Shown here: positions 1-64,000 of the stretch, piece by piece
Layout: each line of letters opens with the position of its first letter
How positions within the stretch are numbered: the stretch's first letter is position 1
Assembly (NCBI GenBank): GCA_050010535.1
Contig: JBEKKT010000001.1
Coordinates: forward strand, 1,372-65,371
Source of the DNA: Methanomassiliicoccales archaeon
Lineage (GTDB): Archaea; Thermoplasmatota; Thermoplasmata; Methanomassiliicoccales; JACIVX01
Length of the DNA: 64,000 nt
Reading direction: 5' to 3'
Program-made: the position numbers and the translations under genes
Notes under the pieces: generated by a model
What the model saw: the letters and a program-made list of their open reading frames with translations, nothing else
What the model was told of the DNA's origin: nothing
Database searches by the model: none

Positions 1-94
1 AATGCAGGTTGATAGATGAATACCAGGTACTTTCGTCCATCCCTCTGTGACAGATATATAAGCAATGTTGGGATTAGACATGACAGGTGCATCG

Positions 95-1558
95 ATGCCT
101 GAGAAGAACATAGAAGAGTTGCCTGGAGTCGGACCCGCAACTGCCGAGAAATTGCGCGATGCTGGATACACCGACTTGATGGCCATCGCGGTAGAGTCTC
201 CGAGAGTTCTCGCCGAGGTGTGCGAGATCGGAGAGAGCACCGCGGCGAAGATCATCTCATCTGCCAAGCAGGCCGCTGACGTCGGTGGCTTTGAAACCGG
301 TGACCTCGTTCTTGAACGAAGAAAGAACATTCACAAACTGACATCTTGTTCCAGAGCTTTTGACGAGCTGATGGGAGGCGGATTCGAGACTCAGGCAATA
401 GCCGAGTTTTTCGGAGAGTTCGGAAGCGGAAAATGTGTGTCCGCTGATACTCGTGTCCTTTTCGAATTCGATGGGTCCACCCACGTCAGGACCATAGAGG
501 ATGTGTACTCGGACTTTGAGCGGCGAAGCAGCACGATGGAATACGACAACGGAGAGATTCTGTCCGCTCCAAAGGTGAGGGTTCTAGGTCTTGTCGACGG
601 CAGAATCATCCCGGTCTCGCCATCGCACATGTATAGAGAGAAGGTCGAGGAGGTCGTGGAGCTGTCCACGGATGGGGGCAGATCCATCACTCTAAGCAGG
701 ATCCACAGGCTGCCCGTTATGAGGAACAGGAGAATCGAATGGGTGCATGCCGGAGGAATCGTAGCGGGTGAGAAAATCGCGACGATCAAAGAAGGCTACG
801 ATGACCTCGAAGGATCGTTCAAAGGGGAAGTTAACCTTGGGATCGATCGAGTGCGTTCAGTCAAATCGATCTCTTACGACGACTACATCTACGATTTTAT
901 CGTGCCTCGGGGACACACATTCGTGGGCGGGAACATTCCGACAGTGCTTCACAACACGCAGATATGCTTCCAACTGGCCGTAAATGCAACGATGCCGTTT
1001 GACAAGGGGGGACTCGAAGGAGAAGTGCTTATGATCGATACCGAGAACACTTTCCGTCCCGAGCGGATAGTTCAGATAGCCACCGCTCTTGATCTCGACC
1101 CGATCGAGACTCTCCAGAGAATCCATGTCGCCCGCGCTTTCAACTCGCATCACCAGATGCTGCTGGTCGAGAAGGCGATGGAGCTTGCGCACGACAAGCC
1201 TGTGCGCCTTTTGATCGTCGACTCCCTGACGGCACACTTCAGGGCGGAATATATCGGAAGAGGGGCTCTCGCGGAGAGACAACAGTCGCTCAACAAGCAC
1301 ATGCACGACCTCCTGAGGTTCTCCGATCTCAATAACGCTGTCATCGCCGTCACGAACCAAGTGACTGCCAAGCCGGATGCGTTCTTCGGGGACCCCACTC
1401 GTCCCATAGGAGGACACATAGTTGGGCACACTGCGACATTCAGAGTCTACCTAAGGAAGAGCAAGGGCGGGAAGCGCATAGCGAGGCTCATCGACTCTCC
1501 GAACCTGCCAGAGGCTGAGGCGGTCATCACTGTGTCTGAAGAAGGAATCAGGGATTGA
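95..1558 (+). CDS. radA: DNA repair/recombination protein RadA (intein-containing precursor)
   Basis: N-terminal HhH ([12 protein letters not shown]), Walker A GEFGSGK|T split by an intein, [22 protein letters not shown]. Start at ATG 95 preferred; the ORF track starts at 65. Confidence 0.97.
434..955 (+). mobile_element. Mini-intein (174 aa) in the RadA P-loop, no homing endonuclease
   Basis: Begins Cys (CVSADT) right after GSGK. Block B-like TLSRIHRL, block F YDFIV, ends VLHN followed by Thr+1 (TQICFQL). Confidence 0.95.
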
Positions 1559-1605
1559 GGGCGATTGCGATAAGAGCTCGCAAACAGTAACGTTGTCACG
1601 CGATC

Positions 1606-2619
1606 ATGACCGGCACCCCCTATCTATTCGAACTTTCAGGTGAGCATCCCACCCTCCCTGAGGCCGAGGCGATTTCCTGCCTATCTTCGGAATGCAATGC
1701 GTTCGAGATTGTGAGGAAAGGCCCAGGCTACCTCGTATCGAGTTTCTCCGACCGCAGGCTCGACGACGTTGGAAACCGACTGGCATTGAGTCATAGGATT
1801 GGCCGTTACCTGGGTTCGTGCACGCTCGACCGACTAGCTCAGTTTGCCGAGTCCCTCGCTCTGCCGGAAGGCGCCGTCTCGGTAAGGGCCAAGCAGTTTC
1901 ATCGCAGCTATCCAGACGTCGATAGTTCGGAGGTGGCTAGCAAAGTCGGAGCGATCCTGGCAAAACGTTCGAAGATCGACCTCGAGTCACCCGAGGTCGA
2001 GGTACGAATTCTCATGTCCGATACCTTCCAGTTCTTCATATGCGACCGCAGAATCGACAGGAAGCAATTCGATGAGAGGAAGGTGGCACTGAGGCCGTTC
2101 TTCTCACCTATCTCCCTGCATCCGCGTTTCGCAAGGGCGCTGGTCAACCTATCGAGAGTCAGGAAGGGCGGTCGACTTCTCGACCCTTTCTGCGGTACTG
2201 GAGGGATAACGATCGAAGCCGCCCTGATTGGCGCCAAGGTGATCGGCTCGGACATATCTCAGGAGATGGTTGACGGGTGCAAGGAGAACATGGCTCATTT
2301 CCGTGCTACTTGGGAAGCCATGAAGAGGGTCGACATCGGGAGCATTTCAGAGGTATTCGGGAAGGTGGATGCCATCGTCACAGACCCGCCGTACGGAAGG
2401 TCGGCGACGACGAACAAAGAGCCACCGCTGGACCTGCACGAGAGGGCCCTCAATTCAATGGCTGATGCACTCAAGGAAGGGGGCAATTTGGCGGTTGTCT
2501 TCCCAGAACTCTGCCTGAAAGGGAGACAAGACCTGGAGCTTCGGGAGACCCACACCCAGAGAATCCATAGGTCGCTGACCAGACACTACTGTATCTTTAC
2601 TAAGAGACTTGTATTTTGA
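1606..2619 (+). CDS. tRNA (guanine-10-N2) methyltransferase, Trm11/Trm-G10 family
   Basis: THUMP-like N-terminus, RPFFSPISLHP, LDPFCGTGG, TDPPYG. Confidence 0.88.
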   Translation: MTGTPYLFELSGEHPTLPEAEAISCLSSECNAFEIVRKGPGYLVSSFSDRRLDDVGNRLALSHRIGRYLGSCTLDRLAQFAESLALPEGAVSVRAKQFHRSYPDVDSSEVASKVGAILAKRSKIDLESPEVEVRILMSDTFQFFICDRRIDRKQFDERKVALRPFFSPISLHPRFARALVNLSRVRKGGRLLDPFCGTGGITIEAALIGAKVIGSDISQEMVDGCKENMAHFRATWEAMKRVDIGSISEVFGKVDAIVTDPPYGRSATTNKEPPLDLHERALNSMADALKEGGNLAVVFPELCLKGRQDLELRETHTQRIHRSLTRHYCIFTKRLVF

Positions 2620-4048
2620 ATAAGAGTGTCGACTCTTGGTATTTGTTGTCTGAAACGGCATAGAGCCCGACGTCCCTCGTGCCGGCGGAGGCCGAAGGGA
2701 GAACGCCGATTTCCATCGTGACGCTCGTCGAGTTGCCGTAAGGAAGGTAGAAATCGAGACTATTGGTGGAATTGAGAGATGACTGATTGCTCAAATGCAA
2801 TCCCGCAGTCAATATATTGGATACATTCTTCACTGTGAGACTCATGTGAATGTCGGTGTTACCGGTGTTGTTCACCATCATCACGAACACCGCAACTCCG
2901 CCGGGGGCTACGGCGGTCGCATTCGAGCCAGTCACGTCGACTTCAAACGAATAATTCGGGGAAATCTGCATGACTGGTATGGGAGTGAATGTGACAACTA
3001 GGATGGCGAGGGCGACGGCCCCGACCGCCTTTCTCTTGATGTCGAGTTTCGAAATGTCGTTCAGCGGGGCGGGATGCCTCAGGCCTAGGAACACAATGAG
3101 GACAGCAAAGAATAGCCAGCCAATGTAAAAAAGGGACATGAAGAACAGTCCGCCTATGGTAGCGTACCCGAGATACCTGGCCTTCTCGCCCAGCAGACCC
3201 CTGGCGATATGCCCCCCATCGAGCTGCCCGGCTGGAAGGAGGTTGATCGCGGTAACAAACATGCCGACCCACGCCGCGATTGCCATTGGGTGCATGACGA
3301 CGCCACTTGGAATCGGGATTATGTATGTCAGGAATTCGAATAGTGGCTGCATGATGAAGCCAATCGCTCCAGCGTCGCCGATGCTTCCCTGCTGAACATG
3401 TCCTTGAGAGGTCAGGAAGAGACCGAGCACCGCTACGGGGATCGTAACCAGGAGACCTCCAATCGGACCTGCGACCCCGACGTCCACGAGTGCCTTCCTA
3501 TCTGGCATAGGGTCGCGCATTGATATGAATGCACCGAACGTTCCCAGAGGGGGAATCGACGGAATGAAGAATGGGAGGGACGCCTCGACGCCGTGCCTCT
3601 TTGACATTAAGTAGTGGCAGAGCTCGTGCGCTCCGAGAATCGCCAAGAGGGGAATCGCAAAGAACACCGCGCCCCATAACAGATTGGATCCGTCAAAGAG
3701 TCTGTAGTTTCCTGAGTACGACGCCCACCAATATGCCCCGGCCACCACCGTGGAAACGAATGTAGCCGCCAGGAGCACCCAGTTAACCCAGATACCCCTC
3801 CTTCTGATCTGCGGCTTCCTTGCGACGTGGATGATGTGCTCTCCGGACTTGTACTCGATGAAAGAGATGTAGGACTTCTCCCCGAGATCCTTCCGCAGCT
3901 TTCCGAACTCTCTTTCAAGGGTCTTTGGGTCAGGATTCACATAGAATGTTAGAGAGTCAGCCGATACCTTGACATCGTATATCGGGAAGTACTTCCCGAC
4001 GATGGACTTTATCAACTCAATCTCAGCTGCCGCATCGGCCTGGCTCAT
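2600..4048 (-). CDS. Site-2 (M50) membrane metalloprotease with C-terminal beta-rich extracellular domain
   Basis: HELCH (HExxH), NLLPAGQLDGG, multiple TM segments. Confidence 0.9.
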   Translation of the reverse strand: MSQADAAAEIELIKSIVGKYFPIYDVKVSADSLTFYVNPDPKTLEREFGKLRKDLGEKSYISFIEYKSGEHIIHVARKPQIRRRGIWVNWVLLAATFVSTVVAGAYWWASYSGNYRLFDGSNLLWGAVFFAIPLLAILGAHELCHYLMSKRHGVEASLPFFIPSIPPLGTFGAFISMRDPMPDRKALVDVGVAGPIGGLLVTIPVAVLGLFLTSQGHVQQGSIGDAGAIGFIMQPLFEFLTYIIPIPSGVVMHPMAIAAWVGMFVTAINLLPAGQLDGGHIARGLLGEKARYLGYATIGGLFFMSLFYIGWLFFAVLIVFLGLRHPAPLNDISKLDIKRKAVGAVALAILVVTFTPIPVMQISPNYSFEVDVTGSNATAVAPGGVAVFVMMVNNTGNTDIHMSLTVKNVSNILTAGLHLSNQSSLNSTNSLDFYLPYGNSTSVTMEIGVLPSASAGTRDVGLYAVSDNKYQESTLLFKIQVS

Positions 4049-4162
4049 ACATCTGCCCCTATCAAGCACCTGCTATTAACCTTTTGCTAGCGATTGAGTA
4101 AGACCAGAAGAATAGGGACGGCAAAGAGAAAAGAGTAATTATCTGTATGCAAATCTGACGCC

Positions 4163-4975
4163 GTGAATCGATTCGCCCGGCTCTTTCGACTTGAGAACTG
4201 CGCTATGGGAGTCGTGGGGCTGATCCTAGGTGCATTCGTGGCAGTCGGAACCTCGATCCTTGACCACCCGCTCCAACTGTCCATCGCATCTGTGATCGTG
4301 TTCTTGTTCATAGCTGCAGGGAACTCGCTCAACGATTACATGGACAAGGAGGTCGACAAGAGAGCGCATCCTAAGAGGCCAATACCTGCTGGCCTGATCT
4401 CCCCAGACACTGCACTGGCCGTCGCGGGAGGTCTATTTGGTGTCTGTCTCGTCATTTCCTTTCTTCTAGACCCCGTGTCCATCGGGGTCATCGTATCAGC
4501 GATCTTCGTCATGCTCGCTTACGAAGCGGGACTGAAGAGAGGGGGTCTCGGTGGGAACTTGTCGATTGCTTGGCTCACTGCTGCGGTTTTCCTGCTGGGG
4601 GGAGCGGTCGTTGGTAAGATCGACATGACCATGATGATAGCAGCGATGGCATTCCTGGCCACGCTCGGAAGGGAAATCGTCAAGGATATCGAGGACATAG
4701 AGGCGGACTTCGACCGTAGGACGCTGCCGATGCGTTTGGGAAAGCGAAAGGCGGGGATCGTCGGCAGTGCGGCCTTCGTCGCCGCCGTGATCCTCAGTCC
4801 CTGGCCCTTCATAGTCAGCATGTTCGGATTGGGCTACCTGATAGTGGTCCTGCTTGCGGATGGAATATTTATATACTGTTCCATTGTTCATTTCCAGAAC
4901 CCCAGAAGAGGCCAGAAGCTTGCCAAGATCGGAATGATAGTCGCCCTAGTAGCATTTCTGATAGGGGGCATTTAA
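4163..4975 (+). CDS. Digeranylgeranylglyceryl phosphate synthase (UbiA family)
   Basis: NDYMDKEVD..HPKRPIP and KDIEDIEAD motifs; hydrophobic; overlaps the GGGP synthase start. Confidence 0.9.
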   Translation: MNRFARLFRLENCAMGVVGLILGAFVAVGTSILDHPLQLSIASVIVFLFIAAGNSLNDYMDKEVDKRAHPKRPIPAGLISPDTALAVAGGLFGVCLVISFLLDPVSIGVIVSAIFVMLAYEAGLKRGGLGGNLSIAWLTAAVFLLGGAVVGKIDMTMMIAAMAFLATLGREIVKDIEDIEADFDRRTLPMRLGKRKAGIVGSAAFVAAVILSPWPFIVSMFGLGYLIVVLLADGIFIYCSIVHFQNPRRGQKLAKIGMIVALVAFLIGGI

Positions 4976-5706
4976 TGAGGGTCAAAGAGTATTTGATGGC
5001 AAAGATGCGCGAGCGGACAGTACACATGACGCTGATAGATCCTGCGAAGCAGGATCCAGCTAGAGCATCCGAGATGGCGAATATCGCGGAGTCTGCGGGC
5101 ACGGATGCGCTCATGGTGGGCGGGTCCACAAACGTCACTCAGGATAATCTGGACTCGACCGTATTGTCGATGAAGAAGGGTTCGATGCTGCCGGTCATTT
5201 ATTTCCCATCAGGTGCGCAGGCGATCTCGAGATACACCGACGCGATCTACTTCATGAGTATGCTCAACAGCCGGAGCATCAGAAACGTGATAGGGGAGCA
5301 GATCGTTGGGGCTCCGATAGTCAAGGAATTCGGCCTTGAACCGATATCCATGGGGTACGTTGTAATCGAGCCAGGAATGAAGGTCGGAGAAGTGGGGCAG
5401 GCTGACCCGGTGCCACGAAGCAGGCCCGATCTGGCCGTGGCGTACGGATTGGCGGCGCAGTATCTTGGGATGGAACTTCTCTATCTCGAGGCTGGCAGCG
5501 GTGCGCCAGAGCCCGTTCCGGACAAGATGATACGGGAGGTCAAGAGGCAAGTCTCAATTCCCCTGATAATTGGTGGTGGAATACGGACCCCTGGCGACGC
5601 GGCAATGATTAAGAACGCGGGGGCAAACGCAATAGTGACCGGTACAATCGTCGAGGATCGCGATTTCGGAAGAAGGCTCGAAGAAGTGATCAGAGCAACG
5701 CGATAG
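4975..5706 (+). CDS. Geranylgeranylglyceryl phosphate synthase
   Basis: HMTLIDP, VGGS, YLEAGSGA, GGGIR motifs. Confidence 0.95.
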   Translation: MRVKEYLMAKMRERTVHMTLIDPAKQDPARASEMANIAESAGTDALMVGGSTNVTQDNLDSTVLSMKKGSMLPVIYFPSGAQAISRYTDAIYFMSMLNSRSIRNVIGEQIVGAPIVKEFGLEPISMGYVVIEPGMKVGEVGQADPVPRSRPDLAVAYGLAAQYLGMELLYLEAGSGAPEPVPDKMIREVKRQVSIPLIIGGGIRTPGDAAMIKNAGANAIVTGTIVEDRDFGRRLEEVIRATR

Positions 5707-5749
5707 TGACGATCGTTCCGTCGGCTTTGATGGACCTCTGGAAGGAAGC

Positions 5750-6340
5750 TCAAACTAGGCTCAATAGCATCTCGTGTATCCTCGTGTCATTCGAAAGTTC
5801 AGGGTGAAAAGCGAGAGCCAGAAGGTTCCCTTGTCTCGCCATGACGATCTTGTTCTCATGCTTGGCCAGAACCTCACATTTCCCCCAGACTCTGCTTATG
5901 ACCGGTCCTCGGATGAACACGGCTCGGAACGGGCTGTACACTCCCTCAACTTCGATAGGGACCTCGAACGACTCCCGCTGCCTGCCGAACGCATTCCGCT
6001 CCACAGCCATATCCATGAGTCCAAGCAGCTCTGTCCCGGTCTTGGAGACCTCATCGTCTCCCTCCTTGGCCAGCAGTATACAGCCGGCACAGGTGCCCAG
6101 TATCGGAAGCCCTCCGTTTCCCAATCGCACGATGCGATCGAAGAGCCCAAAGCGGCGGAGCAATCTCGATATCGTCGTGCTCTCTCCTCCAGGAATTACC
6201 AGGCAGTCCACGACCTCAAGGTCCTCGTTCCTTCGCACTGGGACCACCTGTCCTCCAATCCCCAGGTGTAGCATCGCCGTCTGGAGCGCTTTCAAATGCT
6301 CGGGCACGGCCCCTTGCACCGCAATAACGCCAGCTTTCAT
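5750..6340 (-). CDS. pdxT: PLP synthase glutaminase subunit
   Basis: PGGESTT, GTCAG, RNAFGRQRESF, FHPEL. Confidence 0.96.
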   Translation of the reverse strand: MKAGVIAVQGAVPEHLKALQTAMLHLGIGGQVVPVRRNEDLEVVDCLVIPGGESTTISRLLRRFGLFDRIVRLGNGGLPILGTCAGCILLAKEGDDEVSKTGTELLGLMDMAVERNAFGRQRESFEVPIEVEGVYSPFRAVFIRGPVISRVWGKCEVLAKHENKIVMARQGNLLALAFHPELSNDTRIHEMLLSLV

Positions 6341-6392
6341 GACCAGAACCCTACAGTTCCGTCGCCATCAAGAAACTTTCGGAGAAGGTGCA

Positions 6393-7844
6393 TCAACCGT
6401 AGAGCCTTCTTCTGTCGACGATCGACTGCGTCTTTGGAACGAAATCGAGGCTACCAGGGTCGAGCATCTCCACGATTGGCCTTTCGAGCAGGTCGTTGTC
6501 AAGGCCGGACCTGATCTCCGACATCTGGACCAGCGCCTCTTCGATCCTCTGTCTTGCAACCTCCTTGTTCCCGAGAAACTCGACCTTGAAGCGAAGCCGG
6601 TCCTTGTACCCCTCCCTTTCGATAATCGTCTGATAGTTCACGACGCCAGAAACGCTGAGGACCGCCTCGTCGAACAGGAGCGGGTAGACCTTCTCTCCCA
6701 TTCCGACCTTCGTCATCATGTCCAACCGGCCTTTGATCTTCCCAACCTTGCCGATTGTCTCCAGGCCACACTCGCAGGGTGGATTGATGAAGCTCGATAG
6801 GTCATAGCTCCGATATCGAATCAGAGGAGTGCCCTGGTAGCTCAGCGAAGTGAACACGAGTTCGCCGGGCTCCCTCTCCGCGACATGCTCCCCAGTCTCT
6901 GGATCGATGACCTCGATCAGGAAGTCGGCATCGTTGACGTGAAGACCGTCCTGAACCTTGCACTCGATCGTCGTCGCGAGGCCCATTTCGGTCAGCCCGT
7001 ATTGGCTCAGTGCCTTGCACCCCCAAGCGTCCTCGATCTCTCTACGCATCGATTCAGGAAGGGGCTCTGCCGAGAGTATGATTGCCTTCATTCCGAAGGA
7101 TCTCAGGTCATAATCCTTTCTGGCAAGCATGGTGACCCTGTAGATGAAGGACGTCAGACCGATCATCATCGTGGTGTTCGACCCCTTCATAATACGCGTC
7201 TGTTCATCCACGTCCAGCATGTCCGCAATCACGGACCTCAGTCCCGCGATCTTGCACGCTCCGTCCAGCATGTAGCCCGGGTCCCAGGATGCGATCGTCG
7301 GAAACATGATCTGCAGTGTGTCATCCTTCGTCATCCCAACGGTCTTGAGCGCTGCCGATATCGAGTCGATGATGTGCAGAATGTCATCCCTTGTGAAGAA
7401 GATCCGCTTCCTCAGACCTGAGGTGCCAGATGTCGTATACGCTCTCATCACCTTTCCTTGAGAGACGCAAAGAAAGTGGAATGGTTCCTTGGCGACTTCT
7501 GCGGGCTCGGTCAGCGGAACCTTCCTCAAGTCGTCGAATGTCTTAATGTCCGCCGGACCAACGTCCGCCTCCTTCAGCGCCTTCTCGTAGTATATGCTGT
7601 TCTCCTGGACGTATCCGAGGAGTTTTCTGAACTTGAATAGCCTATACGCTTCGAGATCCTTCCTCTCGATCTCATCAAGCGTGGATTTTCCGATGGCCTT
7701 CCTTAACCCCTGATCGCTCTTAAATGCAGAGCGCACCTGGTCGTGTATCCAGACTTCGAGAGGATGCTCTGTCGTCTCGGAAATCTTACGCGAGGCGAGG
7801 CTCCTTCGGGCCAACGCGATCTTAAGCCTCTTGAGCGGGTCCAC
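6393..7844 (-). CDS. AMP-dependent CoA ligase, phenylacetate-CoA ligase-like (DVU_1553-like)
   Basis: TTSGTSG P-loop, YGLTE, PLIRYRSYD, GRLD. Confidence 0.85.
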   Translation of the reverse strand: MDPLKRLKIALARRSLASRKISETTEHPLEVWIHDQVRSAFKSDQGLRKAIGKSTLDEIERKDLEAYRLFKFRKLLGYVQENSIYYEKALKEADVGPADIKTFDDLRKVPLTEPAEVAKEPFHFLCVSQGKVMRAYTTSGTSGLRKRIFFTRDDILHIIDSISAALKTVGMTKDDTLQIMFPTIASWDPGYMLDGACKIAGLRSVIADMLDVDEQTRIMKGSNTTMMIGLTSFIYRVTMLARKDYDLRSFGMKAIILSAEPLPESMRREIEDAWGCKALSQYGLTEMGLATTIECKVQDGLHVNDADFLIEVIDPETGEHVAEREPGELVFTSLSYQGTPLIRYRSYDLSSFINPPCECGLETIGKVGKIKGRLDMMTKVGMGEKVYPLLFDEAVLSVSGVVNYQTIIEREGYKDRLRFKVEFLGNKEVARQRIEEALVQMSEIRSGLDNDLLERPIVEMLDPGSLDFVPKTQSIVDRRRLYG

Positions 7845-7959
7845 TTCTCACAATAATCGAGGGTATGGGCTTAATCCTTTCCAATCTCAAGAGTGGTCTC
7901 TTCTACACCCACAGCACTCTGACTGACAGTATTATACACTGGAACTACGTAATTTATCT

Positions 7960-8732
7960 GTGACTCGGAACGAGTGGCGTAGCGAATGTTCGATTCTCAG
8001 GAAGCATATCAATCTGGCCGCATCTCCGATCGGGATAACACTACTTGCCTCGGCAAGAGACCTCCTTGCTTTTCCGAGCGTGAAGCTCTTACGAAAACGG
8101 CACCGTGCCATATGGCGGCAATCGCGAGATACTATAGAGAGGATGGGATAGTCGGCGCTTCCGCTGAGAGCATAGATTGCCTTCTGAGCCTGAGCTGCAT
8201 CGGCCTGATCAAGACCCCCGCCCGCGTTGAAGAAGGAATCTTGAACCAACACTTCACCAGCGGGCCCGAGGCAGCCAGGAGACTCAACACTTCGATAGAG
8301 ATGGCCGGCAATAAGGGCAAGAGATACGACGGAGTCATCATAGGACCGCTGGACCTGATGCCGACCGACCCGCATGTCATCGCGATGTATGTCACACCGG
8401 CCCAAGCATTGAGACTGGTCATCGGGTTCGCCTACAGAGAAGGTGAAGCTATAACGGGCACGATCACGGGCCAGGGATCACTTTGCGCCTCGATAGCCAA
8501 GGTCATCGATAGAAATGAAGTTGTCGTTGACATACCTTGCGCCGGGGACCGCGCCTATGGTTTCGTCCAGGAGCATGAACTCGTCGTGACCTATCCGGCG
8601 GGGAAGACCCAAGAGCTCATTGCAGGCTTGGAGGCGACGGAATCCATTGCCAGGCATCCGTTCAAGCTCTTCTTGAACTGGCCCGTCGTCATCTGGCCCG
8701 AATTCGAGCCGAGGAAGGGCGACCTTGGCTGA
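7960..8732 (+). pseudogene. DUF169 family protein, frameshifted near 8070-8095
   Basis: DUF169-like N-terminus (LRKHINLAASPIGITLL) lies in the 7960 frame; the body (PCHMAAIAR, TPAQALRL, GQGSLC, PCAGDRAYG..EHEL) lies in the 7986 frame. Confidence 0.7.
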
Positions 8733-8810
8733 AAGAAGTCTGCCCTCGTCCAATCGCTCTGGAGAGAATTTATATAGACGCGCGCCGCTCAGTCCGCAAG
8801 AGGAAGAAGG

Positions 8811-9116
8811 ATGGTACTGACACCACACATGCGGCAAATGGGTGTGACACCGAACCTTTTGAAAACGACGAAACAGGTAGTGTGCCCGATGTGCGGGCAC
8901 GAGTTCAGCCTGTTCCAGTCAAGGGCCATTGCGTGCAGGGGGTGCAGGAGAGCCGCAACTAGCTGCGAGAATGCACGCTGCCCGAGATGCGACTTTGAGT
9001 TCCCGTTGACGCTGATGCATGTCAATAACGCGCAGCGGCAAAGGGAGATCTCGACCTACATGAATAGCATCCTTGCCAACTACAACAGAAGCGTCGGCAA
9101 GAAAGGGACGCGCTAA
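8811..9116 (+). CDS. Small Cys-rich zinc-ribbon-like protein
   Basis: CPMC, CRGC, C, CPRC; purine-rich RBS-like sequence upstream. Confidence 0.75.
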   Translation: MVLTPHMRQMGVTPNLLKTTKQVVCPMCGHEFSLFQSRAIACRGCRRAATSCENARCPRCDFEFPLTLMHVNNAQRQREISTYMNSILANYNRSVGKKGTR

Positions 9117-10483
9117 CCTTTCCGCCCGTATTTTGCAAGCACTTCGTGCCGGTACAGGGTCTTCCCGTTCACGTTGTTGATGTTGAACAGACAGAATGGG
9201 ATGAGCTTGCCGTCTGGCGTCACCGTGTGGATACAGCAGTTGCGAAGCCTTTCTGTTTCAACGTTCCACACGTCCTGGAACGGCATTGCTGAAACGGTCA
9301 AGTATTTGGTCTTCGCCCTCTCGATGAAGCCGAGCCATGTCCCGTCCAAATCGGCCTCACTGCTCGTTGAGATCGATTCCTCGATGTACCTCCAAAGATC
9401 GCAAATCTCCTTCCTGGTCTTCTTCGCGACCTCCTTGGTGTCCCTGGGAGGTCCCATCGCTCTTGCTGTCAGGGGCAGGAGAGTGCCGTCCTCCATGAGG
9501 ACCGACATCGACTTCGCGTCGCAATGGACATTCGCACAAGATGTGGGGATAAAGCTATCCACCCTGAGCTCGCCACCTGTTTGCTTCTCGATCTCCTTAA
9601 GAAGGTCCGGTAGAACGACTCGGTCTTCATCCCCAGGTACCTTGGGATACCTACCGAAATAGGCGAGGGGCTGGAAATGGATTCCCTTCACTGTCGGAAT
9701 CCATTTCTTGGCGAATTGGATAACGTCGCCGACCTGATGGAGATTAATGCCTGGCGCGACCACACATACGAGCGTCACACCCATCCCCACCTTCTTGCAG
9801 TTCTCGAGGGCTTTGACCTTCACGTCAAGGAGGTCCCTACCGCATGTCTTCTTGAAAACATCCCCTGTGACGCCGTCAAATGAGAAGTAAAGCGAGTCCA
9901 CACCTGCCTCCTTAATCTTCTTGAGATACTCAATGTCCTGACCGAGCCTTACGGCGTTCGTGTTCACCTCGATGTAATCGATGCCCATACTCTTGCCGAG
10001 CCTAACGATCTCTGGGAGATCGTCACGGATAGTCGGCTCGCCGCCGGAGATCTGTACGGCGATAGGATGTTGAACGTAATCGAGGATCGTCTGGTACATC
10101 TTCTTGATCTCCTCGATGGTTGGGTGGAAGTTGTAGTGCTCATTTGCACTCGCAAAACACACTGGACACTTCAAGTTGCACTTGTTCGTGACCTCAAGCA
10201 CAGCTAGGCAAGTATGCTGCTGGTGATCCGGACAAAGTCCGCAGATCTCCGGACAGGTGCCCTTGTTCTCGACAGCTATCTTCTGAGGCTTCGAAAACTC
10301 GCAGGCATATCGCTGCAGGTCCTTGTAATCCTCTACCCCTCTCCAGATCAGGACTTTGAAGGTGCCGTGCTCGGGACAGGTCTTCACAAGAAATATGTTA
10401 TCGTTCTCCGCGATCTTCTCAGCGGGTATCGTCTTCAAGCACTGAGGACAAAGGCTCTCGGTCTGCCCGATCTTCTCGCTCAT
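9113..10483 (-). CDS. Radical SAM protein, TrsS/Tes-like
   Basis: N-terminal CPQC..CPEHG, CPEICGLC, CNLKCPVC (CxxxCxxC), SGGEP, C-terminal FQD.WN..RLRNCCIH..IPFC. Confidence 0.88.
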   Translation of the reverse strand: MSEKIGQTESLCPQCLKTIPAEKIAENDNIFLVKTCPEHGTFKVLIWRGVEDYKDLQRYACEFSKPQKIAVENKGTCPEICGLCPDHQQHTCLAVLEVTNKCNLKCPVCFASANEHYNFHPTIEEIKKMYQTILDYVQHPIAVQISGGEPTIRDDLPEIVRLGKSMGIDYIEVNTNAVRLGQDIEYLKKIKEAGVDSLYFSFDGVTGDVFKKTCGRDLLDVKVKALENCKKVGMGVTLVCVVAPGINLHQVGDVIQFAKKWIPTVKGIHFQPLAYFGRYPKVPGDEDRVVLPDLLKEIEKQTGGELRVDSFIPTSCANVHCDAKSMSVLMEDGTLLPLTARAMGPPRDTKEVAKKTRKEICDLWRYIEESISTSSEADLDGTWLGFIERAKTKYLTVSAMPFQDVWNVETERLRNCCIHTVTPDGKLIPFCLFNINNVNGKTLYRHEVLAKYGRKG

Positions 10484-10596
10484 GTCTTCCACCAGGATTA
10501 TGCTGACGGAACGGAGTTATTGCTTTTCTACTTTTCTGAGAAGAGGTCGCCGGCGTTCAAAGTTGCCAGGAATAGCTGACGCTGTTGGATGAATAT

Positions 10597-10628
10597 GAAA
10601 AAGAGTTTAAGAGGCCGCAATCGCGGCC
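10597..10628 (-). terminator. Putative terminator (GGCCGC hairpin plus T-rich tract)
   Basis: GGCCGC-N4-GCGGCC at 10613-10628, followed on the minus strand by TCTTTTT, just downstream of the 10639 stop. Confidence 0.45.
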
Positions 10629-10638
10629 CAAAATGTGC

Positions 10639-11100
10639 TTAAGCGCGCTTCTTTTCGAACAACCCTTCCGCAGCTGCGAGCGTCAAAGTTGCTAGGTATT
10701 CTTCCACCCAAGAGTCCTTGCACGTCGTGCAGACGACAGCGGGCCCGTTCCTCTTGACGGTCAGGTACTCCATCTCGACATGTCCGTACATGGCGGGTTG
10801 ATTGCAGTGGACGCAGACGTAGTTGGTGGGGTCGGTTGCATTCATTATGCCACCGAGCTTCATCCTGTGGGAGTATGCAGTCACCAGCGTAGCGTGCTTG
10901 GTAACCATGCCGTTCGTCTCATAGACCGCATATATTGTGACTTCCCCGATGCGTTTCTTTGCAATGAATTTTGAAGTTCCCTTGACCATGAGCTTCTTCT
11001 TCGATGACTCGGCGGTCTTAATCACGTCATCGACGTCCGCTTCCTTGATACCTCTCTTGCCGAGCACTTCCTTCACATTGTCCGGGATCTTGATGTCCAT
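10639..11100 (-). CDS. DVU_1557-like redox/zinc protein fused to an N-terminal 'AYSHRM' domain
   Basis: C-terminal CVHC..CTTC..VEEYLA..AEGLFEKK; GAGGTGA RBS before ATG 11100. Confidence 0.65.
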   Translation of the reverse strand: MDIKIPDNVKEVLGKRGIKEADVDDVIKTAESSKKKLMVKGTSKFIAKKRIGEVTIYAVYETNGMVTKHATLVTAYSHRMKLGGIMNATDPTNYVCVHCNQPAMYGHVEMEYLTVKRNGPAVVCTTCKDSWVEEYLATLTLAAAEGLFEKKRA

Positions 11101-11110
11101 TTCGTTCACC

Positions 11111-12229
11111 TCACCATGTCCCATACGTTCCGACATCCCTTGCCGCTTTTACCATCGCTAGGAGGTTGCCTGGAATCGTATACGGCGGAGTCTCGCAAGC
11201 AGTACCAAGTATGTAGCCCTTCTGGGTGTCGCGTCCTGCGAGGATCTGTGCCTTCGACTGTTCGTATACCACCTTGGGATTGGGGTTGATCATAAGCTTC
11301 GTGTCCACGGAACCCATGATCGTCGCTCTGTTCCCGAACTCCTGCTTCAGGAGCGATGACGGGAACACGTTTCTCCCCGAGTATCCAATGTGGATAACGG
11401 TAAACGGCGACCAGAACAGCGTGTCCTTGAACACCTTGTAGTCGGTCTGGTGGTTACCGCATAGGTGATAGAATAGCTGAGGTCCTGCCCCCCTTCTGAA
11501 GGACTGGTCGACATAGTACTTCATGTAGTCGGCCCCGAATGCCTTCACATCCTCATCGGAGAAGATGTCGTTGTTCGCAAGAACGGAACCGATGATCATC
11601 ATCGCCATTCCGAACTTGTTCGCCGTCCCAACCGCACCGTTTATGGCCGTATCGGTGAACTTCTTGACCAACTTGTGTGCCGCTTCTCGTTCTGTGAAGG
11701 TCCACATTATGAAGTTCTCGGCGCCGCACAGCTCGGCTGCTCCACCAACCAAGTCAAATCCGTATGCAATCGGAACCAACGTCATGGGGAGATTCTTCTG
11801 GACATACTCATACATCCTGATGAACTCGGGAAGAGTATGTCCCTTCATCAGCTCGTCCACATCGGGCACGTGGATGTTGTCCACTTGCCCGGGTTCCGTA
11901 ATGATCGGACCTGTCGAGATCGGGGGCAGCGTGTCTTTGTACTGCAGTGTGAGTCCGAGCTCCCTTACCCACGGCAACGAGTAGAACCAGTGCGTCACTG
12001 GCAACAGGTCGTACAGGTGGGAAATATACCCGACGCAGTGGATACCGAGCTCAGGCTTCTCGTAGAAGTCTCGAATCGTGAATCCGCATGCTACCGCAGC
12101 ATGCGACAAAATTATTGGATCCACGTCGATCCTGTCATGCGGTACATCGACAAACGGGGAGGCGAAGCGCTTCGTGGCATTTGCGTGCCACTTCGCATCC
12201 ATTGCTGGAAATAGCTCTTCATAGCCCAT
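11111..12229 (-). CDS. UroD/MtaA-CmuA family methyltransferase
   Basis: HLCG (HxC Zn ligands), MGSVDT, GYILGTACETP, PGNLLAMVKAAR. Confidence 0.8.
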   Translation of the reverse strand: MGYEELFPAMDAKWHANATKRFASPFVDVPHDRIDVDPIILSHAAVACGFTIRDFYEKPELGIHCVGYISHLYDLLPVTHWFYSLPWVRELGLTLQYKDTLPPISTGPIITEPGQVDNIHVPDVDELMKGHTLPEFIRMYEYVQKNLPMTLVPIAYGFDLVGGAAELCGAENFIMWTFTEREAAHKLVKKFTDTAINGAVGTANKFGMAMMIIGSVLANNDIFSDEDVKAFGADYMKYYVDQSFRRGAGPQLFYHLCGNHQTDYKVFKDTLFWSPFTVIHIGYSGRNVFPSSLLKQEFGNRATIMGSVDTKLMINPNPKVVYEQSKAQILAGRDTQKGYILGTACETPPYTIPGNLLAMVKAARDVGTYGTW

Positions 12230-12445
12230 TGTTTATCCCCCGTTCCTAACTGTCGTTCGAAATATTTAAGTGTTGTCTTCCATTCTTTGCAACATTGTTT
12301 CAACCCCGATTGTTAAGATGTGTTAATAGGAAACATTGTCTCTAAATTACTGCACATGACGGTACTAATGTTCAATAATCGACGTGAGACAGGGAAGAGG
12401 CGATTCGGAAAGCCGACTGTGGGAGATTTCCCAGTTGTCGCTGAG

Positions 12446-12561
12446 TGCGGGGGGAGGGATTTGAACCCTCGGACCCCTTCGGGACAGAATGTCTTCCGAA
12501 AGCCTATCCAAACGCATCCGTCTTAAGTCCTGCGCTTTTGGCCAAGCTTAGCTACCCCCGC
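12446..12561 (-). tRNA. tRNA-Leu(TAA) with 31-nt intron (12491-12521)
   Basis: GCGGGGG/CCCCCGC acceptor, anticodon TAA at 12525-12523, long variable arm, GTTCAAATC T-loop; removing the intron gives 85 nt. Confidence 0.9.
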
Positions 12562-12649
12562 GGAGACGCTGGATGACGATTGATAGAAGACTATATCATG
12601 CTTTTGAGCCGGCGGCCAACTATTGCACCCAACCGAACCCCTTGGAGGT

Positions 12650-13984
12650 TCAGGTCGTCTTGAGTTTGCCGCCCAGTCCGTCCACGATCAGCTCTTCAAG
12701 GGTCGGATGACCTATCTCGCATAACTCGTATCTGACCCTGACGATAGGCTTGTTGACCTTTATGACCCGGTGCAGATCCACAGGCGTCCCGGAAACCACC
12801 ACGTCGCAATCCGACCTATTTATTGTGTCCTCCAACTCCTTCACCTGGTCATCCCCATAGCCCATTGCAGGAAGAAGCTTGCCTATGTGCCCGTATTTCC
12901 TGAGGGTCTCCGCGATCGAACCGACGGCAAAAGGACGGGGATCGATGATCTCGGCTGCGCCGAAGTCTTCTGCAGCTATCGTGCCAGCGCCGTATGCCAT
13001 GCCACCGTGCGTCACGGTCGGACCGTCCTCCACGACAAGCACCCTCTTTCCCTTTATGTCATCCGGATTGTCGACGATTATCGGTGAAGCCGCTTCGATG
13101 ACCGTCGCTCCAGGATTGATCCTCTTGATGTTGTCCCTTACAGTGAGAATGTCTTGCCTGTCAGCAGTCTGAATCTTATTTATGATAATGACGTCTGCCA
13201 TCCTGACGTTCGTCTCACCAGGGTGATAGGCCACCTCATGGCCGGGCCGATGGGGGTCAGCGATGACGATGTGGAGATCAGAGCGATAGAACGGAACGTC
13301 GTTGTTTCCTCCATCCCACACAATGACGTCCGCCTCCTTTTCCGCCTCCCTCAGTATGCTTTCGTAGTCCACGCCAGCATAGACGACTATACCCATATCG
13401 ATCAACGGCTCGTACTCCTCCCGCTCCTCGATCGTGCATTCATTCCTGACTAGATCGTCATAGGTGGCGAAGCGCTGGACAGCTTGCTTCTTTAGATCAC
13501 CGTAGGGCATGGGATGGCGAACGGCCACGACGTCAAGACCCTTATTCCTCAGAATCGCGCAGATTTTCCTGGTTGTCTGGCTCTTCCCTGAACCCGTCCT
13601 GACAGCCCCGACGCTTATCACTGGAACGCTCGACCGCAGAACGATCTTCGAGTTGCCCATCAGTCTGAAGTCGGCGCCTAAGGCAAGTACCGCCGAGGCC
13701 TTATGCATAACATCAACGTGAGAGATGTCGCTGTACGCGAAGACGACTTGCTCGACATCGTTCTCCCTGATAAGACCAGCAAGTTCCGCTTCGGGGTATA
13801 TCGGGATCCCATCGGGATAGAGCCTCCCGGCGAGTTCAGTGGGATATCTCCTGCCCTCAATGTTGGGAATCTGCGTTGCGGTGAAAGCGACAACCTCGTA
13901 GATTGGATTGTCCCTGAAATACGTGTTGAAGTTGTGGAAATCACGTCCTGCGGCCCCCATTATGATGACTCGCATCTTGTCCAC
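12650..13984 (-). CDS. COG2403 (cyclic-2,3-DPG synthetase-like) protein, probable arginine synthetase ArcE
   Basis: GAAGRDFHNFN, RTGSGKSQ, RHPMPYG, EEREEYEP, WDGGNND, EDGPT.THG. Confidence 0.8.
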   Translation of the reverse strand: MDKMRVIIMGAAGRDFHNFNTYFRDNPIYEVVAFTATQIPNIEGRRYPTELAGRLYPDGIPIYPEAELAGLIRENDVEQVVFAYSDISHVDVMHKASAVLALGADFRLMGNSKIVLRSSVPVISVGAVRTGSGKSQTTRKICAILRNKGLDVVAVRHPMPYGDLKKQAVQRFATYDDLVRNECTIEEREEYEPLIDMGIVVYAGVDYESILREAEKEADVIVWDGGNNDVPFYRSDLHIVIADPHRPGHEVAYHPGETNVRMADVIIINKIQTADRQDILTVRDNIKRINPGATVIEAASPIIVDNPDDIKGKRVLVVEDGPTVTHGGMAYGAGTIAAEDFGAAEIIDPRPFAVGSIAETLRKYGHIGKLLPAMGYGDDQVKELEDTINRSDCDVVVSGTPVDLHRVIKVNKPIVRVRYELCEIGHPTLEELIVDGLGGKLKTT

Positions 13985-14160
13985 TCGTCTGCCCCCGTGT
14001 CAATTGTAGGCGATTGTATATCTGGTTTCTGTGACGCTTGCTGGCAATTGACGTTCGAGAAAATGCGCATGCTACAACTTCGCACGGAATGAGACAGTCT
14101 GAAGGCCTCCAGTCAAGCTCCGAGCAAAGATATGTGTACCTTCAGTTCCATTAAGACGCG

Positions 14161-14580
14161 ATGAGCTACCGGATACCTCCAGCAGATGTTCTGGCAGAGG
14201 CGATTACTGAGGCTCTTCTGGGGCGTCCTATGGTCGTTTCTCAGCAAAAACTGACCGAAATGGTGCTCAAGAAGCTAAAGGAGAGGGATTCGAAATATAC
14301 CGCCACAGAGGAACGGATAAGGAAACTCGCAATCTACCGCGACCTGGCGAAAATAGAAATCCATGCCAGAGAGGCGGACGAGAGAAGTCGGCACGGTCGA
14401 TGCCCTGTCTGCTCCTCGAAAATGAAGAGAATCCAGAACGAAACCATATTCGGCGGCACCGTGACGCTCGGACATAAGTGCACGAAATGTCCGTATTGGA
14501 CGGGTCTGAATCGAAGAATACCGGTTCGCTATGTTTTCCATGGAGACGATTATAAAGGTCCATCGCACAAGGAACCATGA
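14161..14580 (+). CDS. Conserved archaeal hypothetical protein with zinc ribbon
   Basis: CPVC..CTKC; clean ORF. Confidence 0.7.
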   Translation: MSYRIPPADVLAEAITEALLGRPMVVSQQKLTEMVLKKLKERDSKYTATEERIRKLAIYRDLAKIEIHAREADERSRHGRCPVCSSKMKRIQNETIFGGTVTLGHKCTKCPYWTGLNRRIPVRYVFHGDDYKGPSHKEP

Positions 14581-14681
14581 TCAGGCACTTCTGAGCCATC
14601 GGTGAGCTAAAAGTCCTCGTAAGACGCCTTGAGAACGACGCTCCCAACGATTATATATCTAGGTGGTTCATTTTGCGAAAT

Positions 14682-14873
14682 ATGTGTGAGTCTGCCGTCT
14701 TCCTGGAAGAACGAGGAGAGACCCGTCAGATTATGAAGGATGTCAGTAGGATCGTCATGGATGGGGATGACGCGACCTGCATTGACGTCGTCGGAGAACA
14801 GATGACACTCCAGGACGTGAGGTTGAAAGAAGCTAACCTGCTCAGTCGCGGAATCGTCTTTGTAAGGATCTGA
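14682..14873 (+). CDS. CooT family nickel-binding protein
   Basis: Starts MCES (Cys2), 63 aa, IMKDV..D..GE pattern. Confidence 0.75.
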   Translation: MCESAVFLEERGETRQIMKDVSRIVMDGDDATCIDVVGEQMTLQDVRLKEANLLSRGIVFVRI

Positions 14874-14991
14874 GTGACCTTCGAGATTGCGGCCTCTAAT
14901 TCGGCCAGACCCGAATCAATAAGTCCCCAGAGTGGGCAGAACGCCACCGAAGATGCAAGAAGAGAAAGAAAAGACGTTCGGGGACGAGAGA

Positions 14992-15774
14992 TCAGTCGCC
15001 TGTGAACTTTGGGTCCCTCTTCTCCAAGAACGCTTTCATACCTTCCTTCTGGTCGTTTGTAGCAAAGCAGACGGCAAATCCTTTCGATTCTAAAGCCAGA
15101 CCGGTCTCAAGGTCAACGTTCACACCTTCGTTTATGAGCTGTTTCGCCATCATCACGGCGACTTGAGCTCTAGAAGCGATCGTTCTGGCCATACCCCTTG
15201 CTTCCTCCATGAGCTTGTCCGCCGGCACGACCTTGTTGACCAGCCCGATCCTGAGCGCCTCCTCCGCCGTTATCATGTCGCCGGTCATGATCAGCTCCTT
15301 CGCCTTCATCTTCCCCAGGAGTCGTACCATTCTCTGGGTGCCCCCGAATCCGGGAGGTATGCCGATCTTCACCTCGGGCTGCCCGATCCTCGCCTTCTCG
15401 GAAGCGATCACGATGTCGCACGACATGAGCATCTCGCACCCACCGCCGAGCGCGTATCCATTCAGCGCCGCGATGACTGGCTTGGGGAATTTGTCGATGC
15501 CGAGGAAGACGGAATTGCCGAACTCCGAGAACGCCTTGGCCTTCTTCGGATCGAGGACTGCCATCTCGCCGATGTCCGCGCCAGCCACGAAAGCCTTGTC
15601 CCCGGCGCCGGTGATGATCACGACCTTTACACTACTGTCGCACTCCAACTCCTTGAAACAGGCATCCAGCTCCACAAGCACGTCTGTCCTAAGAGCATTC
15701 AGTACCTTTGGTCTGTTTATCGTGACTATCGCAATCTCCCCATCTCTATCCAGCAGAATGTGCTCATACACCAT
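14992..15774 (-). CDS. Enoyl-CoA hydratase (crotonase)
   Basis: AFVAGADI, GYALGGGCE, GQPEVKIG.PGFGGTQR; GGAGG RBS before ATG 15774. Confidence 0.93.
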   Translation of the reverse strand: MVYEHILLDRDGEIAIVTINRPKVLNALRTDVLVELDACFKELECDSSVKVVIITGAGDKAFVAGADIGEMAVLDPKKAKAFSEFGNSVFLGIDKFPKPVIAALNGYALGGGCEMLMSCDIVIASEKARIGQPEVKIGIPPGFGGTQRMVRLLGKMKAKELIMTGDMITAEEALRIGLVNKVVPADKLMEEARGMARTIASRAQVAVMMAKQLINEGVNVDLETGLALESKGFAVCFATNDQKEGMKAFLEKRDPKFTGD

Positions 15775-16175
15775 GTTCTGTCCTCCGTGCCGCCAATCCC
15801 TTTCCAGACATAAAGCCTTTTTCCGATTCAAGCCGTGACCGACGGAGTCCGGAATGACCTCATCCCCACCACCTCTGGCCAACAGGCTTGGGGTATCTAT
15901 GAAAACAGAAGTTCTACACACCAGAGGAAGAAGCGAGGACGAAAGCGCCGGAGGCACGACGGAGGAAGCTCGCCAGTCAGAAGGGTGCTGAGACCCGAAG
16001 GCTAGCACTCGTAGCAATGCTCACCACGGCGACTCAAGACAACATTCTAGACTCCCTCCCTCATTCCTGTTTGCGCGAAAGAGCGACTAGATAGTGCATC
16101 GCCTAGGACGAAGTCGGGGGGGCGGACTAAGACAATCTTTATCATTCGTTATCACATTGAACCGTCGGGCTGAGG

Positions 16176-17108
16176 ATGAGACTCTGGGATTTCGGGAGAC
16201 TGCACAATTCCAAGTTGAAGATAGGCGAGAGAATCGGCAAACCACTTGGCCTGGTCGATGGCAGCCAGGTCTTCAGCACAATGTTTCGCTATGACTACAA
16301 CGGACGCCACAGCTACGAAATCGTGCTTTCCACTTTCGGTCCTGAGAACTACAGGCAGATATGCTCTGCCACATTTTACATGCTAGATGTTCCCGGCGCA
16401 TGTGCGCAAACCGCGAAGCACTTGGGGGAAAGGAACATCGATATACTGAACTCGGTTTCGCTGAGCATGATCTCCAACGTCTGTATGATGTGGAAGATGC
16501 TCATCGACCTAAGCTACTATGGAGACCCAAACACGCTGAAGGAGGAGTTTGAGCGTTTGAAGAGAGACCAAGCGCCGGCGATCGATAAGGTAGAGGCGAT
16601 GGAAATCGAGCCCTCCCACATCAGCGACAGATACACGAAAGGTGTCGTTGCGCCAAGTGCAGTCGGGAAGACAAGAACGACCAGGAAGATGCACAGGACC
16701 CCTTCGATAATCAAGAACGGGGAGTTCGAAATCCCTTCGGACTACATCAGCATGATCGAGGGTATCGGGGAGGGGCAGATGGTAATGATGGTCGGGGACA
16801 CCGACTCCTGGGTTCTGTCAATCACGTTCCTGAATCCCAATACACAATTGATGGAGATCGACTTCACGATACCTGACAGACCAGGTGCGATATTCGAGGT
16901 CACTAGCGCCTTGTCGAAGCACAACATCAATCTGATATCGGTGTACACAAAGGTCCTCATCTACTACGAAACGATGACGCTGGAACTTGTTGCGGATGTG
17001 AGCAACTCCGACCTTGACGCCGAAGGCCTCAAGACGAGACTGAACGAGGTCCTCGCCGGTCTGAGAGGTAAGTACAGCCTGTCTGCCTGCGAGCCCATAG
17101 AGGTCTAG
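16176..17108 (+). CDS. ACT domain-containing protein
   Basis: Two ACT-like motifs (DVPGACAQ..NIDIL; DRPGAIFEV..NINLI). Confidence 0.75.
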   Translation: MRLWDFGRLHNSKLKIGERIGKPLGLVDGSQVFSTMFRYDYNGRHSYEIVLSTFGPENYRQICSATFYMLDVPGACAQTAKHLGERNIDILNSVSLSMISNVCMMWKMLIDLSYYGDPNTLKEEFERLKRDQAPAIDKVEAMEIEPSHISDRYTKGVVAPSAVGKTRTTRKMHRTPSIIKNGEFEIPSDYISMIEGIGEGQMVMMVGDTDSWVLSITFLNPNTQLMEIDFTIPDRPGAIFEVTSALSKHNINLISVYTKVLIYYETMTLELVADVSNSDLDAEGLKTRLNEVLAGLRGKYSLSACEPIEV

Positions 17109-17446
17109 TCTTATTTGCACAAGGAATCTGAGCGCGTTCATTCATCAACAAGAAGTGCTCGGAGTGAGTTCTTGAGATGAAATTTCGGCCTCCGAGAGCA
17201 TCCTTCGATTTGCGATAAGAATACGCGTCCAGACGATGGGATCTGAAAAAGACTTAAATATCGTTAAGATTGTGAATCAGTCGACCCTTCCGAAGCGGAA
17301 ATGATTAACGAGGAGGAAGTTCATCCCGGCAGATATAAGATTTGACATCATAGGAAGGAAGGCGATTGCCTGATTAAGCATATAGTGAAGGCAAACCGAC
17401 CGGCATTGAAGATTCTGCCCTCACCATTGGAAGAAGGAAGCAAGGA

Positions 17447-18412
17447 GTGATCGGAGTGGGAGAAGTACCAATCCCCAGAGAAAAGTGGACAGGGAAGATT
17501 GGAATCACAACACTTGGAGCGACATCTCAGGAGGGGGGAACTAGAGGGAGGAGGATCCTGATTGGTGGTCAGACAGGAATGCCTTTCTTGTCCTACGAGG
17601 GGGGGACCCCGAACAGACCCGCAATCGCAGGAGAAGTCATTGACACGATCAGGGACTACCCTGAGCTTGCGAAGAAACCCTTCGGCCATGCGATTAACGA
17701 CCCGGCGAAGTGGGCGAAAGTGTGGGTTGAACAGTTCGGAGCGGATATTATCTGCCTAAGGCTCCTCTCCACAAACCCTGAGGAAGAAGATAGATCCGCG
17801 GAGGAAGCCGCTGAGATTGTCAGACAAGTACTTGAAGCTGTCAGCGTGCCCTTAATCGTCTACGGCTGTGGAAACGAGGAGAAAGATGCAAAGACAATGG
17901 AAGAAGTCAGCAGAGTCGGTGCGATGGAAAGACTGTTGCTGGCTCAAGCAGAAGAAACCGCTTACAAATCAATCTCTAAGGCAGCGATGGCCGGCAATCA
18001 CGCTATTGTTGCGTTCTCGAATCTTGACATTAATCTAGCCAAGCAGTTAAACATCCTTCTCACGGACCTTGGAGTGAAGAGAGAGGACATCGTGATGGAC
18101 CCTCTGCAAGCCAGCCTGGGAACCGGTCTGGAGTACTCTTATTCGGTCAACGAGCGGATCAACCTGGCTGCCCTTACGGGGGACTCTATGCTGCAGATCC
18201 CGATGGTCTGTGATATTACTGCGGCCTGGAAAACGAGGGAAGCCACGGATGAGAACGAATTGTTGGGGGACCCGGGTGAGAGGGCGGTGTGGTGGGAGGC
18301 AGCCACCGGACTTGCTGCCCTAATCTCCGGCGCATCTATGCTCGTCGTCAGGAGCCCACTGGCCGCGAGAATTCTTAACGACGCACTTGACGATTTGACA
18401 GAGGGGGGATGA
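17447..18412 (+). CDS. acsD: Corrinoid Fe-S protein small subunit (AcsD/CdhD)
   Basis: IGGQTGMPF, DPAKWAK, DINLAKQLN, MDP..LG.GLEYSYS..ERI.LAAL.GD. Confidence 0.92.
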   Translation: MIGVGEVPIPREKWTGKIGITTLGATSQEGGTRGRRILIGGQTGMPFLSYEGGTPNRPAIAGEVIDTIRDYPELAKKPFGHAINDPAKWAKVWVEQFGADIICLRLLSTNPEEEDRSAEEAAEIVRQVLEAVSVPLIVYGCGNEEKDAKTMEEVSRVGAMERLLLAQAEETAYKSISKAAMAGNHAIVAFSNLDINLAKQLNILLTDLGVKREDIVMDPLQASLGTGLEYSYSVNERINLAALTGDSMLQIPMVCDITAAWKTREATDENELLGDPGERAVWWEAATGLAALISGASMLVVRSPLAARILNDALDDLTEGG

Positions 18413-18413
18413 A

Positions 18414-19739
18414 ATGCCGACCGCAATCGAGATATTCAAGCTGCTGCCGAAGAAGAACTGCGGGGAGTGCAAATTCCCGACCTGTCTCGCGTTCGCGATG
18501 CAACTGGCGAATCAGAAGGCAAAGTTGGATGATTGTCCGCACGTCTCCGAAGAGTCAAAGGGACTCCTCGCCGCTTCCGCCGCACCCCCGATAAGGTCGG
18601 TCAGGATCGGCACTGGGGAAAACAGGTTGGAAATCGGAGACGAAACGGAACTGTACAGACACGAAAAGAAGTTCTTCCACCCAACCTGCTACGCCATCGC
18701 AGTCTCCGACAAGTCTTCCATACAAGAACGCGAGAAGAGGGTGGAAAAGGTGAACCGACTCAAGTTCGAGCGGGTCGGCCAAATCTTGAAGATAGATATG
18801 ATAGGGGTGAGGAATGATTCCGGAGATGCGAACACGTTCGCTGATGCGGTCGAGGAGGTTTCGAACCACACCGATCTGCCCCTGATACTGTTCACTAGTG
18901 ATCCAAATTCCATGAGAGCAGCTGCAGCGAAAATCGCTGTCAAGATTCCGCTCTTGCATGCTGCCACGTCATTGAATGTCGATGCGATGGCTGCCATTGC
19001 GAAGGAAATGAAGTGCCCCCTGGTCGTACGCGAGGATGGGGATCTAGACAAGCTTGTGGATCTCGCACGGAAGGTGAAGGCAATCGGTGTCGAGGACATG
19101 GTCGTCGACTTTGGACCGAAATCCCTCAAGGACCTCCTCGAGAAAAGCACCATAATCAGGAAGGTCTCTGTGAAGAAAACGTTCAGAGGACTAGGCTACC
19201 CTATAATGGTTGATGCAGGTAGCGGAGAGAAAGCTGTCCTCATGGCTATGATTTCGACAATGAAATACGGAAGCATCATTGCGTTCGACGACATCAGTCC
19301 CGCTGAGATATTACCGCTCTTTGTCCTGAGGCAGAATATCTTCACCGATCCACAGGTACCAATACTGGTGAAGCCGGATCTTTACCCCATCAACAATCCG
19401 GACGAGAATTCACCTTTGTTGTTCACTACTAACTTCTCCCTTACATACTTCACGGTCGTTGGCGACCTAGAGAAGAGCAAGATGCCCGCATGGCTGCAGG
19501 TCATCGATACGGAGGGATTGTCCGTGATGACGGCTTTTGCCGCAGGGAAGCTCACACCCGAGACCGTGGCCAAGGCGCTGGAGGCATCAGCAGCAGTCGA
19601 GAAGTCGAAACGAGGGGATATCATCGTCCCTGGGCTGCTTTCCAGGATGAGTTGGAGACTTCAAGAAATCACAGGTCTTAATACGATCATCGGACCGAAG
19701 GAGTCAAGCGCACTGCCGAAGTTCATGAAGAGCCTATAG
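18414..19739 (+). CDS. acsC: Corrinoid Fe-S protein large subunit (AcsC/CdhE)
   Basis: LPKKNCGEC..PTCLAFAM..CP Fe-S motif, LYRHEK, RQNIFTDPQ, TTNFSLTYF. Confidence 0.95.
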   Translation: MPTAIEIFKLLPKKNCGECKFPTCLAFAMQLANQKAKLDDCPHVSEESKGLLAASAAPPIRSVRIGTGENRLEIGDETELYRHEKKFFHPTCYAIAVSDKSSIQEREKRVEKVNRLKFERVGQILKIDMIGVRNDSGDANTFADAVEEVSNHTDLPLILFTSDPNSMRAAAAKIAVKIPLLHAATSLNVDAMAAIAKEMKCPLVVREDGDLDKLVDLARKVKAIGVEDMVVDFGPKSLKDLLEKSTIIRKVSVKKTFRGLGYPIMVDAGSGEKAVLMAMISTMKYGSIIAFDDISPAEILPLFVLRQNIFTDPQVPILVKPDLYPINNPDENSPLLFTTNFSLTYFTVVGDLEKSKMPAWLQVIDTEGLSVMTAFAAGKLTPETVAKALEASAAVEKSKRGDIIVPGLLSRMSWRLQEITGLNTIIGPKESSALPKFMKSL

Positions 19740-19805
19740 GTCGACTGATGTATTTGTGAAGAAATGTGAAATCGTCTTTCTCAAGCCCTGGCTCTGAATA
19801 GTTCC

Positions 19806-20147
19806 TTATGAGTAGGGCACCGTCATCAAATTGAGGACGTAGGGAACGATCATAACACAGGCAGACGCAAGGATCTGAGCCAGATGGTAATGTGAATGGT
19901 GAACTTCAATCCACGCTTTCTTGTGTTTCGATAGGTGGAAACAATCGAAAACGATAACAGTATCACTGGCAGAAGCCAGAACAGCAGCCACGAGAGAACC
20001 AGTACCCCAACGACCTCTACGGAGGTGGAAAATGGGTACCAGATCCAAAGTAGATGGTGTAATGCTGAGTATGAAGAGTATTCCGGTGCTAAGAAGCAGC
20101 CAGGTTGATCGAGAACGCTCCAATTTCGATACCACATAAGAAACCAC
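19806..20147 (-). pseudogene. Small membrane protein, apparently frameshifted
   Basis: Hydrophobic segments alternate between two overlapping frames (19806..20147 and 19850..20137). Confidence 0.4.
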
Positions 20148-20327
20148 TGGGCGGTGTTAGCGGCTCTTGCCTGTCAATTGAAGACCACAGTTGCCTTGTC
20201 CATCTTCCAGAATATCGATCTGTCTCTTGGGTAATCAACGAAGTGACCTACCCTCGCTACATGACTCTCAGCAGTCAGCTTGTCAGACTTCCAACCGACT
20301 TCTTACGAGATCTCACGTTCATGGAGA

Positions 20328-21359
20328 TCAGTGTTCATCGTGGAGCCAGTACTTCTCTCTCAAGCCTCGGGAAACCGCGAGAAGGGTCTCAAGAATCTTA
20401 CCGCTGAGGGATTCATCGACTCCTCCGAGTCCGCATTCTGGCGTGATGAGCGAGTTCCGCACCAGAATGTCCTTGTCTATTCCTTTTTCAGTTAACATCT
20501 CGAACGACGACACTGCCTGCTCAACCAGCGACCTCACGGTCTCGTCTCTCATCCCGTCCTCGTTGTTTGGAACGATCCCCCAAGCGAGAGAACCACCGCG
20601 TTTCAGAAAGCGTTCGACCTCATTCGGGTAGAGCGCGACTGTGTAGGCGTAATTATACGCGTCGAAGGAGAGGACGTCGATGTCGGTCGTCATCAGTCTC
20701 GGCCAATCGGTATTCCCGCAGCAGTGTATTGCCTTCCAGCTCTTCAATCCAGAAAGGACCTCGTTGATCCATTTGACTGCATCATCCCACGAGATGCTTG
20801 CGAATGGCGTACCTAGCAGTGATAGGCTCGGTTCGTCGATGAACATGATCGTGTTAGAGCATTTGGATCTCAGGACGTTCTCCTGCCAGCGGGCCATCAT
20901 GTTGAGGTTCTTGCGGATTATCTCATTGTACGTCTCATCGTATATCACAGGTCTTCCATCAGTGTCGAATATCTGCAATCCTGTGCTGATTGGCCCGGTC
21001 ACCTGACCCTTCACAGCTTTGACCCCGATAGGGAGGCTCCGCGAGACGAACTCGTAGAATCCGCTGAAGCTATCCTTAGGATATGAAAAATCATCCACTT
21101 TTTCGGAGACCACGCTGGTATAGAACTTCTCTGGATCGTAATCTCTTAGATCGACCGTGATCCTCTTCTTGGCAGCATCTATCCTTATGCCAGGGAGATG
21201 CGTGGAGTACTGCGCATACATGTTCTCAGTGAACCCCCTTGCGGGCAGCTGCGGCCAGAATGGCAAGAGACCGTCATGTCCTATTATCATGTCCACGGCT
21301 TTCTTAGGATCCGAATGCGGAAGTGATCCTATGCAAGTTGGAAGACAATTCCAGACCAT
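20328..21359 (-). CDS. Core folate-independent methionine synthase (MesB-like; MetE C-terminal barrel only)
   Basis: PTCIGSLPH, WPQLP, VKGQVTGP, FIDEP, HCCG, LAWGIVP, ITPECGLG; GGTGG RBS before ATG 21359. Confidence 0.8.
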   Translation of the reverse strand: MVWNCLPTCIGSLPHSDPKKAVDMIIGHDGLLPFWPQLPARGFTENMYAQYSTHLPGIRIDAAKKRITVDLRDYDPEKFYTSVVSEKVDDFSYPKDSFSGFYEFVSRSLPIGVKAVKGQVTGPISTGLQIFDTDGRPVIYDETYNEIIRKNLNMMARWQENVLRSKCSNTIMFIDEPSLSLLGTPFASISWDDAVKWINEVLSGLKSWKAIHCCGNTDWPRLMTTDIDVLSFDAYNYAYTVALYPNEVERFLKRGGSLAWGIVPNNEDGMRDETVRSLVEQAVSSFEMLTEKGIDKDILVRNSLITPECGLGGVDESLSGKILETLLAVSRGLREKYWLHDEH

Positions 21360-21468
21360 CGACCACCAGATTTTCGCTTGACCATAATAAACCTTCCTTG
21401 ACGTAGGATACGAGAAACAGGAACAGCCCTCAGTAATGAACACAGGGCAAGTGGGTCCCGAGGAAGAA

Positions 21469-23364
21469 TCAGCCACGAAGCAGTTTCTGAACGGTTGGGA
21501 ACTGTTCGACGTCTGTATGCGGCAGGAAAAGGGATGATGAGAATTCGTCGAAGAAAGCCTGTGTCGTGCTCAACTCGAAATACGTCATCGAGTCGTAGAC
21601 CGCCCTGGCCTCGACCCGTTTTTTCGCTGAAAGCAGAGTGAGACGGGCCCCCGCGAGTGCTCCGTTTCCGAGGAAGAAGAAGCGTTCGAAGGGCAAATCG
21701 GGAAGCAAACCGATGGTGATTGCTCTCTCCGTATCAATGTAGTTTCCGAATCCCCCCGCGATGTGTATTTTCTGGACATCCGAGAAGCTGAATTTCAGAC
21801 TCCTTAACAAGACATTGCAGGCGGAGTAAACCGCCCCCTTCGTCCTAATGATGTTGGCAATTTCGTCATCAGTGACAACGATGTCCTTCGCCTCCCCAGC
21901 ACCCAGAGTTGTCTCCCTGGCCCAGGCGACGACGAACTCTAGACCCTGCTTTCCCCTTCTAACTCTTGGGGTCGAGAGTTCCTGTATGCGCCCTTTTCTA
22001 TCAACAATCCCTCGCAGAAACATCTCTGCCAGGAGATCGATTAGGCCGGACCCGCAGATCCCCCTAGGCTTCACGCCACCGATCGTCGAGTACTTGACAT
22101 CGCAGCGGTCGAGTATCCTGACGCGCTCGATCGCCCCGGTCATCGCCCTCATCCCAGCCGCCACTTCGCCGCCTTCGAACGCAGGACCAGCCGAGCACGA
22201 ACAGGAGACCATCCAGTCCGAATTCCCCAGCACGATCTCCCCGTTCGTCCCAACATCGATGAGAAGCGATAGCTCCGACCGCTTGTTCATCCCCGAGGCG
22301 ATGACGCCAGCGGTTATGTCCCCTCCGACATAGCTCGACCTGCCTGGAACGCAGTAGACTGGTGCATCTGGATGAATGTCAATTCCGATGTCCTTCGCCC
22401 TGAATATCGGAGGCACATTCACCGCCGATATGTATGGCTCGTACCTGATGTATCGAGGGTCAAGTCTCAGGAACAAGTGTATCATCGTTGTGTTGCCAGA
22501 AACGGACATGCTTGTTATTTCATAACTTAATACCTTGTTCCCGGGTCCCAGGCTCTTTTCTGACTCGTCGCATGCCTGTGCAATTAGATTGTTGACAGTG
22601 TCGAGGATCATATTGTTCAGCCTCCCGAGGCCCCCCTCCTCTGCATACGTGATCCTGGAAAGGACGTCCTCGCCGTATCCAATCTGCTTGTTATAGTCGG
22701 AGGTCTGAGCTATATCTCGTCCATCTGCCAAATCTATTATGGAAAGGACGACCGTCGTGGTCCCGATGTCAAGCGCTATCCCGTAATTGCGAGACGAAGC
22801 ATCTCCTGGCCTCACGTCAATGAGCACTCTTGGCCTAGAGACCTCGTCCAGGACCGCAGTAATTTTCCAATCACTATCCCTGAGGATGCTCGGTAACGTC
22901 TTCAGTGATCTAAGAGTGCTCTTGAGTTCGCGGGCACCGAACCCCATTCCGCGGACGATTCTCTCCATGTCCCCGATGTTGTCCACCAGCGTTGGCGCAG
23001 ATAGCTCTAAGTAACGCGCGGCAGAAAGGGGTGTAAGATCATCGATATCGCCCGCGAGGTATGATGTGAGTATTTGATGGGAGGCGATCTCGGCTTCCTC
23101 CGGGATGATGACCTCCCCATCACCAGTTATCCTGGTCTTGCACGCGAGGCGATAGCCGCTCTCCCAGTCTTTCTCGCCTATGAGATGACAACGGGGCGAG
23201 TCGAACGAACCTCTGGTCAAGACACGGCACTTGCCACACGTCCCCTTCCCCCCGCAAACGCTGCTCATAAGAACGCCTGCGCTGAACGCAGCATCAAGGA
23301 TCGTCGTGCCTTCTTCGACCGTAACGGTCAGCGATTTCGGGCGAAAGGCGACGGAATACCTCAT
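21469..23364 (-). CDS. Reductive activator of corrinoid proteins (RACo/AcsV; 2Fe-2S plus ASKHA ATPase)
   Basis: CGGKGTCGKC..RLAC, DIGTTT, DVGTNGE, AGPAFEG, GICGSG. Confidence 0.92.
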   Translation of the reverse strand: MRYSVAFRPKSLTVTVEEGTTILDAAFSAGVLMSSVCGGKGTCGKCRVLTRGSFDSPRCHLIGEKDWESGYRLACKTRITGDGEVIIPEEAEIASHQILTSYLAGDIDDLTPLSAARYLELSAPTLVDNIGDMERIVRGMGFGARELKSTLRSLKTLPSILRDSDWKITAVLDEVSRPRVLIDVRPGDASSRNYGIALDIGTTTVVLSIIDLADGRDIAQTSDYNKQIGYGEDVLSRITYAEEGGLGRLNNMILDTVNNLIAQACDESEKSLGPGNKVLSYEITSMSVSGNTTMIHLFLRLDPRYIRYEPYISAVNVPPIFRAKDIGIDIHPDAPVYCVPGRSSYVGGDITAGVIASGMNKRSELSLLIDVGTNGEIVLGNSDWMVSCSCSAGPAFEGGEVAAGMRAMTGAIERVRILDRCDVKYSTIGGVKPRGICGSGLIDLLAEMFLRGIVDRKGRIQELSTPRVRRGKQGLEFVVAWARETTLGAGEAKDIVVTDDEIANIIRTKGAVYSACNVLLRSLKFSFSDVQKIHIAGGFGNYIDTERAITIGLLPDLPFERFFFLGNGALAGARLTLLSAKKRVEARAVYDSMTYFELSTTQAFFDEFSSSLFLPHTDVEQFPTVQKLLRG

Positions 23365-23602
23365 TAGGCGCAGAAAACCAATCCATGCTTATCTAACCAT
23401 CGCCAGCGGTGGGATAGATGCTGACTAGACGTTCACTGAGAACATCAGCCTGGGTTCTGAGAGGATTTAAACAGTCCCCTTGCACTAACGGATTCGAAAC
23501 ATACCAATTTTTGTAACATTATTATATATTAGCTTATCCAATTGATTCCCAAATCAGTTTCTCAAGATAAGACTGTCTAGTGCAGTAGAGGGAGGGGGGA
23601 CA

Positions 23603-24853
23603 ATGGAGCAGGTAAACCCATATCAAATGGCTGTGAAGCAAGTCCAGAGAGTTGGCAAGTTGCTGGGATTGAGCGAAGAGACAATCGAAGGGTTGAGTAG
23701 ACCACGAAGGGAACTGACGGTAAATTTCCCAGTGAGGATGGACGATGGCCATGTCCGTACGTTCACGGGCTTCAGGGTGCAACACAATCACGCCCGAGGT
23801 CCCTGCAAGGGAGGCATAAGATATCATCCGAACGTGTCGCTCGACGAGGTGCGTGCGCTTTCGATGTGGATGACCTGGAAGTGCGCTGTCATGGGCTTGC
23901 CCTATGGGGGGGCCAAGGGTGGCATAATATGCAATCCTAAGGAGATGAGCAAAGGCGAGCTCGAAAGAATGACTAGACGGTTCACGAGCGAGATCATGAC
24001 GTTCATAGGTCCCCACAAAGACATCCCTGCCCCAGACGTATACACCGATTCCCAGACCATGGCATGGATAATGGATACTTACAGCATGTCAGTCGGATAT
24101 CCGGTTCCCGGTGTCGTGACTGGCAAACCGCTGGAGATTGGAGGGTCCAAAGGTAGAGACGAAGCAACCTCAAGAGGACTGATGTATGTTGTGCAGGATG
24201 CAGCAAGGATAGAGAAGATAGACCTCAGGAAATCGACCGTAGCCGTCCAGGGCTTTGGGAATGTCGGCTGGCACGCTGCGAGGCTTCTCGCGAAGGAGGC
24301 TGGCTGCAAAGTGATCGCGGTCAGCGATTCCTCCGGCGGCATTCTGAAGACAAAAGGGTTGGATCCGCTCGAGATCTACGAGCATAAGAAAGAGACTGGA
24401 TCTGTCAAGGACTTCAAAGGTGCTGAGAACATCACTCAAGAGGATCTTCTCGAGACGGACTGTACAATCCTCGTCCCTGCCGCACTGGAGGATGTCATCC
24501 GCAAGGACAACGCACATCGCATAAAGGCCAAGATCGTGGCGGAGGGCGCGAACGGACCCACGACGCCAGAGGCTGACATAATACTCCATGAAAAGGGAAC
24601 GATGGTTATCCCCGATATCCTTGCCAATGCAGGGGGAGTAACCGTCAGCTACTTTGAGTGGGTCCAAGACTTGCAGTTCTTCTTTTGGTCGATCGAGGAG
24701 ATCAAGAAGAGACTGAAGGACCTCATGACTAGTTCATTTGCGGCAGTGCACGGAATCTCTAAAACGCAGAAAGTTGACATGAGGACCGCGGCATACATGC
24801 TGGCATTGAAAGAAGTTGTCCGTGCTGCGGACGCGAGGGGATTGTTCCCGTGA
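23603..24853 (+). CDS. gdhA: Glu/Leu/Phe/Val dehydrogenase (glutamate dehydrogenase)
   Basis: KGGIRYH, GGAKGG, DIPAPD, GFGNVG, EGANGPTT. Confidence 0.93.
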   Translation: MEQVNPYQMAVKQVQRVGKLLGLSEETIEGLSRPRRELTVNFPVRMDDGHVRTFTGFRVQHNHARGPCKGGIRYHPNVSLDEVRALSMWMTWKCAVMGLPYGGAKGGIICNPKEMSKGELERMTRRFTSEIMTFIGPHKDIPAPDVYTDSQTMAWIMDTYSMSVGYPVPGVVTGKPLEIGGSKGRDEATSRGLMYVVQDAARIEKIDLRKSTVAVQGFGNVGWHAARLLAKEAGCKVIAVSDSSGGILKTKGLDPLEIYEHKKETGSVKDFKGAENITQEDLLETDCTILVPAALEDVIRKDNAHRIKAKIVAEGANGPTTPEADIILHEKGTMVIPDILANAGGVTVSYFEWVQDLQFFFWSIEEIKKRLKDLMTSSFAAVHGISKTQKVDMRTAAYMLALKEVVRAADARGLFP

Positions 24854-24866
24854 GAAAGTGATTCGA

Positions 24867-25508
24867 ATGATGGAAGCAGTCGTGTCGCTGAACATGCCGG
24901 ACAAATGGATAAAGGAGTCGCTTCTGGAGTATCCGTCAATCGTCAAGATAATCAGCTCCAAACCGGTCGACAAGAAATCCGTGAGAGACCTGGTCGAGAT
25001 CGAAGTGGAGAGAGAAGAGGACCTCGGAAAGGTCATGGAGTCAATAAAGACGAGCCCGAACATCTTCAACGTTGACATCACTCCTATCGAGAGAGGCAAA
25101 GCTCTGGCGGTTTTTACGACCACTAAATGCATCGTGTGCAGGTTACTCGCCAATACTGACTGCTTCCTGACGTCCTCGACCTCAACGAAGGAAGGAAGGA
25201 TGCAATGGACGCTCCTCATGAGCGAAAAGGCGCCGCTCCAACAACTAATGACAAACCTGGAGAGGCACGGGGCAGGACCGAAACTCGTGAGCCTAACCGA
25301 GATCGGTGACAAGGATGCGCTGACTGCGAGACAAGAGCAGATCACCCGAATGGCGTTCGAGAGAGGATATTATGATTTTCCCAGAAGCATCGGTCTCAGG
25401 CAGCTCGCCAAGATTTTTGGCGTGTCAACGTCCACCCTGTCCGAGATTCTCAGAAAAGGACAACGGAGGATAATGACCAGATACTTCAAGGAGCACCATC
25501 AACTCTGA
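24867..25508 (+). CDS. Bat-type (HTH_10) transcriptional regulator
   Basis: C-terminal LTARQE..AFERGYYDFPR..LA..GVSTSTLSEILR. Confidence 0.85.
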   Translation: MMEAVVSLNMPDKWIKESLLEYPSIVKIISSKPVDKKSVRDLVEIEVEREEDLGKVMESIKTSPNIFNVDITPIERGKALAVFTTTKCIVCRLLANTDCFLTSSTSTKEGRMQWTLLMSEKAPLQQLMTNLERHGAGPKLVSLTEIGDKDALTARQEQITRMAFERGYYDFPRSIGLRQLAKIFGVSTSTLSEILRKGQRRIMTRYFKEHHQL

Positions 25509-25653
25509 GAGTTACGACGGAGAATATGAGAGCTGGCAGGAGAAGCCCCGTCTCCCACTTGGCTTGAAGAAGGACGCTGCTACATGAACACGGACATCCG
25601 CAGGCAAATGAATACGCACTTGGGGAAACCCGTTGATTGGGAGAAGAGACACG

Positions 25654-25830
25654 ATGCCGCCAAGAGTTGATGAGAATCGATGCACTGGGTGTGGAAAGTG
25701 TGAGGAAGTGTGTCCGGCGAGAGTGTACAGGATCATCGACAGATTGTCGAAGGTCGAAGGCGCGGAAGAATGCACGGAATGCGGTGCTTGCATGGACGAA
25801 TGCCCGTCTAAGGCAATCGAGCTGAAGTAG
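25654..25830 (+). CDS. 2x[4Fe-4S] ferredoxin
   Basis: CTGCGKCEEVCP and CTECGACMDECP. Confidence 0.88.
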   Translation: MPPRVDENRCTGCGKCEEVCPARVYRIIDRLSKVEGAEECTECGACMDECPSKAIELK

Positions 25831-26153
25831 GAAGGGAATTGGAAACCAGCCAGACTTGTCGTAATCGAGGAAGTGGCTCGAACGCTTCGCCACCATCGGT
25901 CCCATGGGCCATTTGTCACAGAGTGTGACCTTGCTGAATGCATTGATGCATCTAGGTTCGGCACCAAATGCGTTTTTGAGAGGCGGCCAAAGAGATGATC
26001 GAAGAAGAGATTCGAGTAACTGGGCCCACAACGTTCAGAATCGTCCAGTGCGACCTAACATGCAATGTCGGATGTCTTCGATTCTCGCAGTCCCTTTCAA
26101 TCACAACAGCGATGGCAGCATAAGCCAGATGTTCAAATTTGGCATGACTATTT

Positions 26154-26168
26154 CGAAAGATATAAATA
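26154..26168 (+). promoter_or_regulatory. Putative BRE/TATA promoter of alba
   Basis: CGAAAGA-TATAAATA about 45 nt upstream of the TTG start. Confidence 0.5.
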
Positions 26169-26212
26169 GCGTCCAACCTGTCAAATCAATACCGTTGCAA
26201 GGGGGCCGGTCA

Positions 26213-26485
26213 TTGGCGGACGAAAACACAGTATACATCGGAAAGAAACCGACAATGAACTACGTGCTTGCCGTCGTTACACAATTCAACAGCGGATCGA
26301 ACGACGTCATCATCAAAGCTAGGGGGAGAGCGATAAGCAGAGCTGTCGATGTCGCCGAGATTGTCAGGCACAGGTTCATTCACGACGCAGTAGTAAAGGA
26401 GATCAAGATCGAGACGGAGACTCTGAAGGGAGAGAACGGCAACACTGCTAATGTCTCTTCAATCGAAATTGTCGTAAGCAAATAG
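26213..26485 (+). CDS. albA: Chromatin protein Alba
   Basis: [29 protein letters not shown]; TTG start. Confidence 0.95.
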
Positions 26486-26578
26486 CGTGGGCATAAAGGA
26501 AATAAGACCCATTGCCCATCCGCCTCTATTACGCATCGTTGCAGCTAGGCGCATGACCCGGACGCGTGTGACGAAGAC

Positions 26579-27307
26579 TTAAGTCTGGTCGCTGATCTCT
26601 CTTTCCAGGAGCTTGAGATCCTTCTCGTCGAGAGCTGAAGGATCGAGGGGCATCAACAAAATCGACTCGGCGAGCGTCACCTGGTCCTTGAGCAATTGCA
26701 AGAATCTCAATACTGACTTGAAATCATTCTGGGTGATCAAATACTCCAGACCCTCTAGAACGACAATCGTGTCTTTGTTCTCAGTCAGGAAGTTCTTGAT
26801 AAGAGTCGACAAACGAGGGAGCTCAGTAGGGGACAGGAACTCTCCGACAAACTTGCCCTCTCGGTCCGGAGACGAAGACACCTCCGCCTTCGTCAGCCAG
26901 ACCATCAGGCAGTCAATCCCATGCTTCTCCCTTATGGTTGAAGGATGCGTCCTGAGAATACAGAGCCCTTTCGCTCCTTTCTGGACCGAGGAGCGGAACA
27001 GCGCGAACGTAACATCGAGCCCTCCGTCCCTTATCAAGTAAGTGGCTCCTCTGGACAGTCTTGAGGGAATCGATGCAGCGGCTTCCTCCTCCTTGGCGGT
27101 GAAGTCCAAACCCAGCTCGCCGGAGATTCTCCTTTTCTTGGCCTGCACCTTCGAGTCTATTGAGCTCTTGTTGCTCTTTGCCAAGACCTGGATTTCCCGC
27201 GCGGTATAACCCTTGACCGTCAAAGCGATGAGCTCGTCCCATGCCTCTTTCAGACCTTCCTCATAGCCCTTTAGGTAGCCCTTAGCATAAGACTCCTCTT
27301 CTGACAC
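26579..27307 (-). CDS. DUF835 domain protein
   Basis: GLCILRTHP, VWLTK, PTEL, VVLEGLEYLITQNDF; N-terminal KGYxxGY helix; GTG start with GAGGG RBS. Confidence 0.8.
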   Translation of the reverse strand: MSEEESYAKGYLKGYEEGLKEAWDELIALTVKGYTAREIQVLAKSNKSSIDSKVQAKKRRISGELGLDFTAKEEEAAASIPSRLSRGATYLIRDGGLDVTFALFRSSVQKGAKGLCILRTHPSTIREKHGIDCLMVWLTKAEVSSSPDREGKFVGEFLSPTELPRLSTLIKNFLTENKDTIVVLEGLEYLITQNDFKSVLRFLQLLKDQVTLAESILLMPLDPSALDEKDLKLLEREISDQT

Positions 27308-27413
27308 CGCATCCCTCAGTGTTAAATGAACCGCGTACCTGGTTAAATTCTTTTGCAGGCACGCGACCACGGAACCAAAGCTTTTTATCGAGACCGAGTT
27401 CCTAGGGTGCGTC

Positions 27414-28943
27414 ATGCGACCCCGTCTGAGGATGAAGGGATCAAAAATCACGCCAAAGAACCTCGAAAAAGAACTGCTTGAGAAGGCGAAGAGGCTGGCC
27501 GAGAATCCCAAAATCCTCATGCCTACCTGTCAGGAGCCTTGCAGGAGGTGCGATTTCGACGGCCTTCTGAGGAAGATGGAGAGCATTGCGAGGTTCAAGA
27601 ACGAACCAGAGAAGCTCGTCTCATTGGCCAACTGGGGGGATCAGCTAGTTAGGGCTTACGCTGCGACGATCTCTTTGGCCGCGGCTGGAAAGATCCCATA
27701 TCTTGCCGTTATCAACCTGCCGACCGGAGAGGTCTCTTATGCACTCCGTGGTAAGGTCGATAAAGAGAAGCTTATAGGGATCGAGTACTTCGATGACCCT
27801 GATCTGAGGCTGCTGGCCTTCTGGGACATTGCAGAGAAGAGGGATCTGCACCTGTATTCCTCTTTGGACAAGTTCTCTTGCTCCTCGGAGCCAAGCGCTC
27901 CCGTCGAATACGTCAGAGAAATGATCTCCACGGCACCCTACAAGATCAATCGTCAGAACAAGTGCCCCCATCCCGATTCGAATATCTCCTTGAACGTGGT
28001 CTGGAAATCCCCCAACGTCACTGTTTCAGTATGTCAGGAGTGCCTTTCGGACGTGAACCTTCTGCATCACCTTGCGAGCAGAATCGCAGCCAGAGACCCC
28101 ACCGACGATTTTGAGATCGAGGTGGAATATGAACTTGAATGCAGGTCGAACTGCTCCAGATGCCTGGTGAAGGAACCGTATCATATGAGCTCCGGCCTCA
28201 GAGAGGAGTACTTTGAGGGCGAGATCGACGACAAGACCGTCGTGGAGAAGTTCGTGAGAGAGAAGCTCGCTGGACTCAAAGGATTAGGAGAGGAGCTATT
28301 CGTCGCCGGCAGCAAATGCTTCGGGAGCGACAAGAAGGCGTTCATAGAGCACATCCGGGGAAGCGAAACCGAGAAGGCTGCCCTGTCTGGGCTGATTTCC
28401 TCGACGAGAATGTCGATAATATCCATGACCGACCAGGCTGGGAGAATCGTCTCCGATATTTGGGAGGAGCACGGCGAGAGATTGCTTTCTCAAATCGCCT
28501 CACCTACCGTCGTTGAGAGCCTAAGACGAGAGAACTCCGGTCTCGCACCATCTCAGCTCATACAAGAAGCCGGGAGATTGGAGATGGCAAGAGGCGTCCA
28601 TTCCTCGCTTCCTGAGTACACAATGCTTGGAGAAGTCGGGAAATACGCCGACAGGCTTGCGAGACTGTGCAAGACTGGGGGAAAGAGCGCAGTGGCGAGG
28701 TTGATAGAGAGAGAGAAGCACAGGGAGCACAGGCTCAGGGCGGTCTCCTATGGCTTCCTTGTTGCTATCGGAGAATCGGAAGGGAAGGCATGGCAGTTCA
28801 CGAAGGAAGAGATGGATTTCGGGTCCTACTTATCGACCTTCGCATCCAAGCTTTTACAAAGTGATGGAGAGGAATACCACATTGCGCTTCAGCTTATTGT
28901 GCAAGCTAGCGGATCGATCGAACAGGTCGAGATGAAGCACTAG
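27414..28943 (+). CDS. Hypothetical Cys-rich protein (509 aa)
   Basis: Long clean ORF with several Cys clusters; no family recognised. Confidence 0.75.
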   Translation: MRPRLRMKGSKITPKNLEKELLEKAKRLAENPKILMPTCQEPCRRCDFDGLLRKMESIARFKNEPEKLVSLANWGDQLVRAYAATISLAAAGKIPYLAVINLPTGEVSYALRGKVDKEKLIGIEYFDDPDLRLLAFWDIAEKRDLHLYSSLDKFSCSSEPSAPVEYVREMISTAPYKINRQNKCPHPDSNISLNVVWKSPNVTVSVCQECLSDVNLLHHLASRIAARDPTDDFEIEVEYELECRSNCSRCLVKEPYHMSSGLREEYFEGEIDDKTVVEKFVREKLAGLKGLGEELFVAGSKCFGSDKKAFIEHIRGSETEKAALSGLISSTRMSIISMTDQAGRIVSDIWEEHGERLLSQIASPTVVESLRRENSGLAPSQLIQEAGRLEMARGVHSSLPEYTMLGEVGKYADRLARLCKTGGKSAVARLIEREKHREHRLRAVSYGFLVAIGESEGKAWQFTKEEMDFGSYLSTFASKLLQSDGEEYHIALQLIVQASGSIEQVEMKH

Positions 28944-28949
28944 AAAGCG

Positions 28950-29972
28950 TCAGTCAAGGATCCTGAACTCCACAACGATATGGGATGTCGATGGGGCATA
29001 GGATTTGACCTCCCTTATTCCGAGTATCTCATGTCTTCTTCCGGCGGTGGCTTCGGACACCCTGCTCAAGGGCCTGTTGGGAAGGAGGTCAATTGGGCAC
29101 GTTTCATGATAGTAGACTATGCATCCTGGGCGTCCGAGACTGATGGCTTTCACCAGGAACTTGTCTGTCGTTCCAACGTACCCCATTATCACTCGGTCCG
29201 CGAACCCCTCCCCTGCGAGGTCATGATTGTCGCCTAGGACGGGGACGACCCTGCCCTCCACGTGATTGATTCTGATGTTCTCTCTCAGGTAGCAATAAGC
29301 AACTGGATTCATCTCGCAGGCGACGACCTTCTCTGCCCCGGCATGGACCGTCAAAGGAAGTGTGAGGTAGCCGATGCCGGCGAACATGTCGACGACCGTC
29401 TGCCCTCTGCAGTCGAGTTCGCCCATTCTCTTCCGCTCGTCAACGTTTCCGGAGGAGAACATTATCCTGGCAACGTCGAACTTGTAGTAGATTCCGTTCT
29501 CCAGATGCACAGTCTCCGTCTCCTTCCCGTACAGGATACGCAGGTTGGGAGTACGGTAGGTTCCGGTGATTATGCCAACTTCCTCGCAAACCGTCTTCGC
29601 TCTGAGTACCTTGGCGTATTTCCTAGCAACCTCGGACTTAACGCTCTCGAGCTCGCTGGGAATTCGGAGGACCAGGACGTCCCCCAGCATCTCCCACTTC
29701 ACAGGCAGAAAAGGTTTCAATGAATCATCGATTCCAATCTCATCGAGGATGCGCTTGTACGGGGAGACGCGGCAAATTTGCTCCTCGCCGGAGCCGTCCA
29801 CGATCTTAAAGCCAATCTCATTGGCCAGACCCTCGGTCACACTCTCCCTAACCGGAACGAACACGTAGTCGCCGTTCTCGAAAATACTGAGATCCTTCCT
29901 GGCAGCTCTGGACAAGAATAGCTTCTTCCTGACGGTCTCGGCTCTTAGCTTTGGGATCTTTGCCAGCTTCAT
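28950..29972 (-). CDS. Trm5/Taw2 (Met-10+) family tRNA-modifying SAM transferase
   Basis: ENGIYYKFD..IMFSSGN, DMFAGIGY, EMNP, DRVIMGY, VKSYAP. Confidence 0.88.
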   Translation of the reverse strand: MKLAKIPKLRAETVRKKLFLSRAARKDLSIFENGDYVFVPVRESVTEGLANEIGFKIVDGSGEEQICRVSPYKRILDEIGIDDSLKPFLPVKWEMLGDVLVLRIPSELESVKSEVARKYAKVLRAKTVCEEVGIITGTYRTPNLRILYGKETETVHLENGIYYKFDVARIMFSSGNVDERKRMGELDCRGQTVVDMFAGIGYLTLPLTVHAGAEKVVACEMNPVAYCYLRENIRINHVEGRVVPVLGDNHDLAGEGFADRVIMGYVGTTDKFLVKAISLGRPGCIVYYHETCPIDLLPNRPLSRVSEATAGRRHEILGIREVKSYAPSTSHIVVEFRILD

Positions 29973-30024
29973 TCGAGAAGTTCAGAAGGTTGCGCATATT
30001 TCATGTTTTTCATTCGATCGGAGA

Positions 30025-31194
30025 TCATTTCCCTAGCAGCGAGCCGAGTATCTGCGGAGAGAACTTGAGCAAGGAAGGTATGGACCTGAGGATGCTCGGC
30101 GCTAGTCTGCTGGGATAATCGATGTCACCTTGCGACAGAATCTCAAGGACGTCCTTCCGATTCATTAGCTTTCCGACCTCGTCGAGCTTCTGATCGCTCA
30201 ACCTGACAAATACCTTCCGTATCCTGTAGCCCTTGTCAATCTCCTTGCCAACATCAGACCTCCATCTATCCTGATATCTCGACATCATGCGGGATGAGAA
30301 ATCATTCCGCTCGAGAGACTCCGCCGCTGTCTTGGCGGCGCACTCTGCGGCTACCATCCCGGTGTACAACCCTCCACCGCTGAGAGGTTTCGCCTGGGCC
30401 GCTGCGTCCCCTACGACCATGATTCGATCGGCGTAGGTGCTCTGCGGGGGTCCGACGGGGATTATGCCGGAGATGGAGCTCAATCGCTCCGCCCCGCCCA
30501 ATCCCGCTGTCTTTAGAAAAGAGGACAGGAATCTGCTTGGGGCGCCGTATCTCCCACCCACGCAAAGCCCGACTCGCGTGAAGTCCCCACATGGTATCAT
30601 CCAGGCGAAGAACCCTGGGGCGATCTTTTGTCCGAGATAAACCTGGATGCGATCCTGATCCTCAAGCCTGCGATTGATGTCGGCTTGTATTCCCCTAACC
30701 ATGTCTCTCGGTTGACCTATGCCAGCGACGCTTCCGACGCACGACTTGTAGCCATCACTCCCAACAAGCAGACTGGCACGAAGCGTCTTCTTCTCACCTC
30801 TTGACACTGTCTCCACGATCACAGAGTCCCGATCCCGGGTGAATGAAGTGAACCTAGTACAGGTCATGAATTCAGCGCCTGCCTCGAGCGCCTTCTCATA
30901 GCATGCGACGTCGAAGGCGCTTCTGTCGACCACCAACGCCTTTGTCTCCTTCCCGTTGAGCTCGATCGAGGTACCGCCCGGAAAATGCACGGCCCCGCCG
31001 CTAATCCGATTCAAGACCGTCTCCTCTGCGCATGCCGTCTCCACGACCCTTGGGGTCACGAGACCCGCGCACTGCACAGGCGTACCGATCTCGGCATGCT
31101 CTTCCAGAACGAGTGTTCGCATCGACCTTGCGGCAAGGGCTGCGACCCTACTTCCTATGGGCCCCCCTCCGACGACGATTAGGTCCGAATCCAT
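30025..31194 (-). CDS. Geranylgeranyl reductase family (digeranylgeranylglycerophospholipid reductase)
   Basis: VGGGPIG, PVQCAG, FAWMIP, VGDAA..KPLSGGG. Confidence 0.9.
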   Translation of the reverse strand: MDSDLIVVGGGPIGSRVAALAARSMRTLVLEEHAEIGTPVQCAGLVTPRVVETACAEETVLNRISGGAVHFPGGTSIELNGKETKALVVDRSAFDVACYEKALEAGAEFMTCTRFTSFTRDRDSVIVETVSRGEKKTLRASLLVGSDGYKSCVGSVAGIGQPRDMVRGIQADINRRLEDQDRIQVYLGQKIAPGFFAWMIPCGDFTRVGLCVGGRYGAPSRFLSSFLKTAGLGGAERLSSISGIIPVGPPQSTYADRIMVVGDAAAQAKPLSGGGLYTGMVAAECAAKTAAESLERNDFSSRMMSRYQDRWRSDVGKEIDKGYRIRKVFVRLSDQKLDEVGKLMNRKDVLEILSQGDIDYPSRLAPSILRSIPSLLKFSPQILGSLLGK

Positions 31195-31325
31195 CTACTC
31201 GAAGGAACCATTCTGGGCTATTTGTTGTTTTGGATTTCCTGGAAGATCTGATTTAGCCGGGAACAGGCGTTTCTGAAGAGATTGTATCATCGATTAATCC
31301 ACGCAACGGATGTATGGGCCCGAAC

Positions 31326-32918
31326 TCATCGCCCATCGTTCGAGGCGAACCTGTCCTTCGTCCTAAACTGACCCTCATACATCGCCCGCATTGTCTCGAT
31401 CGTATCCGCGTCCGGGGGATCCTTGTCCTGACGGATGTTCTTGATTCTCGCGAAGCGCAGGGTCAGACCCGATTGGTAAGTTGGACTCTCTTGGATCTCG
31501 TCGAACGCCACCTCAACCACCAGCGTGGGCCTCACCTCCACTACGTGCTCCGACTTCCTAACAGCGGTGGCCAACAGACGCTCCGTCATCCACTTGAACT
31601 CTTCGTCCGTCAGCCCCTTGAAGGTCTTCCCCACCATCGAATAGCCCTCCCCCGAGACCGCAGCCAGGTGATAGTCGCTCAGCCATCCCTCCCTTTTTCC
31701 GTATCCCCATTCGGCCGCAATGATCACAAGATCGAGGGTCTGGCTCTTCTTGACTTTCAACCACTTCTTCCCCCTTCTTCCGACGGCGTAGACGCTCTGG
31801 AGGTCCTTCGCCATCAACCCTTCGTGCCCCTCGCTGAGTGCGCGGTTATAGAAATCGATGGCGACCATTGGGTCTGCGGTGACCGTGCGAGGCACGAGCA
31901 GATCGCCCGGAACGGTCCTCTCGAGGATGCTCCAACGATCTCGTAGAACAACATTGACCAAAGATTCGCGTTCCTTCATCAATATGTCGAAGACATATAG
32001 TTTCACTGGGACGGTCTCCTGAAGACCTCTTATGTCATGGACCTTCGTGATCCTCCTCATGACGTGCTGGAAAGGCAAAGGACGTTCGCGGAACGCGATC
32101 ACCTCCCCCTCAAGGATCGTGATCTCGTCCGTCAGCGATTTCCTGATCAGGTCGACGATTTCCGGGAGGCTATCCGTGAGATCGGTCAACCGGCGGCTGT
32201 AGATCCTGACTTCGTTCCCTTTCTTGTGGATTTGAACCCGTGCACCGTCGAGTTTGAACTCAAAGGCAGCCTTCTTCAGGATCGATAGGGCCTCTTCGAC
32301 CGATCCAACGGATTCGGCGAGCATCGGCTTGATCGGGACACAAGGCACAGGACCTATTCGCTCCAATGCGGCGGGTCCACTGAGTATGGCGATCTCCGCT
32401 GTTCTCGCGATGTCACCGGAAAGCATGTAGGCATTTCTTATCCCTTCGAGATCGTGTGCTCCGGAGGCGAGAGCGATGGAATCGAGGACGGTGCCATCGT
32501 TCACCCCTGTTCGCATCTCCCCAAAAACACTCCTCGCAATGCACTCTCTCTCCTTGGCGGTGACCCGGCCGAAGAGGTTCTGAAGCAGATGCTCCTTCAC
32601 TCTCCTCGATCCGGCTCCCTGAGCCCCGGCAATCTTATCCAGAATCGCGATCACACCGTTCAGAGTGAGCTCCTCCTCGAGAAGCATGCTCTGCTTCTTG
32701 CTCGACCAAGCCTTGCTGATCGTTGCGTATCCAATGTCGAGGTTCCTTGAGTCAGACTCGGGGAAGGCTCGTCCAAGCGTCAGCAGCACTGCGGGTCTGA
32801 TTTCATCACGATCGACCGAGAGGAGGAAGTTGGCGAGAATCTCCGCCTTCTTCTTGCGGCTGCTGGTTGACTCGAGCTGCTCGCACAGGTCGGCAAACGC
32901 GCGGATGGATGTTGGCAA
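31326..32918 (-). CDS. lig: ATP-dependent DNA ligase
   Basis: EFKLDGARVQIH (motif I), EGLMAK, WLKVK, LRFAR. Confidence 0.93.
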   Translation of the reverse strand: MPTSIRAFADLCEQLESTSSRKKKAEILANFLLSVDRDEIRPAVLLTLGRAFPESDSRNLDIGYATISKAWSSKKQSMLLEEELTLNGVIAILDKIAGAQGAGSRRVKEHLLQNLFGRVTAKERECIARSVFGEMRTGVNDGTVLDSIALASGAHDLEGIRNAYMLSGDIARTAEIAILSGPAALERIGPVPCVPIKPMLAESVGSVEEALSILKKAAFEFKLDGARVQIHKKGNEVRIYSRRLTDLTDSLPEIVDLIRKSLTDEITILEGEVIAFRERPLPFQHVMRRITKVHDIRGLQETVPVKLYVFDILMKERESLVNVVLRDRWSILERTVPGDLLVPRTVTADPMVAIDFYNRALSEGHEGLMAKDLQSVYAVGRRGKKWLKVKKSQTLDLVIIAAEWGYGKREGWLSDYHLAAVSGEGYSMVGKTFKGLTDEEFKWMTERLLATAVRKSEHVVEVRPTLVVEVAFDEIQESPTYQSGLTLRFARIKNIRQDKDPPDADTIETMRAMYEGQFRTKDRFASNDGR

Positions 32919-32996
32919 CGTCGAGAGTGAACGGTCGATGGACTATTGTAACTTACCTTGAGATAACCGAGTAACAAGCGATCGAAACAGCAAGAA

Positions 32997-33644
32997 TCAG
33001 CGCTTCGAAACCTCCTGCCAATCATGCATGAATCTCTCTATCCCAGCATCGGTCAGGGGATGCTTGAACATCTTCTTCAGGACATCGTAGGGAATCGTTG
33101 CAATTTGAGCTCCCATTATCGCCGCCTCGACAACATGTCTAGGGTGTCTTACGCTCGCCACGATTACCTCCGCATCGAAGTCGTAGTTGTCCAGGATGTT
33201 AAGGATCTGCGCCACGACGTCCATTCCGTCGTGGCCTACGTCGTCCAAACGCCCGACGAACGGCGAAATGTACTTGGCACCAGCCTTGCATGCGAGCAAC
33301 GCCTGAGCCGGAGAGAAGACGAGCGTCATGTTGACCTTGATGCCTTCTTTCGACAGCATCTTAGTCGCTTTGAGGCCGTCCTCTGTAATCGGGATCTTGA
33401 CAACGATGTTCTTGTGTACGGCGGCGAGTTTCCTCGCTTCCTTGACTATGTCATCGACCTTGGTGCTGATGACCTCGGCGCTTATCGGCCCGTCGACGAT
33501 CTCGCAGATCTCCCTCACCAGCGTGTCGAAGTTCGTCTTCTCCTTCGCTACTAGAGTCGGATTCGTCGTCACGCCGTCCAAAATCCCCCAGCTGTTTACT
33601 TCCCTGATCTGTTCGATATTAGCGCTGTCGATGAATATCTTCAT
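32997..33644 (-). CDS. tal: Transaldolase (short type)
   Basis: GVTTNP, VVKIP, SPFVGR; co-oriented with transketolase. Confidence 0.92.
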
Positions 33645-34589
33645 CTAGATCTTCCTCCGGATCACTTCTTCTGCGGATTCAACAATCCTGGCGCTCGTTA
33701 GACCATACTTGACCATCAATTCTTCACTCTCGCCCGATTCGCCGAATGTGTCAGGAATCCCGACCCTCCGCATTAAACAGCCTCCATGCTCTGCTAGGAA
33801 TGTTCCGACGGCGCTGCCAAGCCCCGTCAACATGTTGTGCTCCTCAGCTGTGACGATACCCCCAGTTCTCTTCACTGCCTTGGCAACCGTCTCCTCGTCG
33901 AGAGGCTTAATCGTGCTCATGTTCACGACATGCGCAGATATGCCCTTCTTATGTAATTCGTCGGCGGCGTCCAGGCATAGCGCCAGCATCTGGCCCGTAC
34001 CGATGAGGGAGACGTCCTCTCCTTCCCTTATCTCAGTCGCCTTGCCAATCGTGAAGGGAGAATCCGCCGTCGTGACGACTGGGAAGTCGACCCTACCCAG
34101 GCGAACATAGCACGGCCCGGGACGGTCGACCACCGCCTTGGTGGCCTTGTATGTCTCTATCGCGTCTGCGGGAATGATGACGGTCATATCCGGAAGGGTC
34201 CGCATGAGTGCGACGTCCTCCGCAGTCTGATGCGAAGCTCCGTCCCCGCCCACCGTAATCCCTGCATGGGTCGCGACGATCTTTACGTTGAACTTCGGAT
34301 AGCAAATCGACTGCCTGATCTGATCCCAGCATCTGCCGGTCGCGAAGACTGCGAAAGAAGATGCAAAAACGATCTTACCGCTCGCTGCCAGTCCAGCTGC
34401 CGTTCCCATCATGTCCTGCTCTGCGATGCCGCAGTTGAAGAACCTACCCGGGAACTTGCTCCCAAAGTCACTCGTCCGAGTCGAGCTCGAGAGGTCCGCG
34501 TCTAAGACAACGACGTCGCTCCGGGACTGCCCAATCTCCACGAGGGCCTTGCCGTACGCCTTCCTCTGGCTGGCGAGGGTCCAGTTCAT
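33645..34589 (-). CDS. Transketolase, C-terminal subunit
   Basis: DADL, GIAEQ, DGASHQ, EEH; ATG 34589 overlaps the upstream stop. Confidence 0.93.
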   Translation of the reverse strand: MNWTLASQRKAYGKALVEIGQSRSDVVVLDADLSSSTRTSDFGSKFPGRFFNCGIAEQDMMGTAAGLAASGKIVFASSFAVFATGRCWDQIRQSICYPKFNVKIVATHAGITVGGDGASHQTAEDVALMRTLPDMTVIIPADAIETYKATKAVVDRPGPCYVRLGRVDFPVVTTADSPFTIGKATEIREGEDVSLIGTGQMLALCLDAADELHKKGISAHVVNMSTIKPLDEETVAKAVKRTGGIVTAEEHNMLTGLGSAVGTFLAEHGGCLMRRVGIPDTFGESGESEELMVKYGLTSARIVESAEEVIRRKI

Positions 34590-35437
34590 CAATCTTCCCC
34601 CAGTTCCATGAGACCGCGCTTGAGCTCGTCCTCGTTCGGGGCCTTGCCGTGGAACGGGACCGAGTTCTCCATGAAGGAGACACCCTTTCCCTTGATCGTG
34701 TGGGCGATAATCATTGTCGGCCTGCCCTTCACCTCCTTTGCTCTGTCGCAAGCGTCAAAGATCTGCTTCACGTCATGGCCATCGATCTCGATGATGTTCC
34801 AGCCGAACGCGTCCCACTTCTTCGCTATCGGCTCAATCGACATGATTTTCTCAGTCGGGCCGTCGATCTGCAGTCTGTTCCTGTCAAGGAACGCAGTCAC
34901 ATTGTCGAGCCTGTAATGAGCGCCGAGCATCGCGGCTTCCCAGACCTGGCCGCTTTGCATCTCCCCGTCGCCGCAGAGGCAGAAGACTCGATATGATCTG
35001 TTGTCCAGCTTGGCGGCGAGCGCCATGCCGTTTGCGACGCTCAATCCTTGACCTAAAGACCCGGTTGACATCTCCACGCCAGGCGTCCTGTTCCGGGACG
35101 GGTGTCCTTGAAGTCGGCCGCCCAGCTTGCGGAGCGTAATAAGCTCCTGCACCGGGAAATAACCGCTCTCCGCCAGCGCAGCATAGTAGGCTGGAGCGGC
35201 GTGACCTTTTGAAAGCACAAACCGGTCCCTGTCCTCCCAATTGGGGTACTGGGGCCTGTGATTCATGACCTTGAAGTAGAGTGCGGAAAGAATGTCCGCG
35301 CACGAAAGAGATCCCCCTGGATGTCCAGAGCCGGCGGCGAAGGTCATGCGAAGAACATGACGGCGGATGAGGTTCGCCTTCTGTTGCAAGAGATCGATGT
35401 CTTCGTCGCTGCAATTGGCCAAAGCCGCGCACCTCAC
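34589..35437 (-). CDS. Transketolase, N-terminal subunit
   Basis: SGHPGGSLS, LSKGH, GSLGQG, GDGE..N TPP motif. Confidence 0.93.
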   Translation of the reverse strand: MRCAALANCSDEDIDLLQQKANLIRRHVLRMTFAAGSGHPGGSLSCADILSALYFKVMNHRPQYPNWEDRDRFVLSKGHAAPAYYAALAESGYFPVQELITLRKLGGRLQGHPSRNRTPGVEMSTGSLGQGLSVANGMALAAKLDNRSYRVFCLCGDGEMQSGQVWEAAMLGAHYRLDNVTAFLDRNRLQIDGPTEKIMSIEPIAKKWDAFGWNIIEIDGHDVKQIFDACDRAKEVKGRPTMIIAHTIKGKGVSFMENSVPFHGKAPNEDELKRGLMELGED

Positions 35438-35568
35438 CCCGTTACCTGGGAGAATTGGACAATACCACGGTGCGATTAAAAACCTTCTGTGCGCGCAAAG
35501 TGGCAGCTTCGAAGAGACCCGCCAGGAACAGCTAGCATTTAAGTTGCACAGTCCGATATATCACCCCG

Positions 35569-36345
35569 ATGACTGTCCCTTTCGGAGTCCCGTACGGGGG
35601 CAACAAGACCCTGGCAAAGGTCGTTGAGAAGATAAACCAAGATCAGGAGACGATGGCTCTCTGGCGAGCCTCCAACATCACAGCGATAGACAGGATGGGA
35701 TTCAACGACCATGGGCCTACTCATGTCAGGATTGTCGCAAAGATAGCGCTGAACATGTTGCGAATCCTCATTGAGAGTGGGGAAAAGCCGAACGTCGTCA
35801 CGGATCACAAAATGAAGAATGATGACGCGGAAGTTGTCGTCGTACTGGCGTGCGCACTGCACGACATCGGCCACTCGATACATCGACTCAAGCACGAGGA
35901 GCTATCGCTGATCCTGGCCCCTCCGATCATAAGGCGGCTACTTACCGACATATATCCGGAGCCCGCCCTCACTACACTGATAGTCGAGACCATGCATGCA
36001 ATGATCTGTCACAACGCGGAGTTCACACCACTAACGCTCGAGGCGGCGGTCACGAGAGTGGCGGACGCGCTCGACATGGAGAAGGGGAGGGCGAGGATAC
36101 CTTTCAGGGCAGGAAGCATCAACATCCACTCCGTTTCGGCCCTGGCAATCGACAAGGTTCGGGTCACAAAAGGCGAAGAAAGACCAGTGAAGATAGAAAT
36201 AGAGATGAACAACTCGGCAGGCATCTACCAGATAGACGAGCTACTGAAGGATAAGATAGAAAAGTGCGGGATAAGGGACAAGATCATGATTGTCATCCAA
36301 GCGCCCGACCAAGAGATGAAGATAATCGAGGATCTCAGGCTCTAA
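35569..36345 (+). CDS. HD domain phosphohydrolase
   Basis: NDHG..H, LHDIGH, ADALDMEKGRAR. Confidence 0.85.
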   Translation: MTVPFGVPYGGNKTLAKVVEKINQDQETMALWRASNITAIDRMGFNDHGPTHVRIVAKIALNMLRILIESGEKPNVVTDHKMKNDDAEVVVVLACALHDIGHSIHRLKHEELSLILAPPIIRRLLTDIYPEPALTTLIVETMHAMICHNAEFTPLTLEAAVTRVADALDMEKGRARIPFRAGSINIHSVSALAIDKVRVTKGEERPVKIEIEMNNSAGIYQIDELLKDKIEKCGIRDKIMIVIQAPDQEMKIIEDLRL

Positions 36346-37079
36346 TCGCTCTCGATTCTCGGGGCAAGGAGATAATCCACCGTTCCCTTTCCGTCTGCCA
36401 TCGTGAATTCGAGCTTGACGGGGTAGTCACTTCCGATGCTTAGAGTCACGACGGTTCCAGCGGGGATCGCCCTCACCATGTTCGAGAAGTAGTCGAGCGG
36501 GAAAAGGCTCCGGACCTTATCCTTGCACTCCAACGATACCAAGAGGTCTTTCGGCAGCTTCAGACTGACCGAGTCGGTCTCGCCCTCGGAAAACATCTCG
36601 AAACCGTCCGGAGACGCGGTCAAAGCAATATGGTCCGATACACTCTCTGCCGCCTTTATTCCCTTCTGCAGCTCGTCTGAGTTCACCCCGACTTTTGCTG
36701 GGAGGTTAATATTGGGAACCTTTGGGTCAGACATACCAGTGGTGTCAACGAGGTTCATCCTGCGTGTTATGTTTCCGACATTGATCACGAGGCGATTGCG
36801 CTCTTCGTCCTGCTTCAGCTCTATGACCTCGCCCGCCTTGGAAAGCCTCAAGACTTCCTTCATCTTGTCCAAATCCACTCCGAGCTCGGTCTCGTCCGCG
36901 GAATACTCGTCGAATGCGTCCTTCTGAACGGTCATATTGACCATCGCGACGTGCGCGGGATCGACGGCCTTCAGAGTGAGCTTGTCAACAGCGACATTGA
37001 ACTTTGCCTCGTCAACAAGGGTGGAGACGATATCAACGATTCCTTTTAAGGTCTCAGATTTCACCTTAGCATGAAGCAT
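36342..37079 (-). CDS. pcn: DNA polymerase sliding clamp PCNA
   Basis: AVDPAHVAM, LLAPRIE C-terminus, 245 aa. Confidence 0.95.
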   Translation of the reverse strand: MLHAKVKSETLKGIVDIVSTLVDEAKFNVAVDKLTLKAVDPAHVAMVNMTVQKDAFDEYSADETELGVDLDKMKEVLRLSKAGEVIELKQDEERNRLVINVGNITRRMNLVDTTGMSDPKVPNINLPAKVGVNSDELQKGIKAAESVSDHIALTASPDGFEMFSEGETDSVSLKLPKDLLVSLECKDKVRSLFPLDYFSNMVRAIPAGTVVTLSIGSDYPVKLEFTMADGKGTVDYLLAPRIESD

Positions 37080-37151
37080 CAGTTTCCCCCCAACATCCCT
37101 GTAAACGCATATGCGATAATAAATCTTCCTTAGCAGAAAAACATGCTGGAA

Positions 37152-37451
37152 TCAGTATTCCCGCCAGGAATGACCACACTTGGTGCACCGATAAATCCGG
37201 GTTTCCGGCTCATCAGCTGCCCTCGTTTGCCGAAGCACCCAAAAGGCCTCGTTGTGCCCACACTTAGGACACTCGACCTGAGTCTTCGGGAGCGTGGGAG
37301 CGTTCGAGTCGATTATCGCCATTTCCTTCTCCCTTAGCTTCGTAGTGAACTTCTGGTTCTCCCCATCCATCTTCTGCTCCTTTCCACATTTGCTGCACCT
37401 GAAGACACCATCCCTAGGGAACATCAATGACCTGCATTCCGAACAGAACAT
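37152..37451 (-). CDS. tfs: Transcription factor S
   Basis: Two Zn ribbons; QTRAADEPET. Confidence 0.93.
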   Translation of the reverse strand: MFCSECRSLMFPRDGVFRCSKCGKEQKMDGENQKFTTKLREKEMAIIDSNAPTLPKTQVECPKCGHNEAFWVLRQTRAADEPETRIYRCTKCGHSWREY

Positions 37452-37650
37452 TTCTCTATCGCCGATTTGCTGGGAAAAGGGTAATCGTATAAAAAACCTT
37501 CTGTATCATAATCGATGATCCAAAGATCGTGTTACAAGACGCCCTGTGGCATAGTCCGACCATGCAGGATCGTCCCCTACGACTATGAGAACATTCCACT
37601 CCATGATAAAAAGATAGGGGGAGAATCCCCCAGAAGCGTGACCCAGACGC

Positions 37651-38661
37651 TCACACGAACTCCCAATCCCCTGATTCGGCCTGCGCTCTCTCGCTGACAT
37701 GCCTACCATTCGGGCCGCTCGACTTCGAGGCTCTAGAAACCAGTCCTTGAGAGGATCCGCTGTTCCTCCTGTGGACGGTCTTCTCGACTCTCTTCTGCTG
37801 CTGCGTCATCGCATGAGCACGCTGCTCAATTTGCCTCCTCTCCCGCGGAGTGAGAGAACGCCCTGTCTCGTGCTGGTCAATCATCCTGCGGGCCGATCTG
37901 AGCGGCCTGAGCTCTTCTTCCTCCGCATCCGCGTTTGCTCCGAGAGATCTCATCTCACCGAAGTTCGCTTGTCTAGCCTGAGCGTTCCTGGCCGAGGATC
38001 GGGGGAAGAGTGACCAGGAGGGACGAGGGGAGACTTTTTCTCGCGAAGAAGTGTTGCCTTCCACCATGACGGTCGTGTTCGGACTGCCATGGTGAGAAAC
38101 ATATTCCAATTCCCTCCTGGTCTGGTCGGAAAGAATTCCGCCAATGTATGCGAAGGCAACCGTGATCAAGTAGCTGTCCAGCCTCAGGGAGGCCGTGGAC
38201 TGCATAAGCGATACGAATTCATTCAAATACGAAGCGGCGAAGTTCATATATGGGGCGATGATCGGTATCTGACCCGCTATCGAGCCAAAGATCGCGCCGG
38301 GGGCGATGTTGACCCCCAGTATCACTGTGGGGATGAGACCGATGCTTATCGCCCCCGTGATGGCGAATAGGATCGCAAGAGGGATGATCGATGCGATCAC
38401 ACCTCTCCAAGGCGTACCGGCCCGTCTGCCGCCGACGTATCCCGCGATCATCTGACCTATAATAGGTAGCCACCATAAGAGGAAAGAGAGGATTAATGTG
38501 TATTTGACCGCGCTCCAGAAGCTGTATGTTACCTTCTGCTTCTTGAATATCGTAGCCTCTTTGTCATCGTAGGTCTCGGCCAGGCGATAGACCTTCCTGT
38601 GCACGAGATCGTCGGTGACTTCGTCCTTGTCTCGAGGCTTTCTTCTGAATAGCACTCCCAT
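37651..38661 (-). CDS. Hypothetical membrane protein with charged C-terminal tail
   Basis: WLPIIGQMIAGYVGG..AG TM block; clean ORF. Confidence 0.7.
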   Translation of the reverse strand: MGVLFRRKPRDKDEVTDDLVHRKVYRLAETYDDKEATIFKKQKVTYSFWSAVKYTLILSFLLWWLPIIGQMIAGYVGGRRAGTPWRGVIASIIPLAILFAITGAISIGLIPTVILGVNIAPGAIFGSIAGQIPIIAPYMNFAASYLNEFVSLMQSTASLRLDSYLITVAFAYIGGILSDQTRRELEYVSHHGSPNTTVMVEGNTSSREKVSPRPSWSLFPRSSARNAQARQANFGEMRSLGANADAEEEELRPLRSARRMIDQHETGRSLTPRERRQIEQRAHAMTQQQKRVEKTVHRRNSGSSQGLVSRASKSSGPNGRHVSERAQAESGDWEFV

Positions 38662-38830
38662 CCCCTCAGTCGGACATACGTCCGACGAGAGCATACTATG
38701 ATGATTGTACTATTTATCTCTTTTGGAGGAGAGATGCACGTCGTGCCAGTATGCAAGTTAGTTCAAAATGGTCCATAGCGATTGGAAGATGGAAGAGGCA
38801 TCTTATACGGACTGACAGAATGTCCGACCT

Positions 38831-39196
38831 TTACCTTGGAATATAGTACCATAGCCCATAATCTCGAAGCGCCTTCCGCGTGCTCTCCGTGGTCACCCTT
38901 TCAGGTTTTGCCTTGTATCTAAGGACATCCTCCATAGAGTAACCCAGATATTTGGCGAGAGAGTGCAGCCTATCATACGGGAAGGCCTGCTTGCCCAGCA
39001 GTATCTGCCGAACACTCCATCCGGGATGCACCTTTGACCGATAGCCAAGCTCCCGACCTAGTTTGTTGATACTGCCGGCCTTCTCGATTCCCTTCTTAAT
39101 GAGCAGGACCCTGAAACCGGATTTCAGCCATACTCGGTCGTTCGGAAGGACATTCCTATGCAGAGCCAACCGAATATCCGAAGCGAACTCGGACAC
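38831..39196 (-). CDS. Hypothetical protein, possible HTH
   Basis: AGSINKLGRELGY HTH-like segment. Confidence 0.65.
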   Translation of the reverse strand: MSEFASDIRLALHRNVLPNDRVWLKSGFRVLLIKKGIEKAGSINKLGRELGYRSKVHPGWSVRQILLGKQAFPYDRLHSLAKYLGYSMEDVLRYKAKPERVTTESTRKALRDYGLWYYIPR

Positions 39197-39427
39197 GAAC
39201 TAGATTATTAGAACCCGGAATATTAATCCTTTCCTCGAATACGTCGACAAGCAAACATGTGAATTGTCGATTTCGCAGTCTGTCAACGTAGAAGCCACGG
39301 CATTGCTTTCCGAGAAGCACTCTGCTCGGCCGGATGATCGAGAAGGCTGGGTGTGGCTTCCTGCCACGTTCGCGCGACGCACCACAAAAGGTTTATATCC
39401 ACCACAAAGTAGCGATTCCGGCAAAAC

Positions 39428-39847
39428 ATGGAGACTTTTAGGAAGACCATCAGCGTCAAAACAACAAAGGAAGATGAAATGGTCGACATCACTGGGGAGC
39501 TTCGGGAAGCGATAAGAGCCTCCAGGATGTCCAACGGCCTGGCGTGCGTGTTTGTGCCGCACTCGACTGCTGCCCTGATTACTATCGAATACGAATCCGG
39601 TCTTCAGAGCGACATGAAGAAAGCCCTCAATCGCCTAATCCCGAAGGACATGGAATACGACCATCACCTCATGTGGGGCGACGGGAACGGTCACTCCCAT
39701 GTTCGATCATCCTTCCTGGGAGCATCGTTGACCGTTCCGTTCCATGACGGAACGGCCGATCTAGGGACGTGGCAGCAGGTCGTACTCGTCGAGCTGGACA
39801 TTAGGGGAAGAAGCAGGAATGTCGTCATCCAATTGATCGGGGAGTAG
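39428..39847 (+). CDS. YjbQ/UPF0047 family protein
   Basis: HSTAA, NGHSH, LGTWQ, ELD. Confidence 0.9.
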   Translation: METFRKTISVKTTKEDEMVDITGELREAIRASRMSNGLACVFVPHSTAALITIEYESGLQSDMKKALNRLIPKDMEYDHHLMWGDGNGHSHVRSSFLGASLTVPFHDGTADLGTWQQVVLVELDIRGRSRNVVIQLIGE

Positions 39848-39871
39848 TCAAGAGGACGGAGGTTGAGAACA

Positions 39872-41098
39872 ATGAAAATCAAGTTCCTAGGAGGAGCGGA
39901 CGTCGTCGGAAGAATGGGAATGCTCCTCTCCCACAAGAATGCGAATCTGATATTCGAATACGGCATGAGACCATCGAAGCCACCGGCTTACCCTATACCG
40001 AGTCCACCCGTAGACTACGCCTTCCTGACACACTGCCATCTCGATCACAGCGGTATGATGCCGTGGCTCTGCGGCAAATACGATACGGAGGTGGTGGCGA
40101 CACCTTCGACCATCAGCGTAACGCAGATTCTTCTGGAAGACAGCCTGAAGGTGGCTGATGCAGAGGGGTACCCTCGTCCGTTCGATCCTATGGATATCAG
40201 GACGTCGATGAAGAATTTCATTCCGATGGAGTTCGGTGAAACGATGGACGTCGCAGGATTCGAGGTGCAGTTGCACAGCGCTGGACACGTCCCTGGTGCA
40301 ACGATGTACGAGATAAGGGGGGAAGAGGTTACGCTTTTCACCGGGGACCTGCACACGCTGAACATGCAGCTCGTCTGGGGAGCGCACGCAGTGAAGTGCG
40401 ACAACCTCATCATCGAGGCGACTTACGCTGGCAGGCTTCACCCCAACCGCATGAAGACAGAGTATCAGTTGCTGCAGAAGATCAAGGAAGTTGTTGGGAG
40501 AGGAGGGAAAGTGATTATCCCTTGCTTCGCTGTCGGAAGGACCCAGGAAGTCATGCTGATCCTAAGAGACGCGAACTTTGACATGTGGGTTGATGGGATG
40601 GGCAAAACCGTAACGAGCCTGTATCTAGGACAGCCAGAGTATCTGAGGTCCGAGAAGAACTTGAAGAGAGCACGGAATCGCTTCAACGAGGTGCGGACGC
40701 CCGCGGCAAGGCAGAGGGCGAAAAGAGGAGAGGTCATCGTCACGACCGGCGGGATGCTCGACGGCGGACCGGTAATCAGCTATCTCCAGGAGCTGAAGGA
40801 CGATCCGAGAAACGCAGTCCTGCTGACGGGATACCAAGTGGAGGGCTCGAACGGCCGCATGCTCCTCGAAGAAGGTGCGATCAACATCCTGGGCGTGAAG
40901 GAGAAGATCAAATGCGAAGTGCAGCAATTCGATTTGTCAGCTCATGCGGACCACAACGAACTGCTAGACTTCATAAACGGATGCGATCCAGAGAAGATTG
41001 TTCTTTGCCACAGCGATAACAGAGAGGCGCTTGCGAAGGATCTCGAAGGATATCACAAGGTATTCCTTCCGAAGCCAGGCGAGGAATTCGAACTTTGA
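39872..41098 (+). CDS. Beta-CASP metallo-beta-lactamase ribonuclease
   Basis: THCHLDHSG, AGHVPG, FAVGRTQE, SAHAD. Confidence 0.9.
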   Translation: MKIKFLGGADVVGRMGMLLSHKNANLIFEYGMRPSKPPAYPIPSPPVDYAFLTHCHLDHSGMMPWLCGKYDTEVVATPSTISVTQILLEDSLKVADAEGYPRPFDPMDIRTSMKNFIPMEFGETMDVAGFEVQLHSAGHVPGATMYEIRGEEVTLFTGDLHTLNMQLVWGAHAVKCDNLIIEATYAGRLHPNRMKTEYQLLQKIKEVVGRGGKVIIPCFAVGRTQEVMLILRDANFDMWVDGMGKTVTSLYLGQPEYLRSEKNLKRARNRFNEVRTPAARQRAKRGEVIVTTGGMLDGGPVISYLQELKDDPRNAVLLTGYQVEGSNGRMLLEEGAINILGVKEKIKCEVQQFDLSAHADHNELLDFINGCDPEKIVLCHSDNREALAKDLEGYHKVFLPKPGEEFEL

Positions 41099-41123
41099 TC
41101 ACAGTTCGCTGCTTCTCTGAAGC

Positions 41124-41489
41124 TCAGGCCCAGAGACCGAACTTGCCCCGCATGTAAGTGTAAGCCGCTTCGCCCTTCTTCGTGTTGAAGGCAACGTGCC
41201 ACTGCCATTTCGGCTTTACATTGCTTTGGAGTGCGTTCGAGAGGGTGATTTCGGTCGTGTATATTCTGACGTCGGGAGTCTTGCTCTCGGTGCCAGAAAG
41301 GACGACATTCCCTTCACTGTCCATGACAATCGTGAAAGCCTCGTTCTCGGTCTTGAAGAGCCAGGTCTGTGGGAGGTACTTGCTCATGTAGCCACCGGTG
41401 TAGAACCTTCCTAGCTCAGTCTTCAGCCTCTTCATCATCTCCTCGCAGAATTTCTGAAAGAGACCGGTAAGAGAGGTCATTATTGCCAT
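41124..41489 (-). CDS. Hypothetical protein (SCP2-like fold possible)
   Basis: FTIVMDSEG..PDVRI pattern; start uncertain. Confidence 0.5.
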   Translation of the reverse strand: MAIMTSLTGLFQKFCEEMMKRLKTELGRFYTGGYMSKYLPQTWLFKTENEAFTIVMDSEGNVVLSGTESKTPDVRIYTTEITLSNALQSNVKPKWQWHVAFNTKKGEAAYTYMRGKFGLWA

Positions 41490-41647
41490 GTAACGCCAAG
41501 TGACCTTATTTCCTTTTTCAATGGCATGACGGCGGGCGTCGTCGGTATCGCTCAGCAATCACTCATGTCCTTGAGTGAGCGGACATACGATACCAGCATT
41601 CGAGAGAACTGCTTAAGTATGCCCCGCTCACATTACTGTCTGGAGGC

Positions 41648-41854
41648 TTGAGATTGGTCCAGAAAATCATTGACATCGTGGGTATTTCGAACGAAAGCTT
41701 CGCGAAGGCTGCACAAAACGCGGTCGACGTCGCATCGAAAAGCGTTCGCGGTATCAAGTGGGCTAGAGTGGGAGAGATGGAGTGCAAGGTTGAGGGCAGC
41801 AAGATAATCGAATACAGAGCCGCGCTCAGAGTATACTTCGACGTCGAGCGCTGA
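41648..41854 (+). CDS. Dodecin family protein
   Basis: KIIDIVG.S.ESF..A..NAV..AS.SVRGI.W. Confidence 0.85.
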   Translation: MRLVQKIIDIVGISNESFAKAAQNAVDVASKSVRGIKWARVGEMECKVEGSKIIEYRAALRVYFDVER

Positions 41855-41974
41855 GTCGTTCGAGAACGACAACTCGTGCACAGGTCTCGGGCATCCCTGA
41901 AAAATGCTAGCTGGCAGCGTCGGTATCTAGCCAGATAACAAATACTTTTATATTCACACAGCAGCATTTCACGC

Positions 41975-42817
41975 TTGATGACCAAGATGGAGGAGTACCT
42001 TCAAGAGGACGTGGGGTTCGGCGACATCACCAGCGATATCCTGATCAAGGATGAACTGGGAAACGCGCGGATAACCGCCAACGAGGAGGGGATTCTCGCA
42101 GGTCTCGAGGAGGCTAATGAGATCTTCAGCGAGCTCGGCGTGAAGACCTTCCCGATGACCAGAGACGGCGAAAAGGTATCGAAGGGAATGGATGTCCTCG
42201 TCGTCGAAGGACCTTTGAAGAAGATACTCCTGGGCGAGCGCCTCGCATTGAATTTTCTAATGAAGATGAGCGGGATCGCCTCGGCCACCAACGCTATTCT
42301 CAGAGAGTGTAGGAAGTTCAACCCCAACGTCAAGATCGCGGCAACGAGGAAGACGACGCCGGGCTTCAGGGTGTACGAGAAGAAGGCGGTCGTCATGGGA
42401 GGCGGGGATCCGCACAGGTACCGTCTGGACGACGCCATACTGATCAAAGACAACCACCTTAGGGTCATCGGTAGCATCACTCAGGCGGTATCGAAGGCGA
42501 AGAGCGTGTCTTTCACGAAGAAGATCGAGGTCGAGGTCGAGACGATTGAACAGGCGGTGGAGGCCGCTAAGGCAGGGGCCGACATCATCATGCTCGACAA
42601 CATGAGTCCTGAGAAGGTAGAGGTCGCTTCCCTCGCGGTCAAAAAACTGAACGACAGACTGCTTGTGGAAGTGTCTGGGGGTCTGACCCCGGAGAACGTT
42701 CATAAGTTCGCGAAACACGCGGACGTCCTGTCTCTCGGCTGGATCACTCACTCCGCCAAAGCGATAAGCTTCAACTTGGAGATCACTTCGATAAAGGCAG
42801 CGGAGACGGCAGAGTAG
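41975..42817 (+). CDS. nadC: Nicotinate-nucleotide pyrophosphorylase (carboxylating)
   Basis: TRKTTPG, HRYRLDD, IKDNH, MLDNM, SGG. Confidence 0.95.
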   Translation: MMTKMEEYLQEDVGFGDITSDILIKDELGNARITANEEGILAGLEEANEIFSELGVKTFPMTRDGEKVSKGMDVLVVEGPLKKILLGERLALNFLMKMSGIASATNAILRECRKFNPNVKIAATRKTTPGFRVYEKKAVVMGGGDPHRYRLDDAILIKDNHLRVIGSITQAVSKAKSVSFTKKIEVEVETIEQAVEAAKAGADIIMLDNMSPEKVEVASLAVKKLNDRLLVEVSGGLTPENVHKFAKHADVLSLGWITHSAKAISFNLEITSIKAAETAE

Positions 42818-42828
42818 CTCGGGGTCCC

Positions 42829-43656
42829 CTAGACGACGACCTTCGTTCTGTGGTATTTCATCCCAATACTCTCTGGCGCAGCTCCAAACGCAAGTGCCAG
42901 CAGCTCTGAGATGTACAGGACAGGAAGGCCCTCTTTTTGCTTGATGTCGAACTGAACGAAGCAGAAAGGACACGGGGTTAGGATTGAGTTCGCTTTCGCA
43001 CGCTTGAATTCCTTGATGGAGTCCTCGAACACACGCAACGAGATATCTTCACTGATCCCTGAGATGCCTCCGCCACAGCACTTCGGCCAGTCTTCGAAAT
43101 ATGCTACCTCTGAACCGACCCAATCGACGATATCTGAGAGGATATGAGGCGAGAAGTGGGAATCTATGCTCGTGACCACGCTCGGCCTCACGATATGGCA
43201 CCCCGAATGAACCGCCATTCTGAGATTCCCCTGAGGAGAGACGACGGTACAACGAACCCTACTCTCCATATCTTTAAGAATCCCGCACAGGTGATGTACG
43301 TCGACAGTTCCCTTGTATTCCATTCCTATCTCATCCAAAATGGAATTGACCCGGTCCCTTTCCTCCTTCGACTCCAGGACATGACGGGCCTCTTTCAAAG
43401 AAACGTAACATCCATTGCAGAGCGTCAAGATGTCCTTGCCGCCGTCCTCCGCGATTGACAACATTCGCGCGGCCGTCAGGAGCCAAGTATCCAAAGCGAG
43501 AGACCTCAGACCAATCGGTTCGACACAACATGTGGCGCAGGGAAGTATCTCATGACCTATTCCCAGTTTGTCCAGGATAAATAGAGAGGATCGCTCGAGG
43601 AACGGTAATCTAGTCGGAATGAGGCAGCCCCTGAAGAGGTAGAATTCATCGCTCAA
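42829..43656 (-). CDS. hdrB: Heterodisulfide reductase subunit B-like
   Basis: GC..CC..CNGC and HSGCH..CCGGG..CPFC CCG domains. Confidence 0.88.
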   Translation of the reverse strand: MSDEFYLFRGCLIPTRLPFLERSSLFILDKLGIGHEILPCATCCVEPIGLRSLALDTWLLTAARMLSIAEDGGKDILTLCNGCYVSLKEARHVLESKEERDRVNSILDEIGMEYKGTVDVHHLCGILKDMESRVRCTVVSPQGNLRMAVHSGCHIVRPSVVTSIDSHFSPHILSDIVDWVGSEVAYFEDWPKCCGGGISGISEDISLRVFEDSIKEFKRAKANSILTPCPFCFVQFDIKQKEGLPVLYISELLALAFGAAPESIGMKYHRTKVVV

Positions 43657-44125
43657 GCTTGACCCTCCCGAGCCTCGTCTTCTCAACAATGACCTTCAGA
43701 TCCTCAAGAGATGATCGGTCCACTTCAAAATCGTCAAGACCCATTTCCTTCCTGAGCTTCTTCGTCAACCCGGTCTTCGGAAACGACAAGCCCGTATCGA
43801 TGAAGAGCTTGGCCTCCTCAGCGAAACGGTCAGGACGATTGCCGGCCTCCGCCGCGAGGTTCCTTATGAGGGTAATCACTGTCGCTGGCTCGACGCCGAG
43901 TTGGCACCTCTCGGTGCAGCCCTGGCACATCATGCAAAGCCATACGGATGAATCCTTGGAAAGCTCGAGAGCGCCGATGGATGCCCGTTCGATGATCTCC
44001 CCGACACGGATCCCCCCGTGCTGAAAGCTGGGGCAGACTCCGGAGCATTGCCCACATTGATGACACTTCCACAGCTCCACCTCCGGAAGAATATTCCGGA
44101 GCGCGTCTGGAAATGACGGATCCAT
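43646..44125 (-). CDS. hdrC: Heterodisulfide reductase subunit C-like
   Basis: CHQCGQCSGVCP and WLCMMCQGCTERC. Confidence 0.85.
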   Translation of the reverse strand: MDPSFPDALRNILPEVELWKCHQCGQCSGVCPSFQHGGIRVGEIIERASIGALELSKDSSVWLCMMCQGCTERCQLGVEPATVITLIRNLAAEAGNRPDRFAEEAKLFIDTGLSFPKTGLTKKLRKEMGLDDFEVDRSSLEDLKVIVEKTRLGRVKLER

Positions 44126-44238
44126 CACCGAGACCTTCACAAGGGGAGCCGATAGCGCCCAGCGTTTATACCGTTTTCCTTTCAACGTTCGGTCGCCTGC
44201 GCAATGCTCAAAAGGGATAGGCTCGATAGACCTGGTCG

Positions 44239-44424
44239 ATGGAGATCGAGCAACAGAACTGTCAGTTCTGCGGGAAGCCCGCCAAGCAGTTCCTCTTTGC
44301 AGCATTCGTTTGCGACAATGAGGAATGCATAGAGAAAGCGAGGCTGGAGAGAGGAGGACCAGGCGGGCACATCAAGAGGAAACTCCAGGAGACGGGCGTC
44401 ATCTGGAGCCCCGACGAGAAGTGA
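44239..44424 (+). CDS. Small zinc-finger-like hypothetical protein
   Basis: CQFC..VC...EC, RGGPGGH; antisense to the hdr genes. Confidence 0.65.
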   Translation: MEIEQQNCQFCGKPAKQFLFAAFVCDNEECIEKARLERGGPGGHIKRKLQETGVIWSPDEK

Positions 44425-44429
44425 TCGTG

Positions 44430-44495
44430 GAGAGCGGCCATATCCACAATGCCGGCTGTGTTCGTGCCGCAGTAACAAAGGAAGACACCAATCAT
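44430..44495 (-). pseudogene. Relic of an HdrA N-terminal domain
   Basis: GGAGGT RBS then MIGVFLCYCGTNTAGIVD, matching VGVFVCRCGTNIASVVD inside the intact HdrA; similarity lost after about 22 codons. Confidence 0.7.
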
Positions 44496-44620
44496 CCGGA
44501 ACCTCCGGGGGACAGCGGCGGAATCGGGTTGTGGCTATTCAACATTGTGAGTCTACCATCGGTTGGCGCGTCAGACAGATATTAAAGAGCTTTCGGGAGA
44601 TAGTGACGGAAGGGCGGAAA

Positions 44621-45802
44621 TCACTGTGTGCCAGGATTCCCGGCATTGACCGAATCCTCTCCGGTCGTCTTCGGATTCCGAATACCGCTCGAAGCGAGAA
44701 CATGAATGTCGGATATCGGGTAGCTGCTTCTCGGGCTCGGGGACGAATGCTCATGCAACGCGCAGCTGAAATGAATCAGACACTTGGGGCATGCGGTGAC
44801 AAGTTCGTCCGCGCCAGTCGTCTGCGCCTCTTTCAGTCTATCGAGCTGCCACTCCTTTGTGGAGGCATCACAGTTTACCCAGCACGAAATCCCGCAACAC
44901 GCGCTCATCGAGCCTGACCTTGGCATCTCGATCAATCTGCCCATGTCCTTGAGGATGTCCCTGGGCTCCTGGATCATACCAGAGTGCCTGGACAATCTGC
45001 AAGGATCGTGGTACGTGAAGGTCTTGCCCGAATCGCAAAGGGATATCTCACAGTCCTTGACGGCTTTTCCGACAATCGCCGTGAGGGTTTTGACCTCAAA
45101 ACTCAGGGGACCGAGAAAGCGCGGGTACAGATCCTTCAGTGCAGTGTAGCACTCCGGACAGAATGTCACGACCTCATTCGCTCCGGTCGCTTCGATCGCC
45201 CTCACGTTCGCCTCGGCCAGCCTCCCGAAGGTGTCCTGATCTCCAAGCCAGTATGCATCGTGCCCGCAACACCTCTCGTGCTCGAGCAAACGGGGCCTTA
45301 TCCCGATGGAATTCAGCAGACGGACGGAGGATCTCGGGATCTCAAGAAGATCACTCCTTATGTGTTTGAAGACCACGTCGAAGTACGGCGTGCATCCGAC
45401 GAACAAGAGCGTCGAAGAATCCGGATCGATCCTCAGGTCCGGGGTTATCCAGTTGTTCATGCGGGGCTTGATGCGGCTGAACGATGACATATTCTGAATC
45501 ACCCGGAAGATGTCGCTATGGGTTGTCTCGGGAGGAATTGAGCGACTCAGGGAGGGGCGCACCTCTCTGACGAACTCGTGGAACTTCACGCCTGAGGTGC
45601 AGAGCTCCGTGCACATGCCACAGGTCATGCATTCCCACAGTCCCTTGTCACTCGCAAGATTCCCCGAACCAACGTACTCCTCGACAACCTTCCTCGGGGA
45701 AAACTCGCCAGCCTTGTGGGACACCGGACACCCCCAAGTGCACTTTCCGCAATTGATGCAGCTCGACACTCTGTACCTTGCCGCGCTCTCTTCAACCGTC
45801 AC
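44621..45802 (-). CDS. HdrD-like Fe-S oxidoreductase (HdrC plus HdrB domains)
   Basis: Two CxxCxxCxxxC clusters; CCG domains (CCG..CPEC; YHDPC..CCG..CPKC). Confidence 0.88.
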   Translation of the reverse strand: MTVEESAARYRVSSCINCGKCTWGCPVSHKAGEFSPRKVVEEYVGSGNLASDKGLWECMTCGMCTELCTSGVKFHEFVREVRPSLSRSIPPETTHSDIFRVIQNMSSFSRIKPRMNNWITPDLRIDPDSSTLLFVGCTPYFDVVFKHIRSDLLEIPRSSVRLLNSIGIRPRLLEHERCCGHDAYWLGDQDTFGRLAEANVRAIEATGANEVVTFCPECYTALKDLYPRFLGPLSFEVKTLTAIVGKAVKDCEISLCDSGKTFTYHDPCRLSRHSGMIQEPRDILKDMGRLIEMPRSGSMSACCGISCWVNCDASTKEWQLDRLKEAQTTGADELVTACPKCLIHFSCALHEHSSPSPRSSYPISDIHVLASSGIRNPKTTGEDSVNAGNPGTQ

Positions 45803-46208
45803 GGGAATCCCTCCTCAGCGGGCCGAGCTCACTGATCACAGCAACGAACTCATTTGCGATTCGTGCGAACCTTTCTCCCTCCGATGCAGAGACCCAGTCC
45901 AGCAGCAGCCTTCGATCATCGATGCCGAGGAGTTCGAGCAACTCCTTTGTACTATCGATCCTCTTCTGCGCCTCCTCGTTCCCCGCCAAGTAATGACAAT
46001 CCCCCATGTGACAGCCCAATACCATTACGCCGTCGGCGCCCTTCTCGTAGCACTTCAGTATCAGCGCCGGATCGACCCTTCCAGAGCACATGACTCTCAA
46101 GATACGTATGTCCGGCGAGTATTGTCTCCTCGATATGCCAGCGAGGTCCGCGCCGGCATAAGCGCACCAGTTGCAGCAGAACGCGACTATCCTCGGTTTC
46201 CAGCTCAT
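45792..46208 (-). CDS. mvhD: MvhD-type [2Fe-2S] subunit
   Basis: FCCNWCAYAGAD, MCSGRVD, GCHMGDCHY, WVSASEG. Confidence 0.95.
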   Translation of the reverse strand: MSWKPRIVAFCCNWCAYAGADLAGISRRQYSPDIRILRVMCSGRVDPALILKCYEKGADGVMVLGCHMGDCHYLAGNEEAQKRIDSTKELLELLGIDDRRLLLDWVSASEGERFARIANEFVAVISELGPLRRDSRDG

Positions 46209-49165
46209 GTCTCTCCTCCGAGCAAGGCGTTGATAGCCTCCGTAAGCTGGCCGTCGGTAAAACCTTTAGCCTCGATGGCGTTCGAAGGGCAGGAGACGGC
46301 GCAGACGCCGCACCCCTTACACAGCAATGGGTTGATCTCAGAGACCTTCCGATTTCCGACTACATTGAGTCTGACGGCGCCGAACTTGCACAGCGCTTCG
46401 CATTCTCCACAGCCCCTGCACCTCTCGTTATCAACCATGCAAACGATCGGCGATGACAGAAGCGATTTCTTGCACAGGATCGACGAGGCTTTCGCCGCCG
46501 CAGCCGACCCTTGAATAATAGACTCGTTCGCAGTCATGGGACACTGAGCGCAGCCCGCTACGTATATACCATCAATGGCGAACTCGACAGGGGCCAGCTT
46601 GGGGTGTCTCTCGAGGAAGAATCCCTCACGCGAGACCGGGACCTTCAGAATCCTACTAAGCTCCGCGATCGAAGCGGATGGCGTCATGCCGATTCCCAAA
46701 ACTACTAGATCCGTCGGAAGAGACAGGTCGCCATCGACAGAGGAATGGACTTCCAGTCTTCCCGCATTCATTCTAGGTATCTCATCGTACTGGAAGAATC
46801 GAACGCCCTCTTGGCACGCTTTCTTGTAGAGCTCCTCCGCCCCTCTCTGGAAGAACATCAGGTCCCTGTACAATACGTTCACTTCCTTACCCTCATGTCG
46901 GAGTGCGAGGGCCTGTTCTAGAGTCTTCAGGCAGCAGAATCGCGAGCATCCGAAACGCTCGTTCCGAACCCCAATGCACTGAACAAAAGACACCCTGGCC
47001 GGGATCACATCACTGCTTCCGAGCATCCCGTCGAGGGCGACGCTAGTCACGGCGCCGGCGATGTTGAGGTCGCCGACCGGAGCGGGGTCACCACCCGGAG
47101 CGAGGATGATTACTGCCGCCACCAACTCCGTCCCGTCAGACAATATGATCCGGAAGTTCCCAACGGAACCTTCGACGCTGTCCACGTGAGTGCCAGTCAT
47201 CACGCGGACTCCTCGCATACCGGTAAAGTCGACCAGCTTTCTCGTCAAAGGAGCGGCTCGGATGCCATTCGTGACCTCCTGAGTCGACGCCATGAGACCC
47301 CCGAGCCCGTCAGATTTCTCGATTAGGGTTACCTCATGACCTTGAACAGCCAGGTCCGTTGCAGCGACCATTCCTGCCAACCCACCGCCCACAACCAGAG
47401 CACTCCGCCTCAGTGAGATAGGGATGGGTTGCAACGGTTCTAGAAGGGTGGCCTTGGCCACTCCCATTCGCACCAGCTCCGCCGCCTTCCTCGTCGCCTC
47501 CTCCGGCTCGTGCCTGTGCACCCAGGAGCACTGGTCCCGGATGTTGACCATTTCCAAAAGATACGGATTGAGACCCGCCTTTGCGAGTGTGGAACGGAAT
47601 ATCGGCTCGTGTGTTCGCGGCGAACAGGAGGCGACGACCACCCTGTTGAGCCGTTCTTCCTCGATCTTCTTCGCGATGTCACCCAATGCGCTCTCGGAGC
47701 ATGAGAAAAGGTTCTCTTCCGCAAGCACGACGCAGGGAAGCCTCTTCGCCGACGCCACCACCGCAGGAACGTCAACGACCGATGCGATATTCGTTCCGCA
47801 CCTGCACACGAATACACCTACACGGAGGTCCTCTTGAGTAACATCTCTGAACGATTCGACGTCGACATCGGTCGGCTCTCTGTTCGGGAAGAGCGAAAGC
47901 GTCTGTGCCGCCGCCGCTGAGGCTTCGCACACGCTGTCTGGAATGTCCTTCGGTCCTGTCGAACATCCGGCAGCGAAAATTCCTTTCTTCGTCGTCTGGA
48001 CCGGTCTTCCATCGGCGAGGGCAACCTCTAGGAATCCATCCTCGCCCACCGCGATACCGAGAGCTCCTGCCAATTCGCTTAGACCCTTGGATGGCACGGC
48101 GGCCATAGCGAGAACGACCATCTCTGCGTCGATGATCTCGATCTCTCCTGATGTGACGTCTTCAACCTTGATCTGGAGACCAGTTTCGTCTCCAGACACC
48201 TCGGCCACTCTGCCCTTGAGGAACTTCACCCCCTCCTCCCTGGCCCTGTCTCGGTACCGGTCGAAGTCCTTTCCATAGGTTCGCAGATCGATGTAGCAGA
48301 TGCGAATGCTGTCAATCGAAGGCTCATGCTCCAGCGCAACGAGCGCTTGCTTTATCGACGCCATGCAACAGAATCTTGAACAGTGAGCGCAGAACCGTGA
48401 ATCCCGCGAACCGATGCACTGCGCGAAGACGATCGAGCGCGGAGGTCTCTCCTTTCCAGGCACCACGAGCTTTCCGCCGGTAGGTCCGGAGGGGCTAAGG
48501 AGCCGTTCGAACTCCAAGCCTGTGAGAACGCCCGGATGCACGCCATGACCATAGCTCGCTAGTAGACAGGGGTCGAGCTGGTCGTATCCAGTGGCGACGA
48601 TGACTGCACCCACCTCGATCTCCTCCACCGACTCGGACATCTCGAAGTCGACCGCGCCGGCAGGGCAGACCCTCTTGCAAATGCCGCAACGACCCTTCGT
48701 CAGGAAAAGACAGCGCTCCGGGTCGATGGCGTACTTGAGAGGGACAGCCTGCGCGAATGGAATGAAAATGGATCTCCTCTCACCGAGCTCCATGTCGAAC
48801 TCGCTCGGCACTCTCGTCGGGCACTTCTCCGCACAGATACCGCACCCGACGCACTTCTCCTCCCTAACGTATCTGGGTCTGTGACGGATTGTAAGCACGA
48901 AATCAGGGCTCTCGCCTTCCAAACGCGTGACCTCAGACAGCGTCATGGTTTTTATGAGAGGATGCCTGGAGGCCTCGACCAGCTTTGGGGAAAGTATGCA
49001 GGTGGAACAATCGTTGGTAGGGAATGTCTTATCTAGCTGCGCCATCCGACCACCGAGGCTCGGGCTGCGCTCGATGATGTATGCCTGAATACCGGCGTTG
49101 GCGACATCCAACGCAGCCTGAACACCCGCTATCCCTCCCCCGACGACCGCAACAGCCGCTGGCAT
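46205..49165 (-). CDS. hdrA: Large HdrA-like flavoprotein with two FAD domains
   Basis: GGGIAG, LDKTFPTNDC, CSRFCC; internal N-terminal-type domain; second GGGLAG and CSRFCC; C-terminal ferredoxin. Confidence 0.92.
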   Translation of the reverse strand: MPAAVAVVGGGIAGVQAALDVANAGIQAYIIERSPSLGGRMAQLDKTFPTNDCSTCILSPKLVEASRHPLIKTMTLSEVTRLEGESPDFVLTIRHRPRYVREEKCVGCGICAEKCPTRVPSEFDMELGERRSIFIPFAQAVPLKYAIDPERCLFLTKGRCGICKRVCPAGAVDFEMSESVEEIEVGAVIVATGYDQLDPCLLASYGHGVHPGVLTGLEFERLLSPSGPTGGKLVVPGKERPPRSIVFAQCIGSRDSRFCAHCSRFCCMASIKQALVALEHEPSIDSIRICYIDLRTYGKDFDRYRDRAREEGVKFLKGRVAEVSGDETGLQIKVEDVTSGEIEIIDAEMVVLAMAAVPSKGLSELAGALGIAVGEDGFLEVALADGRPVQTTKKGIFAAGCSTGPKDIPDSVCEASAAAAQTLSLFPNREPTDVDVESFRDVTQEDLRVGVFVCRCGTNIASVVDVPAVVASAKRLPCVVLAEENLFSCSESALGDIAKKIEEERLNRVVVASCSPRTHEPIFRSTLAKAGLNPYLLEMVNIRDQCSWVHRHEPEEATRKAAELVRMGVAKATLLEPLQPIPISLRRSALVVGGGLAGMVAATDLAVQGHEVTLIEKSDGLGGLMASTQEVTNGIRAAPLTRKLVDFTGMRGVRVMTGTHVDSVEGSVGNFRIILSDGTELVAAVIILAPGGDPAPVGDLNIAGAVTSVALDGMLGSSDVIPARVSFVQCIGVRNERFGCSRFCCLKTLEQALALRHEGKEVNVLYRDLMFFQRGAEELYKKACQEGVRFFQYDEIPRMNAGRLEVHSSVDGDLSLPTDLVVLGIGMTPSASIAELSRILKVPVSREGFFLERHPKLAPVEFAIDGIYVAGCAQCPMTANESIIQGSAAAAKASSILCKKSLLSSPIVCMVDNERCRGCGECEALCKFGAVRLNVVGNRKVSEINPLLCKGCGVCAVSCPSNAIEAKGFTDGQLTEAINALLGGET

Positions 49166-49472
49166 CAGATTCTGCTCCAGAACTTGGTCGTTGTAGGCAT
49201 CACAGTCCAAAAAACCTTTCTACGTCAGAAATCGGCATTCAAAACTCGTCTGGCTCGCCGAAGCGCTCGTCCGTCTTCTTCCTTGCCCGTTCCCCAACGC
49301 CCGTGCACCGCTGCGCGGGCCCTTTCCAATTTTTCATGCAATGTCAGGAGAAGGACTGGGCTCAAGGAGATTCGGAGTAATCGACTGCCTCCTTCTTCCA
49401 TTGACGTCCACATGCCCGTTCTTGAGGTCCCGAGTGAGTTGAAAATGACCCTGTCTTGTCATTTATGATTTT

Positions 49473-49773
49473 TCACTTACCTAAGCTTTCTAACGCTTCC
49501 TGAGCGAAATTTAGAGATGGGTCGATTTTTATCGCTTGCTTAAGCAGCGAACGGGCTTTCTGAACATTACCAATCTTTTTCATTATTAATCCTAAAGTAC
49601 CAATCGCAGGTGCAAAACCTGGATCGATTTCAAGAGCCTTAGTAACGGCTTCCTCTGCTTTATCATAAGATTTGGCATGTATGAAGCACGATGCAAGACT
49701 CGTGTAGTTCGAGGGATTTCTTCCGCCGCGATCCATACTTTTTCGCCAGGTTCTTCAAGTCGTCATCATTCAT
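49473..49773 (-). pseudogene. TPR protein fragment
   Basis: Two TPR-like repeats (ALEIDP, AIKIDP). The ATG with an RBS at 49773 is out of frame with the repeats. AT-rich. Confidence 0.55.
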
Positions 49774-50075
49774 CCTCTCCCCTCCACTCAGTGAACCTTG
49801 GATGGTATGAGTGTTGAATACGTTAAGCAAATGCCCAATGACGGTCCTCCCTCGTCACGGACCTACAAGAATCTAGATTTGATGACCTTGGGCCCACCGT
49901 TTTTCCATTATGTTATCCGGAGTCCCATAGAACAAGATTTCCGTGAGTCTGGTGCAACACTAGAGGATGAAATGTTGCGTTTCTTCCTCGATTCCGCCTC
50001 CAGCTTCTAAAGAGACACAATGATAATGTAACACCATGTAACCACAGAAATACAAAATGTTGCATATCTTCCATC

Positions 50076-50189
50076 ATGGGGTCTCGTGACAACGCCCTCG
50101 ACGATCAGGAGCTTGAGCAGCTCCTCGTAGCCTTCGACCCGAAGAGGCCTAAGGAGCGCATATTGTCTGCTCGATCAAATTCCTCTTAA
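50076..50189 (+). pseudogene. Possible tyrosine-integrase N-terminal fragment
   Basis: MGSRDNALDDQELEQLLVAFDPKRPKERIL resembles the L..E...LL.A....R segment preceding the first catalytic Arg; truncated. Confidence 0.45.
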
Positions 50190-51468
50190 TCGCTAGATGC
50201 TGTGTTGGTGTTTTGAACGTCTTAAGGCGAATTCTGCGTTTTTTCTTAACTCCCACTTAAGCAATGACGAATAGCAGCCGCTCGAACGCAACCAATCGGT
50301 TCTTAACTTCCTAACTCTCGCTTCCCGATGCCTGTTGGGAAGGCGTCAAAGCATCGCGCAACGCGCAGAAATCGGTTTCATATTGCTTCGAACGGCTCTT
50401 CTCTTCTCGTCAACAGAGAGGGACTGTGCCAAGACTAGCCCGCCCATCGGGGTTTTAACATATGTGGGGCCCGCTTCGTCTGAGTATTTTCTAGTGAAAT
50501 CAGTCATTTTTGGTCTACAGGCGGATTCGTCGAAAGATATGTCTTCACGTTAGTCTCAAGATTCGACTTCGACTCAATACTACACCTGATCCTGCGCCGC
50601 AACAAATACTTGACATCTGGAGATTAAGCGTACATCGGGGCGCCGATTTTGCTCGATCACCTTCACGCGTCTGCTACCGATGCAGAGATGAAACCGAACA
50701 AAGCGTATTGACGATCGCGTTAGATCGCAGATTAGCAGATCGGGTACCCTGTTTCGGTTCTTAAGACGTTAACAATCATTTGTAAATCTGTAGTCGCTCC
50801 CCACGGGATTCGGTGTTCTCAAAGATGAACCGCACAAGTGCTCGGTTGTTTTTGAGCAGCTCTGTTATCTTGTTATCGAAGGAGATAATAATGCAGGAAG
50901 GCCGGCATCAAGAACATCGCCGCTCCGAGAAAGATGAAGGAAGGAAGGGTTGAAAAGAAGAGTTTCAAGATCTGCTCGGAGATGAGTCCTTGCAAAGGTA
51001 GGACGTCCGCAGGGCCATCGAGAGCGGTGAATACCCGGACATTCTGTTGGTTAAGGACGGTGTCAAGAACTTGAATCCCTCAAGACACAGAGTCCCACGC
51101 TCAAGAGTGAATCTCCGCTCTTCCTCTTCCAGGTCCGACTCATCTTTTTCTTACTGAAGAGCATCAACCGTGATCTTGTTGCACAGATGGATGTTCGTTT
51201 CTGAAACTCTGCCCTTTGAGGCGTAACTGCCAATCAGGCCCTATGCAGACGGATTCTTCACCCATGTGAGTGTATTACTGCGACGCACCAATCGTTCTTA
51301 CATCTGCAGACTGAAACAGGAAATGCTAAACCACCGAGCCCCGATATTCCATCGTGCGTAGGATAATAGACGACTCCGTTTTGACTCAATCTCAAGAAGA
51401 ACTCGATGAGACTGGTGGGCATGTATCCTCGTTGGCTAATCTTGTGTTCGATTCGAAACATGTTTCCA

Positions 51469-51580
51469 TTGAGTCTCGTCGACGAATCGTATGTCGTAGA
51501 ACGCTCTCCTCTTGAGCGCTTCCACCAACCATATCCAGGAGTGCGAGGATCCTGGCCCGATGTAGATCGCGATCCTCGAC
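51469..51580 (-). pseudogene. BPL-N (glutamine amidotransferase-like) domain fragment
   Basis: IAIYIGPGSSHSWIW..F.DIRFVD, then similarity ends. Confidence 0.45.
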
Positions 51581-51740
51581 ACGCTGGACTGATGCCTTAG
51601 ATTCGACTCCCGGCATTCCCCGGCGGAAACGATCTTCATCGTGCCACAGAAAAGACTGAATGATGAGCGATACAAAAAGGTTTTTAACAAACCCCGGATA
51701 AAGGCTAAAAGGACATCTGCGTTTCAGGGAGTGGGACTCC

Positions 51741-52442
51741 ATGAAGATCGTCGGATTCGCCAAGACATCGCTCCTCGACTGGGATGGGTGCGTTGCCGCC
51801 ACGGTATACATCGCGGGTTGCAACTTCCGCTGTCCTTTCTGCCACAACAGGGACCTCGTATTGAACCCCGAGAACCTTGAGGAGATACCCCTGACCAAGG
51901 TCCAGGGATACCTAGAATCCAACAAGGAGTTCCTGGACGGCATTGTGATCACCGGGGGAGAGCCGACGATACACGCTGAGCTTCCCAATTTCGTTAAGGT
52001 ACTGAGAGATAGTGGCATGGAGATTAAGCTCGACACGAACGGCAGCAATCCGGAAATGATCGAGGACCTTCTCGATGCGGGGCTGCTCAACTACATCGCA
52101 ATGGACCTGAAGAGTCCGGTGAACTCGAAGTACTCCGACTTGATTGGAGTGAGCGCCCCACTCGAGAAGATCAAGAAATCGATATTGCTCATCATGGATT
52201 CCTCGATCGACTACGAGTTCAGAACGACGGTCGTTCCGGTTCTTCTGACGGAGAAAGAAATCGAAGCGATGGCGGCGTATATCGGTGGCGCGAGGAAATA
52301 TACGCTGCAACAGTTCAGACCGAAGAACACCATCGACACGAATCTCACTGTCATCGATCCGTATCCGACCGAGAGGTTGCAGGGTATGGCGGATATTGCC
52401 AGGCAGTACGTGAAGAAGGTAGTCGTGAGAGGAGAGATCTAG
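51741..52442 (+). CDS. nrdG: Anaerobic ribonucleotide reductase activating protein (radical SAM)
   Basis: GCNFRCPFCHN, TGGEPT, KLDTNGS, YEFRTTV. Confidence 0.88.
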   Translation: MKIVGFAKTSLLDWDGCVAATVYIAGCNFRCPFCHNRDLVLNPENLEEIPLTKVQGYLESNKEFLDGIVITGGEPTIHAELPNFVKVLRDSGMEIKLDTNGSNPEMIEDLLDAGLLNYIAMDLKSPVNSKYSDLIGVSAPLEKIKKSILLIMDSSIDYEFRTTVVPVLLTEKEIEAMAAYIGGARKYTLQQFRPKNTIDTNLTVIDPYPTERLQGMADIARQYVKKVVVRGEI

Positions 52443-52542
52443 AGGACATTATCGGATTCGAGAACATCGTCCAATGTTTTTAGTACCCCCCTTCCTCTTA
52501 ATTCAAGCTTAGAATGAAATACGACCTACCCAAATCTGATCC

Positions 52543-53271
52543 TTGGAGGAGGTCCGATTGACATCAAATGAGAGACTTAAGACGTATGTTGAGGGTTTCG
52601 ACAAGATACTGGAAGGCGGTGTTCCAGCCGGACAAGTTGTTCTCGTATCCGGGACACCTGGAACGATGAAGTCGTCCCTGACATACTACATGCTCTACCA
52701 CCACGCAAAAGAGAACGGTAGGACCGGCGTCTACGTTACGTTGGAACAGTCGAGAGAGAGCCTCGTCCGCCAGATGGAGAAGATGGGGATGAAGGCGAAG
52801 GACGTCGGAGAAAAGCTGAACGTCCTGGACCTGGGCCTCATACGGAAGAAGCTTAAGCAGATCTCTGGCGGCGGCTCATGGATGCAGGTCTTCAAGTCGT
52901 ACCTCGAGAACCTGAAAGAGAACCTGAAGTACGATCTCCTTGCAATCGATTCCCTGGACGTGCTCGAGACCATGGCCGACATAGAGAACCGCAGGACCGA
53001 ACTCTTCTACCTCTTCGATTGGTTGAGAGGGCTCGATGCAACTGTACTCCTCATCTCGGAGGCGTCTCCTGAGAAGATACTAGAAGGCTCTTTCGCTGAA
53101 GGCTATCTTTCGGATGGCATCATATCGCTCAAGATGCAGGTTGTTAGGGAAGTGGAGACCCAGAGGCGTATCAGATGCGTCAAGATGAGGGAGACGAATC
53201 ACGATCCTTCGTACTTTTCTCTTCTCTTCACTGGAGGCAAGTTCCAGGTTACTAAAGTGATAAGCGAATGA
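52543..53271 (+). CDS. KaiC/RAD55-like ATPase
   Basis: GTPGTMKS, TLEQ, IDSL, KMRET. Confidence 0.88.
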   Translation: MEEVRLTSNERLKTYVEGFDKILEGGVPAGQVVLVSGTPGTMKSSLTYYMLYHHAKENGRTGVYVTLEQSRESLVRQMEKMGMKAKDVGEKLNVLDLGLIRKKLKQISGGGSWMQVFKSYLENLKENLKYDLLAIDSLDVLETMADIENRRTELFYLFDWLRGLDATVLLISEASPEKILEGSFAEGYLSDGIISLKMQVVREVETQRRIRCVKMRETNHDPSYFSLLFTGGKFQVTKVISE

Positions 53272-53285
53272 CGCCTGGTGTCTGA

Positions 53286-54803
53286 ATGGCGAAGAGATTC
53301 GAATGTCCTAGATGCGGCGCCGGTGTAAGACCTGACGATACACAATGTGGGCGCTGCGGCGAGGTCCTTGTCGAGGAGGACGGCATTGAGACTAGATCCA
53401 CCCAGTTGCCTTCGACGGTAACAGTTGAGAAGGTAATTAGTGAGGAGCAGACATCGATACGTCTCGGACAGTCTGACTACCTTTCGATCTCAAGGCAGAA
53501 GAAGCTTCTTGAAGAAAGAGAACTCGATCTCGTAAGGCGAAGCAAGGAGCTCGCCGACAGGGAAACCCAGATCCTAGCATCGATTGAAAACCTCGAGAAA
53601 GATACGAAATCACTGGAGGAATCGGTCAGGAGGTTCGAGGCCGACGACATGGGTCTTAGAGAAAGGGAGGAAGCCCTGAAGGAGAAAGAAGCGGAGTTGG
53701 AAGCGCTGGCGGCGAAGCTCGACAAAGGCATGAAGGATCTGGAGACGTGCAATCGGGCCGCTGAGGACAATGCACTCGCGTCGGAAGGACTCGATAGACT
53801 GTTCACTCTCCGAGAGGACTGCGAGAGGACGCTCAGAGAAGATAGAAAGCGCCTCCGAAAGCAGGTCGAGGAAGATCTGAAGGCTCGCCTCGAGAGAATG
53901 GATCAGATGGAGGAGCAGCTCAAAGCCGCCCCGGCCAGTCTGGGAGAGAAGGAGGCGGCGGAAGGGAGAGTCTCGGCCGTTGCCTTCGGCGTGAGATCTG
54001 AGAGCGAAGCAATCGACGATGCTACCATACGGAATCTGATCCGGGACATCGATAAGGAGCTCAGAGAACAGGTCGCATCAGCACCAAAGGGAACGAAAGA
54101 ACAGAGAATACAGACCCACATCGAGAAGTTGGATGCGATTCTCGACGGCGGGATACCCTCGCACTATATCGTTCTGTTGAACGGCACGGCCGGGTCTATG
54201 AAGTCGACGATCGCCTATCACATGCTGCACTACAACGCTGTCAAGAATGGGATCAGGGGAATGTACTTCTCCCTCGAGCAAACGAGGGATTCATTGATAC
54301 GTCAGATGGAGCACCTCGGAATGCTGAGAGAAGAGTCGAAAGAGAACATGATGGTCGTCGACATGGTTGATCTCAGAAAATCGATGAAGGAAAAAGAAGG
54401 AGACTGGCGCGACATCCTCCTGAGATATGTGAAGAACGTCTACGCCAAGAAGAGCTTCGATCTGTTCGTATTAGATTCGCTCGAGTCGTTCAAAGCGCTG
54501 ACGGAATTCGAACTCACGAGGTCTGACCTCAAGGACCTCTTCGACTGGTTCAATTCGATGAACCTGACAACACTACTGATCTCCGAGAGGACCATGGACT
54601 CTCTCCTTGAGGAAGAAGAGGACGAGTTATATCTGGCCGACGGGGCCATCGACCTCATTATGAAGGAGGTCGAACACGGCAAGGTCCAAAGGTGGCTAAG
54701 GTGCATGAAGATGAGGGGCGTCAACGTCGACACACGGTACTACGCTTTTTATCACGACGTGGAACAGTTCAACCTTTCGGTGCCCCTGGTCGGGACATCC
54801 TGA
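53286..54803 (+). CDS. Zinc ribbon plus coiled coil plus KaiC-like ATPase domain protein
   Basis: CPRC..CGRC, long E/K/L-rich helix, GTAGSMKS, SLEQ, LDSL, KMRG. Confidence 0.85.
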   Translation: MAKRFECPRCGAGVRPDDTQCGRCGEVLVEEDGIETRSTQLPSTVTVEKVISEEQTSIRLGQSDYLSISRQKKLLEERELDLVRRSKELADRETQILASIENLEKDTKSLEESVRRFEADDMGLREREEALKEKEAELEALAAKLDKGMKDLETCNRAAEDNALASEGLDRLFTLREDCERTLREDRKRLRKQVEEDLKARLERMDQMEEQLKAAPASLGEKEAAEGRVSAVAFGVRSESEAIDDATIRNLIRDIDKELREQVASAPKGTKEQRIQTHIEKLDAILDGGIPSHYIVLLNGTAGSMKSTIAYHMLHYNAVKNGIRGMYFSLEQTRDSLIRQMEHLGMLREESKENMMVVDMVDLRKSMKEKEGDWRDILLRYVKNVYAKKSFDLFVLDSLESFKALTEFELTRSDLKDLFDWFNSMNLTTLLISERTMDSLLEEEEDELYLADGAIDLIMKEVEHGKVQRWLRCMKMRGVNVDTRYYAFYHDVEQFNLSVPLVGTS

Positions 54804-54883
54804 AGCGTGTGGAAATCAGATTTGCGAGACAGCGACGAAAAATTAAATAGCCTCAGACCACTTAACCGCTATCCGGGAGGATA

Positions 54884-55603
54884 ATGACAGCGCAGATCGA
54901 GCGGGTGCGGACGTTCATTCACAATTTTGACGAAAACCTGCAAGGGGGAATACCGAAAGGCCAGGTGGTTTTGATTACCGGCACCCCGGGCACGATGAAA
55001 TCCTCCCTCGCGTATAGCATTCTCTACAGGAACGCGCTCGAGAACAAGATCAAGAGCGTGTACATGACCCTCGAGCAATCGAGAGAGAACCTCATACAAC
55101 AGATGGCGACGATGGGAATGGACGATGAGGCTGTGAAGGAGTATGTCCACGTTCTGGACCTGGGCCTTATAAGGAAAAGCCTGACGCAGATCAGTGCGAA
55201 GGGGACTTGGCTTCAGGTCTTCAAAATGTATGCGGACAGCCTGAAGCACAGCATTGGATACGAGATCCTAATCCTGGACTCGCTGGATGTCCTTGAGATG
55301 GCCGCGCAGATGGGCGAGAGTCGACGCACGGAGCTGTTCTACCTGTTCGAATGGCTCAGGAATCTGGGTATCACATCCTTCCTGATCTCCGAGACTTCGC
55401 CGGAAGCGATGCTCGAGAACAAGTATGACGAAGGATACCTGGCGGACGGTGTGATAAGCCTCAAACTTCAGGAGATTGGCGAGACGGACATTCAGAGACG
55501 CATAAGGGCGGTCAAACTGAGAAGCACGAACCACAAGACCGGATACTTCTCTCTCCTGTTCAGTGACGGAGTGTTCCGCGCGACCCAGGTAATAACGGAA
55601 TAG
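54884..55603 (+). CDS. KaiC/RAD55-like ATPase (paralog of 52543..53271)
   Basis: GTPGTMKS, TLEQ, LDSLDVLE, RRTELFYLF, KLRST. Confidence 0.88.
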   Translation: MTAQIERVRTFIHNFDENLQGGIPKGQVVLITGTPGTMKSSLAYSILYRNALENKIKSVYMTLEQSRENLIQQMATMGMDDEAVKEYVHVLDLGLIRKSLTQISAKGTWLQVFKMYADSLKHSIGYEILILDSLDVLEMAAQMGESRRTELFYLFEWLRNLGITSFLISETSPEAMLENKYDEGYLADGVISLKLQEIGETDIQRRIRAVKLRSTNHKTGYFSLLFSDGVFRATQVITE

Positions 55604-55691
55604 ACGGTTCGGCGGCGGTCTGAAGATGGAACGCGTTAGCCAGATAATACCGTCAAAGATTAATAGCAGGTAGATGTTTTTCCGATTTCAA

Positions 55692-55764
55692 GGGCTCATG
55701 GTCTAGCGGTTATGACGTTTGCCTCACACGCAGAAGGTCGCCGGTTCGAATCCGGCTGAGCCCA
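55692..55764 (+). tRNA. tRNA-Val(CAC)
   Basis: GGGCTCA/TGAGCCC acceptor, TTTGC-CT-CAC-AC-GCAGA anticodon arm, GCCGG-TTCGAAT-CCGGC T arm. Confidence 0.95.
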
Positions 55765-56339
55765 CTTTTGACCCTCTGGCATTTTCTCAATCAGGCAGAA
55801 TTGAAATTCTCAGACAGGGGGCCAACCATTGGCATATAAGTCGATTCGTTCCGCACCGATATGCAAGCGTGAGTGCAGCATTCAATCAACTAGATTTCGG
55901 TATTGAGTCGAATGATGATTACAACTGGGGCTAGAGTTGTGTCTGATAAAAGTCCACTTCCCTATTTGTTAAAAGATGTTATCAATTGGGTCAAGACTTA
56001 TTTCCTGACCGAGGTGTGGTTCCCGATGAAAGTTCACGGGAGATGCCACCCTTGCAATATCAGAAATGGGTTTTTCGGTGCGATAAGTGTCGCTTATCGC
56101 ACAGGTATATCCGCTACCGAGTAGCGGATATGATAGATTGGTTTCCCAACATTGCTGTGGGATGCGACCGCGAGATAACAGGTTGTTGGTTCTCGCTCGA
56201 CCGCGGTGGAAATTCGATACGACCTTGTAATAGTGCGGGCTCTTGCGACGATTCTCAAGAAGAGATCATGATTGCGGTCAACACTGTTAAAAAATGGCGG
56301 GGTCACTTAGCATCTCTCGCTAATGTATGGATCTGTGCC

Positions 56340-56568
56340 TCAGGGCCCAGCCTCGGAAAGTGCATCAGATCGGCCTACTAGTGTCCCTGGCCGAATGGGA
56401 ATCGACATCACCCATCTTGCCATATCCATCATGGAACATAGGACGGTATGTAATGAGGATGAAGCCGATGCTGATGGGGATGGAAGTGACTCCGATGCCT
56501 AGCGAGTTCAACGTATCGAATGTCTCGAGAATTACCACTCTCGGGCCGGTAACGATGAGCATGGCAAG
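56340..56568 (-). pseudogene. Degenerate Acr3 arsenite-transporter N-terminal relic
   Basis: LAMLIVTG..LNSLGIGVTSIPISIGFILITYRP..Y.KMGDV resembles the Acr3 LAM..G..IPIAIGLILMMYPP..YE segment. Confidence 0.5.
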
Positions 56569-56627
56569 AGTTTTATCACAAGATCTTGTTACGACACCGA
56601 AAACGGGTGCTGTTTCTGAAGACGAGG

Positions 56628-57686
56628 ATGGCGATAATCGGGGGATTCCTTGGAGCGGGCAAGACGACTCTGGCAACGAAGATCGCTGCGCAACTCAAGA
56701 GAATGGATAAGTCAGTCGCGATAATCACAAACGACCAAGGCGAGGCTTTAGTCGACACGCAGTATTCAAAGTCGCTTGGCTTTGACGTCTCCGAGGTGCT
56801 TCGCGGATGCTTCTGCTGCAGGTTCCCAGACTTCCTGAGGAGTGCGAGAACGCTTGTGTCATCCACCAGGCCCGACGTCATACTCGCCGAGCCAGTCGGA
56901 AGCTGCACGGACCTACTTGCGACCGTCGTCGCACCCTTGAAGGCGATATACCCTGATGAGTTTGAAGTCTCCCCGTTGATGATACTCGTCGACTCGACTA
57001 GACTTCTGTCAGAAGTCATCGATTCAAAGACCCCCGGGGATTACCTCCGGAGGCACCAGATCGAGGAGGGCGAGATTGTTGTTCTCTCCAAGACGGATAG
57101 GATCCCATATGATCGCATCGAGGAACTCAAGGACATAATCCACAAGATCAATCCAAAGGCAACAATCGTTCCCTATTCCTCGATCACTGGGGAAGGGCTC
57201 GGCGAATTGACCAAGAACGTCTCCTCGAACAAGATCAGCACGAATCGTCCCGTCGAGATAGACTACGACATCTACGCCGCTGCCGAAGCGGAGCTGGGCT
57301 GGTACAATGGCAGCTTCAATCTCACGCTCCCAGACAAGACTGATACATACGACATGGCCATGAGGGTCCTGAGGTCCGTATCAGATGAATACGAAGCGGA
57401 TGACGTCGCTCATGTCAAACTCATGCTCATCTCGGAAACCAATTCACTAAAGATGAGCTTGGTCTGCCAGAGTGTGAACGTCGACGGTGTCAAAGGATCG
57501 AGATATGGAAAAGGACCCTCTTCACTGATTGTCAACGCAAGGATCGTTTCCTCCCCTGAGAAGCTAGAGGACGTCGTCAGGAAGGCGGTCACGTACTCCT
57601 TGGAACATCTCGGTCTGTTGGCTGACAGCTTTGAGGACGATTCATTTTCCCCATCTCGCCCCCAGCCAACACATAAGATGAGATGA
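56628..57686 (+). CDS. CobW/G3E family GTP-binding metallochaperone
   Basis: GGFLGAGKTT, GCFCC, EPVGSCTD, SKTD. Confidence 0.88.
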   Translation: MAIIGGFLGAGKTTLATKIAAQLKRMDKSVAIITNDQGEALVDTQYSKSLGFDVSEVLRGCFCCRFPDFLRSARTLVSSTRPDVILAEPVGSCTDLLATVVAPLKAIYPDEFEVSPLMILVDSTRLLSEVIDSKTPGDYLRRHQIEEGEIVVLSKTDRIPYDRIEELKDIIHKINPKATIVPYSSITGEGLGELTKNVSSNKISTNRPVEIDYDIYAAAEAELGWYNGSFNLTLPDKTDTYDMAMRVLRSVSDEYEADDVAHVKLMLISETNSLKMSLVCQSVNVDGVKGSRYGKGPSSLIVNARIVSSPEKLEDVVRKAVTYSLEHLGLLADSFEDDSFSPSRPQPTHKMR

Positions 57687-57912
57687 AACGAGTCATCGGG
57701 CGATATATTCGCAAGTGTTTTCCGACACAGATTCTCGATTCCTCAGAGACGATACCGCGACTTCGAACGATTCTGAAATCACGTCCCAATCGTGATAACT
57801 ACGCTTTAGGAGCACAGAGGCAGCGTATTTCCCGTCGAGAACGCGATTTTTCTGAAAAAACTTAAATACTGACATCACATAAGTGAAAATCGCGTCTGGC
57901 GAGGGGGGTTGT

Positions 57913-58356
57913 ATGGTCACCGTGGACGAGATGAATCGCAGGATTCTCAGGCTCCTGGCGACAAACGGTAAGATGACATACAACGACATAGCCTCCAACC
58001 TGCGCAGATCGCCTTCCACTGTCAGAGATCGCATAAGGCGACTGGAAAACGAGAAAGTCATCCTAGGTTACGTAGCGGTGGTCAACACGGAGCGAACCGG
58101 GATGAAGTCCGACGCTATCGTTTTCGCAAACCCAACGGAAAGCGTAACAGTTGAGACCCTGAAGAAGCTTAGGGACATCCCTGGCGTCATGGAAGTCTTG
58201 TCGGTCAGCGGGGACAGAATGCTACTAATCCGAATCCACGCGCCGGACAATAGGTCCCTTGAGGACATCATCGCCAACAAGATCATTCCGTTGGGTCTGA
58301 AAGACGTCGAGGTTCAGATAGTTCTCGAATCGGTGATGCGATTCCCTGGCGTGTGA
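57913..58356 (+). CDS. Lrp/AsnC family regulator
   Basis: HTH (SPSTVRDRIRRLE..VILGY) plus RAM domain. Confidence 0.9.
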   Translation: MVTVDEMNRRILRLLATNGKMTYNDIASNLRRSPSTVRDRIRRLENEKVILGYVAVVNTERTGMKSDAIVFANPTESVTVETLKKLRDIPGVMEVLSVSGDRMLLIRIHAPDNRSLEDIIANKIIPLGLKDVEVQIVLESVMRFPGV

Positions 58357-58482
58357 TCTTGACAAGCGCCGATTTCTTAAGACTGGGTCTGAAACGCTAG
58401 ATTCCAAGGCGCTCCTCATAAAGTCCATTAGGCATCGGCGAGAAAGGGTTCTTATACCCCAGGGGATTGGGGTAATCCCGTA

Positions 58483-59091
58483 ATGAAGAAGAAAGCCTTG
58501 GAAATGCAGCTCCAGAGAATCTCTCCATTGACAAACCCCAGCGTGCAGCTGGAGCAGTACTCGACTCCTGCGTCCATAGGAGCGGACGTGTTGTTCGAGG
58601 CTCTCTCGCGCGGAGACATCGAAGGGAAGGACGTACTAGACCTTGGGTGCGGGAACGGTATTTTCGCCATTGGAGCCGCGCTGCTCAGGTCCAGAACGTC
58701 TATCGGAGTCGATCTGGATCCATCAGCCCTTCGTCAGGCGAGGAGAAATGCGAACGATTTGGGGGTGGACGTCGAATTTGCAAAGGCCAATGCCGGAAGA
58801 TTCTCGGCCAAAGCGGACACTGTCGTAATGAATCCCCCGTTCGGGGCGCAGAACAGAGGAGCCGACCGCCCCTTCCTCCTCACCGCCATGTCTGTCGCAG
58901 AGGCCGTATATTCAATCCATATGGCCGAAACGGAGGACTTTTTATTAAGGACCGTCAGGGACTCGAGATTTCGCGTGGATTTCCAGAAAAGGTATAAATT
59001 CGAGATACCTCATATGTTTGCTTTCCACATGAAGATGAAGAAGAATGTCGAGGTCATGTTGCTATGCATTCGAAAACTGGGTGACCGATGA
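58483..59091 (+). CDS. METTL5 family RNA methyltransferase
   Basis: LEQYSTP, DLGCGNG, MNPPFG, FH. Confidence 0.9.
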   Translation: MKKKALEMQLQRISPLTNPSVQLEQYSTPASIGADVLFEALSRGDIEGKDVLDLGCGNGIFAIGAALLRSRTSIGVDLDPSALRQARRNANDLGVDVEFAKANAGRFSAKADTVVMNPPFGAQNRGADRPFLLTAMSVAEAVYSIHMAETEDFLLRTVRDSRFRVDFQKRYKFEIPHMFAFHMKMKKNVEVMLLCIRKLGDR

Positions 59092-59651
59092 TGAAGGAGA
59101 AAAGGAATGTTCTACCAGGAGAAGAGGTGGCCGTCGTCGAGGAGTTCATACCTGGTGAGGGGACCTACGAGGAGAATGGAATGATCTTCTCTGCTCTGCT
59201 CGGCGAGCTTGAGCTTGATCACGATGAGAAAATCGCAAAGGTCGTCGCAAAAAATCCTCCGGTGACATTGAAGGTCGGAGACAGCGTCTTCTGCGAGATC
59301 ACTGACGTCCGGAACAGCATGGCAATATGCGAGGTCGTAGCCGTTGAGGGTGAGGAGAGGACCGTCGCAGGCGATACTAACGGCACGATTCATATATCGA
59401 AGGTGTCGTCCGAATATACCCAAGAGGTCGGAAAGGAGCTAAGACCCAGCGATATCATCAGGGCGAAGGTGCTGCAGGTCAAACCGTCGATACAGCTTTC
59501 GACCGTCGGCCCGCATCTAGGGGTCGTGAGAGCGCTCTGCAAGCAGTGCCGCGCGCCGTTGAAGAAGAAAGGCAAGGGACTATACTGTGAGACATGCGAT
59601 CGGACCGAATACCGCAAGACCTCGGACGACTTCAACGACGTGAAGTTTTGA
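59088..59651 (+). CDS. csl4: Exosome RNA-binding subunit Csl4
   Basis: VLPGE..EEF..G.GTYE, S1 domain, LGVV.A.C..C..C..C..RK. Confidence 0.92.
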   Translation: MMKEKRNVLPGEEVAVVEEFIPGEGTYEENGMIFSALLGELELDHDEKIAKVVAKNPPVTLKVGDSVFCEITDVRNSMAICEVVAVEGEERTVAGDTNGTIHISKVSSEYTQEVGKELRPSDIIRAKVLQVKPSIQLSTVGPHLGVVRALCKQCRAPLKKKGKGLYCETCDRTEYRKTSDDFNDVKF

Positions 59652-59754
59652 ACAACCAGAATTTCATTCCAAGATGGCTTGCTGGCTATCACATTCTTAC
59701 ACTACGGGAAAAAGAATATATCTGTAATCGATGTTAGACAGGCGCAGGGAGTGC

Positions 59755-59937
59755 ATGACAAAGACCACAGAGGACTTAGTTCGCGAAGTGAACGACTTGA
59801 GAAACGAACTGAAACAGATGAGAGAGATCGTGAACATGCTCTTCAACATAGTCGTGGAAGCAGAGAGCGATGAGGAAGACGACTATGCAACCTCAATCGG
59901 ACTCGGAGGAGTCGATCAGCCCCGGTTCAACAATTAG
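59755..59937 (+). CDS. Small coiled-coil/acidic hypothetical protein
   Basis: Heptad-like helix then acidic tail; GGGAGTG RBS. Confidence 0.6.
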   Translation: MTKTTEDLVREVNDLRNELKQMREIVNMLFNIVVEAESDEEDDYATSIGLGGVDQPRFNN

Positions 59938-60134
59938 AATACATTCCCTAGGTTTATTGCCAGCACCGCGGTGCCAGTTTCCTGGCGTGCCGTGCAGCGG
60001 CGTGATTCGGCTTTTGTGCTGATTCGGTATTCGCTTCCCGAAATCTTGGCAATCTGCAGAACGAGCCCCTGCCATTCCTGCCGCCAGGAACCCGAAGCTT
60101 ATAGGGACAGAGGCCGTTGAGGACTTGAGAAACT

Positions 60135-60776
60135 GTGAATCGGCTCAAAGTCGTCTGCCTCCTTTCCGGAGGTATCGATTCCCCTGTCGCAGCATCTCTG
60201 ATGGGCAGAAGAGGAGCGGACGTGATTCTCCTCCATATGGACAACAGTCGAGATGAGGAGGATTCTTCGATGGAGAAGGCCAGGGACCTCGCGCATATCA
60301 TTGGTGACTCCATAGTAGGGAACGTTACTCTTTACATTGCACCCCACGGCAGGAACCAGAAAAAGATATCGGAGACCTGCAGAAAGGGGTTCCAGTGCGT
60401 GCTATGCAAGATGCTTATGCTAAGAGTCGCGAAAGGACTATGCGGGCTCGTCGACGCTGACGCCATTGCCACCGGAGAATCACTCGGACAGGTCGCGTCC
60501 CAGACGCTGTGCAACATAAGGGTAGAGCAGCACGGACTCGATTTCCATGTGCTGAGGCCCCTCATCGGACTGGACAAACTGGAAATCGAGGCGATCGCCA
60601 AGGAGATAGGAACCTACGATATATCGATTCGGACCGCCGCCCCTTGCCACTTCGTGCCGAGCAAACCGGTGACGATGGCCAGAATAAGCAAGATCGCAGA
60701 GGAGTGCGCGAGAATCGATGTCGAGGAGATGATCAACCACGCCCTAGAAAACAAGAGAGAGATCCCTTTGAGCTAG
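60135..60776 (+). CDS. ThiI-like PP-loop sulfurtransferase (catalytic domain only)
   Basis: LLSGGIDSPVA, CVLCK, TGESLGQVASQT, RPLIGLDK, C..VP.KP. Confidence 0.85.
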   Translation: MNRLKVVCLLSGGIDSPVAASLMGRRGADVILLHMDNSRDEEDSSMEKARDLAHIIGDSIVGNVTLYIAPHGRNQKKISETCRKGFQCVLCKMLMLRVAKGLCGLVDADAIATGESLGQVASQTLCNIRVEQHGLDFHVLRPLIGLDKLEIEAIAKEIGTYDISIRTAAPCHFVPSKPVTMARISKIAEECARIDVEEMINHALENKREIPLS

Positions 60777-60802
60777 AAGCAAGAACACTTCTTGCGAAAT
60801 GA

Positions 60803-61027
60803 TTAATCACGGAACATGGACTTGGTGACCCGGTCGATATACTTCGCCTGGACGATCGAGACGTAAAGAGTGCTCTTCCCGACTGGGATCCTGATATCCG
60901 TATCTTTCGGAGCCTTCATTTCGATAGGGAGTATCACTGGGCCATAGCAGGAGGTCGAGACCCTATAGTCCTTACCATCCTTCATCATGAAATCAATGAC
61001 CTCTCTGTCGACCTTGATCTCCTTCAT
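60803..61027 (-). CDS. Small hypothetical protein
   Basis: 74-aa ORF (YRVSTSCYGP..K.TD); divergent from nob1. Confidence 0.6.
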   Translation of the reverse strand: MKEIKVDREVIDFMMKDGKDYRVSTSCYGPVILPIEMKAPKDTDIRIPVGKSTLYVSIVQAKYIDRVTKSMFRD

Positions 61028-61121
61028 GTAGTACTGCGCATTGGGAAGGGCGTATATAATCATAACCCGCGAATCGCCAAAGGAGGAATAGTATTTTACT
61101 ACGGCCACTGATTGCCTAAGA

Positions 61122-61589
61122 GTGAAGCTGGTCCTCGACACTTCAGCACTTTTCTCGATGCAGGATTTGCCTCCAGACACGGAGGTGCACACGACTCCCA
61201 GCGTGATAGGGGAGATGGAGAAGTATGAGGACAAAAGAACTGAATACTGGGAACATGCGCTGAAGATATCCCATCCCGGGGCGGATACGCTTAAGCGGGT
61301 CAAGGACGCGGCTGAGAAGACCAGAGATCTCTCTAGGCTCTCCCAGACCGATATGGAGATACTCGCTCTTGCGCTGGACCTGGGAGCAACCGTATTGACG
61401 GACGACTACTCGATCCAGAATCTTGCGAAGTACATGGGTATCGAGTACAAGACTGTCAGATTGAAGGGGATAAGGAAACTCGTCAAATGGAAGCTCAGAT
61501 GCACTGGTTGCGGAAGGATCTGGGACAGGGAGTACAAGGAGTGTCCCGTTTGCGGGAGCCCTTTGAAAACCTCACGATCAAGGAAATGA
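61122..61589 (+). CDS. nob1: Nob1 family endonuclease (PIN plus Zn ribbon)
   Basis: VLDTSA, LSQTD, TDDYSIQN, CTGC..CPVCG. Confidence 0.92.
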   Translation: MKLVLDTSALFSMQDLPPDTEVHTTPSVIGEMEKYEDKRTEYWEHALKISHPGADTLKRVKDAAEKTRDLSRLSQTDMEILALALDLGATVLTDDYSIQNLAKYMGIEYKTVRLKGIRKLVKWKLRCTGCGRIWDREYKECPVCGSPLKTSRSRK

Positions 61590-61952
61590 ATCTGTGCAGT
61601 CGAGTTGATTTCATCAGGAATCTATGCTCTCATGTGCTCTTGCGCAGTCTTTCTAGGTAATTCGTTTCTTCATAAGACAAGTAGGTGCGCGTGGAATCGA
61701 ATGGAACGGTTTGGAGTTCAGATGGTCTTTCGAACGCCCAGTACACCCACGACATTGAGATGGGCGATTCCTGATCATGACGTGAATTCCCGTTTCTATC
61801 GCCATTTGTTGGTTCCATCAGGCACAGTCATGTACAAACGACTAGAATAATCTTTGCATTGTAGACAATGTCGGATTCCTTTTCATCGAACTTAGACATA
61901 GAGGGATGATGGACGGAACCCAGACGGCCCACCATTGGACTCGGCCGCCACG

Positions 61953-63044
61953 TCAAGGGACCACTGGCTTGCATCTAATCATGTTACCCATCCGCCTTTT
62001 TCCGATGACACGCATCGCCGCTCCGAGACGCCACTGACTTCCGAAGCAAAGCGATGCCAGTGTCCTCGTCCTCAGTGCGTTTCGAAGGGGCTTTTCTACC
62101 TGATCCCTCCAGAGCCCCTCGTACGCCTCAAGAGATCTTCCCTTCAGTACGTTCCTCGCCGCCGTCTCCCCCGCAAGCTTCCCGCAGATGATCGCTATCG
62201 GGATCCCCCCGCCGTTTACCGCCATTACATGCCCCGCCGCATCCCCGACAATGAGTCCGTTCTTTGTCGTCGTCTTGGCCACCGGTCCGGACATAGGCAC
62301 GTATTTACCCACGGGCTTGCTGGTGTGGAGCCCCTTCCACTCCACAAATCGTTTGAAGTAATCGCCGATCTTCTCCTTCGCGAATCTCGGGGACACACCT
62401 GCCCCTACGTTCGCTCCTCCCATCTTCGGGATGATCCAGGCGTATCCGCCGGGCGCGCCGTTCCCGAAATACATCTCCGGGATCGGCTCGAAGTCCCCCT
62501 TTGCCTGGGCTGTGACTGCTGGATAGAGGTCCTTGTTCTTCGGAAGCCCAAGCGATGACGCGACTCTAGACAGCGGCCCGTCTGCGCCAATCACAACCTT
62601 CGCCCGGAGCCTGCCTGACGAGGTGATCACTTCTCCACCATCGACAGAGATGCATACGCAACCGGTGGCGATTCTAGCTCCCGCCCTTTCAGCTTTCAAA
62701 GCCAGATACGTATCGAAACGATCGCGGTCGGTCGAGTATCCGGCGAAAGGGATCTCGAACAATCGCAGTCTCGGGGAGTACAGCCTCAGCCTATCCATCT
62801 TCAGGGACACAAGATTAGCCGGGATGTCAAAGAGCGAATCAACGTCTCTTGCACGCGGGAATATGCTCTTGATCTCATCAATCGATGGAAGAAACTCTCC
62901 GCAGGCCACGGGGACGCCGATCTTCTCCTTGCGTTCCACGATGAGGACTTCCGCGCCGTTGAGAGCGGCATGCTCCGCGGCAGTGCAGCCAGCCGGCCCG
63001 GCCCCTATCACGACAATGTCGGCACCTTTCAAATCCTCGACCAT
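61953..63044 (-). CDS. Geranylgeranyl reductase family protein (second paralog)
   Basis: GAGPAG, PVACGE, GGYAWIIPK, VGDAAG..NGGG. Confidence 0.9.
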   Translation of the reverse strand: MVEDLKGADIVVIGAGPAGCTAAEHAALNGAEVLIVERKEKIGVPVACGEFLPSIDEIKSIFPRARDVDSLFDIPANLVSLKMDRLRLYSPRLRLFEIPFAGYSTDRDRFDTYLALKAERAGARIATGCVCISVDGGEVITSSGRLRAKVVIGADGPLSRVASSLGLPKNKDLYPAVTAQAKGDFEPIPEMYFGNGAPGGYAWIIPKMGGANVGAGVSPRFAKEKIGDYFKRFVEWKGLHTSKPVGKYVPMSGPVAKTTTKNGLIVGDAAGHVMAVNGGGIPIAIICGKLAGETAARNVLKGRSLEAYEGLWRDQVEKPLRNALRTRTLASLCFGSQWRLGAAMRVIGKRRMGNMIRCKPVVP

Positions 63045-63070
63045 GCTACGCCCTCTCGCAATAGCGAACA

Positions 63071-64000
63071 CTATGAGTCCCTCTCGACGACCGCCCTCGC
63101 AAGCGCCTCGAGGGAGTCTCTATAAGTGGAAGGTGCAATAGGGCCAAGATACTGGACTGCTTTCGCCGAGAATTTCCGGGCGTATTTTCTGGAGTTCTCA
63201 AGCGCATCTGATCGAGATAACAAGCGCAGTGCTTCTCTGACATCTCTGGGCGTTTTCTTCTTCTTTCTGAAAAGGGTCGATATTTGACTATGGTCCACAC
63301 CGTCGCTCATTGCCAATATCAGTGGCAATGTCGGCGTTCCGTCAAAGAAGTCCATGCCCCTAGGCTTGCCGAGTATCGCCTCGCTCCCTATGATGTCGAG
63401 AATGTCATCAGTGATCTGGAATGCCAGTCCTAGGTTCAAGGCGTAGCTGCCCAACGCATCTACTTGCACTGATGCACCGCCGCCGATGTAAGCGCCGACC
63501 TTCGCGCCGGCCTCGATTGGTCTGGCCGTCTTGCCTTCGATAATCTTCAAATAGTTGTCGATCGGCGTTCTCGGGTCTCGCAGATGATGCCCCTGGAGCA
63601 TCTCCCCCTCTGCCACGTTCGTGCATGCGTCGGCAAGGTAGTTCACGACGCGACGGTCCTGCGGGCCGCCCAGCTGGAACGCCTTTACAAAGAGAAAATC
63701 GCCAGCAATCAACGCTCTCTGAACGCCGAACTTCGTGAAGGCGGAAATCCTGCCTCTCCTCATCTTCCCGCCGTCATTAATATCGTCGTGGATGAGCGTG
63801 GCACTGTGGATAAGCTCGAACGCAGCTGCCATACCCACTATCTTCGAGGTTTCGTTTCCGCCGACGGCCTTGAAGGCTAGGATCACGACGCCTGGGCGGA
63901 TCCTCTTCCCTCCCGAGCCAATAACGTGCATTGAAATCTCGGTTAGAAGCCTCTGACGGGAGAGCACGCTCCTTCCAATCTCCCCCTCAACCAACCTGAG
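63071..64000 (-). CDS. Polyprenyl diphosphate synthase (5' end probably beyond the window)
   Basis: GGKRIRP, LIHDDIND..RRG, GKTA, FQITDDILD. Confidence 0.92.
   Translation of the reverse strand, partial: LRLVEGEIGRSVLSRQRLLTEISMHVIGSGGKRIRPGVVILAFKAVGGNETSKIVGMAAAFELIHSATLIHDDINDGGKMRRGRISAFTKFGVQRALIAGDFLFVKAFQLGGPQDRRVVNYLADACTNVAEGEMLQGHHLRDPRTPIDNYLKIIEGKTARPIEAGAKVGAYIGGGASVQVDALGSYALNLGLAFQITDDILDIIGSEAILGKPRGMDFFDGTPTLPLILAMSDGVDHSQISTLFRKKKKTPRDVREALRLLSRSDALENSRKYARKFSAKAVQYLGPIAPSTYRDSLEALARAVVERDS

What the first reader, a model, noticed from the sequence alone, without database searches (positions are those of the whole stretch)
6393..12229. Uncharacterised radical SAM / CoA ligase / methyltransferase cluster
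Seen: a six-gene block next to a tRNA-Leu, made of an MtaA/UroD-family protein, a DVU_1557-like protein, a TrsS-like radical SAM enzyme, a Cys-rich protein, DUF169 and a PaaK-like CoA ligase. Known: TrsS, the DVU_1553 CoA ligase and DVU_1557 families co-occur in anaerobic bacteria, usually beside a molybdopterin aldehyde oxidoreductase, with unknown chemistry. Inference: here no molybdoenzyme is adjacent and the module is linked to a Zn-thiol methyltransferase, suggesting an undescribed archaeal pathway for making or using a methyl/thiol carrier or cofactor.
Basis: partly seen in the sequence, partly recalled or inferred. Interest (0 to 1): 0.75.

Follow-up and report, generated by a model that had tools for sequence, protein, structure and literature searches.

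The report
Archaeal variant of TrsS radical-SAM module
A methanogen of the order Methanomassiliicoccales carries its own version of a widespread but chemically unsolved radical-SAM gene set of anaerobes, in which the usual methyltransferase is replaced by a zinc enzyme related to the methanogens' coenzyme M methyltransferase.

Summary
All six genes and the intron-bearing tRNA-Leu(UAA) are at the stated coordinates. They lie on both strands, so they are not one operon, and the DUF169 frame is broken.

The radical SAM enzyme passes NCBI's TrsS model (542.5 bits, cut-off 490).

I fetched 76 TrsS loci:
- **Bacterial loci (69):** these show a recurrent set of ligase, DVU_1557, a 760-aa FeS/CCG reductase, DVU_1556 methyltransferase and a C-GCAxxG-C-C protein. 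A Mo aldehyde oxidoreductase is present in 40 of 69.
- **Archaeal loci (5 Methanomassiliicoccales/Thermoplasmata, 1 Hadarchaeum):** these share a different set. It comprises TrsS, the ligase, a fusion of the reductase's C-terminal domain with DVU_1557, an MtaA-like protein with an invariant His-x-Cys…Cys triad, and a new 7-Cys, 100-aa protein. None has the bacterial methyltransferase, C-GCAxxG-C-C protein or Mo enzyme.
- **DUF169:** optional, found in 3 of 7 archaeal loci.

The chemistry is unknown. My best guess is radical functionalisation of a ligase-activated acid at an inert carbon, followed by methyl transfer at sulfur. I rate this a new variant of a known, uncharacterised system, of moderate interest.

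The parts
11111..12229 (-). UroD-superfamily, MtaA-like protein (372 aa). Putative Zn-dependent methyl-corrinoid:thiol methyltransferase and first gene of the minus-strand unit.
   Evidence: PF01208 scores 90.8 bits, while the MtaA NCBIfam models fall far below cut-off. A family profile hits PDB 4AY7, M. mazei MtaA, at E 4.4e-6. H255, C257 and C345 align to MtaA's HiCGn and pgCg and are invariant in 22 of 22 sequences. The AF2 model has pLDDT 89, and its best Foldseek hits are 4AY8/4AY7 with TM 0.75/0.81. A homologue lies beside TrsS in L002-L006.
10639..11136 (-). Small two-domain protein (165 aa; likely start 11124). The N-terminal ~85 aa equal the C-terminal domain of the bacterial NF045663 reductase. 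The C-terminal ~60 aa are a DUF7479/DVU_1557 zinc-ribbon domain.
   Evidence: Family matches come, and the alignment with bacterial reductase ends plus DVU_1557. The Atlas structure search matches residues 13-98 to bacterial CCG/Fer4 proteins at TM 0.78-0.83 and holds the protein from residue 5. The AF2 model has pLDDT 85.8. Full-length homologues occur in L002-L006. The four Cys are lost in L002, L003 and L005.
9113..10492 (-). Radical SAM enzyme TrsS (459 aa; likely start 10483).
   Evidence: NF045646 scores 542.5 bits against a cut-off of 490, whereas Tes NF045702 scores 396.8 against 450 and covers only positions 1-314 of 486. PDB 7TOL (GDGT-MAS/Tes) matches at E 1e-93. Invariant residues in 30 sequences are C15, C18, C39, H42, C105, C109, C112, C324, C419 and C434.
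8811..9116 (+). CysR (my working name): a conserved 101-aa protein with seven Cys, convergent with TrsS and overlapping its stop by 4 nt.
   Evidence: No Pfam or NCBIfam family reaches its cut-off. It has 49 homologue clusters, and all named ones are Methanomassiliicoccales. C42, C45, C52, C57 and C60 are invariant, and C25 and C28 are at least 90% conserved, in 29 sequences. It is present in L001-L006 and in none of the 69 bacterial loci.
7960..8732 (+). DUF169 gene, frame-shifted. The N-terminal ~45 aa lie in the frame of ORF 7960-8151 and the rest in the frame of ORF 7986-8732, with the junction near 8088-8095. It is an optional neighbour, not a core member.
   Evidence: PF02596 scores 119.3 bits over profile positions 35-208 of 209. 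tblastn with the L001 homologue gives two pieces in different frames. Homologues occur only in L001, L003 and L004.
6393..7844 (-). PaaK-like adenylate-forming ligase of the DVU_1553 type (483 aa).
   Evidence: The best NCBIfam hit is NF045666 at 264 bits (cut-off 300), and AMP-binding plus AMP-binding_C_2 domains are present. Relatives flank TrsS in 64 of 76 loci. Natural TrsS-ligase fusions exist: P0265 and P0283.

Best explanation
The block is the archaeal form of the TrsS / DVU_1553-type ligase / DVU_1557 system. That system is a conserved, biochemically uncharacterised radical-SAM gene set of strict anaerobes.

**Shown here**
- The archaeal core has five genes: TrsS, the ligase, a small protein that fuses the C-terminal domain of the bacterial NAD(P)H/FeS/CCG reductase to DVU_1557, an MtaA-like Zn-site protein, and a new seven-Cys protein that I call CysR.
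- This core is conserved from Methanomassiliicoccales to a Hadarchaeum.
- The archaeal loci lack the bacterial DVU_1556 SAM-methyltransferase, the C-GCAxxG-C-C protein, the reductase body and the Mo aldehyde oxidoreductase.

**Inferred**
- The MtaA-like enzyme takes the place of the SAM-dependent methyltransferase, and CysR takes the place of the C-GCAxxG-C-C protein.
- The ligase adenylates a carboxylic acid and probably thioesterifies it.
- TrsS then abstracts hydrogen from an unactivated carbon of that acyl compound. Its only characterised relative, Tes/GDGT-MAS, attacks inert sp3 carbons through a carbon-sulfur(cluster) intermediate. I infer that TrsS uses the same route and leaves a sulfur function on the carbon.
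- The Zn enzyme then moves a methyl group between a methyl-corrinoid and that thiol.
- The two small proteins act as docking or carrier subunits. Reducing power comes from the cell's own Hdr-type enzymes.

**My odds:** archaeal variant of the TrsS system, 0.85. Methyltransferase swap, 0.5. The chemical scheme, 0.2.
For: **Family assignment**
- TrsS scores above its equivalog cut-off. Public annotation already names some archaeal homologues TrsS: P0015, P0025, P0029 and P0051.

**Linkage in archaeal loci (tblastn E<=1e-4, 7 archaeal loci)**
- CysR and the ligase occur in 6 of 7.
- The UroD-like protein and the fusion protein occur in 5 of 7. L001 is cut at the TrsS N-terminus, and L073 (Bathyarchaeota) has none of the partners.
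- In the Hadarchaeum locus L006 the same five genes are adjacent but in a different order and on different strands. That argues for function rather than inherited synteny.
- Contig lengths shared between the hit lists for TrsS, the UroD-like protein and CysR suggest further co-location: 144994, 5548, 1788703, 9578, 25980, 13463 and 17397.

**Bacterial set (69 loci, coverage >=0.5, E<=1e-5)**
- Ligase 56, DVU_1557 58, DVU_1556 methyltransferase 53, reductase 52, C-GCAxxG-C-C 48, aldehyde oxidoreductase 40, XdhC 29, cysteine desulfurase 7.
- No archaeal module locus, nor the whole 64-kb window, has the methyltransferase, C-GCAxxG-C-C, oxidoreductase or XdhC.

**Natural fusions among the 150 TrsS representatives (13 long ones scanned with Pfam, 60 with NCBIfam)**
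- TrsS+ligase 2, TrsS+class I methyltransferase 4, TrsS+MobA-like NTP transferase 3, TrsS+DUF5714 2.

**Individual components**
- Fusion protein: the alignment shows it equals the reductase C-terminal domain plus the next gene, DVU_1557. That domain is free-standing (~87 aa) in L007, L008, L010, L011, L013, L017 and L063.
- MtaA-likeness and Zn triad.
- Tes relation and its C-S(cluster) intermediate: and the abstract of PMC9433317.
- Sulfur hints: the CCG (HdrB-type) domains of the reductase and a TIGR01977 cysteine desulfurase next to TrsS in 7 loci.

**Tree**
- The archaeal TrsS sequences form one clade (SH-like support 0.92), separate from an oxidoreductase-less bacterial clade (0.967) and an oxidoreductase-type clade (0.895).
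Against: - No substrate, product or activity is known for any member, so every chemical step is inference.
- The ligase (264 bits against 300) and the DVU_1557 domain (30.7 against 60) miss their NCBIfam cut-offs.
- No corrinoid protein lies in or next to the module in the window or in L002-L005. An MtaA-like enzyme would therefore have to borrow one.
- The bacterial DVU_1556 methyltransferase has no conserved cysteines beyond its SAM motif. Nothing on the bacterial side therefore says the methyl acceptor is sulfur.
- The equation of the UroD-like protein with that methyltransferase rests only on mutual exclusion in 6 versus 69 loci.
- The four Cys of the DUF7479 domain are lost in L002, L003 and L005, so this protein is not a dependable electron carrier.
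- Cysteine desulfurase is present in only 7 of 69 bacterial loci.
- Fusions of TrsS to a MobA-like NTP transferase, and the frequent XdhC and Mo enzyme, fit a cofactor-maturation role at least as well.
Confidence: 0.5

Rival explanations
1. Cofactor maturation. The TrsS set tailors or inserts the pterin cofactor of the neighbouring molybdenum aldehyde oxidoreductase, or another metallocofactor. The archaeal version would then mature a different, unlinked enzyme.
For: The oxidoreductase NF045668 lies within the flanks in 40 of 69 bacterial loci, and the XdhC-type maturation factor NF045664 in 29. MoCF_biosynth proteins occur in 13 loci. TrsS is fused to a MobA-like NTP transferase in P0247, P0251 and P0284. 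P0251 passes the DVU_1551 NTP transferase model at 429.5 bits against a cut-off of 315.
Against: 29 of 69 bacterial loci lack the oxidoreductase within 10 kb, as does a coherent 11-sequence TrsS clade. No Mo or W enzyme, XdhC or MobA-like gene lies in the archaeal loci or in the 64-kb window. A CoA-ligase-type enzyme and a methyltransferase have no place in known Moco maturation (my knowledge). XdhC and the NTP transferase are sufficient on their own to explain maturation of the oxidoreductase.
Confidence: 0.12
2. Substrate use. The archaeal module lets a methyl-reducing methanogen take methyl groups from a methylthio-substituted acid. The MtaA-like enzyme would act as the demethylase, as MtsA/MtpA-type enzymes do, while the ligase and TrsS process the carbon skeleton.
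For: The UroD-like protein is MtaA-like with an intact Zn triad. The host is a Methanomassiliicoccales methanogen. Bacterial loci look catabolic: sigma-54 activators occur in 9 loci, Fe-alcohol dehydrogenase in 5, an MFS transporter in 3 and chemoreceptors in 3. UroD-superfamily S-demethylases are noted in the introduction of PMC10418091.
Against: No corrinoid protein, RamA-type activase or transporter lies in the archaeal module. The bacterial counterpart is SAM-dependent and cannot demethylate. The module is kept in a Hadarchaeum whose methyl metabolism is unknown to me. Tight conservation (57-88% identity in the UroD-like protein) suggests a housekeeping role rather than a niche substrate.
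Confidence: 0.12
3. Lipid tailoring. TrsS, as a Tes relative, modifies archaeal membrane lipids. One candidate is the butanetriol and pentanetriol tetraethers reported for Methanomassiliicoccus luminyensis, with the methyltransferase supplying the methyl group.
For: TrsS matches Tes/GDGT-MAS at E 1e-93. The module sits next to GGGP synthase in the window and in L001-L005, and next to the UbiA-type prenyltransferase in the window, L003 and L004. Backbone-methylated tetraethers of M. luminyensis have no assigned enzyme in the texts I could read (introductory passages of PMC10673518 and of preprint 10.1101/2025.10.20.683597).
Against: The same TrsS, ligase and DVU_1557 core is found in 69 bacterial loci from phyla without isoprenoid ether lipids. 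TrsS lacks the Tes C-terminal half, matching only positions 1-314 of 486. A carboxylate ligase has no role in ether-lipid tailoring. The neighbourhood with GGGP synthase also includes RadA, an M50 protease and an RNA methyltransferase, so it looks like plain synteny. Coffinet et al. 2022 (PMC8863040) was not held.
Confidence: 0.07
4. No unit at all. The genes are neighbours by descent only and do unrelated jobs.
For: Three transcription directions exist within 5.8 kb. DUF169, PdxT and GGGP synthase follow lineage synteny only.
Against: The five core genes stay together in a Hadarchaeum with changed order and strands. TrsS-ligase fusions occur in bacteria. The fusion protein joins two products that are adjacent genes in bacteria. 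The ligase lies beside TrsS in 64 of 76 loci.
Confidence: 0.03

Closest known systems
Bacterial TrsS neighbourhood (NCBIfam NF045646 TrsS, NF045666 DVU_1553 ligase, NF045645 DVU_1557, NF045663 reductase, NF045667 DVU_1556 methyltransferase, NF045669 C-GCAxxG-C-C, NF045668 aldehyde oxidoreductase, NF045664 XdhC-like, NF045665 NTP transferase). TrsS is credited to Haft and Tolstoy 2025 in the table of PMC13188914.
   Same: The window shares TrsS (above cut-off), the ligase type, the DUF7479/DVU_1557 domain and the reductase's C-terminal domain, all adjacent to one another.
   Different: The archaeal loci have no reductase body, no DVU_1556 methyltransferase, no C-GCAxxG-C-C protein, and no Mo enzyme or its maturation genes. 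They have instead an MtaA-like protein and CysR, which occur in none of the 69 bacterial loci. I could not read the 2025 paper, so it may already mention archaeal homologues.
Tes / GDGT-MAS (MJ0619), tetraether lipid synthase, PDB 7TOL
   Same: The N-terminal Cys-rich ribbon, the CxxxCxxC radical SAM core, the extra Cys clusters and the C-terminal CCIH…PFC motif align at E 1e-93. This is the only characterised relative. It acts on inert sp3 carbon through a C-S(cluster) intermediate (abstract of PMC9433317).
   Different: The window protein scores below the Tes cut-off (396.8 against 450), and residues ~320-395 do not match Tes. It has different partners and occurs in bacteria without ether lipids.
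MtaA/MtbA/MtsA methylcobamide:coenzyme M methyltransferases (MT2), PDB 4AY7
   Same: The fold matches (Foldseek TM 0.75/0.81), and the His-x-Cys…Cys positions align and are invariant. That these residues are the Zn ligands of MtaA is my recollection of the literature, not a result of any call.
   Different: The structural alignment shows about 16% identity, and all MtaA models fall far below cut-off. No corrinoid protein lies alongside. The family is restricted: 195 hits at E<=1e-10, and all named ones are Methanomassiliicoccales.
Type 1 mlp gene clusters (Kountz and Balskus; PMC10418091, abstract and Results part 1 read)
   Same: Both involve MtaA-like proteins used outside classical methanogenesis in anaerobes. 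The authors propose a role in methyl-sulfur or methyl-selenide metabolism.
   Different: [quoted passage not shown] A term search of that paper found no mention of radical SAM, CoA ligase or Methanomassiliicoccales.
PaaK phenylacetate-CoA ligase / coenzyme F390 synthetase branch of adenylate-forming enzymes
   Same: The domain pair AMP-binding plus AMP-binding_C_2 is present, and PaaK models are the second-best hits at 202 and 183 bits.
   Different: The window ligase falls far below the PaaK cut-offs of 700 and 646. Its best hit is the DVU_1553 family, and it is fused to TrsS in some bacteria.

Membership tests
TrsS radical SAM (NF045646) | HMM score at or above the curated equivalog cut-off (490 bits) over the full model | tested here: met
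   542.5 bits over model positions 2-441 of 441.
TrsS radical SAM (NF045646) | Radical SAM CxxxCxxC motif and N-terminal Cys ribbon | tested here: met
   C105, C109 and C112, and C15, C18, C39 and H42, are invariant in 30 sequences. PF04055 and PF23545 both match.
TrsS radical SAM (NF045646) | Selenocysteine form (optional in the family name '(seleno)protein') | tested here: not met
   The window ORF is uninterrupted. I found no TrsS split by an in-frame TGA among the 76 loci; the adjacent double hits are tandem paralogues. The family's Sec position was therefore not located.
Bacterial TrsS gene neighbourhood | DVU_1553-type ligase next to TrsS | tested here: met
   The ligase lies 1.3 kb from TrsS. 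Relatives occur in 64 of 76 loci.
Bacterial TrsS gene neighbourhood | Full-length NF045663 reductase, DVU_1556 methyltransferase and C-GCAxxG-C-C protein | tested here: not met
   None occurs in the window (64 kb) or in L001-L006. The only reductase-like hit is the HdrBC-like gene at 44891-45769.
Bacterial TrsS gene neighbourhood | Adjacent molybdopterin aldehyde oxidoreductase | tested here: not met
   It is absent from the window and all archaeal loci. It is present in 40 of 69 bacterial loci, so it is not obligatory there either.
DVU_1553 family AMP-dependent ligase (NF045666) | HMM score at or above 300 bits | tested here: not met
   264 bits. This is the best hit of 22 families, over model positions 9-330 of 331. 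The protein works like this family and shares its context, but it is not a formal member.
DVU_1557 family (NF045645) / Pfam DUF7479 | HMM score above cut-off | tested here: inconclusive
   NCBIfam gives 30.7 against a cut-off of 60 (not met). Pfam PF24292 gives 47.7 against 27 (met).
DVU_1557 family (NF045645) / Pfam DUF7479 | Two CxxC pairs (the basis of the name 'redox protein') | tested here: met
   The pairs are present in the window and in L006. They are absent in the orthologues of L002, L003 and L005.
MtaA/CmuA MT2 methyltransferases (TIGR01463, NF040654) | HMM score above cut-off | tested here: not met
   50.3 against 235.4, and 39.4 against 400. Only the superfamily model PF01208 is passed.
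MtaA/CmuA MT2 methyltransferases (TIGR01463, NF040654) | His-x-Cys…Cys zinc site | tested here: met
   H255, C257 and C345 align to the corresponding MtaA residues in 4AY7 and are invariant in 22 of 22 sequences. The triad is also present in L006. Zinc binding itself was not tested.
MtaA/CmuA MT2 methyltransferases (TIGR01463, NF040654) | Cognate corrinoid protein encoded alongside | tested here: not met
   No B12-binding protein lies in the module or its flanks in the window or in L002-L005. CdhD-type corrinoid Fe-S protein genes lie 5 kb away at 17447-19739, but they belong to another type.
MtaA/CmuA MT2 methyltransferases (TIGR01463, NF040654) | Methyl transfer from methylcobamide to a thiol | not testable with these tools
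   This needs an enzyme assay.
Tes / GDGT-MAS (NF045702) | HMM score at or above 450 bits over the whole model | tested here: not met
   396.8 bits, with the main match covering only model positions 1-314 of 486.
DUF169 (PF02596) | Full-length match in one reading frame | tested here: not met
   The score of 119.3 bits passes, but profile positions 1-34 are missing from the ORF and lie in another frame.

The most novel reading that the evidence does not exclude
The five archaeal genes form a self-contained machine that installs a thiol on an unactivated carbon of a ligase-activated acid. TrsS would use the carbon-sulfur(cluster) chemistry known from Tes, but release the sulfur with the product. 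The MtaA-like zinc enzyme would then couple that thiol to the methyl-corrinoid pool of a methyl-reducing methanogen. This would be a previously unknown route to, or from, a mercapto- or methylthio-acid. Such a compound could be a new thiol coenzyme or an alternative way to make a coenzyme-B-like omega-mercapto acid. CysR would be the sulfur or methyl relay.
Probability: 0.1. Interest if true: 0.85.

Novelty: new variant of a known kind. Interest (0 to 1): 0.55.

Why it matters
- **An unsolved system.** The TrsS system is widespread in anaerobes: 627 representative clusters at E<=1e-30. These include gut and sediment bacteria, yet the system has no known chemistry.
- **A natural experiment.** The archaeal variant shows which parts are constant: TrsS, the ligase, and the small reductase-tail/DVU_1557 pair. 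It also shows which are exchangeable: the type of methyltransferase, the Cys-rich partner, the reductase body and the Mo enzyme.
- **A narrower problem.** The Mo enzyme looks like an accessory rather than the purpose of the system, and a methyl transfer looks like a fixed step.
- **A compact test set.** The five archaeal genes are small enough to express together.
- **The host.** It belongs to the Methanomassiliicoccales, an order that includes human-gut methanogens. In this order the module appears highly conserved, so its product may be a needed metabolite.

Tried and rejected
1. **Gms (GMGT synthase) as the identity of the radical SAM enzyme.** Rejected. Gms is a SPASM-domain enzyme with a helical N-domain (PMC11186832, section 6 read). 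The window protein instead has the Tes-type ribbon.
2. **The pterin methylase reading implied by the Pfam name Zn_ribbon_HMPTM.** Dropped. The abstract of PMC9433317 assigns MJ0619 to tetraether synthesis.
3. **ArsM-like metalloid methylation by the bacterial DVU_1556 methyltransferase.** Rejected. No conserved Cys occurs outside the SAM motif in 46 sequences.
4. **Locating the family's selenocysteine to find a catalytic Cys.** No TrsS interrupted by TGA turned up in the 76 loci.
5. **DUF5714 (fused to TrsS in P0245 and P0300) as a relative of the C-GCAxxG-C-C protein.** BLASTP found nothing (best E 1.4).
6. **PDB sequence searches.**
   - The CysR profile gave only generic zinc-finger and RpoP-like matches (best E 1.8e-5 to a designed zinc finger).
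   - The fusion-protein profile gave nothing better than E 0.52.
   - DUF169 gave nothing.
7. **Foldseek of the fusion-protein model.** It returned 0 matches at E<=0.001. The best weak hits were RelE/BrnT-like folds for the N-domain, in line with a sub-threshold Atlas lead to DUF4258. I treat this as a lead only.
8. **Clusters '31' and the 395-aa ORF of L005 in my ORF calling.** These were antisense artefacts over CysR and the UroD-like gene.
9. **A hairpin followed by a T-run after the stop of the fusion-protein gene (about 10595-10628, read by eye, 84 style).** The terminator scan did not call it.
11. **The listing of cluster members for organism names.** The database was switched off.
12. 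**Papers not held.** Haft and Tolstoy 2025 and Coffinet et al. 2022.
13. **Locus-tag searches.** DVU_1553, 1555 and 1557 gave 0 papers. DVU_1551, 1552, 1556, 1558 and 1559 gave 3 papers, which told me only that DVU_1559 is Aor.

Full report
**What is there**

The window comes from a Methanomassiliicoccales archaeon. The best TrsS homologue is 96% identical. Every organism name among the 120 listed hits is Methanomassiliicoccales or Thermoplasmata, except one 'Nitrososphaerales' record. The window also carries GGGP synthase, Hdr/Mvh-type genes and an intron-bearing tRNA.

- 11111-12229(-): UroD superfamily.
- 10639-11136(-): DUF7479.
- 9113-10492(-): TrsS.
- 8811-9116(+): Cys-rich, no family.
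- 7986-8732(+): DUF169.
- 6393-7844(-): PaaK-like ligase.

The tRNA at 12445-12561(-) is tRNA-Leu(TAA) with a 20-nt intron. Default ARAGORN missed it.

The genes form three transcription directions. UroD-like, DUF7479 and TrsS are on the minus strand, and the first two overlap. DUF169 and the Cys-rich gene are on the plus strand and end 4 nt inside the TrsS stop. The ligase is on the minus strand and is followed by pdxT.

The DUF169 gene is frame-shifted. Residues 5-49 of the L001 homologue match window 7960-8094 in one frame, and residues 48-260 match 8088-8726 in another.

**Family assignments**

TrsS is the only one of the three 'DVU-type' markers that passes its NCBIfam cut-off (542.5 against 490). 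The ligase scores 264 against 300, and the DVU_1557 domain 30.7 against 60. The latter does pass Pfam DUF7479 (47.7 against 27).

TrsS is a close relative of Tes/GDGT-MAS (PDB 7TOL, E 1e-93). It lacks the Tes C-terminal half and falls below the Tes cut-off. It shares the ribbon, the radical SAM motif and further invariant cysteines. According to the abstract of PMC9433317, that enzyme (MJ0619) has three [4Fe-4S] clusters and a rubredoxin-like iron. It couples inert sp3 carbons through a bond between substrate carbon and a cluster sulfur.

**The wider family**

A full scan of 1.84 billion representatives gave 627 proteins at E<=1e-30. All 60 of the top 150 that I scanned had TrsS as their best NCBIfam family.

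I checked thirteen long representatives with Pfam:
- Two are TrsS-ligase fusions. Both pass the DVU_1553 model, at 457.5 and 390.8 bits.
- Three are fused to a MobA-like NTP transferase. One of these passes the DVU_1551 model.
- Four are fused to a class I methyltransferase.
- Two are fused to DUF5714.
- Two showed only the radical SAM domain.

**Neighbourhoods**

One scan of genome contigs with a 30-sequence TrsS alignment found 577 relatives and kept 76 loci. Seven are archaeal:
- L001-L005: Methanomassiliicoccales/Thermoplasmata.
- L006: Candidatus Hadarchaeum.
- L073: Bathyarchaeota.

The other 69 are bacterial, from Chloroflexota, Desulfobacterota, Bacillota, Acidobacteriota, Spirochaetota and other phyla.

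I called ORFs, clustered them, and named one median-length member per cluster with NCBIfam and Pfam. I then counted families by tblastn with up to eight members each (coverage >=0.5, E<=1e-5).

| Family | Bacterial loci (of 69) |
|---|---|
| DVU_1557 | 58 |
| Ligase | 56 |
| DVU_1556 methyltransferase | 53 |
| NF045663 reductase | 52 |
| C-GCAxxG-C-C protein | 48 |
| Mo aldehyde oxidoreductase | 40 |
| XdhC-like factor | 29 |
| CobC-like phosphatase | 20 |
| Cysteine desulfurase | 7 |

The usual order is oxidoreductase, reductase, DVU_1557, methyltransferase, C-GCAxxG-C-C, TrsS, ligase, XdhC, NTP transferase, phosphatase.

A coherent clade of 11 bacterial TrsS sequences (SH-like support 0.967) has no oxidoreductase. 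Some of its loci carry an MFS transporter, and others carry HGD-D/BcrAD-type reductase genes. PMC10920352 lists DVU_1559 as Aor.

**The archaeal module**

I ran tblastn of the window's proteins against the 76 loci:
- CysR: L001-L006 and no bacterial locus.
- UroD-like protein: L002-L006 only.
- Full-length fusion protein: L002-L006, plus one bacterial locus (L017).
- DUF169: L001, L003 and L004 only.
- PdxT: L001, L003 and L004 only.
- GGGP synthase: L001-L005.

L001 is cut at the TrsS N-terminus, so its upstream side cannot be judged. L073 has none of the partners.

No archaeal module locus, nor the whole window, has the bacterial methyltransferase, C-GCAxxG-C-C protein, oxidoreductase or XdhC. 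In the Hadarchaeum locus, the UroD-like gene, the fusion protein and CysR form one tight co-directional run that converges on TrsS. The ligase lies on the other side. The five genes therefore stay together although order and strands differ. The genes upstream of the UroD-like gene differ between archaeal loci and include no corrinoid protein.

Archaeal TrsS sequences form one clade (SH-like support 0.92) in a FastTree of 68 sequences rooted on L073. Eight loci were left out because my ORF caller gave no ORF covering the match.

**The parts one by one**

*The UroD-like protein* belongs to a narrow family. It has 195 hits at E<=1e-10, and the 120 listed are 56-88% identical apart from one fragment. 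A 22-sequence profile finds M. mazei MtaA (4AY7, E 4.4e-6). H255, C257 and C345 align to MtaA's His-x-Cys and downstream Cys, and all three are invariant. The model (pLDDT 89) is closest to MtaA, then to UroD, then to MetE. That these residues bind zinc in MtaA is my recollection.

*The 165-aa protein* joins two things that are separate in bacteria. One is the last ~85 residues of the reductase, which are free-standing in seven loci. The other is the product of the next gene, DVU_1557. Its four cysteines are kept in the window and the Hadarchaeum but lost in L002, L003 and L005. A redox role is therefore doubtful, and an adaptor role more likely.

*CysR* has 49 homologue clusters, and all named ones are Methanomassiliicoccales. 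It has seven conserved cysteines in the pattern CxxC…CxxCx6Cx4CxxC. It has no informative relative.

**How it most likely works**

Shown: the gene content, the conservation and the fusions.

Inferred: the ligase activates an acid, and TrsS functionalises an inert carbon. A methyl transfer follows, performed by a SAM enzyme in bacteria and by the MtaA-like zinc enzyme in archaea.

Three observations make sulfur chemistry my preferred reading:
- The HdrB-type CCG domains of the bacterial reductase.
- The occasional cysteine desulfurase.
- The Tes precedent of a C-S(cluster) intermediate.

This reading is weakly founded. The bacterial methyltransferase shows no thiol-related signature, and no corrinoid protein is linked to the module. 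Rivals are cofactor maturation, use of a methylthio-acid as methanogenic substrate, lipid tailoring and mere synteny.

**Novelty**

TrsS and its bacterial neighbourhood are already curated. Some archaeal proteins are already labelled TrsS.

I found nothing in print on the archaeal gene set:
- A search for TrsS found only a table entry in PMC13188914.
- Locus-tag searches gave nothing relevant.
- Of the DUF169 search I saw the listing and two passages.
- Of the MtaA/zinc search I read the listing and one paper in part.

The paper that named TrsS was not held, so this claim is provisional.

Still unchecked are the closed metagenome and viral collections, protein cluster membership and any complex prediction.

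Noticed in passing
window 7960-8732 (+): The DUF169 gene is split between two reading frames, with the junction near 8088-8095 beside a short A-run. It is either a pseudogene or an assembly error.
   Followed up: partly
window 12445-12561 (-): tRNA-Leu(TAA) carries a 20-nt intron. Rfam finds it, and ARAGORN finds it with introns allowed, but default ARAGORN does not. It marks the upstream edge of the module in this genome only.
   Followed up: yes
window 65-1558 (+): The RadA/Rad51 recombinase gene contains an intein splicing domain at residues 143-297.
   Followed up: no
window 17447-19739 (+) and 21469-23364 (-): Two CdhD-type genes encode the subunits of a corrinoid iron-sulfur protein, and a RACo-type reductive activator lies nearby. 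No CdhC/ACS gene is seen in the window, although the related locus L005 has an ACS beta subunit nearby.
   Followed up: no
window 42829-49210 (-): A 1001-aa HdrA-like protein with two flavin domains and several ferredoxin domains is followed by MvhD and three HdrB/C-like CCG/Fer4 proteins. The gene at 44621-45802 is the only window match to the bacterial NF045663 reductase.
   Followed up: partly
window 52543-55603 (+): Three consecutive KaiC-family ATPase genes lie just before tRNA-Val at 55692-55765.
   Followed up: no
window 12650-13984 (-): A 444-aa protein has only a marginal cobW/P-loop match and no homologue in any of the 76 loci.
   Followed up: partly
L007, L008, L017, L019, L063, L076: Two full-length TrsS paralogues lie in tandem in the oxidoreductase-less bacterial loci.
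   Followed up: partly
L006:1252-2235 (+): In the Hadarchaeum locus a second, shorter radical SAM gene (327 aa) sits between the ligase and TrsS. It matches TrsS residues 85-350.
   Followed up: no
L002, L003, L005 (orthologues of window 10639-11136): All four zinc-ribbon cysteines of the DUF7479 domain have been replaced in three Methanomassiliicoccales orthologues. The rest of the protein is conserved.
   Followed up: partly

Follow-up and report, generated by a model that had tools for sequence, protein, structure and literature searches.

A CoFeSP, RACo and core methionine synthase module lacking CODH/ACS in one genus of Methanomassiliicoccales, and its probable role in methionine synthesis

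Introduction

The locus described here is probably the surviving part of a Wood-Ljungdahl cluster, in which CoFeSP (acsD, acsC), RACo and a core methionine synthase (mesB) would have been kept for the synthesis of methionine from the methyl group of an H4F branch. Judging from gene content, the module most likely still makes methionine and receives the methyl group from a folate-type pathway whose genes lie at another place in the genome; the proposal is that CoFeSP, RACo and MesB were retained because they jointly make methionine. The genes and spacers concerned lie as follows in the window, i.e. the whole stretch of 64,000 nucleotides that was analysed.

16176..17108, + strand, ACT-domain protein gene (PF01842 ACT, E 1.5e-9; NF006352 94 bits, below cut-off)
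17109..17446, no strand, intergenic stretch of 338 bp, deletion scar (synteny of G010 and the window)
17447..18412, + strand, acsD, CoFeSP small subunit, short type, 321 aa (NF003376, PF03599)
18414..19739, + strand, acsC, CoFeSP large subunit, 441 aa (NF003195, PF04060)
19740..20327, no strand, spacer of 588 bp at the cooC-like position of relatives (gene order of relatives, spacer comparison)
20328..21359, - strand, mesB, core methionine synthase of predicted MesB/core-MetE type, 343 aa (fold, Zn-ligand spacing)
21469..23364, - strand, RACo, 631 aa (PF00111, PF17650, PF17651, PF14574)

The source genome is a draft of 47 contigs (93.46% complete) and belongs to a genus of five genomes, among which only this one and the congener G005 (99%) are more than 90% complete. 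It encodes McrA, and the best homologues carry the name Methanomassiliicoccales, which agrees with the Methanomassiliicoccales-type lineage proposed in the initial annotation; acsD, acsC, the core MetE gene and RACo were likewise found where that annotation had placed them. The ACT-domain protein gene is the conserved left-hand neighbour of the cluster (74% protein identity to the neighbour in G010, 37% to that in G042) and is found directly upstream of the CooS-AcsB gene in the sister genus. A regulatory role of its product is only a guess.

The core methionine synthase

The open frame of mesB reaches back to a GTG at 21476, which corresponds to 382 aa, and the version of the gene caller has 320 aa (P0001). 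The best start is at 21359, because homologues of 340-343 aa cover 97-100% of the resulting 343-aa form, the length first annotated. The protein is devoid of the N-terminal folate-binding half, and its HCCG and PECG motifs are real. Indeed, among 68 homologues, each of the proposed Zn ligands H212, C214, D233 and C309 is either invariant or conserved in at least 90%, and the proposed homocysteine-binding residues S12 and D175 are conserved as well. All six correspond, with an offset of -2 or -3, to the positions given for the MesB protein Q3Z939 (Zn 214/216/235/311, homocysteine-binding 15/177; Price et al. 2021, PMC7857596). The spacing of the Zn ligands (2/19/76) is that of MesB, unlike those of MesA (2/22/61) and MesC (2/19/89).

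The AF2 model of the enzyme (pLDDT 97.1) retrieves MetE catalytic domains and 3rpd as top Foldseek matches (E 8e-11 to 3e-10), MtaA and UroD ranking lower (E 4e-7 and weaker). Price et al. (PMC7857596) give a phmmer score against DET0516 of D. mccartyi of at least 173 bits as strict criterion and at least 130 bits as broad criterion; as a proxy for this comparison, MesB scores 271-283 bits against proteins of three Dehalococcoidaceae-labelled records, and it scores 265-321 bits against proteins of seven other bacterial records. PF01717 (Meth_synt_2) gives no match to MesB at E<=0.01 and matches only 4 of the 68 family members (best E 7.8e-6), so that it is the fold and the motifs that link the enzyme to MetE. 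On the basis of the predicted fold and ligand conservation, the enzyme is best described as a methionine synthase of MesB/core-MetE type, in agreement with the type first assigned to it. Enzymes of this class are characterised by methylcobalamin:homocysteine methyltransferase activity and by inactivity towards methyl-H4F. The activity demonstrated in vitro for such enzymes, as described in PMC7005905, is the use of free methylcobalamin only. Genome-wide, neither PF01717 (at E<=1) nor PF02574 has any match, and tblastn of the source genome revealed no Mes paralogue; MesB is the sole methionine synthase candidate found in this genome, which also carries a gene for homocysteine synthesis (PF01837).

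CoFeSP and its activator

AcsD (NF003376 348 bits, cut-off 280; PF03599 E 1.8e-41) is 68% identical to its counterpart in G010 and, as first annotated, is of the short, bacterial-like type, the proteins of relatives having 317-338 aa. AcsC (NF003195 540 bits, cut-off 306; PF04060 FeS domain E 6.6e-14) ends in a corrinoid domain and displays an N-terminal Cys-x2-Cys-x4-Cys-x16-Cys cluster motif; all 14 sequences compared share its C16, C19, C24 and C41. Together they show the architecture of a CoFeSP, i.e. a large subunit with 4Fe-4S, CdhD-type barrel and corrinoid parts and a small CdhD-type subunit. Both genes are adjacent, and the genome encodes the CoFeSP expected alongside a MesB enzyme.

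RACo carries the Fer2, RACo_linker, Raco_middle and RACo_C_ter domains, all over the Pfam cut-offs, that is, the complete series of 2Fe-2S ferredoxin, linker, middle and ASKHA ATPase domains; it is therefore a predicted ATP-dependent reductive activator of corrinoid proteins. It is 62% identical to the G010 orthologue. Its score on the AcsV model NF040756 is 612.7 bits, below the cut-off of 800; this is an order-wide trait and no sign of decay, since the orthologues of ACS-containing relatives score 608-636 bits. The source genome has three additional RACo/RamA paralogues.

Loss of CODH/ACS and of the CooC-like gene

A scan of 48 window ORFs found no CdhC, Prismane, Pterin_bind or MTHFR domain, which bears out the reported lack of acsB, CODH and pterin C1 genes in the window. 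Genome-wide, acetyl-CoA synthase and CODH gave no match either (PF03598 and PF03063, in the 93.46% of the genome recovered), and no remnant of the CooS-AcsB fusion of G010 was detected by tblastn in the window (E<=1) or the genome (E<=0.01). CdhC is found in none of the four congeners, including G005, and Prismane in none of three, barring one match that is a hybrid-cluster protein by NCBIfam. The pair typical of the Wood-Ljungdahl pathway, AcsB/CdhC with a CODH (AcsA, CooS or CdhA), was thus found neither in the source genome nor in the 99%-complete G005, which leaves the suggestion of a remote AcsB as methyl source without a gene in either genome.

The relative G010 shows the order ECH, ACT, CooS-AcsB, AcsD, AcsC, CooC-like, Mes, RACo and GdhA, its CooS-AcsB fusion having 1358 aa (NF040764 991 bits, TIGR01702 702 bits). 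This order recurs in the window and in G005, except that CooS-AcsB and the CooC-like gene are missing. The 338-bp spacer sits where sister-genus genomes have CooS-AcsB and shares 82% identity over 152 bp with its equivalent in G005. At the position of the 588-bp spacer, relatives have a CooC/AcsF-like P-loop ATPase of ~250 aa, which in G010, G019, G042 and G006 matches CbiA/AAA_31/ParA; none of these four genes is matched anywhere in the window or source genome. Over 369 bp this spacer shares 71.5% identity with that of G005, but the 113-aa ORF in it is not maintained in a single frame between both genomes; the spacer is probably non-coding in the source genome. The gene coding for the CODH/ACS fusion and that coding for the CooC-like nickel maturase were therefore deleted in one genus, the flanks being otherwise identical. 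The survival of CoFeSP, RACo and MesB in the absence of ACS/CODH, with conserved linkage, agrees with what was first proposed.

An H4F methyl branch encoded elsewhere

The source genome encodes an AcsE-type methyl-H4F:CoFeSP methyltransferase, a stand-alone protein of about 260 aa (NF005719 297 bits, cut-off 259). Its gene belongs to a PurH-AcsE-MetF-MetV-HdrA-HdrA-x-Fhs cluster, also found in G005 at 75-94% identity, in which the MetV-domain gene matches PF12225 and both HdrA genes are HdrA-like. FolD, SHMT and DHPS are encoded elsewhere in the genome. These genes contradict the description of the module as self-contained and as folate- and pterin-free. AcsE over cut-off and MetF are each found in the source genome and three of the four congeners; the congener G036 (66% complete) showed none of the genes. 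AcsE is unlinked to the module in the genus (on another contig in the source genome, about 85 kb off in G005). Among 98 Mes-positive genomes, 20 have no AcsE over cut-off, so AcsE is not a universal partner of Mes, and all of these have ACS as alternative source.

The cluster across the order and in bacteria

Gene orders point to an ancestral, order-wide cluster that would have read RACo - mesB - cooC-like <- -> acsC - acsD - cooS/acsB. Mes and AcsC occur together in 95 of 151 Methanomassiliicoccales genomes and are both missing from 52, these genomes being related and not independent observations. Mes alone was found in three and AcsC alone in one; completeness is 59-73% for three of these four genomes and 96% for the other, G140, which is split into ~180 contigs. 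In other families of the order, AcsE and MetF are found 6-10 kb away from mesB on a shared contig, and MetF and AcsE are beside mesB in 2 of 63 bacterial MesB loci (L118, L123). A reciprocal reduction is observed in two genera, g18 and g11, which retain ACS, CoFeSP and Mes, with AcsE over cut-off and MetF found in 0/8 and 0/2 genomes, respectively; this supports the transfer from CoFeSP to MesB as the common step. Dehalococcoides shows the same pattern according to PMC7005905.

Since the cluster is the norm in the order and mesB-acsCD operons of methanogens were already reported by Price et al. (2021, PMC7857596), the locus is not the undescribed system it was first taken for. Novelty is limited to one genus, from which ACS/CODH and the CooC-like gene were excised, leaving CoFeSP, RACo and MesB intact. 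From the interpretation in the initial annotation, the lineage, the MesB type and the conserved ACS-less linkage are supported, and the self-contained, pterin-free and undescribed character and the remote AcsB are not.

Proposed mechanism and alternative explanations

The loss of AcsB/CODH, together with the retention of AcsE and MetF/MetV, points to a methyl-pterin as the source of the methyl group. Methylene-H4F would be obtained from serine or formate via SHMT, Fhs and FolD, and would be converted to methyl-H4F by MetF/MetV with HdrA-like partners; the pterin may be other than H4F. AcsE would then transfer the methyl group onto Co(I)-CoFeSP, and the Zn-activated homocysteine thiolate of MesB, presumably in direct contact with CoFeSP, would take the methyl group of methyl-Co(III)-CoFeSP to give methionine. 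CoFeSP oxidised to Co(II) would be returned to Co(I) by RACo, using ATP and a low-potential electron. The whole would be an equivalent of MetH in separate proteins, AcsE being the folate module, CoFeSP the cobalamin module, MesB the homocysteine module and RACo the reactivation module. Points against this mechanism are the unlinked position of AcsE in the genus, the Mes-positive genomes without AcsE over cut-off, the AcsV score of RACo, the three additional RACo/RamA paralogues and the small number of genomes of the genus above 90% completeness.

The known partner of AcsE is CoFeSP, and the retention of an intact AcsE with MetF/MetV in the source genome and three of the four congeners makes it rather unlikely that the module is a pterin-free unit, in which MesB would pass to homocysteine a methyl group that CoFeSP had received either from a methanogenic methyltransferase (MtaB/MtaA-like or a methylthiol enzyme) or from a remote AcsB. 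Such a unit would suit a methanogen of methyl-reducing type (McrA) with several corrinoid activators, and could account for the unlinked position of AcsE in the genus and for the Mes-positive genomes without AcsE; all the latter nevertheless have ACS, and AcsB was detected neither by HMM nor by tblastn in the source genome or G005. An MtaA/URO-D-like gene does lie 5 kb away (11111-12229), but it belongs to a different group, with a TrsS-like radical SAM protein and a DVU_1557-family protein, and scores 59.6 bits against MtaA models, far under the cut-off of 244. CoFeSP and AcsE could also serve mainly as a methyl shuttle supplying the C1 pool or methanogenesis (methyl-H4F <-> methyl-corrinoid <-> CoM), MesB being one acceptor among others or an incidental neighbour. 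Speth & Orphan (PMC6147122) proposed for the order both a transfer of methyl from methyl-H4F to CoM and an oxidative role of the H4F branch, and PurH and Fhs are also in the AcsE cluster. This seems quite unlikely, however, as the co-occurrence of Mes and AcsC is almost perfect (95 together, 4 apart), as both are adjacent in each archaeal locus whose contig is long enough (14 of 17, the other three contigs ending short of acsC) and as methylene-H4F can be obtained directly via SHMT. Furthermore, no donor is known that would load CoFeSP in the reverse direction without ACS.

Partner genes of the cluster have been deleted and the remaining spacer looks non-coding, as would be expected if the four genes were themselves decaying, non-functional leftovers of a lost Wood-Ljungdahl carbonyl branch. 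This is very improbable, given that the four ORFs are intact, that the orthologues found in G005, G028 and G040 (69-84% protein identity) are intact barring contig ends, that catalytic and cluster-binding residues are kept and that another methionine synthase was not found. Hardly any likelihood can be given to ACS/CODH being hidden in the unassembled 6.5% of the genome, even though the assembly is an incomplete draft: both here and in G005, the assembly covers the site ancestrally occupied by the gene, which is missing there between identical flanks, and in most genomes of the order CdhC and mesB share a contig, at most a few kb apart.

Comparison with known systems

The closest known system is that of Dehalococcoides mccartyi (Deobald et al. 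2020, PMC7005905; Price et al. 2021, PMC7857596), whose MesB belongs to the same enzyme family and has an H-x-C...D...C Zn site of identical spacing (PMC7857596), with methyl-CoFeSP as proposed donor (PMC7005905), as here. It differs in that AcsB/CODH are gone here, and AcsE and MetF/MetV kept. The proposed chemistry, from methyl-folate to Co(I)-corrinoid to Zn-activated homocysteine with a dedicated reductive reactivation, is that of MetH, including its split forms, and AcsE matches the folate module of MetH (TIGR02082 residues 340-598, E 2.3e-29). However, the system here is no member of the MetH family: the PF02574 homocysteine domain and the fused pterin/B12 architecture were not found, the corrinoid is carried by a CoFeSP of two subunits with a 4Fe-4S cluster, a MetE fold is predicted for the homocysteine module, and reactivation would be driven by ATP through RACo, whereas that of MetH is driven by SAM/flavodoxin.

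AcsC, AcsD, RACo and AcsE are orthologous to components of the bacterial-type Wood-Ljungdahl cluster (AcsABCDE, CooC/AcsF, RACo/AcsV), of which relatives within Methanomassiliicoccales possess all components, arranged identically, but the defining acetyl-CoA synthase and CODH, and their maturase, are absent here. MtgBCD of Ruegeria pomeroyi, as described in PMC12478193, is likewise a multi-protein methionine synthase, with a stand-alone corrinoid protein connecting a methyl-donor enzyme to homocysteine methylation; it differs by its corrinoid protein (MtgC), its donor (glycine betaine), its methyltransferases and its aerobic bacterial hosts.

Implications for the genus

Beyond methionine synthesis from an H4F-branch methyl group, there is a slim chance that CoFeSP acts as a general methyl hub in this ACS-less genus, loaded by a methanogenic methyltransferase besides or instead of AcsE. 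If so, CoFeSP would receive methyl groups from methanol, methylamines or methyl-CoM, and methionine would be made directly from the energy substrate. AcsE and MetF/MetV-HdrA, working in reverse, would feed the whole anabolic C1 pool, and this feeding would replace the carbon entry once given by the lost ACS.

Composition of the CoFeSP–RACo–MesB module

The acsD, acsC, mesB and RACo genes recognized in the initial annotation are confirmed with the limits that it had assigned to them. They encode the two subunits of the corrinoid/iron–sulfur protein (CoFeSP, AcsC plus AcsD), a core methionine synthase (MesB, here also Mes) and the ATP-dependent activator of CoFeSP (RACo).

Genes of the module in the window
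17447-18412, + strand: CoFeSP small subunit, short type (NF003376, 348 bits, cut-off 280)
18414-19739, + strand: CoFeSP large subunit (NF003195, 540 bits, cut-off 306), with a PF04060 FeS domain
20328-21359, - strand: MesB (fold, ligand spacing, relatives)
21469-23364, - strand: RACo, with the complete four-domain RACo architecture

The four N-terminal cysteines of the large CoFeSP subunit are invariant. The genome to which the window belongs (as G000:C1:1372-65371), a 1.49-Mb draft of 47 contigs (93.46% complete, 0.85% contaminated), contains no CdhD-family gene detected outside these two. PCNA, Alba, GGGP synthase and an intein-bearing RadA mark the window as archaeal, the genome encodes McrA, and the best homologues of MesB bear the name Methanomassiliicoccales. 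Two tandem full-length RACo paralogues, 34–37% identical to the RACo of the window, are found elsewhere in this genome (G000:C3:63506-67870), as is a RamA-like protein (G000:C38:7096-8343); these are presumably activators of methanogenic corrinoid proteins.

Other genes of the window deserve mention in their own right. The RadA/Rad51 recombinase gene (65-1558, + strand) is interrupted by its intein, the PF14890 match lying within PF08423. Region 42829-49210 (- strand) encodes an HdrA-like flavoprotein of 1001 aa that has several ferredoxin domains, adjoining CCG-domain (HdrB/D-like) and 4Fe-4S proteins, probably a heterodisulfide-reductase-type complex. Three KaiC-family ATPase genes (242, 505 and 239 aa) follow each other at 52543-55603 (+ strand). 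A three-gene row at 9113-12229 (- strand), absent from the CoFeSP module of relatives, encodes a radical SAM protein that exceeds the TrsS threshold (NF045646, 542 bits against 490), a small protein combining a redox domain of the DVU_1557 family with a 'dicluster near Sec' segment, and a URO-D/MtaA-like protein scoring far under the MtaA cut-offs.

Assignment of MesB

MesB matches no Pfam family, and in NCBIfam it matches a single model, for methionine synthase (E 2.4e-7). It nevertheless belongs to a large family, with 5126 hits at E ≤ 0.001 among 7520 candidates of a 90%-clustered collection and, in a 50%-clustered library, 1959 representatives at E ≤ 0.001, of which 390 reach E ≤ 1e-30. 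A single-sequence search of the PDB returned only designer PPR proteins, rejected as spurious repeat matches, and a profile search reached the MesD-type structure 3rpd at E 0.44 only. As both were insufficient, the fold was settled by a fold search with the predicted structure (pLDDT 97.1, built on 68 homologues), whose top matches are catalytic domains of cobalamin-independent methionine synthases and 3rpd (E 8e-11 to 3e-10), MtaA-like and UroD barrels ranking lower.

The predicted zinc ligands (H212, C214, D233, C309) and the predicted homocysteine-binding residues (S12, D175) are either invariant or conserved to 90% or more among the 68 homologues. The spacing of the ligands (2, 19, 76) is that of Q3Z939 (DET0516), the MesB of D. 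mccartyi (214/216/235/311), and differs from that of MesA and MesC, according to the positions given by Price et al. 2021 (PMC7857596). The third ligand is an Asp, as in characterised MesB, and the length of 343 aa is also that stated for the D. mccartyi enzyme (PMC7005905). In a set of 80 loci retained out of 600 pattern matches, the nearest relatives outside the order are Chloroflexota, many of them labelled Dehalococcoidia, Dehalococcoidales or Dehalococcoidaceae, with 38–46% identity over the full length; phmmer gave 265–321 bits against ten non-order relatives. The protein is therefore filed as MesB/core-MetE by the agreement of ligand spacing, Asp ligand, length, fold and Dehalococcoidia-type relatives rather than by its bits against DET0516.

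Loss of ACS and CODH in one genus

The genome was searched for acetyl-CoA synthase (ACS; AcsB/CdhC, PF03598) and CO dehydrogenase (CODH; CooS/AcsA, PF03063) without a single match to either family, and tblastn with the 1358-aa CODH/ACS protein of a relative found nothing in this 93.46%-complete genome. The initial annotation, which described a CoFeSP–RACo–MesB unit without ACS/CODH, was thus correct on this point. Likewise, this genome displays no match to PF01717 at E ≤ 1, none to PF02574 and no Mes paralogue detectable by tblastn; it does encode homocysteine biosynthesis (PF01837).

The absence extends to the genus. None of the four congeners has CdhC (0/4), and Prismane (CODH) was not found in the own genome or in congeners G005 and G040; a Prismane match in a third congener, G028, was ruled out as CODH, being a hybrid-cluster protein (NF003658, 574 bits). 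The sister genus has CdhC in 4/4 genomes and Prismane in G010, the one searched. In G010 (97% complete), the order is enoyl-CoA hydratase, (ABC transporter), ACT-domain protein, CooS-AcsB, AcsD, AcsC, CooC-like, Mes, RACo and GdhA, the CooS-AcsB fusion (L037:7912-11988) scoring 991 bits with NF040764 and 702 bits with TIGR01702. The window keeps the identical gene order, at 56–80% identity, minus the CooS-AcsB and CooC-like genes, of which it retains no detectable remnant, and congener G005 (99% complete) displays the same arrangement as the window. As flanks and order are kept minus two genes, the carbonyl branch and the maturase were cleanly excised in one genus, leaving CoFeSP, RACo and MesB intact. 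A 113-aa ORF of the acsC–mesB spacer was rejected as a gene, its similarity to G005 being split over two frames (42% at the protein level vs 71.5% for DNA).

The ACT-domain protein upstream (16176-17108, + strand; 310 aa) has, besides its ACT domain, an N-terminal stretch of about 170 aa without assignment. In three genera or more its gene is a conserved neighbour of the CODH/ACS–CoFeSP–MesB cluster (identities of 74% and 37%), and it is a candidate amino-acid-sensing regulator.

Distribution of the cluster in the order

A total of 151 genomes of the order, including the own genome, were searched; as these are related, the counts below are not independent.

Genomes of the order with a match, out of 151
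Mes: 98
CdhC: 97
AcsC (E ≤ 1e-30): 96
AcsE (over its cut-off): 79
MetF: 76

Both Mes and AcsC were found in 95 genomes, only Mes in 3, only AcsC in 1 and neither in 52; the four genomes with only one of them comprise three of 59–73% completeness and G140, which is at 96% and split into about 180 contigs. Three genomes (G027, G073, G124) are AcsC-positive and CdhC-negative with AcsC at a contig edge, which is probably an assembly effect. Another genome (G032, genus g3), 73% complete, has a short contig with a CooS-like fragment and is assigned neither to the ACS-less nor to the ACS-bearing genomes.

In annotated loci of four other genera, RACo, Mes and a CooC-like P-loop ATPase of about 250 aa face AcsC, AcsD and AcsB on the opposite strand, with AcsB in many cases fused to CooS; in some genera AcsE and MetF lie 6–10 kb from mesB. 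Archaeal loci make up 17 of the 80 retained, and AcsC was reached in 14 of these 17, with the same gene order. Of the 63 bacterial loci, 61 have no AcsC within 6 kb of mesB, so that the CoFeSP–mesB linkage is mostly archaeal. In the remaining two (2/63), L118 from an Actinomycetota MAG and L123 from an Anaerolineales MAG, MetF and AcsE are encoded within 6 kb of mesB, and a route from methyl-folate to MesB may exist in bacteria too.

The conserved linkage of CoFeSP and MesB genes is upheld by order-wide synteny. The system is not undescribed, as had been proposed: the cluster is standard across the order, and mesB–acsCD operons in methanogens are already reported by Price et al. 2021 (PMC7857596), where MesB is the only type stated for Methanomassiliicoccales. 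The clustering by itself is therefore no novelty.

ACS itself is variable in the order, many genomes encoding a fused CooS-AcsB of about 1360–1390 aa and others a stand-alone AcsB of about 720–760 aa. In all 8 genomes of genus g20 (family f7), open frames of 653–728 aa match the CdhC domain weakly (E 7e-9 to 2e-35; e.g. G057:C1:620900-621331), suggestive of a divergent AcsB-like protein; none of the 8 yielded AcsC, Mes or MetF.

Source of the methyl group

The module had also been described as pterin-free, a claim that does not survive inspection of the genome. On contig C7 lie, one after another, genes for PurH, an AcsE-type methyl-H4F:corrinoid/iron–sulfur protein methyltransferase (NF005719, 297 bits against a cut-off of 259), MetF, a MetV-domain protein (PF12225), two HdrA-like proteins, an unassigned protein and formate–H4F ligase, and FolD, SHMT and DHPS are encoded as well. 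This type of cluster is also found in G005 (75–94% identity). AcsE and MetF are each present in 3/4 congeners, the fourth (G036, 66% complete) being without every gene queried. The MetF–MetV–HdrA part (G000:C7:66897-71983), conserved in G005, presumably resembles the MetFV-Hdr type methylene-H4F reductases of acetogens. AcsE is unlinked to the CoFeSP–MesB cluster in this genus. The simplest reading of these gene contents is that the H4F methyl branch would still end at CoFeSP, where MesB has taken the place of ACS as the one outlet known for it.

In family f7, genera g18 and g11 (for instance L041, G042:C2:1-19900) have ACS, CoFeSP, RACo, the CooC-like gene and Mes; neither AcsE over its cut-off nor MetF was found in g18 (0/8) or g11 (0/2). 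This is the configuration of Dehalococcoides, ACS without AcsE/MetF (PMC7005905), and it would be a Dehalococcoides-like route to methionine within a methanogen order.

Proposed route and alternatives

In the route that we consider probable from gene content, AcsE would methylate Co(I)-CoFeSP with methyl-H4F, MesB would pass the methyl group to the thiolate of zinc-bound homocysteine, yielding methionine, and RACo would use ATP to restore Co(I) once CoFeSP has been oxidatively inactivated. Such a mechanism would work like that of MetH without involving a member of the MetH family. A complex prediction for the AcsC corrinoid domain (residues 312-441) with MesB gave a score of 0.00 and a mark of 0.32, which counts neither for nor against a contact between the two.

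CoFeSP might instead be loaded by methanogenic methyltransferases, in a genome that encodes McrA and also the AcsE of contig C7; this is unlikely. Slightly less likely again is a CoFeSP acting as a shuttle for the C1 pool or CoM, as AcsC and Mes stay together across the order. That the genes are decaying relics, two neighbours being already gone while the others keep invariant cysteines and conserved ligands, is improbable, and that ACS is present but unassembled, in a draft genome whose congeners include one 99% complete and also devoid of CdhC, is more improbable still.

Significance of the ACS-less genus

The finding reveals no new kind of enzyme or pathway, and all the parts as well as the CoFeSP–MesB idea are already known. 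What is new is the configuration of this genus, together with the two reductions that mirror each other. In the literature searched, an ACS-less CoFeSP–RACo–MesB module fed by AcsE was not found described, although the S1 Table of Price et al. might show genomes having AcsCD without AcsB. The two reciprocal reductions suggest a CoFeSP that can receive its methyl group from either direction, MesB being the constant sink.

The proposal that MesB-type enzymes take their methyl group from CoFeSP has rested so far on co-occurrence with the Wood–Ljungdahl pathway. The ACS-less genus is a natural deletion experiment, in which ACS/CODH and the maturase are gone whereas CoFeSP, its activator and MesB remain intact and adjacent, and it separates the CoFeSP–MesB partnership from acetyl-CoA metabolism. 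[quoted passage not shown] The genus-level configuration and the paired reductions make the published CoFeSP–MesB prediction directly testable, and AcsE, AcsC, AcsD, RACo and MesB constitute a small set whose reconstitution could test for a MetH-like methionine synthase split over several proteins.
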